Shown here: piece by piece, positions 1-64,000 of the stretch
Layout: each line of letters opens with the position of its first letter
Position numbering within the stretch: the stretch's first letter is position 1
Source: Eledone cirrhosa
Lineage: Eukaryota
Direction of reading: 5' to 3'
NCBI GenBank assembly: GCA_964016885.1
Contig: OZ024742.1
Span: forward strand, 64,728,001 to 64,792,000
Length of the DNA: 64,000 nt
Program-made: the position numbers and the translations under genes
Notes under the pieces: generated by a model
What the model was told of the DNA's origin: nothing
Database searches by the model: none
What the model saw: only the letters and a program-made list of their open reading frames with translations

Positions 1-985
1 TCCCATGGTACACATTTTTCTTCTCTTATTTTGGTATGGATTGTTCAGCAGCTTCTTTATGGACAATCATGATGTTTTTATATATTTCATCAGTATTTCT
101 TTCTTCTGTGTTTGCCTGCAGTGTATTGAAACAGTTTCAGATTTCAGTTGAGTATTTGATTTGGATAGTATCATCAGTTAGCAGTGTATTCCAATCATAT
201 TTCACCTTCATTTTGGTTTGATTTTTATTGATTTTAGTTATTTTCACAGAAACAATTCTATGGTCAGAATTTACTGATGCAAAAGTGTTATAAGCTTCAC
301 AATTTAGTGCACTGTTTCTTCATTTCTTATTTATTAAAATGTAGTTCAGTTGTGCTTCCAATTTATTGGGATATGTGAAGGTTCATAACTTTCCTATTCG
401 TTTTTTGTATTGAAGATTAAGGTTTATCAGTCCACATTCTGTTGCAAAATCAAGTAAGGCCTGACCGTATCGATTTGTTTCTTGACAAAAAGAAAAATAT
501 TTTGAATCTGTGCCCAATTTTAGCATTAAAATCACCTGTGTTTATGATCATGTTGTGCTTTGGGATATTTTTCACAAGTTTGTTCAGATCTTGGTAGAAG
601 TTTATTGCATCTTCATCATCAGCAGAGTTTATGGGACTGTAACAACAAATAACAGTGATGGATGGGTTACCATTGAAAGTGGCTCTTATAGTTCTGATTT
701 ATTGGCTCTTATGTTACAGAGTGCTTCATAGCTTTTAGGATTGAGTAAGAGCCCAACACTTTTTATTTTTACATTGTTACTTGCTTTTTCAGCAGATGTC
801 ATGATAAGCATCCAACCTTTTCCCATTATAATATGGTGAATGTTGGCATCATCATGATATAAATGATGCTCTTGTATGCATATTACTTCAAGTCCTTGCT
901 TTTCTGCGTTTGATGTCAATTCACTCACTTTCATTTAGGTATTTCGAGTATTGACATTGAAGTTGGAAACTATAAGTATTTTTTT
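1..985 (-). mobile_element. Degenerate non-LTR retrotransposon, APE-like endonuclease region
   Basis: Minus-strand motifs VICIQEH, VGLLL, CYSP, GDFNAK (about 520-537) and SDHRIV (about 251-270), interrupted by stops and frameshifts. Confidence 0.8.
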
Positions 986-2142
986 ACTTTTAATAAAGTC
1001 GGTTTGTTTCAGTTTTGGTTTACCTGAAACAGACATTTCAATCATTATAACCTGGTCTTTCACTGTGTCGTGCTCCTATTTCACGCACATGGGGTTTTGT
1101 TTTGTATGTTACTTATCATTGTTGTCTTTCTGTTTTCTATTGTAATGACAATCGGTAGTAATTCCTGAATGTCATCGCAGTAATGTTGCCACTGTAGTCA
1201 ACCATGTCATCTGCCATTGATATATGTGAATGTGCCGGAGTATCTGTCAATAACTGCCATATTTACTTCTAGTGTCCTGTTCCCAACACTAGGATTTAAA
1301 AGTTTTCTCCTATGAGCAACCCGTTTTCTGTCCACCACTGTTTATTCTGTATATTAACAGCTAACCTCTATATTTAAAAGCATTGCCCCTATCCACAACC
1401 TATCCGTTAGATAATATTATACCAGAGTTGTAAAATAAAATAATGATGTATAATAAAATGATAATATAATATAATAATAAAAAACTAAGAGTATAAATGT
1501 TCAAAAGCTAAAAAGATAAAAGGATATTATTTACAATTTCACACACGAACACACATTATATAGGCATAAATATGTACATACTAATGGATGATTATTGATT
1601 CACATGAATTCCTTTGCCTTTTGACAGGTTTTGCTTTTCATCTTGCAGGATGTCCAATAACCACCCTCTTCACCAAGGAAACTTGGTGGGGTTGCCAGTT
1701 TAGTCACCAACAACTCAACCATGCAACAAGTTGTACTGGTTTACATATTACCAGTAGCACTTTGGAGCAACCTGACATAACTTAATAGTAAAGTGGATGT
1801 TAATATATTTGTTGTAATTATAATTACATCCTCAGTGAGAACAATTATTATTTAAATGATTCATTCTGGTTAAAAATTAAAATTAATCAAAAATTGATTA
1901 AATATGAAATACAGTGGAGGAATAATTTTAATCTTTAGCTGTATAATAACAGTGCTAGATATGTTTCAATTGTATAACCCTCCTCAGCACAACAGTCTAA
2001 AAGTGACTGCAAGATCACAGAATAACTAGAGCACACTATATAAGACTTCTTTATAATGAACATTGAATGGCGTTATAGATTAAAAGAATGACTGAAAAAT
2101 AATACCTATAGACACCTGTTGCATGATATTGAAAGAGCCTTA

Positions 2143-2277
<135 letters not shown>

Positions 2278-2912
2278 TTATACATATATAAACACAATTT
2301 ATACATATATAAACTGTAGTGAACTATAATATTTCATCATATATATATGATGAAATATAATAGTTCACTACACTATATATATGGTGAAATATTATTATTC
2401 ACTACATTACACTGTATATATATAGTGAGATATCACAAAGGATGGCACACACACACATGTATAATATATCATACATATAAAACTTAAAGTGCTCAAAGCC
2501 CATAGAAAACAGCTCAATGGACAACCTAACTCCTGTGTAGAGACATTCATTGGTTTGTGTTGATCTTGATAATACAATAGTTCTAATACCAGAACCTCAA
2601 CCTCCTGTCACCAAATACACAAGAAGTTACATCTTTATTAGTTCAATAATTTATATATAAATAAACAAATATATAGCATGCAATTGGTTTAAAGAAGGTA
2701 TTGGCTTATATTATAGGGTAGGTTGTTGATGGATATTGACTGTTGTTACAGTGGACATAATAATCAAATCTGTAAAACCTTTCTTGTAAGATTAACTGAA
2801 ATATTCATCTGCTCTATTTAAGAGGTGCTAAAAGAAAGAAAGTGAAAAGGTTATCTTACAACATATCACTCTAATGATTAACAGATGTGGTATAGTAGAT
2901 TTTTATGTGCAG

Positions 2913-3660
2913 ACGGAAAATGTGTAAAGAGAAGATGTGTAAGGAGAATATGTAGAGAGAAAATGTGTGTAAAGAGAATGTGTATAGAGAGAATATGTAA
3001 AAAAAAATGTATAAAGAGAAACGTATAAAGAGAAAATGTGTAAAGAGAAAATATGTATAAAGAGAAAATATGTATAAAGAGAAAATGTATAAAGAGAAAA
3101 TGTGTAAAGAGAAATGTGTAAAGAGAAAATATGTCATCATCATCATCATTTCATTTTACGTCCGCTTTTTCCCTGCTTGCAAGGGTGGGACGGAAACTGA
3201 TGCTGGCTAAAACCAACCTCATTTACAGTGAGTGCTGGGTGCTTTTTTGCAGTGGCACCTCCACGACCACTTTGCAGTGGAATGATATGGACCCCAGTCC
3301 CTATCATCTCATTTCTACAGCTGAGTAAACTGGAGCAATGTGAAATAAAGTGTCTTGCTCAAAGAAACAACACATCACCCGGTCTGAGAATTGAACTCAC
3401 AACCTTTCGATTGCAAGGCCAATGCTCTAACCACTAAGCCATGTGCCTCCATGTATAAAGAGAAATGTATACAGAGAAAATATATATAAAGAGAAAATGT
3501 GTAAAAAGAAAATGTGTAAAGAGAAAAAAATGTGTAAAGAGAAAAAAATGTGTAAAGAGAAAAAAATGTGTAAAGAGAAAAAAATGTGTAAAGAGAAAAA
3601 ATGTGTAAAGAGAAAAAAATATGTAAGAATAAAGAGAAGATATGTGTTTAGAGAAAGAAA
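2913..3660. repeat. Purine-rich ~15-18 bp minisatellite (aaagagaaaatgtgt), split by a SINE
   Basis: Visible tandem units at 2913-3132 and 3450-3660; source of the KEKKMC spurious ORFs. Confidence 0.85.
3134..3449 (-). mobile_element. tRNA-derived CORE-like SINE with RTE-type tail, inserted in a minisatellite
   Basis: A/B boxes (tggcttagtgg, gagttcaattc), CORE-like ttgagcaagacactttatttcacattgctccag, (GAT)n tail; near-identical to 23525-23850. Confidence 0.85.
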
Positions 3661-3679
3661 ATGAAAACAATCATCTTAC

Positions 3680-3749
3680 CACGTATCACTCCCATGATTA
3701 AAGGATGCGGTATAGCAGATTTTATGTGCAATGATTGTTCATAAAGTTT
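3680..3749 (-). CDS. COPS2: COPS2 coding exon 7 ([23 protein letters not shown])
   Basis: caacag| acceptor, G|gtaaga donor, 70 nt; [23 protein letters not shown] motif. Confidence 0.96.
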
Positions 3750-4497
3750 CTGTTGGTGGAAAGACAAAAATAAAGAGTTAATTCAATATAATTGAAGACA
3801 TTGAAGCAATTAATATAGAAACTGGTAGAATATACATATAGCATGGACACATTTTAAAATATTATTATAAATAAATTAGAGTTAAGACATGCAGCCTAGT
3901 AGCTAAAGGCACTTCATTTGCTCCAGTCCACTGAGCTGAAGTGTGTAGTTGTAGCAGAGGTTAACCTTCAGACAAACTGCTGTCTCATCTACATTAATCT
4001 GACAGTGTTGGTGCCATGATAAAATTAACCCAGTGCATATTGTAAAGTGGTATTGCTAGTACAACAATAAAATACACCCAGTATACACTGTAGATAAAAT
4101 ATAGAACAGTGTTGTAGATGTGTATAGGTGTTTATGTAGAACAGTGTTGTAGATGTGTTTAAGTGTTTATGCATAATAGGTGTTCATGTAAAATATTTGG
4201 AGTTGTAGATGTGTTTAGGTGTTCATGTAGTATATAGACTGTTATAGATGTGTTACAGTATTCATATAGAACATGTAGTTTTGTAGACATGTTTAGGTAT
4301 TCATGTAGAACATTTAGCGTTGTAGATGCTTAGGTGCAATGGCAATCTACTAGGCTTCTTACATGTCCTGGTAGCTTTTTATGAGAATATCTGTTATATA
4401 GTGCAGTTGATATGTGAGTGTAGTCTGTATACAGCCATTATTTCAGATTCCTTCTATGTTCTGCTGTTTTATGCAATCAAAAAGGAAGTATAATCAT

Positions 4498-4706
4498 TTA
4501 ACTCTTTAGTTACTATATTTCTAATCAAAATCACTATCAATGATTTTCAAATAATTTTGAAAATAATCAAAAATTGAGCTGGAGAGTGGGTATTTAATAA
4601 TATAATTAATTTTCTCATTATTAAGTTATGGTGGATGGTTTTAAGATAAACCTAAACAATTTATAAACATGGGCAGTTTCAGGTTGTTTGGTATCAAAAG
4701 AGTTAA
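4498..4706. mobile_element. TTAA-flanked MITE (piggyBac-like)
   Basis: ttaa-ctcttt...aaagag-ttaa termini; related copies at 7336-7579 and 30306-30542, fragments near 21392, 22623, 24308, 49716. Confidence 0.65.
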
Positions 4707-4752
4707 ACAACTGACATATTGTGTTAACACAGATAATATGTTGTGAACTTAC

Positions 4753-4857
4753 CTTTAATTTCTTATCATTCTTTTGTACAGTGTGCATCTGGATTTCTAA
4801 AGCATATATTTCTAGAAGTTGTGTTCCTTTCTTTAAGTCATCTTCACCTTCTTTAGT
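4753..4857 (-). CDS. COPS2: COPS2 coding exon 6 ([35 protein letters not shown])
   Basis: ttag| acceptor, |gtaagt donor, 105 nt; [21 protein letters not shown] motif. Confidence 0.96.
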
Positions 4858-6036
4858 CTAACATTGCAGGCAATTAAATAAACATAAAAAAAGAAAGTGT
4901 CAACAGTACACAATGTGTCATTTTAACAATGTTGGTTATATCACAGTTTATTTTAATGGAAAATGTGTTGGTGCCAAGGAAAAAAGCACACAGCCAACCC
5001 TTTAAAGTAGCAGTGCTAGTGCCATGACAAAAAGCACCCAGTCCACTTTGTAAGGTGGTAATGTTGAAGTCATGATAAAATGCTCTCAGTATACAGCATT
5101 AGGAAGAGCATGCAGCTGTAGAAACCAAGTCAAAAATGGAACAAGACATGGTCACTTGACCAGTCTAGCATCAGTATGTCACAACTCCTTCAACTCTTGG
5201 AAAATAGATGTTAAACGGAGATGGTGATGTGATATGTATTTGTGTGTGTGCATGCCAAAAAGGGTTGAGAAGACCCTCCTGTCATGAAACAACCTCTCTT
5301 AGGATGCTGAGCTGGAAAGATGTGACCAACCTAACCAAGGAGGTATTTAGAAAGAAAAATGTAAAAATAAGAAAATAATATGAAAAATATACTTAGCAAA
5401 AAAAAAATTTTAAATAAGTTTAGACATGTATCATCATCATCGTTTAACATCTATCTTCCATGCTAATTTATTGTATGAAAATTTCTTCATAATTCCTTTA
5501 TTCATAATCTGCTGTGATACATATTTCTGTGGTGTTCATAATTATGTGATACTGTGAGAGTCACACATCACATAAACATGAACACCATAGCGGATTATGA
5601 ATATCTACATCTGGTCTTCACAATTATCATTATTGCATGTATACTCTGTCATGGACTAACAAATTGTATTTGGAATACACATGATGTCAAGTGCTTAAAT
5701 CTAATTGTATCATCTTCCACTGATTGGTGTGTTGCATACAAAACCCTGGTTAATCAACATATATATATATATAGAGAGAGAGAGAAGGTATACAAGCAAG
5801 ACCACAAATGTATTCAATGTATGATGAAATGCTGAGTCAACATAGTGAAGAGGTATATTTTCAAAGGAACTTAAAGATACTTGTGGAAACAAGTTGATAT
5901 TACTGGATTTGCTATTTGGGATTCTACCTCTTCACACACACTGCACATATTTACTCTCACACAAACACTTTAGGCTTACCATTCAATATTTCTGTGTCAT
6001 GTACATTTATTAGAAATTATATTTTCAAGCACAAAC

Positions 6037-6204
6037 CTGGCAGGAATTATGAAGCTCTTTCAGAATGGATTTCAATTTACCATATTCGTTTCTGTCAAAA
6101 TAAAGTTTACCAAGCTTGGTGTTGGTTTTGAACCATAGTCTCTCATTTTTAGCTTCTTTCAGGGCTTCTAAGGTTGTTTCATAAAAGTTCTGAAGTAATA
6201 CCAT
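6037..6204 (-). CDS. COPS2: COPS2 coding exon 5 ([56 protein letters not shown])
   Basis: tttcag| acceptor, |gtttgt donor, 168 nt; [26 protein letters not shown] motif. Confidence 0.96.
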
Positions 6205-6286
6205 CTGAAAGAGAGAGACGAAACATCAACAAGAAGTAGTCATATAAACAGGAAGTCCTCAGCTAATACAAGGATTCACAAAAAAA

Positions 6287-6840
6287 GGCATATGGCCTAG
6301 TGGTTAAGGTATTGGACTCATAATCATATGGTTGTGGATTCAAATCCTGGATCAGACCATGGGTTGTGTGCTTGAGCAAGCTGCTTCTTTTCACATTGCT
6401 CTTTTCATGTTGGGACTGGAGCCCCTACCATTAAAACACCTAAGAAACCTCCTATGAGATGCAACCTTGTGGGAGGCTAGCTAAACCAACATATGTGTGA
6501 GCTGTAAATTTTCTTTTAATCAGGTATTTAGACACAGATATGTGAATATACTCATCTATACACCAGTAAACAACAAATGTACATTTACATAAACACATAT
6601 GCATATGAAGTATAATGAAAATAAAATTTACAGCTCACACCTATGTAGGTTTAACCAGCCTTCTACAAGGGTGAATCTCATTGGTTTCGTAGGTATTTTA
6701 ATAAAGCCCCCAATCTTATTATGAAAAGCAATATGAAATGAAGTGTCCTGTTCAAGAAGACAATGCACTACTCAGTTCAGGAATTGAAACCACAATGCTA
6801 TGATCATGAGTCTAACACCCTAACCACTAGGCCATGTGTC
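6287..6840. mobile_element. Two tRNA-headed SINE copies arranged tail-to-tail (imperfect inverted repeat)
   Basis: 6287-6510 (+) and 6624-6840 (-) are diverged reverse complements; a third tail fragment lies at about 7835-7920. Confidence 0.7.
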
Positions 6841-7335
6841 TTATGCACAAACTAAACTATGAAATTTGAAATGTCATCATGCATAACCTGCTCATTTTTC
6901 ACAAAAATACATGTAAAACTAGCATGTGACATGTCTACTGGATCTATAAAGCCTCAGTTCAAAATATAAGGCACATTGCAAATGTATGTAAAATGTATTT
7001 GTGACTTATCTACCAGACCTACAAAATTTCAGTTCAAAATATAAGGTACATTGTGAATCCAACATTAACAACTGCCAATACACCATCTTTTTATTGGTAT
7101 GGATATCGTTGAGATAATAGGTTGATAGGCTAAATGGCTTTCATTAATTTTCACTTTTTTATACCACTACATTCAGAGTTCAAATCCCACTGGAATTGAC
7201 TTCTAAAATCAAACAAATACCAGTAATATATAAAGGTAAATTTAAGTGATTATATCCTTTTACTTACAAAATCCTTATTCTAGTTATATGTAATCATATT
7301 TTGTCACAAACAGTTAAATATAACAAAACATGATG

Positions 7336-7579
7336 TTAACCTTTTTGATACCAAATTGTATGAAACTCTCTTTGATTCTATGAAATAAAACTTTATTATT
7401 TATATTTATCTAAAAACCTATCATAATTTTATTATGAACCTTTATGTTCAAAACACTACATGAATAATGAAAAAGTTAGTGATATTAATAAACACTTCCA
7501 AATTCTTGATAATTTTTCCAATGATTTAAACTTCATAGGGAATGTCTTTCATGAGAAATATGGTAATGAAAAGGGTTAA
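7336..7579. mobile_element. TTAA-flanked MITE (piggyBac-like)
   Basis: ttaa-cctttt...aaaaggg-ttaa; same family as 4498-4706. Confidence 0.7.
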
Positions 7580-7625
7580 ACAAAACAACAAAATAGAATA
7601 CTTTTCCCTTTAGTAAATGTTTTAC

Positions 7626-7751
7626 CTGTTGAGATGTAGAAATATAATCCAAAATGGAGTTGATGGATTTCTCTGAATAGTTGCGAGTAACTGCAGACTT
7701 GATGTAGGTCAGCAGCTGTTTATAGCGTTTCATCATTTCATCATAATTTTC
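7626..7751 (-). CDS. COPS2: COPS2 coding exon 4 ([42 protein letters not shown])
   Basis: ttccag| acceptor, |gtaaaa donor, 126 nt; overlaps ORF 7533..7760; [29 protein letters not shown] motif. Confidence 0.97.
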
Positions 7752-7959
7752 CTGGAACAAAATAAAACAAAATTTAAGAGAGCTCTAGCTGAATAGTGAG
7801 AAGAATGCTTAGTTATTAAAAAAAATGTAATTGAAATTTACAGCTTACACCTCTGTAGGTTAAGCTTGCCTCCTATAAGGTTGTATCTCATAAGAGGTTT
7901 TTCATGTGTTTTAATAAGAGCCAACAGTCAACTAATGTTGTCCAAGGGACAGGCAAAGA

Positions 7960-8720
7960 CCAATACAGTTTGATATCAGTAACTCATAGGTTACTGGATA
8001 GGTTTGTTGTTGAGTGCTGTACAGCAGAAATGAAAATCAGTGCTGCAAAGTCTGAGATACTTCTTCTCTCAAGAAAGCCTGCACAGTGCACTCTGCATGT
8101 GAGAGGAGTTACATTGAAGCAGGTGGAGAAGTTCAAGTATCTTGGGGCTGTGTTCACAAGTGATGGAAGGCAGGAGGCTGAATTAAATGCAAGAATTGCT
8201 GGAGCTCGTAATGTAGCATTTCTTGCAATTCTTGCATTTAATTCAGAGGTAGGTATAAATGTCAAACTCACTATCTTCAATTTGGTGTTCATGCCTACCC
8301 TTATCTATGGCTGTAAATCTTGGGTATACAAGCCACCAAACTGGAGTTATTCGGAAAGGTCTTGGAGTAATATTACTTGATAGGGTGCGTAGCTTGATCA
8401 ACGAGTCACTTCAAGTAGAGCTTCTATTTTTCCACATTGAGAGATCATAGATTTGGTACTAAGGACATGTGATTAATGTGTCTAAGGAAAGAACCTTTGG
8501 AGAGATTTTATGGACAAAGCTAACTGGCAGGAGACCCAGAAGTAGACTACAAGCAAGATAATTAGATAACATCCATGAGCTTCATTGGTTTCACTTGGGG
8601 ATCGATCCAGATCAATTGGAGATGGTTGTTTCTGATAGGATCCTCTGGAAGGCGTCTCTGAGAACTCTGCTACCACAGCCCTCCCAAGAAGAAGGAGACG
8701 AGAAGAAGAAGAAAAAGAAG
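7960..8720 (+). mobile_element. 5'-truncated degenerate RTE-clade LINE (RT C-terminus and thumb)
   Basis: ORF 7904..8380: MKISAAKSE...LKQVEKFKYLGAVFTSDGR...PTLIYG; (GAA)n tail near 8690-8720. Confidence 0.8.
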
Positions 8721-9058
8721 TATGTACAGCATATATACAACATATACATAATATATACAACCTCTAGTGTTAGTAATCTACATGATAAATGCACCCAGTA
8801 CACACTATAAAGTTGGTAGTAATAGGAAGGGTATCCAACCATAGAAAGCTTGCCAAACAAAGGGTTGGGAGGACCCTCAGTTGTGTCAAAGATGTAACAA
8901 CCTCTCCTGTGCACTAGGTAGAATGAGAGACTATACATAAGCAAGATGCAGATCCCTGCTTCAGTACTGATTTGGTCTATGTAGACACGCCCAACTCTTG
9001 CCAACAGAGAAAGTGAATGTTAAAATGACGATGGCGGTGATATACAATATATATTTAC

Positions 9059-9139
9059 CAATTTGAAGTTGATTTTAATCATTTGTTTTAAGGCCTTAAA
9101 GCCCCATTCTCCTTTATCTTTCCCTTCCAATTCAAGGAC
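9059..9139 (-). CDS. COPS2: COPS2 coding exon 3 ([27 protein letters not shown])
   Basis: tttcag| acceptor, |gtaaat donor, 81 nt; [17 protein letters not shown] motif. Confidence 0.96.
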
Positions 9140-9546
9140 CTGAAATGAGAAAAAGGAAAACATTACACATATAGCCTTTAAAAGGATTTTCATTAAATCT
9201 CAACATCCTGCACCACATGAAACCACATTATCAACACATTCTTGAAAAGTACAAAACCACACAATGACTACATCATATTAAAAATTAGTGTTAACTCAAA
9301 TACTGCAAATTTTCACAACAATCTGTCCACTAGTAAAAACACTACAATCATTTGAATTAACAAACTCATTTTTAGATATTTTCTGCTAAATCATGACAAG
9401 CTGTCAAAACTTTCAATAACTTGTAGTGTATTTCAATTAGAAGAGACTAAATTAGTTGCTGGTTGAACTACTTAATTCACATTTCTGTCTGTTTCCATCT
9501 CTAGTACAAACCAAATTCCACAAAAAGAAAAGAAGTGTGTGCTTAC

Positions 9547-9660
9547 CATGTGGAAATTATCCAGAGCTTTTCTAGGATCATCTTCTTTTAAGGCTTTAGA
9601 ATTGTAATATTGGTTTTCAAGATCAACATCGGGTTCTGAGTTGCTCTCTTCAGAATATTC
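9547..9660 (-). CDS. COPS2: COPS2 coding exon 2 ([38 protein letters not shown])
   Basis: tttttag| acceptor, |gtaagc donor, 114 nt, phase 0; [18 protein letters not shown] motif of CSN2. Confidence 0.96.
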
Positions 9661-10999
9661 CTAAAAATAATATTAACAACAATAATAATAATGAATTCTA
9701 ATTTAAGCACAAGACCAATAATTTTAGGAAGAAGGCAAAATCCATTAGGCTGCACTCATTTCTTTATTAAGTTGTGTAGTCACCCTCAATTACACAAGCA
9801 TGGAAAATAGACATTAAATGATGTAAGGAAAGGTAGTGGTGCTAGTGCCATGATAAAAAGCACACAGTCTGCAGTGTAAATTAGTAGTGCTGGTGCCACA
9901 ATAAAAAAAGTCCATGTAAGGTGTTGTTACATGTGCCATAAAAGAGGCTGCCAGTCCACATGGTAAAGTGGTTAGCATTAAGAAGTGCATCCAGTGATGG
10001 AAACCAAGCTAAAAATGGAACGTACGAACGTATGTGACAGCCTGTCTAATTCATTCAAGCATGGAAAATAGACATTAAACAATGATGATAAGTACTTCAC
10101 TGGTATTTTATTCTATTGACACTGGAAAGAGGAAAGGCAAAGTTAACCATGGCAGGATTTGAACTCAAAATGCAAAGAGCCAAAAATAATATTGTTAAGG
10201 ATTTGCCCAACATTCTAATGACTCTGCCAATTCACTGTCCTTTCTAATTTATGCCCAAGGCCAGCAAAAGAAAAAAAATGAGGAGAAAGTCGATATTGAT
10301 CTAATTACTTGACAAGCATTGTATCTTTATGCACACTGAAAGATGAAAGTCAAAGTTGACTTTGGCAGAATCTAAACTCAGAACATAAAGAGTTATAACA
10401 AATACCATAAATCACCTGCCAAATGCTCTAACGATTCTGTCACCCCACCACCCTAAATAATAGTTGTAGTAATATGTTTGTGTACAACCTCCATCAGTTC
10501 TGACAATGAGTGTTCCAGTTGTTCAAACAATGGAACAGCCTGTTCATGAAATTAATGTGCAAAAAGCAGAACATTCCATAGACACGTACCCTTAATGTAG
10601 TTCTCAGGGAGAGTCAGCATGACAAGACTGGCCCTCTGAAATACAGGTAGAACTCAATTTTGCCAGCTGAGTGGACTGGAGCAACATGAAATAAAGTATT
10701 TTGCTCAAGGACAAAAGGAATAACTGGGAATCAATCTCACAACCTTATAATTACAAGCCAAACACACTAACCCTGAAGACACATGCCTTTGCCAATAATA
10801 ATAATGATTTCTAATTTAGGTACTTTTACTGGTACTTTATTTGATTGATCACAGAAGGATGAAAGGCAAAGGTGACTAGCAGGATTTGAACTCAAAACGT
10901 AGAAAATCATAATTAAATACAGCAAAGCATTTTGTCCAAGTCTCTAATAATTCTGCTAATCTACCACCCTAAATAGTTGTTGTAGTAGTAATAATAATA

Positions 11000-11375
11000 A
11001 TGATTTTTGATTTAGGTTTAGGTACAAGGCCAATAATTTTGGGGGAGGGAAAAGTTGATTAAATCGACCCCAGTGTGTTACTGGTATTTTATTTTATTAA
11101 CCCTACAAGGATGAAAGGTAAAGCTATCCTCAGTGGGATTTGAACTCAGAACATAAAGAACCATAAATATATGCAGCAAAACATTATGTCCGACACTCTA
11201 CCGATACTGCCAATCCACCGCCCTACTGTAGTAGTAATAATAATTGTTTCTACTTTTGGCACAAGGCCAACAATTACCCAGTGCATTACTGGTACTTTAT
11301 TTTATCAACTTTGTAAGGATGAAAGGCAAAGTTAACCTCGGCGGGATTTGAAATCAGATCATAAAGGGCCGTAAG
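11000..11375 (-). mobile_element. Cluster of tRNA-derived SINEs of a second family (Meta-domain-like)
   Basis: Body gcctttcatccttacggggtcgataaaataaagtaccag recurs about 20 times, e.g. 26560-26670, 26725-26905, 33345-33447, 48310-48497, 54940-55125, 55417-55605, 56988-57176, 62069-62253. The domain name is from recall. Confidence 0.8.
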
Positions 11376-12342
11376 ACAAAGGGAAACAACAAAACATTAA
11401 AATAACAGCAGAAACAAGATAAAGCCTCAAAGTACGCTAGCACCAGTGTACACCCTCTCTCCTCATAAGAACACACAACACTGCACATTGAGGTGCATCT
11501 AGTGATGCAGTAGAAACTCACATGAAGCTGTCAAAGAAATTATAATATAGCAATATGTTGTATTACAGAAGTCTCATTTCTAAGTAAACCAGATGAAATG
11601 AGCACAGATGGTAGTAAAGAAACAGAGAAGTGCTACAATATGTAGTCCCTCTCCGACCCCTATTCCATCTGCCTTAGTCTTCTTTGTACACTTGAATGTG
11701 GTGGTAGTCGTAATAATATTAATGATAGTAGTAGGAGTGGTAATATTAATGATAGTATTGGTTGTGGTAATTTTATAATTATTATTATTAACAAAGAAAT
11801 TATTATTATCAGTTACATGTCTTTACGTTTTGAGTTCAAATCCCACTGAGGTTAGCTTTGTCTTTCATCCTAACGGGGTCAATAAAGTACAGTACCAGTA
11901 ATGCACTGGGGGAAAATTTAATTGACTTTCCCCCCTCTCCCAAATTGTTGGCCTTGAGCCTAAATCAGAAACTATTATTATTTATGGTAGTAATGGTAAT
12001 ATTGAGAGAGAGAGAGAGAGAGAGTTATAGCCATAAAACAAAGGAGGATTTTAAGGGTAGCATCAAATAGCTGTGTGGTTAGGTCACTTCACAATCACAT
12101 GGCTTCAGGTTGGACAAGTTGACCGAAACTGTCAGTTGGCCAGTACTATTTCCAAACTGTCACTTAATTTAAAGGTCACCTGCCTTTAGCAGAGTTCACT
12201 CTCTAGCAAGCATTTGGGCCAAATCTCCATAAAATGAAATCCTGATGTGATCGTCCATAATACAGAAACCTTTAAGGGGAGCTTCTTAGGTTCCTAAAAC
12301 CTGCCCCCATAGGTTCCTGTCCCTATTTGGTTTGCTGCTCTT

Positions 12343-14037
12343 CATCATCATCATCATCATCACCGTTTTATGTCCGTTCTTCCACGCTAGCATGGGTTAG
12401 ACGGGTTGTCCTGTTGTGGGCAGTGTCTGGTCGGCTGACCATGCCTTGCTCATACAGGAACTGATCTGGCTTGATTTCTACAGCTGGATGCCCTTCCTAA
12501 CACCAACCTCATTTACAGTGAGTGCTGGGTGCTTTTTCGTGGCGCCTACACGTCCACTTTACAGTGTGGGCTGGGTGCTTTTTTGCCATGGCACCTCCAC
12601 GACCACCTTGCGGTGGGGGATGTGGGGGCATATTGTCTATATGCTTCAGCTTGTACCCATGGGAGGTCGGGTACTCTGTATTACTGCGTGACGCCAGAGG
12701 TCACGGTCGTGTGTCATTGCCTTTGAGAGGTGTAATTGGGTAAGGTCGGCTTTTATCACCTCATCCCAGGTCATCTTGGGTCTCCCCACTCCGCGGTTTC
12801 CATCAACTTCTAGTGCTCTGCACCTTTTTATGCAGCTGTCATCCTTCATACGCATCACATGTCCATACCAGCGCAACCGCCTCTCCTGCACACAGCATTT
12901 GATTCCTCTTATGCTCAGTCTCTCTCTCAATTCATTTATGCTTTGTCGTGCACGTATATTACTGTTACACATCCATCGGAGCATGCAGGCTTCGTTTCTC
13001 TCTAATCTACGTAAGTCTTCCACCTTCAGCGCCCAGGTCTCACTACCATGCAACATCGCTGTTCGGATACACGCATCATACAGTCTGCCTTTCATTCTGA
13101 GGGAGAAGCCTTTTGCAGCTAGCAGTGGTAGTAGTTCCCTAAACTTCTTCCATCCCGTTCTTACCCTAGTTATTGTACTTTCTGAACACCCACCTCCGCT
13201 GCTAATTCGGTCACCTAGGTAGCAGAAGCTGTCTACTGTTTCTACAGAGCCCTCCCAGAGATTGGTGGTACTTGTTTCCTGTGGCTGTTTGCTGCTTGCT
13301 GTCCCAGCACAGCTGCTGCATGTGAAGCCTACATTCTTAATTAAGCTTCCTGAGATCCCGCTACATCTCTTGTGTACCCATTGTTTGCATTTGGGGCAGA
13401 GAATGGAGTTCCTACCTACACCTTTCCTACATACTGAGCAAGGCCATTTCCCTGAGGGGATCTGGGTTCTGTTTTCTCGTCTACTTACAAGGACCTTAGT
13501 CTTTGTCATGTTGACTTTGAGACCCTTTCTTTCTAGTCCCTGCTTCCAAGTTTGGAATTTATTCTCTAGTTCTACCATAGATTCAGCTATGAGTGCGAGG
13601 TCATCAGCATACAGGAGTTCCCATGGGCATCTGGTCTTAAACTCCTCCGTTATTGCCTGCAGGACTATGATGAACAGGAGGGGGCTAAGAACAGAGCCCT
13701 GGTGGACCCCAATCTGTATGCTAAATTCCTCGCTATACTCATTGCTAATCCTAACTTTGCTGACTGCTCCCCTATACATGGCTTGTACCGCTTTCACAAG
13801 CCATTCATCTACTCATAGTTTTCTAAGAGCCCACCAGATTACAGCACGTGGAACTCTGTCAAAAGCTTTCTCAAGGTCGACAAATGCCAAGTAGAGTGGC
13901 TTACTTTTAGCTAGGTACTTTTCCTGTAACTGCCTCACAAGGAAGAGGGCATCAGTGGTGCCTCTTCCTGGTACAAACCCAAATTGCATCTCGTCTATTT
14001 TCACCTGGTCCCTAATCAACTGTGCTATAACTCTTTC
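12343..14037 (-). mobile_element. Young 5'-truncated RTE-clade LINE: RT with inserted PHD-like finger, 3' UTR and (GAT)n tail
   Basis: QFGFVPGRGTTDA, FVDLEKAFDRVPR, GVHQGSVLSPLLF, LYADD, CYLG. ORFs 13813..14067 and 12646..13797 are one frame broken only by a single TGA at 13813-13815. Confidence 0.95.
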
Positions 14038-16912
14038 AGATGAAACCATAAAACTTACAAAAACCATTTGTTACTTTTGAATTTGTGTAGATATGTTATG
14101 TAAGTGTATAACTATGTACTTATCATTTAAATGTATTTGTGTAGATGCCAAGTGTTATGTAAGTGTATATTTGTGTAGATGTCATGCTGTGCAAGTGTAT
14201 TGATGTAAATGCCACCAGCTATATAAATGTATATTTGTATAGATGTCATGCTATGTAGGTGTAGAAATGTGTACATCTATTAGGTAAGAGTGTTGATGGA
14301 GATATCATCTGATATGGAGATGTAGAAATGTGAAGATGTCATTTGGTATATAAGTGCATTTGTGTAGATGTCATCTGTTTTGTAAGTGTATTTGCATATA
14401 TATCTTATGTAAATATATTTTAAAAGATATCATCTGATTTGTAAGTGTATCTTTTTGTAGATGACATCTGTTATGTAAGTGTATTTGTGTAGATGTTGTC
14501 TGTTATGTAAATCTATATTTATGTAGAGGTCTTCTGTTATATATGTTTGGTTTACACATACATAAACACACCATCATTCAACTGCAGTAGCAGGTGACCA
14601 CAATCCTCCTTCATTCATTGCTGCTTTCATAATTAGTTGTGGTCCTGTGGTTGGGTGATTAGCTCTGGCCATCTGTGGAATTTGAATCCCAGATGGATTT
14701 TGAACACAGAAAGTGCTGGAACAAATGCTGCAAAACATATTTCTGACACTAACATTTCTGTTAATCCACCAGCGAGGGATAGCAATTTATTTTATTGACC
14801 CAGAAAGGACAGAAAAAGTTGACTTCAACGGAATTTGAACTTAGAACAGAGAGCTAGAACAAATACTATCGACTGCCAATTAACTTCTCTCATAGATCTG
14901 CTTTCCATGTAAGGTGGTCATACTGGTGCCACAACAAAAAGCACTCTGTCCACCCTGTATGGTGGTGGTGGTGGTGCCAGGAAAAAAAGCTTCGTAATAT
15001 AGCTAGCGTTAGGGCATCCAACAGTAGAAAACCAAGCGAAAAACATGAGCATTGCACGGTCACCTGACCTATCTGACCTCATAACGTGACAGCCAATCTA
15101 ACCCATGCAATCAATGAAAGTAGACATTAAAGGGTGATGATGATGGAAAAGAAATAGCTGTCGCATAAAACAAAAATATATATGTAGCCCTGAATCAATC
15201 CAACGACAAAATTCCCACCCCACAGGATAATATACCCACACTACCAGACTATCTACACAGTGAGAATAATACAGAATTTGAATATATAGTTTTAGTTTAT
15301 CCGTTAAATTACATTTCATAGCTCTTATAAATAGATTTTCTATCTCTTTCGCCGTTATATTTGTTACTGTGTGAGGATTTAGTCGGTATTCCAGTAAAAA
15401 CAATGAGCAAAACAGATTTTGAAAGGATCAGGGGACTAGGCGTGCGAATGGTCAACCTTGGTATATATACTGTATCAATCGATTTTAAAAATAATTCTAG
15501 TATAAATATTTTATAAAATTCTTATGTGTCTTAGGTGAGGTGGGTGCTGATGTGTTCGGTCGGGACCATCTTTCATGAATATAAAATTAAATCATATTTA
15601 ATAAACCCAAGAAGGCTGAATAGTCCATTCAGCTTTGGTGAAATTTGAACTATGACTACAGAATTATGAAAGTGGGAGAGGAGCTGGATACCAATCTCTT
15701 GACAAGAGGCATGAGGTGACACACAGTGAGGTGAGAAGAGATGGTAGAGTCAATTAAAGTGACACCAGTATTTGACTGCTAATTATTTTATCAACCCCGG
15801 AGGTGAGGAATTCAAAGTAACCTTCCCCCCAGGACAGGATTTGTAAACATTGTCGATAAATATGGAAGCTGTAATTAGATGTCACAACTGAGATTTATTA
15901 ATTGTGAATACCCAAATGATTAAGTTTGCTTTTCAACGATGTGAAGATAGGAGTGATGCTGGTGATAGGGAAACATTGGAAACCTGGGTTTCTTGAAGTA
16001 GTGCATATAGACCCCATCGGTAAATAAAAGCTTAGGGGGTGAAATTATCAGTTCGCATTAATTAATCCCTTTATATATTTGTGATTTCCGTGACCATCAA
16101 ATCCACTCTTCCCATAAAAAAAAATAATTCAAGCATTAAAAGTGTGTTTGTATTTGTAAATTTAACGATTCTTTTCTCATGTAAGTTGTATCAGACACTA
16201 GTAAATTAGTTGTCTTGTAATTTTAAATTTGATTAATTCGTTAGGTGAAGAGAAATTAAATAATGTTAAAAGGAGTCTATCAAGTAAAATGTTTAAGAAG
16301 CACTGGTGTAGAGGAATGTGGGTTAAAAGTGAAAGAACAGTTACAATTAGAAAATAAACGAAATAAAGATAGAATTTATACGACAGAGAAGTTATTTCAT
16401 TTAGAAATCTGTTGTAAAGAATTCCCTGAAGGACCTGTCTTAAGCTACACAGAAACACAATAACATCAAGATACAACCTGAGACACCATAATAGGTGGCT
16501 TACCAGCTAGAAATAGCAGTCAAATATCATTTAAATTACAATAGAAAGGAACACATTGAAGAATGTAGTCCCTGATATATAACAAGACGAGCTGATAATG
16601 GTTGGAATGCTTTTGATCATGTTTGCTCCACCAAGGCTAGCCTGGGACTAAACGACAACAATAACAGCACCCGTGTGGTTAATTTGTTGAAATAGCCCAG
16701 TGAAATAAAAATGGAAACGTATTTAGCAGGAATATTTAAAAAAATAAACATAGAATGATCTGGACAGAATATATAAAGTGATAATAGTCTATGTATATAT
16801 GTGTGTGTGGAAACTGGATTGTGAGCTATTATATTCAATTAACAGACACTTCAAAAATATTAAGATTTCGAATTCTTTGCATTCTGTTATTGAGAGGGTT
16901 GGCAACACATAC

Positions 16913-16956
<44 letters not shown>

Positions 16957-16961
16957 TTATT

Positions 16962-16994
<33 letters not shown>

Positions 16995-17197
16995 ATACTG
17001 TTGAAGTGTTCGCTGTAAAACATAGTGGAGAAAAAGAGAACCGGTGAAATGTGAGGGGTGAGGAAAAGAAAATAAACGTTACGAGACAAACTAAAACAAT
17101 CTTCACGAAATCCTACTATAGGAAGATGAAAGAAGTTGTCATATATATATATGTATTTAAATAAAGTAATGAAGGGATTCAAGTGATTATTATTTAC

Positions 17198-17245
17198 CAG
17201 ATCGTATTCTTCGTCGTCATCACACATAAAGTCGGAATCCGACAT
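17198..17245 (-). CDS. COPS2: COP9 signalosome subunit 2, coding exon 1 (MSDSDFMCDDDEEYDL)
   Basis: ATG at 17245, then CTG|gtaaat donor. Matches the CSN2 N-terminus (DFMCDDEEDYDL in human). The exons join in frame: 17198-17245, 9547-9660, 9059-9139, 7626-7751, 6037-6204, 4753-4857, 3680-3749, 2144-2243. The gene continues beyond the left edge. Confidence 0.95.
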
Positions 17246-17780
17246 TTTTCCAAGTTGTCCTGATGGAGAGAACTAGACACAATCTGATTATGTCATCAAA
17301 TTCTGTGAACGCATGCATGAAACGTTTCTGGATAAAACTGCTTCGTCATAGCTTTGTGTGTGTGACGTAGTTGTGTATCACAACCAACACATTGGTTCTG
17401 ATTATATTAGAGCAACAAAAAGTTATGTATACAGAAGACGAGGCGGCTGACGTATAGCAATATATATACTTGTGTGTATATATTTTTATAATAAATATAT
17501 ATATACGCCAATATACGTTATATACACAACGACAACATTTTTCACCGGAACAATATATTTTAAATTCTTCGGCTTGTTCAGTCGTTTGTCAATTTAAATG
17601 TCTTCATTGGCGTGGTCGCTTTATCTTCTTCCAATGGTCAGCTTATCAATTCGAAGATAACTGACTGCCTTTCTTGTACTGTAAATTAATTAAAATTGCT
17701 TGAAAAGGAATATTTTGGAGCTGTCTTGGACATTTAAATCACTCCATTATCATCACCAACAACAACACAGAAGAACCGAT
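17246..17780. promoter_or_regulatory. Putative bidirectional promoter and 5' UTRs of COPS2 and DDA1
   Basis: 535 bp between divergent start codons, locally CpG-richer. CRE-like TGACGT at 17363 and 17448; CCAAT boxes on both strands (ATTGG 17391, 17606; CCAAT 17508, 17631); ETS-like CCGGAA at 17545; Inr-like TCAGTC at 17578. Confidence 0.7.
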
Positions 17781-17783
17781 ATG
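17781..17783 (+). CDS. DDA1: DDA1 coding exon 1 (ATG only, at the end of the first exon)
   Basis: ATG|gtaagt perfect donor; supplies the Met for the phase-0 exon at 19357. Confidence 0.8.
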
Positions 17784-18853
17784 GTAAGTGGGAAACGGTC
17801 ACTTATAGAAATAACTTAAACACATACGTTGTATGAATGAATTTTGTTCGATAAATAATATCCTTTCCCTGTTCTATATATGTGCATATATCTCTATATA
17901 TTTATGTATATGGAAATCTTTAATATTAAAGCTCGAAATAAGACAATGAAATTATTCTCGTTAAATTCACCGGATTCATTGCGTATATACGTATTAGTGT
18001 TTTTCCCCGAGTGTCATATATATACATATATATAATATATGTGTGATTGTGTTACACACGTGTGTATATGTATGTATATAAAGATATATATACGCGTGTT
18101 ATATTTTTAAAGATGTTCAGTTGTTGTTTAACCCCAGGTAAGCTCTGATTGAGCAGACTTACATGTTGCAGCCATATACAAGCCGTTTTTTTTTTTTATA
18201 TATCTGCGACATCCAACGTGTCCATTTTTAAATATGACGATAGAGTATGAATAATGGGTATTTGGCTGCTATTTCAACTATGTCAAGCGACTGTACAGTC
18301 TCCCTTGTTATATATGTGTGTGTTGCATGTATAAAACAGATTTCGTTACACATAGACACATACGTATAATTCTATATATACGCATATTGAGTGCTCATTC
18401 AGTTAATGTTTTAAGTACGATGGTATTTTAAACACCCACTTCAATTTGTGTGTATATATATATATATATACACATCATGGCATTTACGAAACACACTTTT
18501 ATTTTTGTGCCCACGGTTGAAACCCCATGTGTAATGTTTCTGCATTCCGATAGAAAAAGAGGGGTTATTTTACCTTTCATGGTGTAATAAATACATTCAA
18601 AGGTGTGGAGTGGGTGCCAGGACAGATACTATTGGCAAAGTGGAGGAGGTGCCACAAGGGAATTCTCGAAAAACGATTCTTTTCTGGTTGCGACACTACC
18701 AATTATGTTGTACACATATATATAATATATATATATATATATGACACGCACTAAATAAAGTGTTTACCCTTTCATTCTTTTATAGATTAACATGTTTCTT
18801 TCGTTTTAACTGCTCCATATTTGTATCGTGATGTAATATGTATATGTGTGTGC

Positions 18854-18926
<73 letters not shown>

Positions 18927-19207
18927 TTGAAGGCCAAATTTGAGTCTTTTTACTCTGGAGTTTATTCAGTGTGCACACAGAAGAAATCCAGATTAACAAG
19001 ACATAAACATGACTTTTAAGGAAATATTAATCTCTACTATGATGTTGAGTATTCATTCTCGTAAACCTCAGTACTGAGCGGGGATATATATAATCTGTAC
19101 TATAATCATCACCATCATTGGGCCTTTAACTTCTGATAGTAGTGTGAGTTCCGTCATGACATACAGTATACTTTAGGTATTTTATGCCTGGCAGAGCCCA
19201 TCCCCCT

Positions 19208-19320
<113 letters not shown>

Positions 19321-19356
19321 ATTTATCGATCCTTAATCTTTCTCTTATAATTTCAG

Positions 19357-19437
19357 GCGGAATTTCTAAAAGGATTGCCTTGTTACAATGAACACAACTT
19401 TACTAGATTCCATCCCGACTCTGGTTGTAAAACTAGT
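19357..19437 (+). CDS. DDA1: DET1- and DDB1-associated protein 1, exon 2 ([27 protein letters not shown])
   Basis: tttcag| acceptor, |gtaagt donor; matches the DDA1 N-terminus (human [23 protein letters not shown]). Not in the ORF track because it is short. Confidence 0.95.
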
Positions 19438-19719
19438 GTAAGTATATTTAAAACATAGGCATATCTTAACGGGGCCAACGAGAAACATTAACCCAAATTC
19501 TTGTTAAAAACTGATTTTGTGTGTAGGGGTGTAACGGAGACCCTTTAATATCATTTATGGTAACCACAAAATTGGGGGCTCTTGGCTACTGCCCAACCAG
19601 CCCCACCCCTTAATCAGTCTGTATGTGAATGTATTTTGTATCTGATTTTTTTTTTACTCTTGTATCTGTTGAAACTACTATGACATTCATGTGTGTTGTA
19701 GTGGCTGAAAGGACATTTT

Positions 19720-20628
19720 ATAATAATAATAATAATGAAAATATTGTGTACAGTGCTCAGGTGCACTACAGCTCATCAAAAAGTGTATGTATAGTACATA
19801 GGGTAATGTACAAACGTCAGGAAAATGAACTGCACGAGTCATGATATACTCATGTGTGCATGTGTATGGAAGGGGTACATCAGGTGTAGTTTTGGCGAAT
19901 TTCGGGAAGCATGAGTGTCTTGAAGGATGCAGTGTCTCGACAGCTAACGACTGACACAGGCAGTTTGTTCCATGCTTCAGCAACTCTAAATGTGAAAAAA
20001 TGTTTCCGAAAGTCATGGGAGCTGTGCTGTTTTCTGATTTTGTAGGCATGTCCACATGTGTTAGACACATGGAGATCAAAAAGGTGCTCAGGGTTGTTGT
20101 TGCGAGATGGTTAATAACTTTGTGGGTGTTTACCAAGTCCATTGCCAGACGTCGGAGCTTCAATGAATCCATGCCCAGGGAAGCAAGGCGTTCAGAGTAT
20201 GGTAGGTGTCTGATGGAGGGTATGCGCTTGGTTGCACGTCTCTGAACAGTTTCCAGGAGGTCAATGTTCTGAGCAAGATAGGGGTTCCAGACTGATGATG
20301 CGAATTCCAAGTGTGGTCATACCATAGCTGTATACAGTTTTAAATAGATGTCTGGAGAGCGGCTAACAAAGGTCTTGCTGAGTGATGCCAAGACACCCTC
20401 GGCCTTCTTGACAATCTTAGAGACATGCTTTGTCCAACGCAAATCGCTGCTGACAGTAATGCCCAGTTCACAAGAGGACTTCTTGATATCAGTGTTGTGG
20501 GTGGAGTATGTGGACGCTGGATTTTTCCTCCCAAAATGCATGGTGGTACACTTGTCCACAGCCAGCTTCAGTTGCCAGTCTGTGATCCTTTGCTGCATTG
20601 TGTCCAGGTCTGATTGTAGGAAGGAGTT
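19720..20628 (-). mobile_element. 5'-truncated CR1-clade LINE copy
   Basis: PHLEFASSVWNPY...LETVQRRATKRI...RKHFFTFRVAEAWNKLP with frameshifts; (ATT)n tail; same family as 31368-33030. Confidence 0.92.
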
Positions 20629-23340
20629 GTAATTACCTTGTATAACACATTGACACTGAATATAATACACCTTCACACACATATAGACACCTTGTGTATA
20701 CTACACACACATACATCTTGTGTACTGTGTATTATTCACACACACACCCTCCATATATCATTCTTAGAAATATGCTTAATTACTTATACATATCTTGTGT
20801 ATAACATGCATAAATACACGTACATAGCCTGTGTATAACATTCTTAAACACGTGTACAAACCTTGTGTATAACATTTGTTAGGGCAACAAACTTGTGTTT
20901 GAATTTTGAAGGTGCATAGCTTAGTGATTAGGTCGTTTGGTTCACAAGTGCATTGTTTTTTAGCAAGATACTTTATTTCACTCTGCTCCTATCAGCTTAG
21001 TTGGAAAAAATGAAATCTTTGTGTAATTCAAAGAGCCAGTCTTATCACATGTGGTGTCATACTGAATCTCCTTAAGAGCACAAGTGACTATGAAATGGTC
21101 AGCTACTTACATTAATTTCCTAAGCAACTGCTGTTAATCAGACAATTGGAAGACTGGTCATCGGAACCAACAGAGGTCCAACAATGTTTGAACTTCATTC
21201 AATCTGTTGTGAATCCAAATTTTCTCAGTGTTTGTAAACACACTTGTCCGTTTCATACTGTATGCCCATCTAACCCATGCTAGCATAGAAAATGGACGTT
21301 AAACGATGATGATGATATTGTTTTCCTCTAATAGCAAGGTACAGATTAACCCATCAAATCCTTTATTTCAACCATGACAGGACTCGTGCATTTAACACTT
21401 TTGATACTAAACCACTTGAAACTGCCTCTGGGTCTACAATACAAAACTGTTATAAAATATGTACGTATGGACACGTAATTCCTAATGGAGTCATAAGCGA
21501 GTTATAGTGATAAATAGCATGTCTTGGGCATTTTAAACCTGGTGGAACCCATCATTTTCCAAGTCTGAACACAGCTGATTTATTCTAGAAAAAGGAAAAA
21601 GTGGAAAAGACACGGCAGGCAAGAATCAACCTCTGGACTGGTACTTTGTATCAACCTCAAAAGGATGAAAGGCATAATTGATCTCAGTGGATTTTTAAGT
21701 CAGAGAACAGATAGCCAGAACAAGACTACAAGCAAAATGTTTGGATAACATCTATGAGTTCATTTGGTCTCACTGGATCATTTGAAGATGGTTGCTTTTG
21801 ATAGGGATCTCTAGAAGGACTCTGCCCCCATGATCTTCCCAGGAATAAGTAGGTAAAAAAGAAAGTCATGTTACAGTAGAGTAAATTTTACATATATTGT
21901 ATTCTACACTCTACAGGACTGACATTGGGAGTCTGCTATAAATACAGACTATACCATTCTTTATGCTAACCAACAAATATTAACTCACTTTGGCACAAAA
22001 TGTTAACTTTTTTCTGGGGATCCATTATCTCTCATCTCAGCTGATCTTCTGATCTAACCAGAAAAAACAACCTCATGCCAGATGTCTTGCTCCACCATCA
22101 TTATTCATATTTCCAATACAGCATTCAGACCTGTGTTTTTTTTAATATATTATTAAAGTTAGTGCTTTGTCTTTCCCAGTTTATCCACTTATGTATTGAC
22201 TGCTATATCACCAAATTTTAGACCATTTCTTCAGGATATCTCACACAGTGACCTGCCAATTGCAATCTTAGCTGAGCTACCTTTTCAGTAAATTTGGCAG
22301 ACCATCATAAAGTTCCGTATTTGAGTTGTGGTTCTTCCAAGTAATGTTAAGAACCATCTGTAATATGCAGGGGATTATTGAGCCATAAACATTATTTTTG
22401 GTATGTCTGATGTTAGATTTACTCTTCTGGATGTCAGCTGTGAAGCAACTCATGTATAACACATATACTTATTTTAGTAGTCAAATGTTCCTTGCTATTT
22501 AACCTACCTGAAATGCCCCTAGTTCTACGATGAAAAACCTATTTGTTTTAAGGTTCTCATGTTTAAATTTAAATCTTCCATAATCATTTTTTGTAAGAAC
22601 CTTTTATGTTTGAAATACTAAATTAACCCTTTCATTAGCATATTCTAAATGAAAGACACTATGATTTTCAAATAATTTTAAAAATAAGAATTTGTAGGGA
22701 TTTAGTAATATAATTTTCTCTAGTGTTTGGAACATAACATAAAGGTACTTGCATAAAATTATGATGGAAGGTTTTTAGATAAACATAAATACATATCCAC
22801 AAAGTGACCATTGAGACCTTCAGAGGGAGATACTCAGCTATGTGCTACATATACCCACGAAGAGACCAGTGAGAGCTGCTCTCAAGTGGAAACCAGAAGC
22901 AGGAGTGCTGACCTGCTTGAAATCTATGGAGGAAGACCTGGCAGACATGGGTCAGACCAGGGAGCAGACTTCTAACAGAGCTTGTGACTGAACTAGATCT
23001 CTCATCACCCAATGCTCTATAGGAAGTATGGGGAACTAATTTGAATACTTCTGCTAAAAAAGAAATCTTGCTAGAAATCAGCAATAGTGTAGAAACTAAA
23101 TCCAGATACAGGTCAACTAAATGTATATTGATTTCCCAGAAATACTTATCATCTAGTTGAGTTTACTCAGATTAATCTTGAGAATACCTATCCACCTGGG
23201 TGACAGAGGTTCTGCTTGAGTACTGACTGGTTTTGTCATTTCCAGTCTTTGCTAGCTAGGAAAACAGATGTTAAATGACAATGATGATACATTTATATAT
23301 ATATATAGTTATGTAATAAACAACATAAGACAATTATTCC

Positions 23341-23405
23341 ATTTACCAAAGGTTTCATGAAGATAGATGAGCTCGACACAGACGTCTGAAATTGCTCATC
23401 AGAAT
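23341..23405 (-). ncRNA. Hammerhead ribozyme motif, inverted sister copy with weakened stem II
   Basis: Reverse complement reads att-CTGATGA-gcaa...tcat-GAAA-cctttgg-TA-aat; core intact, stem II disrupted by CpG-type transitions. Confidence 0.5.
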
Positions 23406-23524
23406 GAAATTTTATTAGATGTGAATGTAAGATATGGATTTAAAAACAAAGGCTAAAACAATTGAAAGCGAGGTTGATATATAATATAATATAAAATAAA
23501 ATAATGGGAGAATATTTTATTTTA

Positions 23525-23850
23525 TCATGGCTTAGTGGTTAGAGCATTGGCCTTGCAATCGAAAAGTTGTGAGTTCAATTCTCAGACCGGGTGATGTGTT
23601 GTTTCCTTGAGCAAGACACTTTATTTCACATTGCTCCAGTTTACTCAGCTGTACAAATGAGATGATAGGGACTGGGGTCCCTATCATTCCACTGCAAAGT
23701 GGTCGTGGAAGTGCCACAGCAAAAAAGCACCCAGCACTCACTGTAAATGAGGTTGGTGTTAGGAAGGGCATCCAGCTGTAGAAATCGAGCCAGAATCAGT
23801 TCCCGTCAAACCCTTGCAAGCAGGGAAAAGTGGATGTAAAAAAATGAATT
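23525..23850 (+). mobile_element. tRNA-derived CORE-like SINE with RTE-derived 3' tail
   Basis: tRNA-like head plus CORE-like centre; tail aagcacccagcactcactgtaaatgaggttggtgttaggaagggcatccagctgtagaaatc is shared with the RTE 3' UTR at about 12474-12535. Confidence 0.88.
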
Positions 23851-23921
23851 ATATATCAGCCTTGCTTTCAATTATTTTAGCCTTTGTTTTTTAATCCATA
23901 ACTTACATCAAATAAAATTTA

Positions 23922-23986
23922 ATTCTGATGAGCGATATCAGATGTCTGTGTTGAGCTCGTCTGTCTTCGTGAAACCTTTGGTAAAT
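23922..23986 (+). ncRNA. Type I hammerhead ribozyme motif (intact core)
   Basis: att-CTGATGA-[stem II gcga/tcgt extended by cagatg/cgtctg]-GAAA-cc-ttt-gg-TA-aat; GUA triplet, predicted cut after 23983; short stem I att/aat. Confidence 0.7.
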
Positions 23987-24413
23987 GGAATAATTGTCTT
24001 ATGTTGTTTATTACATATCTAAATAGCTCTGTAGTTTACATAGAGCACTCTCCTTTCCTTTACCTTTCCTCCAGAAACACTTAATATATATATATAATTT
24101 TACTTCCACTTTCTGTGGTTTCTACAGCTCTTCTCGATACCAACAACTTTACAGTGTACTGAGTAAATTTTCTCATGGCACTAGCACAGAAGTGAGTATC
24201 TTGTCTCCAGCACAGTTAAAGGGACCAATATACTCAATATAGTCTCCATTCTTTCAAGATAAGCATATTTGGTTTAGAAAAATAGCTTTCCTAAATCCAT
24301 GTGTGAATTAACCCTTTTGATATCAAACTGCCTGAAGCCACCCTTGGTTCTATGATACAAAGTTTTCTTTTAAAGTGTTTATATTTATCTATACCAGATC
24401 ATGTGAAAGTTAT

Positions 24414-27400
24414 TTAGAAGAATCTGGCAAAGTGGGAAGATGTGAAAAGGTGTGGAGATGTGAAAAGCCGAGACATAGCTTGATGCTGTTACAAAGCTAG
24501 TCTCAATGCATCACAATGATGTTAATATTAAGGACTACATTGAAGGAATTTCTACATATTAATGACTGAACATGTTTGGATAGGGGAGAGACAGTATTAT
24601 AGTGGACAATACAATGTCTTCAATCTGAGGTTATCAACACCTTGGTAGTTGTCAATGAGTCCAACATCTCTCTTACTCAGCAAATTGATTACCAAGGTTT
24701 CAATGATTACCAACTTGCCAAATAATTCTTACAATACAAACATGTACAGTAGATGCTTTTGTAGTGGGGGTGGTGGCAGTTATAAGTTACTAACTAAAAC
24801 CACAACTTGGTTTCAGTTCTCACTGTAGTCACTTCAAACGTTCTCCAACAGATTTAATTATGTTGTAAATAATAATTATGTTGATCACTTTTTAGTGTGT
24901 TTTCTATGCTTGCAAGAGTTGGAGTCCTCTAAAAATCACTGTCCTGCCATTTGTTACATTCCTCTGTCATCTCCTTTGTAAGACAGCACCCTTAGATCAG
25001 CTTTCACCACTTCTACCCAAGTCTTCCTTCCACTTGGAACTTGTGGTACATCTTTACCTAACTATCGTCCATACACATTAAATGTCCATACCAATAGTCT
25101 TCTCTCTTTCACAATATCCAATTCCTCTTATACCAATTATTTTTCCCTCAACTCATTTCTGCTTTGTCATCCATGCACACTAAGATTACACATCCAGCTA
25201 CCATAATTTTTGTCTAGCCAACACACATCCTCTACATTAAATGCATGTCCCACTACCATGTACTGTTGCACTACATACAATTATGTTATATGTATTGTGA
25301 GATGCACCCCCCCCCCCCCACCCCCAGCCTGCCTGAGAGGTCAGTAGCTCGAAGTACTCACTTGGTCTGTGATGACCTGTCTAAACCTTGCTAGCAGGGA
25401 AAACAGACATTAAATTATGATATCTATTTGAGGCAAATCAAATATTTTCTTTTTCAACATTTCAAATATAGAAAATGATACATATATGTTCTTCACACAT
25501 CAACAGATGCAAAATGTTGGACACATCATCAATGTTGTAACCTTGAGTTACTGGGTGTTTCAGGTCTTATACCATACACTCTCATCTAGGTGATCTGAGG
25601 TTGATCAAGCCATAACCTGTATCCAAATGACATGCATATTACTGGCCTCACCAGTCATTGTCATCTTGATGCTTTCTCTGTTGCTTCTGTAATGCCAAGA
25701 GTTTTGTAGGCTTTGCTTAGTGAATAAGCTGCCAACCTCCACTGACATGCATCTCACCCTCAACCTGTTCCTGCAGTAGTTCACCACAAACAGCTTGTAC
25801 TTTGCTCTTTTCAACTGTACCCCACCTCTATCCTCTCCACCTTGACATAATTTTTAATATTTTAAATACTTAAATATTTAAAAGAAAGAAAAAATAAATT
25901 TAACCAATTATGTTATATATATTGTGAGATGCATCCCCCAGCCAGCCTGAAAGTTATTTTCAATTAATATTTTCTCTATTATTTGCAAAACATAGGCAGT
26001 GTTGTTCAATCAAAATACAAAATATCAACATATTGATTCAACATACATGAAATTAACTATAAAACTACCAGGACTTAACCATTGGATGATTTTTTTTTTT
26101 ACCATATTTCTAATGAAAAGCACTGCCTATAATTTTCAAATAATTTTGAAAATAATATGGAGTCTTTATTTATATAACTATCTTATTGTTAAACTGACAT
26201 TTGTAACATTGTAAAATTATGATGGTGCTTTTTTTAGATAAATATAAACACTTTAAAATAAACGGCTTTGTATCATAGAACCAGGGGAGGTTTCAGGTGA
26301 TTTGGTGTCAGTAGCTTGAATCACTTGGTCTGTGAACGACCTGTCCAACCCTTGAGCCAAATCAAATAAATTTAAAAAAAAAATATTTTAAATATATAAC
26401 AAACAAAAAAAAAATTGTGTTGTAGTACTGGTTCTATTTTATAGATTTATGTAGGATTTATATATTACATAAGGCAGTGACAAGATTAAAAACTGAAAAG
26501 CTTTTAATCACTTAAAAAGCCATGCCAAGTCAATAAACTTTAGGAATTATAAACACAATAATTGTTTCTACTTTTGGCACAAGGCCAGCAATTATCCCAG
26601 TGTATTACTGGTACTTTATTTTATCGACCCCATAAGGATGAAAGGCAAAGTTAACCTCGGCGGGATGTTAAGAGAATACTAAATATAAATACAGTAGGGT
26701 CTCATCTATATAACACACAAATATAATTGTTTCTACTTTTGGCACAAGGCCAGCAATTATACCAGTGTATTACTGTGCTTTATTTTATCGACCCTGTAGC
26801 GATGAAAGGCAAAGTTGACCTTGGCAGGATTTAAACTCATGCCATAAAGGGTCGTAACTATGCGACAAAGCATGACACCTGACGCTCTACCGATACTGCC
26901 AATCCACACACAAATATAATGCCAGTTATCTCTGCTAGCAAAGGTTGGAGCTCTCAGATGGGTCAGGGGCCCTCATCTAACATATATACATTCCCACACT
27001 GTGTGCATTGGATTTAGCGCTCATCATTAGCTCATCAAGTCCTCCAAGAGGACCAAGGGTTTGACATTGAATGTACTAAAACGAGTGGGATGTTTACACT
27101 TTAGGAGAGGTTTTGATCTACCTTCTGCTCTATCGAGAACAGTCTGCTTAGATGAGTCCAGGTTGAAGACTGATCTGTCAATCTCAGAGGATGAGGTGTG
27201 AGTTTCAGGAAAATCAGCTACGGCATGGGCTTAAACCCTGGTGCAAATCAATGAATAGTCCATATTTTCGATAGCTCGATACAAGTGTGTATTGCCAGGA
27301 CTGCACAGGCCATTTTTTAAGCTACTGACAGCTCCTATTTAGCCCATAGGTGGAGGCATTGTTGGTAGGACTTCCAAGCGCCCTCTAGGTTTTCCTTCTT

Positions 27401-27851
27401 GGTATTTCTCATTGGGACTCCATCTCCAGGCTGGTGGCCTGGGAGAGCCTGCATGATCTAACTTTGCTCAGGCTCAAAATGGTATTCAAGCCTTCACATA
27501 TACATATGCACACACATAGACACGCGTGCAATCAGTCCCATACACCCCCACCCCCACACGATATACAAATTTACACACTATTGGATGGACATTGACTCTT
27601 ATGAGTTATTAAGCTGCTGGATGATGTGCACTGGATGCATTTATCACTGAGACCACCAACACTAAAGAGGTTGACATAACGAAAGAGTCTTCGTTCTAAA
27701 TTACAAAACATGTAATAGTCAGAAATATTCTAAAATATATTTGTGATGCCGAACTACATTTTTTTTTTTTTCCTTCAATATCTCTTTCTCTGAAACTTTC
27801 AGTCTAGCTTACAATTTCTCTTTCCCTTTCTCTCAGTACATCAGTGATAAA

Positions 27852-27882
<31 letters not shown>

Positions 27883-27961
27883 TTGTACCTATGTAGAAAT
27901 ATTTGCATTTAGTTCTCAATGAATTCATGTACACACATGTCAGCTATACTCTGTGTGAGTG

Positions 27962-28009
<48 letters not shown>

Positions 28010-29908
28010 CACGCACACATGCATGTGTATCAGTAATTTTAAGCCAGTGTGTGTCACTTAGAATGTAAGTATGTATGTTAATCAGTATGAATGTAAAGAA
28101 CTGCATACAAACTTACTATTAGTTAATTTACTATTAGTCATTTAAGTTGAACGAAAAAAACCAAACTTTTTCTACATATTCAGTACCCAAACACCATTCA
28201 ATATTAGTTCCCATTCTTCTGCATAATAGGAATGAATAATAATAGTAATGGTGTGTTGTTTGCACACTTTGCATTGCTCTCAAAGGATCATGAAGTTCTG
28301 GCAAAATCTTCAATATAGGATTTAATTTTTGACACCAAATCACCTGAAACCTCCCCTGGTTCTATGATACAAAGCCGTTTATTTTAAAGTGTTTATATTT
28401 ATCTAAAAAAAGCACCATCATAATTTTACAATGTTACAAATGCCAGTTTAACAAGATAGTTATATCAATAAAGACTCCAAATTATTTTCAAAATAGAGAT
28501 GGGGTATAGTTGAAAAGAGCAAAGTACCAGCGGTTTGTGGTGAACTACTGCAGGAACAGGTTGAGGGTGAGATGCATGTCAGTGGAGGTTGGCAGCTTAT
28601 TCACTAAGCAAAGCCTACAAAACTCTTGGCATTACAGAAGCAACAGAGAAAGCATCAAGATGACAATGACTGGTGAGGCCAGTAATATGCATGTCATTTG
28701 GATACAGGTTATGGCTTGATCAACCTCAGATCACCTAGATGAGAGTGTATGGTATAAGACCTGAAACACCCAGTAACTCAAGGTTACAACATTGATGATG
28801 TGTCCAACATTTTGCATCTGTTGATGTGTGAAGAACATATATATATCATTTTCTATATTTGAAATGTTGAAAAAGAAAATATTTGATTTGCCTCAAATAG
28901 ATATCATAATTTAATGTCTGTTTTCCCTGCTAGCAAGGTTTAGACAGGTCATCACAGACCAAGTGAGTACTTCGAGCTACTGACCTCTCAGGCAGGTGGG
29001 GTGTGTGTGTGTGGGGGGGGGGGGGGGGGGTGCATCTCACAATACATATAACATAATTGTATGTAGTGCAACAGTACATGGTAGTGGGACATGCATTTAA
29101 TGTAGAGGATGTGTGTTGGCTAGACAAAAATTATGGTAGCTGGATGTGTAATCTTAGTGTGCATGGATGACAAAGCAGAAATGAGTTGAGGGAAAAATAA
29201 TTGGTATAAGAGGAATTGGATATTGTGAAAGAGAGAAGACTATTGGTATGGACATTTAATGTGTATGGACGATAGTTAGGTAAAGATGTACCACAAGTTC
29301 CAAGTGGAAGGAAGACTTGGGTAGAAGTGGTGAAAGCTGATCTAAGGGTGCTGTCTTACAAAGGAGATGACAGAGGAATGTAACAAATGGCAGGACAGTG
29401 ATTTTTAGAGGACTCCTTCAACTCTTGCAAGCATAGAAAACACACTAAAAAGTGATCAAAATAATTATTATTTACAACATAATTAAATCTGTTGGAGAAC
29501 GTTTGAAGTGACTACAGTGAGAACTGAAATCAAGTTGTGGTTTTAGTTAGTAACTTATAACTGCCACCACCCCCACTACAAAAGCATCTACTGTACATGT
29601 TTGTATTGTAAGAATTATTTGGCAAGTTGGTAATCATTGAAACCTTGGTAATCAATTTGCTGAGTAAGAGAGATGTTGGACTCATTGACAACTACAAAGG
29701 TGTTGATAACCTCAGATTGAAGACATTGTATTGTCCACTATAATACTGTCTCTCCCCTATCCAAACATGTTCAGTCATTAATATGTAGAAATTCCTTCAA
29801 TGTAGTCCTTAATATTAACATCATTGTGATGCATTGAGACTAGCTTTGTAACAGCATCAAGCTATGTCTCGGCTTTTCACATCTTCCCACTTTGCCAGAT
29901 TATTCTAA
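24414..29908. repeat. Large inverted duplication in DDA1 intron 2 (left arm 24414-25831 plus 26143-26310; right arm 28330-29908)
   Basis: Near-identical reverse-complement arms. Twin spurious ORFs 25605..25814(-) and 28510..28719(+) differ at only 2 of 69 residues. Confidence 0.93.
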
Positions 29909-30667
29909 CCTTGAAACCCTGTCCATACCAACCCACTTGCAACTGAATCTGGTCCTATTATTAATATAAAAATTGTCTTTTTAGAGTTTTCATCTTTAAA
30001 TTAAAAACTCCTATCATAATTTTAAGAACCTTTTTCTGGAGATATTTCCAAACAGATAGCAAACTGCTTGAAACTGCCCCTGGTTCTACAATACAAAACT
30101 GTTTATTTTAAAAACCTTCCATCATAATTTTATGTAAGGACTTTTATGTTCTAACCACCAACTTAAATTATATTACTAAATCTCTCCAAACTCTTGATTA
30201 TTTTCAAAATTATTTCAATCACAGGTAATCTTTCATTAGAAATATGGTAATAAAAAGGGTAAAATATTGAAATTTTTTATTTTACTAAATCTTCTAAATC
30301 CTTACTTAACCCTTTAGTTACCAACCCGGCCAAAACTGGCTCTGGTTCTATGAAGTAAAACCACCCATTTTAATGGTTTCCAATTTAAATAAAAATCTTC
30401 CAACATAATTTTATAAAGAACCTTACATTAAGTTACTATCTTAGTAATGAAATAATTAATAATTTTAGTAAATCCCTAGAAATTCTTCATTAATTAATTA
30501 GATTATACTATTTCTTTAGAAATACAGTTATGAAAGAGTTAAATTATTAAAATTACTGGAAGCACATACTGTAATTCATTAGAAGTATGGTAACTAAATG
30601 GTTAATGAAATATGATGAACAATGGAATATATTTTAACTAATAAATATTCCTTCTTTTTTCTTTCAG

Positions 30668-30719
30668 GTACGGCGACCAGCTGTTTATATTTCCACTAAA
30701 GACCATCCATATGAACAAG
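30668..30719 (+). CDS. DDA1: DDA1 exon 3 (VRRPAVYISTKDHPYEQ)
   Basis: Polypyrimidine tract plus ttcag|, G|gtatat donor, 52 nt; compare human RRPSVYLPTREYPSEQ. Confidence 0.92.
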
Positions 30720-31367
30720 GTATATATATATATATAGCTATATAGTATGTAGAGAGAGAAAGCTATTGATATGAAAAATGTATGCATGTCTGGCGTTACA
30801 CACTAATACAGTAGGCCCGACTTCCCACAGGCCGAAGCTGAAGCATACATACAGTATGCACCACCCCACCCCATCCTCTCATACATCTCCCATGAGGACA
30901 GGCTGAAGTATACATCCAGTGAAGCCCCCAGCCCACACTGTAAAGTGGTCGTGATGGTGAACATCAAAAAGCGCTCAGCCACACTGTAAAGTGGTCGTGT
31001 AGGTGTCACAACAAAAAGCACCCGGTCCATACTGTAAAGTGGTCATGTAGGCGTCACGACAAAAAGCACCCAGTACTCAGTACCACTCCAATCGGTAAAC
31101 AATGAGGCAATTCGATTCAAGCATTCAACTTCATGTGTATCCTTCCAAATTCAATTTGGTAGTCCACAATAATTGCAACGACTAGATGTAGATATTCATA
31201 ATTCATTTTATTCATAATCTGCCGTAATACACTTTTCTGGAGCATCAATAGTTACATAATGCTGCCGTCACACAACCACCAACACGACTTCATCAGACAG
31301 CATCTTAATAGGGTTGCATGTAATATTTCTAATGCAGTACTTAAGATTCTGTCTGACTGTCGTGTTG

Positions 31368-33030
31368 ATAATAATAATGATAATAATGAAATTATTGTGT
31401 AAAGTGCTCAGGTGCACTACAACTCGTCAATATAGTACATAGAATAATACACAAATGCCAGGGAAGTACATGTTTGTATGTGTTAGCTGTAGTGTTGGCG
31501 GATCTCGGGAAGCATGGAGGCCTTAAAGGATGCAGTGTCTCGACAGCTAACAACTGATGCAGGTAGTTTGTTCCATGCTTCAGCAACTCTGAGCGTGAAA
31601 AAATGTTTCCGAAAGTCATGGGAACTGTGCTGTTTTCTTACTTTGTGGGCATGTCCACGTGTGTTAGACACATGGAAATCGAAAAGGCACTCAGGGTTGT
31701 TGTTGGCAACATGGTTAACAATTTTGTGGGTGTTTACCAAGTCAGTTGCCAGGCGTCGGAGCTTCAATGAATCCATGCCCAGGGAAGCAAGGCGCTCAGA
31801 GTATGGTAGATGCCTGATGGAGGGTATTCGCTTGGTTGCACGTCTCTGAACAGTTTCCAGGCGGTCAATGTCCTGAGCAAGATAGGGGTTCCAGACTGGT
31901 GATGCAAATTCTAAGTGTGGTCGCACCATAGCTGTATACAGCCTTAAATAGATATCTGGAGAGCGGCTGACAAAGGTCTTGCTGAGTGATGCTAAGACAC
32001 CCTCGGCCCTCTTGACAATTTTAGACGTGCCTCGTCCAACGCAAATCGCTGCTGACCGTAATGCCCAGGTCACGTTCACAGGAAGACTTCTTGATATTAG
32101 TGCTGTGGAGGGAGTATGTGGACGCTGGGTTTTTCCTCCCAAAATGCATGGTGGTGCACTTGTCCACAGCTAGCTTGAGTTGCCAGTTTGAGATCCACTG
32201 TTGCATTGTGTCCAGGTCAGACTGCAAGCAAGATCTATAGTGTTGAGGATCTGTCCTTTTTATCTCAAGGTACAGCTTGATGTCGTCTGCGTACTTTAGT
32301 ACTGTGGCATTCCTTAAGTTGGCATCTATGTCATTAATATATGCCACAAACAAAAGGGGGCCAAGAACAGATCCCTGAGGTACACCAGATGACATCTCAT
32401 ATGGTGAGGAATGCTGTCCCAGAACCGTGACTACCTCTCTTCGACTGAGAATGAAGGACTTCAACCAGTTAAAAAGATCATCCTTCACACCCATTGCAGA
32501 GAGTTTTGCCATAAGCCTTTTGTGTGGCACAGAATTGAAGGCCTTCGCAAAGTCAAGGTAAACAACATCCACCCATGAGCCGCCATCAGTGATCCGGGTG
32601 ATGTCCTCAAGAAACTCTATAAGTTGATCACAGCAGCTGGAGTTGGGGATAAATCCAAATTGCGAGGGCCGGATAAGACTGTGAGAGCTCCAGAAGTTCC
32701 AAAGTGTTTCTCTGACACAGGATTCCATCAGTTTGGCGATGCAACTAGTAAGACTGACTGGACGATAGTTCACAGGTGATGTGCGGTCACCCTTTTTGAA
32801 CAGAGGAATTACACTGGCAGTTTTCCACTGTTCTGGAGTAGCACTGTTGTTCAGACAGAATTGGAAGAAGCGTGATAACTGGTGTAGAAGGAAGTACCCA
32901 CCACGTTTAAGAAGCAGGTACGTAACACCATCAAGACCAGGAGAGGCATGGTTGCGTTTATTTTTTAGGTGACGTCGCAGCATTGCAGGTGTAAATTCCA
33001 TGGTTGTAATAGAGTCCGGTGTCATAGGTG
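31368..33030 (-). mobile_element. 5'-truncated CR1-clade LINE with a nearly intact RT domain
   Basis: NYRPVSLTS, QFGF, YLDFAKAFNSVPH, GVPQGSVLGPLLF, KYADD; one frameshift near 32025; (ATT)n tail. Confidence 0.95.
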
Positions 33031-33900
33031 GTGGAGATGGTACATTGATGGTTGCATGCTGGCAGCATTATGTACACCATGTTACTGTGTTGTATGAGGC
33101 AAGTAAGAGTTGGTTTAGAAGAGGTGTGCCGTATCCCTAGGTGTTGTAAGAAGCAACTAAAAGGGGTGGTTTAGAATAGGTGCACCATATCCCTGTGGAG
33201 ATAGTTCTATGTCAATTGGTTTCAGTCATCGGACTGTGGTCCTACTGGAGCACTTCTCTTTAACTGGTTTCTGTCATTAGACTGACCATACTGAGGCATT
33301 ATATTGAAAGGTTTACTTTCAATTATATTGAAAGGTTTACTTACGCCGAGGTTTACTTTACCTTTCATCCTTACGGGGTCGATAAAATAAAGTACCAGTA
33401 ATGCACTGGATAATTGCTGGCCTTGTGCCTAAAGTCGAAACAATTATATTGAAAGGTTCAGTCAATCAGCTCAACTTCAGTACTTTTAAGTCTGGAATTT
33501 ATTTTATCAATCTTTATTTGTCAAACAGGATATCTGAATTGCCAGCCTCTAAAAACCTAAACGGGGAGTACCATGAAATAAGGTGCCCCAAAACGGGGAG
33601 AAATGAGGTAAAATGGGAGATTTTACCTAATGAAAGCTATACCCATTTTCACAAGGGAAGACATCTCTCACCTGTCGTACGGGGAGAATCCACAGGTCTA
33701 GGATATAAACAATACCAATGGTTGTTAAGCAGTGTACATGTAAACATAGAAAAGGACACACACATATATCATCATCATCATCATGTAACATCTTTTTTCC
33801 ACGATTGTATGGGTTAGATGGGTTGTTGCATTATGAGACAAATCAGGTTCAGACACCAGTTTCAGGGGGGGGGGGTGTATCAAAAGGGTTAATGTGTATG

Positions 33901-34360
33901 GAGTCTGGGCATGGATACATTGAAGCTCCGACGCCTGGCAACTGACTTGGTAAACACCCACAAAATTGTTAATCATCTTGCCAACAACAACCCTGAGTAC
34001 CTTTTTAATTTCCATGTGTCTACACACGTGGGCATGCCAACAAAGTCAGAAAACAGTACAGTTCCCATGACTTTCGGAAACATTTTTTCACGCTCAGAGT
34101 TGCTGAAGCATGGAACAAACTACCTGCATCGGTTGTTAGCTGTCGAGACACTGCATCCTTTAAGGCCTTCATGCTTCCCGAGATTCGCCAACACTACACC
34201 TAATGTTCCCCCTCCATACACATACACACATGTATATCATGACTCATACACTATTCACTTCCCTGACATTTGTGTATTATTCTATGTACTATACATACAC
34301 CTTTGACGAGTTGTAGTGCACCTGAGCACTTTACACAATAATTTCATTATTATTATTATT
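33901..34360 (+). mobile_element. 3' fragment of the same CR1 family, opposite orientation
   Basis: MDTLKLRRLATDLVNTHKIVNH; (ATT)n tail at 34346-34360. Confidence 0.92.
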
Positions 34361-36097
34361 AAAATATTCTGTGTGAACTTTATTGAGTGAAGAAAACCAT
34401 GAACCTGGAAAGTGAAATTCTCAGTAAGTGCACACATGGTTGTGTGGTTAAGAAGTTTACTTCACAACTCTGTGGTCTCAAGACTGAACTCACTATACAG
34501 CTTTTTAACTAGCACTTTGTGGGTGCGACTTCATAGATGGAAATTAGGGGGAAATTTGTTTGAGGGATTGTTCTTACTCACTTGTGCTTTTGCTGTTTGT
34601 TTACCAAATTTGAACACGTGGTTACCAAACGAACTTCTTGACCACAACAGTGATGGCCACATACAACTACATATTTCGAAATCATGAGATTTTAAAATAA
34701 AATTAATGAACCTTTTCCAGAGAAAGACTTAAAATTAAGGAGCGGGAAGGCGCGGTCTGTTCTTCATACTACCACATAATTTTTTATCAAAAGAAAATCA
34801 CATTTCAGTTATGTGGCCTTGTAGTTATTTTCGAATTGCCCGTCCAGCCTAGTTGTAATCGGTATCGGCAATTGAAAAAAAAAAAAAAAATGGAAACTTT
34901 GTCACTGGGATTCTTCAGTTACTTCCCTTGAAAAAAATTATTTCAGCAGTTGCCTCCCCTAACTGATTGCTTTTTGAAAGTTGTGATAATGAGTGAATTA
35001 TAAACGTTATTCAGGACCGCCTCGAATGAACTGACTTATGCTGGAAAGTATTCCAACTATAACCATCTCGTCTTTTTAGTTGGATGTGTAATGTTAATGT
35101 ACGTGAATGATGAAGAATCAGATGTAGTGTACACGGATGTGTAGTTGATTATCGTTGGGTGAGAAGCACCAGGATTTCTCAGTGAAAGGACGTTGAAGTA
35201 GAGAAAGACCTGGAGAGAAATGGTGAAAGCTAATCTCAGCAAAGGAGATGAGGAAAGAATACAACTATTGGTGGGAAGCTGTGCTGGATAAGACCCATCA
35301 AACTCATGCAAGCGTGATGATGGCGAGGACTAGAAAATTATTCCTTTTTTTTCAAAGATAGTACTCTTTTACTCTTTTACCTGTTTCAGCCATCCGGCTG
35401 AGGCCATGCTGGGGCACCGCCCAGTAGGATGGGATTTTAAAATCATTTAGTTGCTATTTGTACACGCTTTCATGTGTGTGTAGAGAAAGAAGGGTTTCAC
35501 TCATTACATTGCTGCCATCCTGGGGCATTGCCTTCTAGGGAATAAGTCGATCTTATCGACCTCACTACCTATTTTATCGATCTCTATTTGTCGAACCGCT
35601 AAGTTATAGGGGTGTAAACAAACAATAAACATACACATACAGTGTGTATTCAGTATAGAATCAGTATACCATATCTCTGTTAAAAGCAGCAGAAATAGTT
35701 GGTGCTAGGAAGGGCAAAGGGCTGAAAACATTGCCTCAAATAGAATCCTAAAATGAGTATGTAGCTTGTCATGGGACTTGCAAAGTTAATCCCTTAAAGG
35801 AAAAATGATCTCAGAATGTTTGTTGTAGTATGTGCACAAACATGGATATTTTCACTCTGATACATATGATGGGTTTCTAGACTGTTTCCATCTACAAAAT
35901 CTCACTCACAAGGCATTGGTCAACTTGGAGATATAGTAGAATACACTTGTATGAGATTGAACTGAAAACCATCTGGTATATTAATTATAAAATCAAAACT
36001 ATGAAGCCAAAATATAACTATTACCCTTTGTTAAATTAGTTCATGCTGACACGAACCACTACCTCTACCACTGCCATGCTGTTGAAGTTAAATATTG

Positions 36098-37210
36098 TCA
36101 CATGTAACCAGTACTCTCTCCACTGTAACATGTGACCAATACTCTCTCCACTGTAACATGTGACCAGTACTCTCTCCACTGTAACATGTGACCAGTACTC
36201 TCTCCATTGTAACATGTGACCAGTACTCTCTCCACTGTAACATGTGACCAGTACTCTCTCCACTGTAACATGTGACCAATACTCTCTCCACTGTAACATG
36301 TGACCAATACTCTCTCCACTGTAACATGTGACCAATACTCTCTCCACTGTAACATGTGACCAGTACTCTCTCCACTGTAACATGTGACCAGTACTCTCTC
36401 CACTGTAACATGTGACCAGTACTCTCTCCACTGTAACATGTGACCAGTACTCTCTCCACTGTAACATGTGACCAGTACTCTCTCCACTGTAACTTGTGAC
36501 CAGTACTCTCTCCACTGTAACTTGTGACCAGTACTCTCTCCACTGTAACATGTGACCAGTACTCTCTCCACTGTAACGTGACCAGTACTCTCTCCACTGT
36601 AACATGTGACCAGTACTCTCTCCACTGTAACATGTGACCAGTACTCTCTCCACTGTAACATGTGACCAATACTCTCTCCACTAACATGTGACCAATACTC
36701 TCTCCACTGTAACATGTGACCAGTACTCTCTCCACTGTAACATGTGACCAGTACTCTCTCCGCTGTAACATGTGACCAGTACTCTCCCCGCTGTAACATG
36801 TGACCAGTACTCTCTCCGCTGTAACATGTGACCAGTACTCTCTCTGCTGTAACATGTGACCAGTACTCTCTCCGCTGTAACATGTGACCAGTACTCTCTC
36901 CGCTGTAACATGTGACCAGTACTCTCTCCGCTGTAACATGTGAACAGTACTCTCTCCACTGTAACATGTGACCAGTACTCTCTCTCCATTGTAATAAGTG
37001 GTCAGTACTCTCTCTCTCCCCATGTCAACATGTGATCAGTACTCTCCGTGTCAACATGTCAGTACTCTCTCCATGTCAACATGTCAGTACTCTCTCCATT
37101 GTAACATGTGTCCAGTATTCTCTCCATTATAACATGTGGTCAGTACTCTCCATGTCAACATACCAATATTCTCACTGTGACAATGTTGTCAGTACTCTCT
37201 CCATGTCAAC
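36098..37210. repeat. 28-bp minisatellite (ccagtactctctccactgtaacatgtga), about 32 regular units plus a degenerate tail
   Basis: Head-to-tail units without spacers, 36098 to about 36990, decaying to about 37210. Confidence 0.97.
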
Positions 37211-37357
37211 ATCTACACCTATCTTCTATCTATGTTAACTGTGTGTAGAACTGACCTTTCAATTAAGCCACAGGATGATCACCACCACCATTTTACATCT
37301 ATTTTCCATGCTTGCATTGGTTAAACAATTTCACCATTTCCTTTCTCTTATTTTCAG

Positions 37358-37419
37358 TTATTACTACTGAAAAGACTAATATTCTGCTGAGGTATTTACA
37401 CCAACATTGGGACAAAAAG
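37358..37419 (+). CDS. DDA1: DDA1 exon 4 ([21 protein letters not shown])
   Basis: ttttcag| phase-1 acceptor, |gtaatt donor; [18 protein letters not shown] signature. Confidence 0.96.
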
Positions 37420-38277
37420 GTAATTTCTTTTTCTTGTCACTTCTATTCAGTGAAAAAACCCATTGTTTCATTGGATGAACATCTTTCATTTGATTAACAT
37501 CTTATATCTTAATCCTGTAAGAATTAAACAGAAAATGTCTAAAAATGGGTTTGTTAATCAAAATGTTTACAGTATATTTACTTGTAGGCCGACTTTTGCA
37601 AGATGGCAGTATTAACTCTTAACATCCTGTAATGATTTAGTCAAAAATATCTAAAAAGAAGTTTTGTTAATCCAAATATTTGTAGAAATTTCTACTAGAG
37701 ATGAGATTGTGAAAATTTAGAATATCAAAGACTTTACTTTTTAATGTGATGCAGTCATAGGGTGATGGATTAGCAGAATCACTAGTTGCATGCAGTTCTT
37801 TGCATCATTTACTCTTGTTCTTTATGTTCTGATTTCAAATCCTACTGAGGTCAACTTTGCTATACATTCCTCTAGTTAAAATAAGGTACTGGGGTCAATT
37901 TCATTGGCTTTCTTCTTTCCCTAAATTGCTGATCTTGTGCAAAATTAGAAATTATTATTAAAAGTCAATGTAACAGTTACTATTAATAACAAATATTATT
38001 TTTATAAGCTGGTGGATAGGCAGAACCGTTAGACAGTTGGATGAAATGCTTTGTGTCATTTATTCTGGCTCTTTACATTCTGAGTTCAAATCCCACTGAG
38101 GTCAACTTGGCCTTTTATCCCTCCGGTACCAATAAAATACAGTACTGATCAAGAACAAGGTCAATATAAGCCTCTTTCTCCACCACCCCAAAAATTGGTA
38201 GCCTTTTACCTAAATTAGAAATCATTATTTTATTTATTTCTATGTTTATTCATTTCTTTCTTTTTTTTTTTTTTCAG

Positions 38278-38385
38278 AATTCTAATAAAAAACGAGATTC
38301 TTCAAAAGCCAATTTAGAATCTCCTGAAAGCAGTACATCTCAGAAGGTTCCCAGATTAAACAGTTGTGAAGACAGTAGCTCTTAG
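38278..38385 (+). CDS. DDA1: DDA1 exon 5, last coding exon (NSNKKRDSSKANLESPESSTSQKVPRLNSCEDSSS*)
   Basis: Long poly-T acceptor; KKRD and K(V)xR motifs as in the human C-terminus; TAG at 38383-38385; total protein 101 aa. Confidence 0.9.
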   Translation, partial: NSNKKRDSSKANLESPESSTSQKVPRLNSCEDSSS

Positions 38386-38878
38386 GTATGGCTAGCTATA
38401 GAATGACCAGTCTGGTCTCAAATATGACAGAACAGCTCAGCTTTTCTATCTCTTCTCAGCTGAGGACCAACTAAGGGAGACAACGTGTGGGAAATGGGAA
38501 TGGAGTACATATGTTTTGGAGTCTCCTCCAAAACTTTCCTGTCTGGTGATAACCCTATTCAATTTTTTGAACCCATTTCTAGCCAACTAACACCAACATT
38601 ATCACTGATCAGATATTGTCATTGTTAGCTCTTTCTCCCATTCTTTCTTTCCTTTCACCCATTCTTTCTTTCCTTTCACCCAAGAGGTCAATGATTTCTC
38701 AATTCTTTTCTCTTATGTTAAGGGATCAATTTGGATGAAGATAGATGGATAGTTCTAAGTTACTTTAAGTTTATCTTTCATTTTATCTTAATTCTTTTCT
38801 TTTATTTTATATTTCTCTTGCCTTCCTCTACTAATACCCGACAGGACCAATATGTATACACGTGTGTATGTATGTATG

Positions 38879-38910
<32 letters not shown>

Positions 38911-39159
38911 ATGTGTGTGTGTGTGTGTGTATAGATATGGATACAGATGTATATATGTAATCATGCATATGTATGTATATCGTTGACTGACACAATGCCT
39001 GCTTTCTCACAGTACCTATCACAAGCTGCTCAGATAATCATGAAATGTGAGAAGGGACGAAATAAAATGGATTAATTAAAAAGGATATGTATAAATCTGT
39101 TTATATTTTTACATTTATTTTTTTATATTCCAAATTTTGTGTTGGGAATACACATATAT

Positions 39160-39197
39160 ATATATACACACACACACATATATAGGGACTTGCACAC

Positions 39198-39246
<49 letters not shown>

Positions 39247-39442
39247 TATATGTATGTATGTATATGCATATATGTATGTATGTATATGCATGTATGTATG
39301 TATGTATATGCATATATGTATGTATGTATATGCATATATGTATGTGTATATATGCATATATGTATGTGTATATATATATATGTATGTATATGCATATATG
39401 TATGTATATATATATGTATGTATGTATATGCATATATGTATG

Positions 39443-39473
<31 letters not shown>

Positions 39474-39550
39474 GTATATGCATGTATGTATATATGTATG
39501 TATGTATATGTGTGTGTGTGTGTGTATACATTTTTATATATATATATATA
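39160..39550. repeat. Compound TA/TATG/TG microsatellite
   Basis: Low-complexity repeat; source of many YIYI/CVCV ORFs. Confidence 0.95.
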
Positions 39551-39559
39551 GCAGGTTAT

Positions 39560-40870
39560 AGGGTGTTTACATAAACAAAATCAGTAGTCAATGCATAGAA
39601 TTGGGTGAAGAGTATTTAAAAATGTAGTTATGTGATAATACATTGACTCAGTTTCATATCCAGGGGATTCAGATAGTCATCAGATAAACCCTTATTGCAG
39701 TGTGGGTTTAAGAATGTTAAGGGACATAATTTATTATACATGGATATTTATTGTTGGAGTAGAGTTATTTCTTGGGATGAAAAACTTATAAAAAATGAGT
39801 TTTGTGGTAATTATAATAGACTATGTATAATGACATCGAGAAAATTCAGTTGAAGATATGAGAGTGCCATATAGTGTATTGGTATACAGCATGGTAAGCT
39901 ACTAGAAAGGATTGATGGAGCAACAATAACTATTGGGGTAGGGTTTGGGATTTTTCCTGGCAAATAGTTGTATATCAATTCTTTTAATCAAGCGTGGGTA
40001 AAATATTTCAGTATTTTAGTAGATATTTAGTGGAAATATTTGATAAGGATCGCTAATCTTTTTAACCAACCCAAGAGCAATAACTGAACTCCATTGAATA
40101 TTAGTATTTAATGAGATAATGCCCATCAACATATCTTTGAACCTATAATACAATACAGTAAACTTTGTAAAGAATAAATAACAATTGATATATGTCAGAT
40201 ATTAGAGTGAGAGGCTGTTTCTCTTGTGGAGCCTAGATGTAAAATATCAAAACTTTCAATAAGTAGGTGGGTGTATATATATATATGTGTGGGTGTATAT
40301 ATATATGTGTGGGTGTGTGTATATATATGTGTGTGTGTGTATGCTGCAGTGTAGTTGATTGACAAACGCCAGCGGCATATACTACACTTAAAATAAGGTA
40401 TGGGTTGGCTGCAGAAGAGCATCTGGCTGTTGAAAACTTCTGATAAAAGATCTCCAACCCAGCATGGGAAAACTGACATAAAAATTAGAAATATATACAT
40501 ATGTATACATTTGCATATTTAAATATGTACATTGATATAGATATATATTGATACACACACATATACATATGAATATATATATATGCATACACACACACAG
40601 ATAAATAAGTACAGTTTATCTGGAGTAATGTGAAATATGTGGTTAGGATTATATTGGGAAAGCTAGTATAATGCAAGTTAGAAATACCAGAGTGAAAACT
40701 AGAGGGAAATAAAATAAAACAAAACAAGAAAACATCGGAAATTTGCATTTCAAAGAGGCTATACTCTTCACTAGAATGAAACCTCTTATTAATAGCAGAT
40801 GCAATTTGCAATCAGTCGATTGGCTATTGTGACTATATCAGTTTGGACGTTACCACCTCTCTGATCTGGT
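39560..40870. mobile_element. Highly decayed Penelope-like element fragments
   Basis: Hammerhead-like motif at 39641-39687; plus-strand LHFKEAILFTRMKPLIN at about 40743-40793 resembles the end of a Penelope GIY-YIG domain. Confidence 0.4.
39641..39687 (-). ncRNA. Degenerate minimal hammerhead motif in a Penelope-like relic
   Basis: Reverse complement CTGATGA-c-tatc...gata-t-GAAA-c-tga-g-TC; stem I poor. Confidence 0.35.
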
Positions 40871-41061
40871 ATTTTTGCAGTGCTGTTCCATTTATCAGCA
40901 CCAGCACACCCTGTTTCCTTCTTTTGAAAAATATAAACTATTTTGTTTTTGTTAATCTACTCCTGTATTTTTAATTTGCATTTTACCAGATTTCTCAAAG
41001 GAATCCAAACCATAAATATAGATACAGCATCCAGCTGTAGAAAACTTGCTGCATATACGGT

Positions 41062-41279
41062 TTAACCCTTTAGGATTTAAACCGGCCATATCCAGCCAGA
41101 ATTCTCTCACCTCTTTCTGTTGAAACCAGCCATAACCGGCCACTCATACCATTATTGTTCTCAAAATAGATATCAAAATCTCATAGATTTGATATTATGT
41201 GAGATAATTATGTAAGGTAAAGCCTTATTCACGAAAATACAATAGTATATAGAGAGTAATGTAAATGCTAAAGGGTTAA
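41062..41279. mobile_element. piggyBac-like MITE with TTAA target duplication
   Basis: TTAA-ccctttaggattta...taaatgctaaaggg-TTAA (terminal inverted repeat matches 13/14). Confidence 0.8.
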
Positions 41280-41845
41280 AGGACGCTTCAATTGTGTCAA
41301 GGGCGCAACAACCTCCCTAATAGCTGGTATTACAATAAAATGCTATTAGTATTCTCCATAAAATGAGAATATATGAGCAAGTTGCGGGCCCCCAAGCCCA
41401 TCTGTGAGGACAGTGACTCGGTGCTTACTTGGTCTGTGCCGATCTGTCCAACTTATGTTAACATAGAAAAGCAGATGTTAAATGATAAGGATAGCACTAG
41501 ATATATAAATGTGTGTGTATGTGTCTGTCTATGTATGTATGTATATATATATATATGTACATATATATATGTTGACATATCAATAAAAACCTTAATGTGA
41601 AATCTCGTTTACTTAATATCTATATATAGAGATAGATAGATAGATTTTTATAAATACATATATATGTGTGTGTATATATATTATACATATATACTTATAA
41701 ATATATATGTAATTATTTTAAGGCCATTTTTCTCACAGGGCTTGCCTTGCGGGCCCTATGAAAAGGTCCTTTTAGTGCCAATACTTTAATCACAATTTGG
41801 GAATATAGTTGTCCTATTCTAAACCGGATACACAGTATGTGTGTG

Positions 41846-41877
<32 letters not shown>

Positions 41878-44800
41878 TGTATACACACAATAATACTTTT
41901 TTTTTTTTTATTTTGGTTTTAAATGTAATTTAATTTTATGGCCAAAGTCCTGTATTTTATTTGTTTATCAAACTGGATCACTCTGGGGTAGTGGCAAATT
42001 AAGCTTGTATAGGTCTCCTAGCTACAGCCTTTTCAGATCATCCCTTCTTTATTCCATTTCTGTCTTCTGGAAATTGTTTTCATTTACTTCATTTCCTCTA
42101 TCTCTTTGATTCAGCAACAAACTTAGTTCAATTAATTATTACTATTTTCATTGTTATTAGCAGTATCGGTAGAGGGTCGGTCAAAATACTTGGCCATATT
42201 TAGTCATGTCTTTCTACGTTCCAAGGTCAATTTTGCCTTTCATTCTTCTTGGGTTGATAAAATAAAGAACCAGTTACGTACTGGGCTTGATACAAACGAC
42301 TTTTTCCTTTCCTCAAATTGCTGGCCTTGTGCCAATGTCAGAAAGAATTATGAATTGATAGAAAGGGTAATGTAAGACAAAATGCTTTATGGTATGTTTT
42401 TATGGTACTTGTGCCAAAATTATAAAGCATTATTATCATCATTTTTATTATTTCAGAAACCATCATTATTATTTTTATCGGAAAATTTGCTAAAGCACCA
42501 AAATACCTTGCAGTATTTAATTACAGCTCTTTATATTCTTAGTTCAAAGCCCACCATGGTCAAATTTGCCTTTCGTTCTTATGAAGTTGATAATAAAGAA
42601 AGCAAGTCAATATAATTGACCCCACCACACACATAAAACACTGGCCTTATTCCTAAATCAAAAACCATTATTATTAGGGACTAGTTAGAAGTAATAGAAC
42701 ATCAAAGTATTTACCCTACAATATTTAGTCTGTCTACATTACTTGTCCATAAGTTTTCTTTCTATGAATGAAAGGTCAACTATTATGCCTGCATGCGAAG
42801 TGACTTTGCATGAAAGTGAAAAATAGGCAGTAAATGTAGAGGATATGCTAGCATGGCAAATGGACATTAAACGCTGATGATGATATGAAGGCTGGAAAGA
42901 AATGAAGCAAGCATGCTCTGATGAATGTGTGATATTAATGTGCATAAACGATGAAGCGTGGTTGAGCTGAAAGAAAAACTGCATACAAAAGGAATCAAAT
43001 GTAGTGTGCAAGAAGGATGACTGCACTGGTATGGACGTGAAGTGATAGGATGACTTGGGGAGAGTGGATCTCAAAATGTTGAACTTGTTAGATGACAAAG
43101 AAATGCGACAAGTGGATGAAGCTGTGCTGAAAAGGACTCATGCAAGCATGGAAAAATGGGCATAAAAACGATAGTGATGACAAAACAGCCAGAGTGTATG
43201 TGTGTGTGTGTGTTTATTGACAGCATCGCCCTCCCAGTGTACAGCATTATTATTATTTTGAATTCTTTATTTTTTTTTTATTTGAAAACAAAATTATTCT
43301 GCGTTATTTAGACAAAGTATAAAGAAAAATTGAAAAGCATTAACTAATACATGAAAACAATGAAGAAAATGTTGATCCCCCCACCCACCCACCTTACTGC
43401 TGTCATTATTTTTGTTACAGCAACAGCAATTATTTCTTCTCTTTCCACCTCTCTTTCTTCTTATCCCTTAGATTACTGTTCCAATCTGAATTTATGGTAT
43501 TAACACAGAAGCAAAGAACATTTAGTGTTTGTGTGGAAGAGAGTGATAGCCCATCTCCACCCAACTTCCACAAAATTGACTGCCTTTGTTTAGATGGGGG
43601 AACCTTTTTATGCTGGAAGGCATAGAATTAATTGACATCCATAGAGGCCACATTTTAACAAAATACTGTTTCACTAAACTTCAGTTATTTTACAAAATAT
43701 AAATAAATATTATTGGGTTTTACTACAAGTCATAATTAGTTGAAAAGATTGACATTAAATAAAATAAAATCAGCAACAACATACTCCATTATAAAGGTTT
43801 GCCTTTTAATGTTGTGCTTCTTTCAGAAGGCCATATGTTCCCTACCCATGGTCTTAATACTACCTTCTGTGTTACTTGGGGTTACAAAACCAAAGCAAAC
43901 ATTTGTAATTCTTATTTCTCTCACAAACACATATACACATTTATATATTCAGCACATCATTATTTGTAACAAAAAATATTATTTTAAAAGATTGTGTGTG
44001 TATGAAATTGGCCCAACTGTTGGGTTAGTACTTCTGCTTAAATACCAACCTACTCTGCTGATGACCTGTCTAACCCTTGGTAGCAGGGAAAATGGATGTT
44101 AAATGACAATGATGAATTGGTGTGTATGAATACACACACAGTGTGTGTGGATATATATATATAGTGTCCTCAACTGTACTATGCAATGAAACCCCTCACC
44201 CCAAATTAGGATATTAAGTCCCTTATAAAATGTTCTATTTGATAGCTGCCAGTAAAGTGGGTGGTCATATTGGTTAGTTTATGTGCATGTTCAGCTCTTT
44301 TGTGTTGTCTTCATTGAAGCAACACAAAATCTATATTTATGTTATCTAAGGATGGTGGATTGGCAAGATGTTTGGAGTGACAGTTCAAATATCTTGAGAT
44401 ATTTAATTACGGCTCTTTACATTCTAATTCACATCCTCCCAACATCAACTTTGCCTTCTATCCTTCTGATAGTTGAATAAAGTATCAGTTAAGTACCGAG
44501 CTTAATTTAATCGACTTTCCCCTTCCTACTGAAATTGCTGGCCTTGTGTCTAAATTAGAAACCATTATTATTTTTTTTTATGCTTCTTATGAAGTGTTGA
44601 GCAAGTTCCTCCATTCCGCTGTTATGGTCTGATAAATGTGTCTATATTATAAAGAAAGACATTAAAGCTGCTGTTTAAAAAAACAAATTTAAAAGGTGAA
44701 ACTCTGACTAAAAAGAGAATTTAATTGATCTATTAAGATCCCAACTTTCAAATTGAAAAACGGATTTTTAAAAAATTCAAGCATATAATATATACTGTAT

Positions 44801-44878
44801 ATTACATATATAGTATACATATGTAATATACAATATAATATACATATAACACGATATATGTATATAGCACACACACAT

Positions 44879-44912
<34 letters not shown>

Positions 44913-45983
44913 CACACACACAACACACAATGTACACACAGTGCAATTGATAAATTAAATCTAATTACTGAATGATTAAAAAGAATATTGAAAAAAGACA
45001 AAAAAAAAGTAGACTTGGTTATGTGGATCAATATTTATTGATGAGGTCTGTGTTGATGGTGATCAATATATGTTGATAAGGTTTCTATATATTGGTGGTG
45101 ATCAATATGTATTGATATAGGACCTGGCTTCGCCTGCTGAAAAGTAAAACAATGCCACCATGTCTGACACTGAAATAAAACAATAAACATTTCTAACATT
45201 GCATCACTGTTTTTATTTTATTCTTGAGTCTTTGTTGATGTTTACATTTTTATGATATACATGGAGCTAACCAAATCTGTAAAATGGTAGTACTGGTGCC
45301 ATGATAAAATGCACCTAGTCCAGTGTAAAATGATAGTGCTAGTGTCATGTTAAAATGCAGCCAGTACATGCTGTAAAGTGATAGTATTGAGTATTGGTGC
45401 CATGAAAAAGACCCAGCCAGTACATGCAATCTGATAGTGCTGGTGTCATGATAAAATTCACACAGTACATGCTCCATAGTAGTTGGCACTAGAAAGAGCT
45501 CCCAGTCACAGTAAACATACCAAACTAATGTATAAGCAGAATATGGTAATCTGACTTGTCTGGTCTTAAAAAGTGATAACCCATCTAAAATATGCCAACG
45601 TGGAAAATGAATGCAAAATGGCAATGATGACATATATATATATAGGCAGTGAATTGGCATTTTCTTTTTTTTTTTAGACCATTGAATAAAATATTTTGTG
45701 GTATTCGTTACAGCTTTCTGCAGGCAGATAAAGTACTGGGGAAATTTCTTTATCACTTTCATTTTTGTTCTCTCTTTCTTCTCTGGAAGAAATCAGCTAT
45801 GTTCAGACTTTGAAAGTGATGGGCACTGCCAGGTTTAAGATGCCTAAGATATGCTGGATTTGAACTGGTCCAAAGTAGTCACCTCCGTAACAAGAGGTAA
45901 CAGCACTTTGGATCTGCTCTTTACCACTACTCCTGAAAAGGTTATTAGTGTCACTACTGAGGAATCTATAGGTGATTAATAAA

Positions 45984-46872
45984 ATAATAATAATGAAATT
46001 ATTGTGTAAAGTGCTCAGGTGCACGACAACTCGTCAAAGGTGAATGTATAGTACATAGAATAATACACAAATGTCAGGGAAGTGAATAGTGTATGAGTCA
46101 TGATATACGTGTGTATGTGTATGGAGGTCTTAAAGGATGCAGTGTCTCGACAGCTATCAACTGATGCAGGTAGTTTGTTCCATGCTTCAGCAACTCTGAG
46201 CATGAAAAAATGTTTCCGAAAGTCATGGGAACTCTGATCATTGCCAATCTGTCTCTTATAGGCAGTAACAAAAACTACAGCCATCTCCAACCTGCTCACT
46301 TTGACTGGAATAAAGCAGACTGGAACTCTTAGTGCATTGAGCTACACCGTCCTAACTGGCTTGAATTTTACGACTCTGGAGATGTGAATAATATATTTCA
46401 GAACATCCTGAATTCAATATGGACAGCATTTGCAACATCAGTACCATGTCAGCAGAAAAAACATCCCAAAGGTGTAATTTGGGAGATTGCAACAGTCTGA
46501 CTTGCCAGGAAAGAACGTAATGCTGAACGGGAATACAAACTACATATATTAGAGATAGGCAATGCTTGAATTTGAACAGCAAAGTGTTCTGGAAGTATGT
46601 ACATTCAAAGCAGAGATCTCACTCTCCAATTGGTCCTCTTCACAATCCCCACACAGGTCAAATTACTGATGATCCCAAAGAATATACAGAACTTATTGTT
46701 GAATGCTATGCAGGCATTTTTACTGTTGAAAATCAAAACGTACCACCTCTGACATCAAATTCTATAACAACTATGGAATTTACACCTGCAATACTGCAAC
46801 ACCACCTTAAGAATAAGCGCAACTATGCCTCTCATGGTCTTGGTGGTGTTACGTACTTGCTTCTCAAACAAA
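45984..46872. mobile_element. Rearranged CR1 insertion: minus-strand 3' end (45984-46235) fused to a plus-strand upstream ORF2 segment (46236-46872)
   Basis: SSHDFRKHFFMLRVAEAWNKLP on minus; FDWNKADW and KVFWKYV...SITTMEFTPAIL..HLKNKRN on plus, overlapping the start of the 33025 copy. Confidence 0.85.
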
Positions 46873-47618
46873 GATGTGCATGTGAATAGACAAATATATC
46901 AGGTTCTCTATATGTCAATTGAATGTGTGACACATTTTCTGTTTTGTTTTTTTTTGTTTTTGGCAATTAATCAAATCCCAATGACTAATTATATTTTAAT
47001 GTTTACAAATATTTTTCATTATATATTATGCTTCAATTATTTTATAAATTTGCACACCTATTTACAATATCTAATTACTAATGTTAATTATAGGTGTTAA
47101 TTACTATGTACCTGTTTATGAGACCTTTATTAATAATAATTTCTAGCATAAGCACATGGATGGAAATTTTTGGAAAAGGAATATTTGATTAAATTTACCC
47201 CAGTACATGACTGGTACTTTATTTATACCTCAGCAGGATTTGAACTGAGAATGTACAGAGTTAAAAGAAATACCGCAAGGCATTTTGTTCGAGATTCTAA
47301 CGAATCTGCCAAATTCAATTATTTTGAAATAATAAAATAAAATGTGAACATGTAGACAGTGTTATATTTTATTCAAAGATCAGTTTTTAAAAAATGCTTC
47401 CAACAGATTTATAGAGTGAAGCATATTCCTGAGATTAGAAGACAAAACTTAATTTTTCTTTTTGATTTTGCTTTCTTCATTTCAGGAATAAATGGAAAAC
47501 AAATTCTTTTTGAATCAAACAAAAAAAAAAGTCATCTCTTTTGTTCCCTTTACCAAAAAAGATGGATTTTGTAAAACAAAATGGAATATATTTTTTGCTA
47601 ATGAACTGGGCAAGGAAG

Positions 47619-48118
47619 TCAAGGTTTCTCTCCTTGACTTAGTCTTTTGTTAATATCATCAACTACTTTTGGTAAATCAGCTACGGAATCTATAACATAG
47701 TGAGCACCACTGTTGCGTAGAATTGTTCGAGAATTTTCCAAACGCTGATGAAGATCATCTTCCATGAGGGTTGCTTCTTGCTCAAGGCTGTCAATGTTCA
47801 TATAGTTACTATATCTACTAACACCGATACCCCAACAACCAGCTTCCAGTGCCTCAACAACACCGGATGCAGTATCATCAACTTTTATCACAGACTGAAT
47901 AGGGTGGATATCTAAGAGATCCATATTACGGTAAATCATGAATGGTTTAGGACGGCACCCATTGATGACATCATCACCAGCTACTGTTACATCAGGTTTG
48001 AAACCTTGCTTTGCCACATCAACCAAAAGGCTATCTACCATAGAACGAATAAAACCAGTGGTACTGCCTATTTTAATATTGTAGTCAGTTCGAAGTTTTT
48101 GCATCGTCTCTGCTGTTC
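47619..48118 (-). CDS. phnX: Phosphonoacetaldehyde hydrolase, last coding exon
   Basis: cccag|GA completes Gly in phase 1. Motifs IKIGSTTGF, RPKP, KVDDT, AGCWGIGV, GAHYVIDS and the C-terminal INKRLSQGEKP are typical of PhnX. The spliced CDS is 843 nt = 280 aa; AATAAA on the minus strand near 47368-47373. Confidence 0.94.
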
Positions 48119-48139
48119 CTGGGGAAGAAAATTAACAAA

Positions 48140-48770
48140 TGATAAAGTAAATGTTAATAATCATCGTTGGCATTATCAACATTACCAACAATATTTCCAT
48201 CATTATAATTATAATCAGCATTATAATTAGAAACAACATTATTACCATCATTATAATTATAATCAGCATTATCACCATTATAATTTTAATCAACATTATC
48301 ACCATCATTATGTGGATTGGCAGTATCGGTAGAAGGTCAGACGCCATGCTTTCCAGCATAGTTACGTCCCTTTATTATCTGAGTTCAAATCCCGCCAAGG
48401 TTGACTTTGCCTTTCATCCTTACGGGGCCGATAAAATAAAGTACCAGTAATGCACTGGGTAATTGCTGGCCTTGTGCCTAAAGTAGAAACAATTATAATT
48501 ATAATCATCACCACCATCATTATAATCATCATTATCTCCATGATCATCATTATTTTCATTATATTAAATCCATCATTATCCTCACAACCATCATCATCAA
48601 CATCATCTTGATCATTATCATTATAATCAACACTATCATCATCATCAGAATCATTATCATTATAAACATCATCTTGATCATTAACATTATAATCAACATT
48701 ATCACCATCATTATCATCAACATCATTTCTGTCATTATCATTATAAACAACTTCATCATCATCATCATTT
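48140..48770. repeat. Degenerate (ATC/ATT)n trinucleotide tract containing a SINE at 48310-48497
   Basis: Low-complexity sequence giving poly-I/M/D spurious ORFs. Confidence 0.9.
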
Positions 48771-51700
48771 CTGTTTAGTGTCAATTCTTCCATCCTTGTA
48801 TGGGTTAGATGGGTCGTCCATGCCGGGAAGCAAGTCTGGCCATATTTGGTCATGTCGCACCTTGCTCCAGCGAGGACTATAAATTTGGCTGGGTATTTTA
48901 CAGCTTGATGCCCTTCCTAACACCAACTACATTTACAGTGTGGGACTGGATGGCTCTGTTATGAGGGACAGGCCAGTTGGCTGCGCTGAACCCATCTCAC
49001 AATGTAACCTCAGTTTTAGAGCCTGACCCCTCTCACAGCATAGCCACCATTTTGGGGAGCCTGGCGTCGGATGACACCACTATGCGAAGAGGCCAGTTGG
49101 AACCCAGTACTGGATGGCACCGATACGAGGAGCCTAAACCCATCTCACAGAGTAGCCACAGTTTTGTGGCCCAGTATCAGATGGCATCGCCATGAGGAGG
49201 GATAGGGCTGTTGGCCACGCCGAACCCATCTCACAGCATAACCATAGTTTAGGGGCTCAATACTGGTACAACATTATCTTCATCATTATCAACACCATCT
49301 CCATCATGATTATCATCATCAAAACTCATTATTAACATATCAATCATTATTATTATCAACATTATTCCCACAAAAATCACTACCATTTTCATCATTACCA
49401 ACAGCACTATTGTCAACATAGTCACTGCAGCAATTCATATAATTGTCATTTTAATCATTACCACCACCATCATCCCCATAACTACCACCACCATCACTAT
49501 AATCACCCCCTCACCTTCAACACCATCATCACAATGATAATGTTGATGATAGTGTAATCATAGATTTATTATGTCTGAAACAAAACAACAGGATGGTCAT
49601 AGCAGGAACACACTTGACCACAGGCCTGCTAATGAAAGTTGAACTGGAGCTACATAAAATTTTGCATCATCCCTACACCACCACCACCACTACTGTGTCA
49701 CCATATTTATACCATAAACCCTTTCATTAACATATTTCTAATGAAAGACATTGCCTATGATTTTCAAATCATTAAGAATTTGGAAAGATTTAGTAATATA
49801 ACTTTCTCATTATAATAATGAAATTATTGTGTACAGTGCTCAGGTGGTTTTGGAACATAAAGATTCTTTCATAAAATTATGATCGAATGTTTTTAGATAA
49901 ATATAAACACTTTGAAATATTCAGTTTTGTATCATTGAAGAAAAGGTAGTTTCAAGCAGTTTGGTTCCAAAATAACATCCCCACCTGTTTGCACCATCAT
50001 CATCATCATCATCATCATTATTTTTTCACTCATTTTTCCATGCTCACATAGATTAGATGACTTCTTTCCAGTACAATGTCACACCACTTGTCTTTTTCCT
50101 TTATGAGGTTCATCCTCTTCAGATCAGCTTTTACCATTTCTGTCCAGGTCTTCTTCAGACTACCTCTGCCACAGTGATCCTTTACTTGTTTCTTTCCTCA
50201 CCCTCATGAGATCAACTTTCATCTCTACTACCCAGGACTTTCTTGGCCTACCTCTACCACATCTTCCTTCCACTTAGAATCACTGGTACTTTCCCCAACT
50301 GCCATCATTCATTTGTATCTCATATCCATACCAGTGCAGTTTTCTTTCTTGCACACTGCATTTGATTCCTTTTATATTCAGTTTTACTCTCAAATCATCT
50401 GTGCTTCAGCGTTTATGCACATTAACATTACACATCCAGTGGAGTATGCTCGAATCATGTTTTTTTTTGTTTTTTGTAACTTCCACATATCCTCTGCATT
50501 TAATGCCCGTCTCACTGCCATGCCACATTGCACATCTCATGCAGGTTTCATACAATCTACCCTTTGTTTGGAGAAAGGACTCCTTTGTTACTAATAGAAA
50601 TAGTGCCCCCACCACTGAATTTTTTCCACTTTGTTCCTACTGTGGCTACTATTCTTTTAGAGGAACCTCTGCCACTACTAATTAGATCACATAGGTAACA
50701 GAAACTATTTATCAGTTTTAATTAGTGATGTTAATTACTAATGTTAACATGCATGAGACCATAATTAAAAGTAAATTACTAACAATTGGTCACATCTGTT
50801 TATGTGTACAATAATAAAGTTGGCAGTTTACATATATTTCGTTTTACAGGATTTCCGTTTATTAGACTGCAGCCATGCTGGAGCATCACCTTCAAGGGTT
50901 TCAGTTCATCATACTGACCCTAGTAATCATTTCATGAATCTGTATTTCACAAATTGCTAAGTTACCTACTGGCAACTCTGTATATCTTGTGTGATATGTT
51001 TCTACATCTGTAATGCTCTGTTTCAAGGCACATGCCTAAATAAGGCATTTTGTGTGGAAGATCAGCAGTCATCCATATAATAATAATAATGAAAATTATT
51101 GTGTACAGTGCTCAGATGCACAACAACTCATCAAAGATGCATAAGCAAGTGTCCTCTCACCACACCACCAATGTTGTCCCAAGAAAAGGAAAGTACTGAT
51201 ATAGCTTGGTGCAAGGTGATCTCATAACATAAAGGGACGATTGATAGTGCAAAGCATCAGGTAACAATGATGCCAATCAACTGCCCTGGACTAGTACTTT
51301 ATTTATCAATCCCAAAAGGAATTAAGGAAAATTCGAACTTGGAACAAATATTATGAGGTATTTAATCCAATGCTTTTAGAACTAACATGGTCATTTGGTA
51401 ACAAAAGGTTTAAAGTGTTTATCATCATTATTATCATCATCAATTTTACGTCTGCTTTTCCATGCTTGCATAGGTTGGATGGGCCCTCTTCAGCACAACA
51501 TCACTCCACTCGTCGTGTTCCTAAAAAAACCTTCTGTCATAATTTCATTTAAGAAGCTTTGTTAAGTTATGTTCTAAATACCAGATAACTAGACCTAATA
51601 AACCACCTTGTTTAACAATACCAACAGCTCCTTCAATGATTGACCTAACATGCTACCATGTTTAACAATACCAACTGGTCTTTGGGTGGTAGACCTAATA

Positions 51701-52831
51701 CACGACACTGTTTAACACCTGACCCTTGGGTAATAGACATAATATGCCACCCTGCTTAACTCCACCACCTGTACCCAAGATAACTTTAGTAATGTTCAAA
51801 GCAGAGTCTGTTTAGTTTACTTACATACGTGTTTTTACATCAGAGTAGAGAGGACTTTCCAGTCTGGTGAAGCATTCAACTTCCCTAGTGAGGTGCCATG
51901 TACTCTGTAAAGTAGTGGTAGTGGTACTGGTGCCACAATAAAATAAACGCAATCAACTCTAAAGTGGTAGTGTTGGTGTCATGAAAAATGCACCCAGTAC
52001 ACTCTGTAAAGTGATAGTGCTGATATCACAATAAAATGCACCCACTACACCATATAAGATTTTGATGTTAGAAAGGGTGTCCAATCATAAAAACCATGCT
52101 AAATATGAAACATGAACAAGATGATATCTCTCTGACCTGTCTAGTCTTGGACTGTGACAACCCATCCAACCCATGCCAGTATGGAAAGCAGACATAACAT
52201 GATGATAATGTTCACAATGGACAAGGGTCCTATCAATCTCACCAGTTTTGGAGAAGGTGATGGAGCCATCCTCCCACTGACTAACTCTCACAACACCATA
52301 CCATTTTCTACCCCCTTCATTAGCTCTGATGACATCATATCATTCCATCCCCTCCCTCCATCATTGGCTGTAATGACATCATATCATTGCTTCCCCCTCC
52401 TCCCCATCATTGGCTTTAATGACATCATACCATCAACCAGACAAAGCAGTTAAATTATACATGTTGCACTTTCACTACATACTACTACCTTCTGTGTGGC
52501 AGTGGTGTTGGTGTTGGTGGTGGTAGTGTTGGTGATAGTGATGATGGTATTGATGATATTGATGGTGGCAATGGTAGTAGCAGTAGTGTTCATAGGGACC
52601 ACTTCTATTATGAAATTAATGTGCAAGTGGCTGAGCATTCCACAGACACATGTACCCTTAGTGTATGGGTACAACTAATTTTTGCCAGCTGTGTGGATTG
52701 GGTGTATTGTGAAATAAAGTATGCTGCTCAAAGAAACAACATGTCACCAGGAATCAAACTCATGTCCTCATTCATGACCATCAGATAAACACCTGAACTA
52801 CTAAGCCATATTATAGAATGTAAAACAGCAA

Positions 52832-53932
52832 TCTATACATATATATAAAACTGTAGTTGTCTGTGTGTCCTCATCTTTGCAAAGTCTATACAAATCCACA
52901 TTTCTACTCCGATTGACTTCAAACTTGCATTTATATATTCCTTGTTGTCTAAAGATATTAACTGCAGCTTTTATTTTTCAATTTTCTGTTGTTAAAGGGG
53001 TGTTAGGCGCTGGTTATCAATCTCCATCGCACCCTTATAATATCTGTCTGTCTGCATTACGACATTATGACAAATATTGATGACGTATTATGTTCGCTAT
53101 TTTTCGTTCATTGCCAAGGAACGTCTTCCTGTTTTTCTTCGGTTGCAACGTTTTTCGAAATATTTACTTCTGCGTTCACAGATTGATTTTTTTAGTTTCA
53201 GAAGATCTCGTTAAAGGTGAAAGCAGCGATTCTTTGCTTAAACTTTAATCTGTTATTTTAATATATAATATAAGCGAGGCAAGCCAGCCCAGTTGCCACT
53301 TCTTGCCAATAAACATTAACCCTTTGTGCGGCATTCATCTTACTGTAGACCAACAAATACCAACAGATACCAACTAAATGGAGCGTTCACAAGAACGATG
53401 GCGAATGAATCTTTGAGGTAAGCAGTTTCCTCCCGAGCTGTTAGTTCATGCGGGATTCTCTGCTACACCTTTTTGTAATAATACTGAACAACGTACTTCT
53501 GGTCATTCCTTCCTCCAAAAGCCGTACAAAGTGGACATGTGCATCGGGCAGATGGATCGGGTGCAAATCTACACCAGGCCTACACGAGAAATTCGCAAGG
53601 GACTGCACCGAGAGGGATAGAGAGAAAGAGTAACTTAGTGGAAAGAGTGCAAATGAACTTTTGAGGTAAGTAGCCTACGCCTTACTGCTATTGCACTGGA
53701 ACCTTCTGCCAACTTAACCTGTGACTTTCTCTTTCACATTTACTCCATTTCTATGAACAATGCACGTAGACAGCTAAACTGTACTTTCAACTTCTTAATT
53801 TTCTCCAAATAAAACAAGTTTCCTGTCGGTATATTTTCGTGAGTTTTTAACAGGCACTCACAAATAAACATTTCTCATTGGCGGTGCTATTACCAATGTT
53901 CTTACCCGTGCAACGCCGGGATACACTGCTAG
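52832..53932 (+). mobile_element. Non-autonomous Helitron-like element in the phosphonatase intron
   Basis: 5' a|TCtatacatatatataaaa; 3' hairpin cccgtgcaacgccggg (53905-53920) then CTAG|t; A/T insertion site, no TSD; CpG-richer interior. Confidence 0.7.
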
Positions 53933-54313
53933 TCTATATATAAATTTGAACAACGTCCGTCTGTCACAATGTGTGTGTATGTTTGTGTGAATGTATGTGT
54001 GTAAAAGGAAGGAAAGTGGATGATGAAAAGCTATAGCAAAACAGCAGCTGGCGTTCCATTTGCTATGCTGTGTGTGAGTGTATGCATATGTGTCTGTTTG
54101 TATAAATGTATGTGTGTGTTTATGTAAATGTATGTGTGTGTTTGTGTGAATGTATGTCTGTAAGTGTGTCTGTGTTTGCGTGTTTATATTTATATACTCA
54201 TACATATAAATGTATGCATATACACACGCACATATACACGCTTTAGAGTGGGGAAAAAATCCTAGTATAGGGAAATAGCTAGAGTAAAATATTTGAACCT
54301 GGTTCAAACTTAC

Positions 54314-54656
54314 CTGGCAGTAGCTGGCTATACTTGGAAAGAACACTTAGCTGTAGAGGCACAAAGTCTTCATACATTTTCCTTACATCCGACTGATCAG
54401 GGAACCTTCCATGAATAGTCTTCCATCTTTGTCTCACATCTTCATTTTCTGTTAATTTTTGTATATGTGCATCTTTCCTTAATCCCATTGGCTCACGTGC
54501 TTCTGTCATCGATATAGGAACCCCATGTTTCTGGAAAACTTCAACAAATGCTATAGCTGGTGCCATAACATAACGGTCAACAGTTGTGCCAGACCAGTCT
54601 AGTATAATAGCTTTCACAGCACCAGTGTACTGCCGTATAAATCTGTAACTATTCAT
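54314..54656 (-). CDS. phnX: Phosphonoacetaldehyde hydrolase (phosphonatase, HAD superfamily), first visible coding exon
   Basis: AIILDWSGTTVD (HAD motif I) and EAREPMGLRKDAH (phosphonatase cap loop with Schiff-base Lys). Acceptor ttccag| immediately upstream, exon starts 54661; G|gtaagt donor after 54314. Confidence 0.93.
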
Positions 54657-55989
54657 AGTTTCTGGAAAAGGAAAATAAATACAAATTTAGCATCAGCCAT
54701 AATATTATGCCATGTGTTTGTATATATGTATATATATATATATTAAAATAAGAGATTAAAGTTTAAACAAAGAATTACTGCTTTCACCCTTAACGGGATC
54801 TTCTGAAACGATTCTTTGCTTAAACTTTAATCTGTTATTTTAATAAATATTTGTTCTATGATTTTAAATTTGTTGATATATATATTATCCTTATCAAGCC
54901 ATCTTCGGATTTTAGTCTTCATATTTATTGTTATTACTATGGATTGGCAGCATCGGTAGAGGGTCGGACGCCATGCTTTGACGCATAGAGTTACGGTCTT
55001 TGCCATTCTGAGTTCAAATCCCGCCGAGGTTAACTTTGCCTTTCATCCTTACGGGGTCGATAAAATAAAGTACCAGTAATGCACTGGATAATTGCTGGCC
55101 TTGTGCCAAAAAGTAGAAACAATTACTATATATATATATATATATGTATGTATGTAAAAGGTAAACAGAAATAACACAATCGGTACAGTATATGGAAGGT
55201 ATATATTAGGTTAACGCTTGATATAGCAGGAAATGGTCTTAACGTTTAGGGTGCTAGTCCTTCATCAGAAGAAAGAATGAGAAATAAAATAGATTAAGGG
55301 GTCGGGCGGGATGGAATTTGAAAAAATGTCTTTGGATAAAAATAATAGGTCCATTCAAGTTGACATCTCTTGCAAAACTGTTGGTGCTGGCGTTTTGTGT
55401 ACACACACATATATATAATTGTTTCTACTTTCTACAAGGCCAGCAATTATCCCAGTGCATTACTGGTGCTTTATTTTATCGACCCCTTAAGGATGAAAAG
55501 CAAAGTTAACCTCAGTGGGATTTGAACTCAGATCGTAAAGGGGCGTAATTCTATGCTGCAAAGCATGATGTCCGACCTTCTATCGATACTGCCAATCCAC
55601 CGCCCTTTATATATAATGTCAGTAACTTTTTAATATTTACACACCCATACTAACATTCACACAATACTTCAATAAAGGGTTTAACCCGAAATGTCAGATC
55701 CATTCCTTTTCTTTTGATGTAAATATCTTCATTGTTCACATTTTTTACGTCTTGTTTCACCTTTTGTTTACCTTGTTTTAACTTCTTGTGTTCTATTTGT
55801 CTGTTCCTTCTTCTACCTTAATTTACTTCTATTTGTATGATTTTTACCTTTATATATATATATATCGTAATATTGGGGTTTTCCAATATAGATCCTGGTA
55901 AAGATGAGAGGAGTGAGATTGTAGGCAGACTAACAAAAAAAGTAAACTTTGTATGTGAAATGCAAAGAAGTAGTTAGTAGTAAAAGCTA

Positions 55990-56625
55990 TGGTGAAATCT
56001 TCTAAAGGTTCCATAGAAGTGGTTGATAGCTTCTGCTACCAGGTGACTTAATTAGCAGTGGAAAGCAGAGGTTGCTTTGAAAGCATAGTAGCTAGAACAA
56101 AGTCAGGCTGGATAAACTTCGTAGAGCTACTATCTGTGTGGTCAACAAAAGTCTTCTCTCTATAAATGAAAGATCAGCTGTATGATACCTGTGTGCAATG
56201 TACAAAAATGCATAAAAATGAAACGAGCAATAATTACAGAGATGGGAAAGATGGAAGAAAATGAAGTGAGCATACTTTGATGGATGTGTGATGTTGATGT
56301 GCATGATTGGCAAAGCATGGATAGACTGAGAGAGAAATGGAGTGTAAGAGGAATGAAATATAGTGTGTAGGAGAGATGATGCACTCGTATGACCATGTGA
56401 TGACTGTTTGGTGAAGAAGTACCAAGAGTTTCCAGTGAAAAGAAGCTGCAGAGGAGGAAAACCAAGGAAAACATAAACAGAAGAGGTGAGGGCAGATTTC
56501 AAAACACTGAACCTCACAGAGATGATAAAGGAATGCAATGAGTGGAGAGAAACTGTGTTGGAGAGGATCCATTAGCCCCATACTTGCATGGAGAAATGAA
56601 CATAAAAAGAATGATTTTAATGATG
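55990..56625 (+). mobile_element. Old degenerate RTE LINE 3' fragment
   Basis: GSIEVVDSFCY and downstream similarity to 12646-13250; similar relics at about 35080-35320, 42800-43180, 50020-50480 and inside the inverted duplication. Confidence 0.7.
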
Positions 56626-57319
56626 AGATATGTATATATCATAGTCATCTGTATTTGCGGCCTTCTCTTATTAGGTCAATGTTAATCTCAGGATTAAAAA
56701 ATCTTATTAGCATGTGAGTGGGGAGAGGGCTCTCATTCAATGTAGAGAATATTATATATATAGTCTCATAACATGACAACCTGTCTACCGCATGCAAGCA
56801 AGGAAAATACTTCTTAAATGATGATGATGATACATATATATGTATATGTGTTAATAAAGAATTGATTACACATGTATCGGTACAGACATAATAAACAATA
56901 AGAGGTATGGCTATTAATTAATATTAAAATAGCACAGTACCCATAAAAAAATGGGAGAATATATAGTATATATATATTTAGTTAAATAATTGTTTCTACT
57001 TTAGGCACAAGGCCAACAATTATCCCAGTGTATTACTGGTACTTTATTTTATCGACCCCGTAAGGATGAAAGGCAAAGTTAACCTCAGCAGGATTTGAAC
57101 TCAGACCATAAAGGGCCGTAACTCTATGCTGCAAAGCATGGCGTCCGACCCTCTATCGATACTGCCAATCCACCGCACCATTCAATGTGAAAACACTTGA
57201 ATCCTTGAGTTTTCCTTGAACTTTGAAAAAGTCAATCTGCTTTTTCCTTCTTCTTGGTAGTAGCAGTATTAATAGTAATGATGGTAGTGTAAACATCATC
57301 AGTATTTAAAGGCTCAAAA

Positions 57320-57353
<34 letters not shown>

Positions 57354-57589
57354 GGTGGTGGTGGTGGTGGTGGTGGTGCTGCTGCTGCTGCTAAGAACTC
57401 TTGTCTTTCTTCATAACATTACAACTTTCTAGACACAGAAAGTGGTTGTCATGAGATCATGTGCTTTATCATAAAATGCACAATTTATATAATAAATATG
57501 ATTTACAAAAGAAACAAATCACAAGAAATGAGTCAAAAAGGTGTACACTGAATTACATATTACAACAGGGAATGTTGATGTTTCCCTCT

Positions 57590-57790
57590 GTGTCAGAAAG
57601 ACCGAGTCTAGGGCTACCTTCCTACTCACCACCATAGGCGCTGATCTGGCTAGCCCCAGGTGTGAGTCTCATGAGATGGAATGGCTCTTCCAGCGCATCA
57701 CCCTCACCATCCTTCGGGGAAACAACTCTATTCTGTCTGCCAGGGTCATGGAGCAGCCAGCATGTGGGACCCCATTTGTTCATAATAGTG
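57590..57790 (+). mobile_element. C-terminal fragment of a CRE-like element, opposite orientation
   Basis: WLFQRITLTILRGN resembles the FQR.S.A.QRGN C-terminal motif of this clade. Confidence 0.55.
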
Positions 57791-58376
57791 AGAGATGGAG
57801 GCGATGACAGTGGGATCTGGTGAATGTGTGTATGTGTATGTTTACTTCTGTTCAGTCTATAAAATATATGTGCAAACATATACAGTACATAGATTAGAAA
57901 TATTAATTTTATTTATTATTATCATATATATAGTTCACATGATTATGAATACAAATAAATACAATTTATATAATGAAAAAAGTGTGATAGAAGACACACT
58001 TAACCAAACATTACAACAATGGGTGCTGGAGTTTCTCCCCGACATTTTTCTAAAGAAAACCCAAGACACTCACAGCTAAGATCCTGGAATGATTAAAAAA
58101 AATGGAAGGTGTTCCAAAAAATCAGATCCATAATAAAAACCCTACCGGACAATACCCCACCCCACTAAATAATATCCTCACCCTATCAGGTAATATGCTC
58201 ACCCTATCAGACAATATCCCTATCCTACTTGACAATATCTCTACATAGTAAAAAATAACACAGAACTTGAATATCTAGTTTTAATTTGTTCTTAAAATAC
58301 AAGGAATTACCAGCAAAAAATGTTGTCAGCCTGTAGCATTCAAGACTTTTGTAGGAGCTGGGCTGCTCCTGGTGGG

Positions 58377-58614
58377 TGTGCTTAGTTATTCCAGTTTTAG
58401 CCTTGCCATCTCTTGGCCTAGCTGACATATCAGGCAATGCTTCTGGTGTATGAGCTTAGTTATTCCAGTTTTAGCCTTGCCATCTCTTGGCCTAGCTGAC
58501 ATATCAAGCAATGCTTCTGGTGTATGAGCTTGGTTATTCCAGTTTTAGCCTTGCCATCTCTTGGCCTAGCTGACATATCAAGCAATGCTGCTGGTTGGTG
58601 AGCTTGGTTATTCT
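58377..58614. repeat. 74-bp tandem repeat, 3 copies plus a partial
   Basis: Unit starts at 58381, 58455, 58529, 58603. Confidence 0.92.
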
Positions 58615-59220
58615 AGTGTCTTCCGTTTGGCAACGGAAGCAGTAACCCCAACATTTACCGTGGCGTCCATGATGTGGGAGGGAGCAAAAGAGTCACTGAC
58701 TCTGGCATCCCAGATGACACACCTACCTTTTACCCAGGGACAAAGGGTAAGGCCATCTGGTCTCTTCTCATCACTTCTGTATAATCCCACCAACTCCAGA
58801 ACTGAGGGGATATTTACCTGAGCTATGGCCCGCTTAATGATCAGGTTTAGCTTGGTGTGTGGGGGACGAAACGACCAGCATTCAGGCGGCAGGACAAACC
58901 ATGTAAGCCTGTGGAGTCGAGGGACCTACCACAGTGACATCTCAAACCCCAACAGACATCGGCTCTCACTCAAAGTGCTATGGAGATGCAGAGCTCGTTC
59001 TGACTGAGAAGACCACCAATGTTAGCCACAGGCAGGGCATCAATCCAGTCCTCCGACAACTTTGCGCTTGCAGAAAGTAAGCGGCACCTAGAAAATTGAC
59101 CGAGATGATTAAAAAGAGAGTTAAAAATTTCCCTCAAACGTAGATTGTCGCATACTCTCTGTTTCCGCCTATCCTCATCAGTAACGGGAACTGGCAATCC
59201 CAGCTCTCTCCACTGTAATA
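58600..59220 (-). mobile_element. Relic of a restriction-like-endonuclease (CRE-like) non-LTR retrotransposon
   Basis: DWIDALP..IG..LSQNELCISIAL, HGLSC zinc-knuckle remnant, KRPDGLTLCPW...WDARVSD (PD..D motif). Confidence 0.7.
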
Positions 59221-60278
59221 AAGCTTGTATTTTATTTATTCGATTCAAGAGCAAAGTTAACTTTGGCAGTATTTAGACTCGGAATGTAAAAGTTTATTCT
59301 TTATCAGGTAAATGACATTTCATTATTTAGCTTTAAATATTATAAACAGATTTAGTTTTATCTATTACTATTTTGATATTTTAGTGTCAAATGGGGTTTT
59401 GTCCATATCTCAAAATTCACGCAAGGATGGAAATTTCACTACAAATACAAAAATAGTTCCATAGGTAAAAATAATTGTTTCTACGTTAGGCACAAGGCCA
59501 GCAATTACCCAGTGCATTACTGAAACATAATAATAATAATTAAGGTGCGGGGTTTGAAAAATGTAATTTTGCATTAGTAATGAAATGTTCATTGTTGCAA
59601 ACTTAAAATAATAATATCACTTTAAAAACACGTGAATTAGGAAAAAAATAAAGTAACATCATTCATTTAAATTAGAAATAAGCCAAACGAAAATGATTCG
59701 TTTCAGTAACTATCTCTTTGTTTTATAGTCCCGATTACGCACGTATTCAGCAGGATTTTACACATACACATACACACACATATGTTAGGTGCGTGCATGC
59801 ATGTAAGGGCTGTCTGTAATCATGAGACGGATAAACTGTACTTTTAACTATAAAAAAGGCCATGCCATATCACAGTGTCACGCTGGTTCTCTCAGAAAAT
59901 TACATTAAGGATACACGTGTCTGTGGAATAATCACCCACTTACACTATAATAAAATGAGCAGGTAGTCAGTAAATATTCAAGTGTTTGTGTAATACTCAA
60001 CCACTTTATGATAAGAGTGAATAGTTATTTAGAAGATATATATGTTTGTGGATGCACTATAATTCAAGGAGCAGGTAGTTATGTATGTCTGTATGTGAGG
60101 AGTGTGTATATATATATGTGTGCGTGCGCGTATGTTACATTAAAAGAACAAGTGCTTGTGGAATACTCAGCCCCAAACACTAATTTAATTCGATAGTTCG
60201 GTTGATCGAACATCGGAATCTTCATCGTCGAAACTGATGAAAGACCTATTTACTTTCATTTATGTTAGTGGGTATGAA

Positions 60279-60314
<36 letters not shown>

Positions 60315-60315
60315 C

Positions 60316-60405
<90 letters not shown>

Positions 60406-60410
<5 letters not shown>

Positions 60411-60946
60411 AACGAGTAGGACCCCGAGGGCTGAGCTCAAGCCGTTTCGACAGCTAATTCTGGACTAAATGAACATTTTTTTTATCCTGGTATATGAATA
60501 GCCGAGCTTCTCAGGGGGTAATTCCATATATGGTAAAAGTGATTGTCACAAGGATTGGTCAAAAGTTTGTTGTTGAGACACAATTCTATCATGGCAATTT
60601 GTAGAATGAAGGGGTAGCTGAACTTGCCAGTAGAAGAAAGAGGGAGAGGGAGAGGGAGTGGAGGAAACCCAGTTGTGCGTTGATAGTGCCAACTACCCTG
60701 CTGTAGTTGGCACTATCAACACACTGGTAGGTTCAGCTACCCCTTCCTTCCACAAATTGCCATGATAGAATTATGTGTCTCAACAACAAACTTTTGACCA
60801 ATCCTTGTAAGAATCACTTTTACCATATATGGAATTACCCCCTGAGAAGATCGGCTATTCATATACCAGGATAAACATTTTCATTTAGTCCAGAATTACC
60901 GTCGAAACGGCTTGAGCTCAGCCGTCGGGGTCCTACTCGTTCCTAT
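60406..60946. repeat. ~540-bp palindromic element next to (TA)n
   Basis: Arms of about 225 bp plus a perfect inner 18-bp hairpin (60679-60696 / 60703-60720, 6-nt loop); terminal fragment repeated at 63657-63688. Confidence 0.93.
60837..60931 (+). ncRNA. Type I hammerhead-like motif with variant core (CUGAGAA) and long stem II insert
   Basis: Stem I acccc/ggggt; core CTGAGAA; stem II ga(t)cgg/ccgtc; GAAA; stem III cggct/agccg around palindromic tgagctca; GUC triplet (cut after 60926). Mirror copy on the minus strand at about 60421-60520. Confidence 0.6.
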
Positions 60947-61022
60947 TACCCACTCTACTACCCTAAGTATTGAGTAATTTGGTGCGTTATGGTCCACCTG
61001 GTTCCTTACCACATTTCCTTCG

Positions 61023-61145
<123 letters not shown>

Positions 61146-61460
61146 GAGAGAGAGAGAGAAGATGAAACTGGAAATAGCACGGAAAATATATTTTAGGGTG
61201 TTTTTCTTTTTTTCTTTTTCTTTCTTTGATTCGTCAAAGTGACATTATTGAAAAAATGAGAGGGGCAATTCTTTTTAAAAAGAGTTTTGTAATGTATATA
61301 AAGTATTACCGGTTTCGATGTAATAGTAAAATTTTAATCTTAACCATATGTGTATATACGTGTGTATACACATACAAACAACTGTGAATATATATATATA
61401 TATATATATTATACGTGTTATATGTATGTGTATACGCATACATATAACCACCATCAAGAA

Positions 61461-62052
61461 AGCCAGCAAATATAAACTTGTTTACATATGTGAAGGAATT
61501 TATGAATGGAACAACGAAATAGCTTGTATCAATGTCTTAACAACGTGCGTATATTTACTATTTACTATATATAGATGTATAAATGAATGGACACCCACGA
61601 TTTAATTCATATAGAAATGACATGCAGGACTAAAACTGTTTCATTAGTCTGAAATCATCTGGGCATTCCTGGTGATTTCAAACAAATGAAACAGTTCTGG
61701 AGCTGTAGAAGCCACCTGTATCTGAAATATACAATGTACCTTCTCTATTTAATGATGGTCTTTTTCTGTTCTCCGACCACCACCACAGCCAGCAAATATA
61801 ATCTTGTTTACATGGAATTTATGAATGGAACAACGAAATAGAATGTAAGAATGTCTTAACAACGTGTGTTTATTTACTATGTATAAATGAATGCATTCAC
61901 ACGATTTATTTCATATAGAAATGAAATACAGGACTAAAACTGCTCCATTAATCATTCAGTCTTTCCTGGTGATTTCAAACGAACGAAACAGTTCTGGCCA
62001 TGTAGAAGCCACCTGTATTTGAAATATACAATGTACCTTCTCTATTTAATGG
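61461..62052. repeat. Diverged direct duplication of about 270-295 bp
   Basis: 61461-61755 versus 61787-62052, both starting agccagcaaatataa and ending aatgtaccttctctatttaat. Confidence 0.9.
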
Positions 62053-62678
62053 TTTGAGTACCTTATTTAATAATTGTTTCTACTTTTCACAAGGCCAGCA
62101 ATTATTTCAGTGCATTACTGGTACTTTATTTTATCGACCCTGTAAGGATGAAAGGCAAAGTTAACGTCGGCGGGATTTGAACTCAGAATGGCAAGGGCCG
62201 TAACTCTATGCGTCAAAACATGGTGTCCGATCCTCTACTGATACTGCCAATCCCCTTTTTTTGTTCTTCAGAAAACCATTCTTCATTATATACATATATA
62301 TATGTGTATGTGTGAGTATGTGAATGTGTATAAAAGTAATAACAAAAATAACAAAACAAAGGCACAATACATAGAATATATTAGTTTAACGCTTGAGGTG
62401 AAGATGAGGTTGGAGAGATGTAGGTAGGATTGTAAAGTTCCAGAGAATGTATACATTTTTGGGGGACACCGTGTGTGTGTGTATATATATATATTAGAAA
62501 GTTAGGTTTTTTTTACAAAATGAAAAAAAAACGAGTGAAAGTATAAGGAAAAAAGATGAAATTGAAAATGCAATTCTACTTTTGAAAAGCACAAGAACTG
62601 CGAAACCGGTAAAAGAACCAAATAAATATATTTATTTTAAAAAAAGACTCCAGTTGCATTTTCGATTTCATCTTTTTT

Positions 62679-62731
<53 letters not shown>

Positions 62732-62839
62732 TGTATGTATGTATATATATATATATATATGTGTGTGTGTATGTGTATAACATTGCCCAGTCAATAGATA
62801 GTGACATTATAAATTTACTTATCACCGCCAACAATGTTT

Positions 62840-63089
<250 letters not shown>

Positions 63090-63685
63090 GAAACCACTGG
63101 TAAATGGAATAATTGCCTTATGTTGTTTATTACATAACTATATATATATATATATATAAATGAAACCACTGGTAAATGGAATAATTGCCTTATGTTGTTT
63201 ATTACATAACTATATGTATATATATATATATATATATGCGTGTTTGTGTGTGTTAACAGTGTTATATATTATGTATGAACAACGTGAATAATGTTGCGCG
63301 CGTGTATATATATATATATAATAACAATGAAAATGATTGTAATAAGGCTTACACAATAATTTCGTGTAAGCAATGTGTGAGCAATGAAGAAAATCATCAG
63401 TGGTTGTTACACAATACTCACGGTGACGTTGAAATCATCAGTGGTTGTTACACAATACTCACGGTGATGTTGAAAGGTAACGGAAGAATATATAAGAGTG
63501 GTTTGTGTGAAGAGTGAGAGAGAGACTAAATACCAAACCAACAACAATAACTACAAATATAGATCTCGGTCAGCAGCCAGGAGTTAATGTAAACAACACA
63601 CATGCGTAAACAAACACACACATAACGCGTGTACACGCACACACACACATATATATAGCTCAGCTGTCGGGGTCTTACTTGTTCC

Positions 63686-63730
<45 letters not shown>

Positions 63731-64000
63731 GTTTTCCAGGGTCATAGGATTGTCATGAGATATACATTTGTGTGTATATATATGTATGTGTGTGAGTATG
63801 TATGTGTTTGTGTGTGTTTATTTGTATGTGAGTATATATGTATGTATATTTAGTGAAGGCGCGTGGCTTAGCAGTTAGAAAATAGGATTCGCAATCGGGA
63901 GGCTGCAGGTTCTCTGACCGGATGATGCGTCATGTCCTTGAGCAAGACATTGTATTTTACGCTGTGACTGGTAGATAGTATTAGCAATGGAATGTCCAAC

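Follow-up and report, generated by a model that had tools for sequence, protein, structure and literature searches.

The gene on the minus strand at 47619-54661 of the window (the whole 64,000-nt stretch of Eledone cirrhosa DNA that was analysed, C3:64,728,001-64,792,000) is a host-encoded, spliced phosphonatase (PhnX) with intact catalytic residues. The reading we favour, to which we give a probability of roughly two in three, is that this single gene supplies the predicted last step in the turnover of 2-aminoethylphosphonate (AEP), and that the lineage it belongs to probably took the place of the original animal PhnX in an early ancestor of molluscs and brachiopods. A spliced octopus PhnX is already known through the annotation of Octopus genomes; the unexpected part is a split of animal PhnX into two lineages, referred to below as A and B. 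The features of the gene are as follows.

54662 to 54700, minus strand: pyrimidine tract and AG acceptor of an upstream intron, whose 5' exon of at least 75 nt is located outside 46500-56500.
54314 to 54661, minus strand: start-codon exon, opening at the splice acceptor; residues 1-114 plus one base, with D20 of motif I and M57, K61 and H64 of the cap loop.
48119 to 54313, minus strand: intron of 6195 nt, phase-1 GT-AG, with simple and high-copy repeats inside.
47619 to 48118, minus strand: last coding exon, residues 115-280 and the stop; T135, R170 and D195-D196-x3-G200.
47368 to 47618, minus strand: probable 3' UTR; the first AATAAA is at 47373-47368, and the spliced contig extends to 47544.

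Recomputed from the sequence, the structure was the one given in the preliminary description, two exons joined over the phase-1 intron into a spliced frame of 843 nt and 280 aa with one stop, a TGA in the last exon. The exon borders of the span 47619-54661 stood, but 54661 is not the start codon, since the ATG is at 54656; 54661 is the first base after the upstream acceptor (TTTTCCTTTTCCAG/AAACTATG). The coding part of the start-codon exon runs from 54656 to 54314 (343 nt, phase 1), and the intron borders read CCAG/GTAAGT ... TTCTTCCCCAG/G. Alternative in-frame acceptors for the last exon, at 48112 and 48109, exist on paper only. Pattern searches for the upstream exon over 54662-64000 and 30 kb further gave nothing convincing.

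Splicing over the predicted 54314/48118 junction was borne out by contig 18 (998 nt) of run X4, which spans it exactly and aligns with 0 differences to 47544-48117 and 54313-54661; the offset of one base from 48118/54314 is due to a G on both sides. The contig extends 75 bases 5' of 54661, and the absence of these bases from 46500-56500 implies at least one further 5' exon. The library type of X4 is not on record, so its RNA origin is deduced from the spliced form. Among the datasets listed as carrying the sequence none bore an RNA label, a result without weight for expression. Contigs of runs X1 and X3 were continuous across both intron borders, as expected of genomic DNA. X4 and X1-X3 belong to one study, so the evidence for splicing and the assembly may share a source.

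The window lies in a 379-Mb contig of a 3.0-Gb genome. It contains a LINE reverse transcriptase at 12649-13812 and, on the plus strand, a DDA1 exon at 37297-37479 (PF10172, 33.9 bits vs a cut-off of 24), which makes DDA1 and the minus-strand PhnX convergent genes; both PhnX exons are flanked by high-copy repeats, as judged by depth. Together with the spliced contig, these features uphold the earlier view of the gene as host-embedded, convergent with DDA1 and no contaminant. Bacterial contamination or a dead insertion has a negligible probability. No point was counted in its favour, and it is refuted by the spliced contig in X4 and by the orthologues named in three Octopus species on contigs of 98-119 Mb; the size of the host contig and the intact frame also stand against it.

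The two exons, scanned separately, cover complementary parts of the TIGR01422 profile (positions 1-101 at 123 bits and 104-251 at 156 bits), in agreement with the family first proposed. Octopus orthologues 86-88% identical to the protein reach 296-299 bits against the cut-off of 220, and the score on TIGR03351 is far below its cut-off. A Pfam search with each exon separately returned no match, and the ESM Atlas gave the family name and nothing further. A third TIGR01422 match, on C17 (E 7e-6), is a generic HAD hydrolase and not PhnX. PhnX is single copy in this genome.

In an alignment with Bacillus cereus chains, gap-free over residues 14-111, D12, M49, K53 and H56 correspond to D20, M57, K61 and H64; T126, R160 and D186 correspond to T135, R170 and D196, which belong to motifs II and III and to motif IV, where the Asp binds metal. 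The residues and motifs listed in the preliminary description (D20, M57, K61, H64, STTG at 133, RPKP at 170, KVDDT at 193 and RLSQGEKP at 273) were all at the positions it gave. Asp12, Lys53 and His56 are described as catalytic in B. cereus phosphonatase (PMC11203657). The protein agrees with that enzyme of the bacterial PhnW-PhnX system (PDB 1FEZ, 1RQL, 2IOF; EC 3.11.1.1; TIGR01422) in its catalytic D, K, H, T, R and D and, as predicted from sequence, in its domain layout, a HAD core with a C1 cap; the sequence of the O. sinensis orthologue matched solved structures over its full length (E 1e-60 to 1e-52). Four active-site exchanges relative to B. cereus were found, A14S, C22V, G185D and D190G, so that motif IV reads DD-x-x-x-G vs GD-x-x-x-D. 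In the B. cereus enzyme C22S or G185D is reported to reduce activity (PMC11203657). The DD-x-x-x-G form is common to all 12 A and B proteins compared and to a Vibrio protein, and both G185D and D190G also occur in PDB 3IRU and in animal clade B proteins.

By analogy with the B. cereus enzyme, K61 would form a Schiff base with the substrate aldehyde, aided by H64 and M57. The cap would then close over the core, the phosphoryl group would pass to D20 while held by T135, R170 and Mg2+ at D196, and water would free the phosphate. The predicted reaction, phosphonoacetaldehyde to acetaldehyde and phosphate, would end the animal's own AEP turnover, in which AEP from phosphonolipids, phosphonoglycans or the diet would be transaminated by a PhnW-type enzyme (C2) and then cleaved by PhnX.

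The partner genes that had been suggested, a PhnW-like transaminase and a PEP mutase, are both in the genome, and so is a phosphonopyruvate decarboxylase. The transaminase is one open frame at C2:196,044,550-196,045,626 (TIGR02326, 450 bits vs a cut-off of 400.8), a likeness to the bacterial PhnW-PhnX pathway. Profile searches gave 5 exon matches for the mutase on C28 and 6 for the decarboxylase on C2. Transaminase and decarboxylase are approximately 64 kb apart on one strand of C2; a fusion of the two was ruled out, the transaminase frame closing with a stop. Operon-type adjacency of phnW and phnX (C2 vs C3) is absent, as expected in an animal. Unlike the bacterial system, octopus PhnX is spliced, has neither operon nor linked transporter, and has genes of AEP synthesis alongside. 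With only 19 residues ahead of motif I it is probably cytosolic, as judged from the sequence; the transaminase is longer by about 45 residues at its N-terminus, and these, by eye, resemble a mitochondrial presequence. PhnX-like and PhnW-like proteins have both been detected in snail haemocyte proteomes (PMC6281880).

In the synthetic direction, PEP mutase and the decarboxylase would yield the same aldehyde, so PhnX must be separated from synthesis by tissue, timing or compartment. A phosphonatase whose main job is clean-up or flux control, removing excess reactive phosphonoacetaldehyde from AEP synthesis, would fit the presence of these two genes and a PhnX on C3 unlinked to the C2 transaminase, which is itself close to the decarboxylase; a carnivore is also unlikely to be short of phosphate. 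We consider this distinctly unlikely as the main role, as ceramide aminoethylphosphonate, given as a main membrane sphingolipid of molluscs and 29 mol% in mussel haemocytes (PMC9174665), must yield much AEP on turnover, and phnW and AEP/phosphonate transporters adjoin phnX in the closest bacterial relatives. Such a role is compatible with the main phosphonatase reading.

The PhnX gene as such is ordinary among invertebrates, and the rarity implied by the preliminary description has to be given up. The Octopus orthologues, identical at 86-88% over 280 aa, are already named in RefSeq/GenBank for three species (O. sinensis XP_036361193.1 and XP_029640286.1, O. bimaculoides XP_052826159.1, O. vulgaris CAI9726784.1). 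These models differ in coming from other octopod species and their names are automatic annotation; annotated isoforms vary at the N-terminus, consistent with an upstream exon. Beyond octopuses, named PhnX entries exist for other molluscs and a brachiopod as well as for sponges, cnidarians, deuterostomes and arthropods, and animal PhnX features in published work on corals, rotifers and a snail (PMC4878875, PMC3499245, PMC6281880, bioRxiv 10.64898/2026.05.06.723128).

The gene departs from the species tree: the lineage present in molluscs and a brachiopod is not that of the other named animals. In a careful ML tree of 39 chosen rows, mollusc and brachiopod PhnX fell together with genes of giant viruses and of a rare clade of marine bacteria (clade A, 100/99), the other named animals were separate (clade B, 98/94), and A and B were sisters vs ordinary bacterial PhnX (100/96). 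The A/B split was repeated in trees of 403, 84 and 79 rows, the last a quick mixture tree with five long-branched rows left out. A single clade of all named animals was rejected (p-AU 0.0049), as was one of all bacteria (0.0059), for groups chosen after the trees had been seen; the lophotrochozoan sequences did not come out as one clade, a grouping that was not rejected (p 0.44). Within A, bacteria as sister to the other A rows and bacteria with the lophotrochozoans were both accepted, and for that reason animal-to-bacterium transfer is not claimed. The nesting of marine bacteria inside molluscs, seen in a first FastTree, failed later.

Clades A and B differ by two one-residue indels and three motifs (DWSGT, PMGLRKD and YSNY in A; DWAGT, PMGxHK and KTGNY in B). 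Clade B includes Dysidea, Corticium, Acropora, Hydra, Branchiostoma, Saccoglossus, Patiria, Limulus, Strigamia and decapods, and shares the family and the catalytic residues of octopus PhnX. Among the matches listed in an A-type homologue search (best 120 of 1959), 120/120 were A-type, and all 10 species-named animals were molluscs or Lingula. Among those listed in a B-type search (best 120 of 7238), 116/120 were B-type and none A-type, and molluscs or Lingula made up 0 of 26 species-named animals; most rows of both lists bore no species name, and the sampling was without labelled annelid, flatworm, nemertean, rotifer or choanoflagellate sequence. Searches of this one octopus genome found no B-type gene; in the same genome, profile searches picked up single exons of other genes down to 32-70 profile positions.

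The grouping of mollusc PhnX with genes of giant viruses and marine bacteria points to a probable, long-past displacement of the animals' original gene. Judged from these comparisons, the gene's history is best read as ancient retention on which an old horizontal replacement was superimposed. Of the earlier choice between horizontal acquisition and ancient patchy retention, that much stands; recent transfer does not, there being orthologues across invertebrates. A recent passage from a bacterium to the octopus, or into cephalopods only, is very improbable. Marine bacterial proteins are 62-66% identical to the octopus protein, about as close as other molluscs (59-67%), and one quick tree put cephalopods near the bacterial clade (91 SH-aLRT, not starred). 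However, it is already largely refuted by the A-type genes, apparently orthologous, of chiton, bivalves, gastropods and Lingula, and by the careful tree, which sets the octopus with molluscs and viruses and outside the bacteria; a lophotrochozoan clade that was not rejected and an exon border shared with two more distant relatives (P0003, P0129) also argue against it.

Under the old replacement, the gene would have been acquired from outside the animals, whether from a protist, a giant virus or a marine bacterium, before the mollusc-brachiopod split and would then have displaced the older copy, introns being gained later at different sites in different lineages. Hidden paralogy is a less likely alternative. 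A and B would be pre-animal paralogues of the same enzyme, molluscs and brachiopods having kept A and lost B and other animals the reverse, with viruses and marine bacteria taking A from eukaryotes and no transfer into animals. The sister relation of A and B is also what an old duplication within eukaryotes would give; much of the non-mollusc part of clade A consists of giant-virus or unlabelled eukaryote-looking sequence; and in bacteria the A type is rare, with 2/401 sampled genomes of one phylum, centre included, against 30 with the ordinary type. Against this, paralogy requires that sponges, cnidarians, deuterostomes and arthropods each lost A independently, and among the matches listed no named animal beyond molluscs and Lingula had A. 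Clade A is also shallow, most rows being 49-67% identical to the octopus protein and mollusc proteins no more distant from bacteria than from each other, and the A-type genes of animals do not seem to share their intron positions, a weak point drawn from fragments. Ancient replacement is the likelier of the two on sequence comparison.

More tentatively, and with odds we put low, molluscs and brachiopods may have exchanged their ancestral PhnX for a foreign one traded among giant viruses, protists and marine bacteria, the bacterial A type coming from the eukaryote or virus side, and invertebrates may close the AEP cycle without microbes. If so, part of ocean bacterial phosphonate breakdown would use a gene of eukaryotic origin. 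A scan of viral contigs with P0093 found nothing. The bacterial A-type phnX genes concerned belong to AEP operons in SAR324, planctomycetes and proteobacteria.

C-P bond cleavage is usually attributed to microbes (PMC3266647). Should the octopus enzyme prove active, four of a mollusc's own genes would cover both the synthesis and the breakdown of phosphonates. The literature searched, with subscription journals outside its coverage, held no assay of any animal PhnX; activity could be tested directly on an intronless 280-aa coding sequence, with K61 and D20 as controls. In work on coral PhnX and PhnW, a host-encoded and expressed PhnX is proposed to break down AEP, and gene transfer is proposed as well (bioRxiv 10.64898/2026.05.06.723128; PMC4878875). 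Cnidarian PhnX belongs to clade B, is 46-51% identical to that of the octopus, has 74-80 residues ahead of motif I, and groups with sponges and bilaterians in trees without labelled dinoflagellate sequence. A legend of the coral preprint separates corals from 'other Metazoa', and its main text makes no mention of molluscs (bioRxiv 10.64898/2026.05.06.723128); Shoguchi et al. cover coral AEP synthesis and, in the parts accessible, never mention phosphonatase (PMC3640398). Bdelloid rotifer transcripts for an AEP transaminase and phosphonoacetaldehyde hydrolase have been read as a horizontally acquired two-step catabolism (PMC3499245). The two-lineage pattern, on which a literature search for giant-virus PhnX or lophotrochozoan PhnX transfer found nothing, bears on the transfer claims for both corals and rotifers. 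Octopus PhnX shares no more than about 36-42% identity with PhnX from cultured bacteria; viral, bacterial and animal A-type sequences are about 60-65% identical to one another, so phnX counted as bacterial in ocean metagenomes can be viral or animal.

The phosphonoacetaldehyde hydrolase (PhnX, phosphonatase) gene lies on the minus strand of the window, and its translated exons give a frame of 280 codons without an internal stop. The preliminary description had joined two exons through a 6195-nt GT-AG intron into an uninterrupted ORF of 280 aa; the exon junction and the frame were reproduced, and every residue and motif was found where it had been placed.

54656 (ATG) to 54314, minus strand, first coding exon, 343 coding bases
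Between 54314 and 48118, minus strand, GT-AG intron, 6195 nt
48118-47619 (ends TGA), minus strand, last coding exon, 500 bases
37297-37479, plus strand, DDA1 exon, PF10172 match
About 38287, plus strand, second DDA1 exon, motif only

A 998-nt contig from sequencing run X4 aligns to 47544-48117 and 54313-54661 with 0 differences, and its junction is the predicted one, with a one-base ambiguity. Both intron borders are crossed unspliced in runs X1 and X3. The library type of X4 is unrecorded and its study is shared with X1-X3, so we infer its RNA origin, and it is to this extent that the exact spliced contig bears out the proposed 54314/48118 junction. Its final 75 bases find no match in the 10 kb compared and a splice acceptor immediately precedes 54661; the gene therefore has a further 5' exon. 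Bacterial contamination, already argued against, is excluded by the spliced contig, by the window's position in a 379-Mb contig of a 3.0-Gb genome, and by the DDA1 neighbour, whose exon is convergent with PhnX.

The assignment to the PhnX family also held. The exons match complementary segments of the TIGR01422 profile at 123 and 156 bits, and full-length relatives 86-88% identical to the octopus protein score 296-299 bits (cut-off 220 bits). Protein identity places the animal among the octopods. Alignment to solved chains gave the same equivalents of Bacillus cereus Asp12, Met49, Lys53 and His56 as first proposed, ie D20, M57, K61 and H64, and placed Thr126, Arg160 and Asp186 at T135, R170 and D196. 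Compared to the B. cereus enzyme, octopus PhnX has A14S, C22V, G185D and D190G; C22S or G185D lowers the activity of the bacterial protein, according to PMC11203657. The DD-x-x-x-G form is common to a Vibrio protein and to all 12 of the 12 aligned proteins from clade A (mollusc/brachiopod, giant-virus and marine-bacterial PhnX) and clade B (PhnX of other named animals). PhnX is single-copy in this genome, searches with the family profile and with a protein of clade B having returned the window's gene alone, besides one generic HAD hydrolase. Judged from its sequence, the gene is a real, conserved, predicted phosphonatase, probably active. It adds one member to a known family; in relatives the gene has already been annotated.

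The rarity of animal PhnX implied initially was not borne out. RefSeq or GenBank already lists orthologues from O. sinensis, O. bimaculoides and O. vulgaris under the name phosphonoacetaldehyde hydrolase. Among the best 120 of 1959 matches to the last exon, the species-named animals (n = 10) were cephalopod, chiton, bivalves, gastropods and Lingula, and other searches found PhnX in Ruditapes, Bulinus and Gigantopelta. A profile built from five proteins at greater distance gave 7238 matches, of which the best 120 included 26 species-named animals, from sponges, cnidarians, hemichordates, echinoderms, amphioxus and arthropods. In print are coral PhnX, listed among candidates for transfer (PMC4878875) and described, with PhnW, as an expressed pair degrading 2-aminoethylphosphonate (AEP) (bioRxiv 10.64898/2026.05.06.723128), rotifer transcripts (PMC3499245) and snail proteins (PMC6281880). 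Given the named orthologues, the wide invertebrate matches and these published cases, animal PhnX as such is not a discovery.

The unexpected result is that animal PhnX falls into two lineages. Octopus PhnX shares 62-66% identity with proteins of marine bacteria and 45-53% with PhnX of non-lophotrochozoan animals, and the A/B split was identical in four trees (403, 84, 79 and 39 rows). The careful tree was built from 39 rows chosen by hand. Its clade A comprises 8 lophotrochozoans, 7 bacteria, 4 giant-virus genes and 4 unlabelled rows (support 100/99); 11 rows from sponges, cnidarians, deuterostomes and arthropods make up clade B (98/94). For groups chosen after the trees were inspected, AU tests rejected a single clade of all named animals (p-AU 0.0049) and of all bacteria (p-AU 0.0059), and did not reject a single lophotrochozoan clade (p 0.44). 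The clades also differ in three motifs and in two indels of one residue each. No two-lineage history was found in the literature searched; by its legend, though, a figure of the coral preprint sets corals apart from 'other Metazoa'. Within clade B, cnidarian PhnX (P0516, P0521, P0526, P0527, P0568, P0517, P0550) groups with proteins of sponges and bilaterians. This placement, in a tree without a labelled dinoflagellate, is in some tension with the transfer that the preprint proposes, from Symbiodiniaceae into the coral ancestor.

We favour, by roughly two to one, displacement of the ancestral animal PhnX by an A-type gene in an early mollusc/brachiopod ancestor, for which one gain and one loss suffice; most matches behind this estimate have no species name, and the trees include neither annelids, flatworms nor rotifers, nor any labelled protist. 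Hidden paralogy, ie A and B as old duplicates with differential loss, agrees with their sister position but requires several losses of A. Unlabelled fragments suggest that exon borders fall near residue 115, residue 161 or about residue 67 depending on the animal, and that some animals have none. Such variation is what arrival of an intronless gene would predict, but it is a weak indication.

Bacterial A-type PhnX genes are genuine: in two named genomes they adjoin phnW and phosphonate transporters, and 33 of 80 metagenome loci, many with short flanks, have a PhnW-like gene nearby. They are also rare: a sample of 401 genomes from one phylum, centre genome included, had 2 with the A type and 30 with the ordinary 36-42% type, and in one order they account for 6 full-length matches and one partial of 151. 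The viral genes are likewise real. At L020 (177-3850) two NCLDV major capsid genes immediately precede A-type PhnX, and an A32 ATPase lies close by; at 7 of 17 viral loci PhnX is 48-60% identical, and phnW was found near none of the 17. Tree tests singled out no branching order inside clade A, so neither donor nor direction of transfer can be named.

Yasminevirus also carries PhnX. On two giant-virus contigs, L018 (5004-5846, 8575-9213) and L019 (2270-3118, 4002-4616, 4589-5554), a ceramidase gene is found less than 3 kb from PhnX, and the pair could be a viral module degrading ceramide aminoethylphosphonate; L019 also has a gene of the endonuclease/exonuclease/phosphatase fold. On L036 (2074-4825), a 33% GC metagenome contig, the gene order is PhnW-like aminotransferase, unknown gene, PhnX, with a class I tRNA synthetase adjoining. 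As its PhnX is placed outside the bacterial clade, L036 is possibly a virus with both steps. A second, divergent PhnX-like set on viral contigs (L025-L034) is 29-34% identical to the octopus protein.

The pathway partners suggested at the outset, a PhnW-like transaminase and PEP mutase, were both found in this genome, the counts below being separate exon matches, not assembled gene models, for decarboxylase and mutase.

Contig C2, from 196,044,550, PhnW-type transaminase (L002), single open frame, 450 bits (cut-off 400.8)
Contig C2, ending 196,142,542, same strand as transaminase, phosphonopyruvate decarboxylase (L008-L013), six exon matches
Contig C28:98,777,037-98,811,946, minus strand, PEP mutase (L003-L007), five exon matches in profile order

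The decarboxylase matches begin approximately 64 kb downstream of the transaminase on the same strand, and the interval G000:C2:196,044,550-196,142,542 may hold a linked animal phosphonate-synthesis pair. Matches are thus present for all three steps of AEP synthesis, as named in passages of PMC3640398, and for the catabolic step. Ceramide aminoethylphosphonate is described as a main mollusc sphingolipid (PMC9174665), and a role for PhnX in AEP turnover is likely. AEP would be converted to phosphonoacetaldehyde and then to acetaldehyde and phosphate, with cleavage presumably through the Schiff-base and aspartyl-phosphate chemistry of bacterial phosphonatase (PMC3266647). Since synthesis shares phosphonoacetaldehyde with breakdown, the two would have to be kept apart. 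Octopus PhnX has 19 residues ahead of motif I and the transaminase approximately 45 extra residues, basic and hydroxyl-rich, which by eye suggests cytosolic PhnX and a mitochondrial transaminase. Helisoma snail embryos reportedly turn egg phosphonate to phosphate, in a report of 1980. A figure of 95% phosphonate is given for Helisoma eggs in PMC6429109.

Elsewhere in the window, a short minus-strand exon, from 17245 downwards, opens with MSDSDFMCDDDEEY, presumably the first residues of COP9 signalosome subunit 2; a Pfam search of this exon gave no match. The stretch 36036-37035, open in several frames, is a long tandem array and not a gene. Two LINE remnants were also recorded.

12646-13812, minus strand, LINE reverse transcriptase remnant, Pfam
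32021-33067, minus strand, LINE reverse transcriptase remnant, by eye
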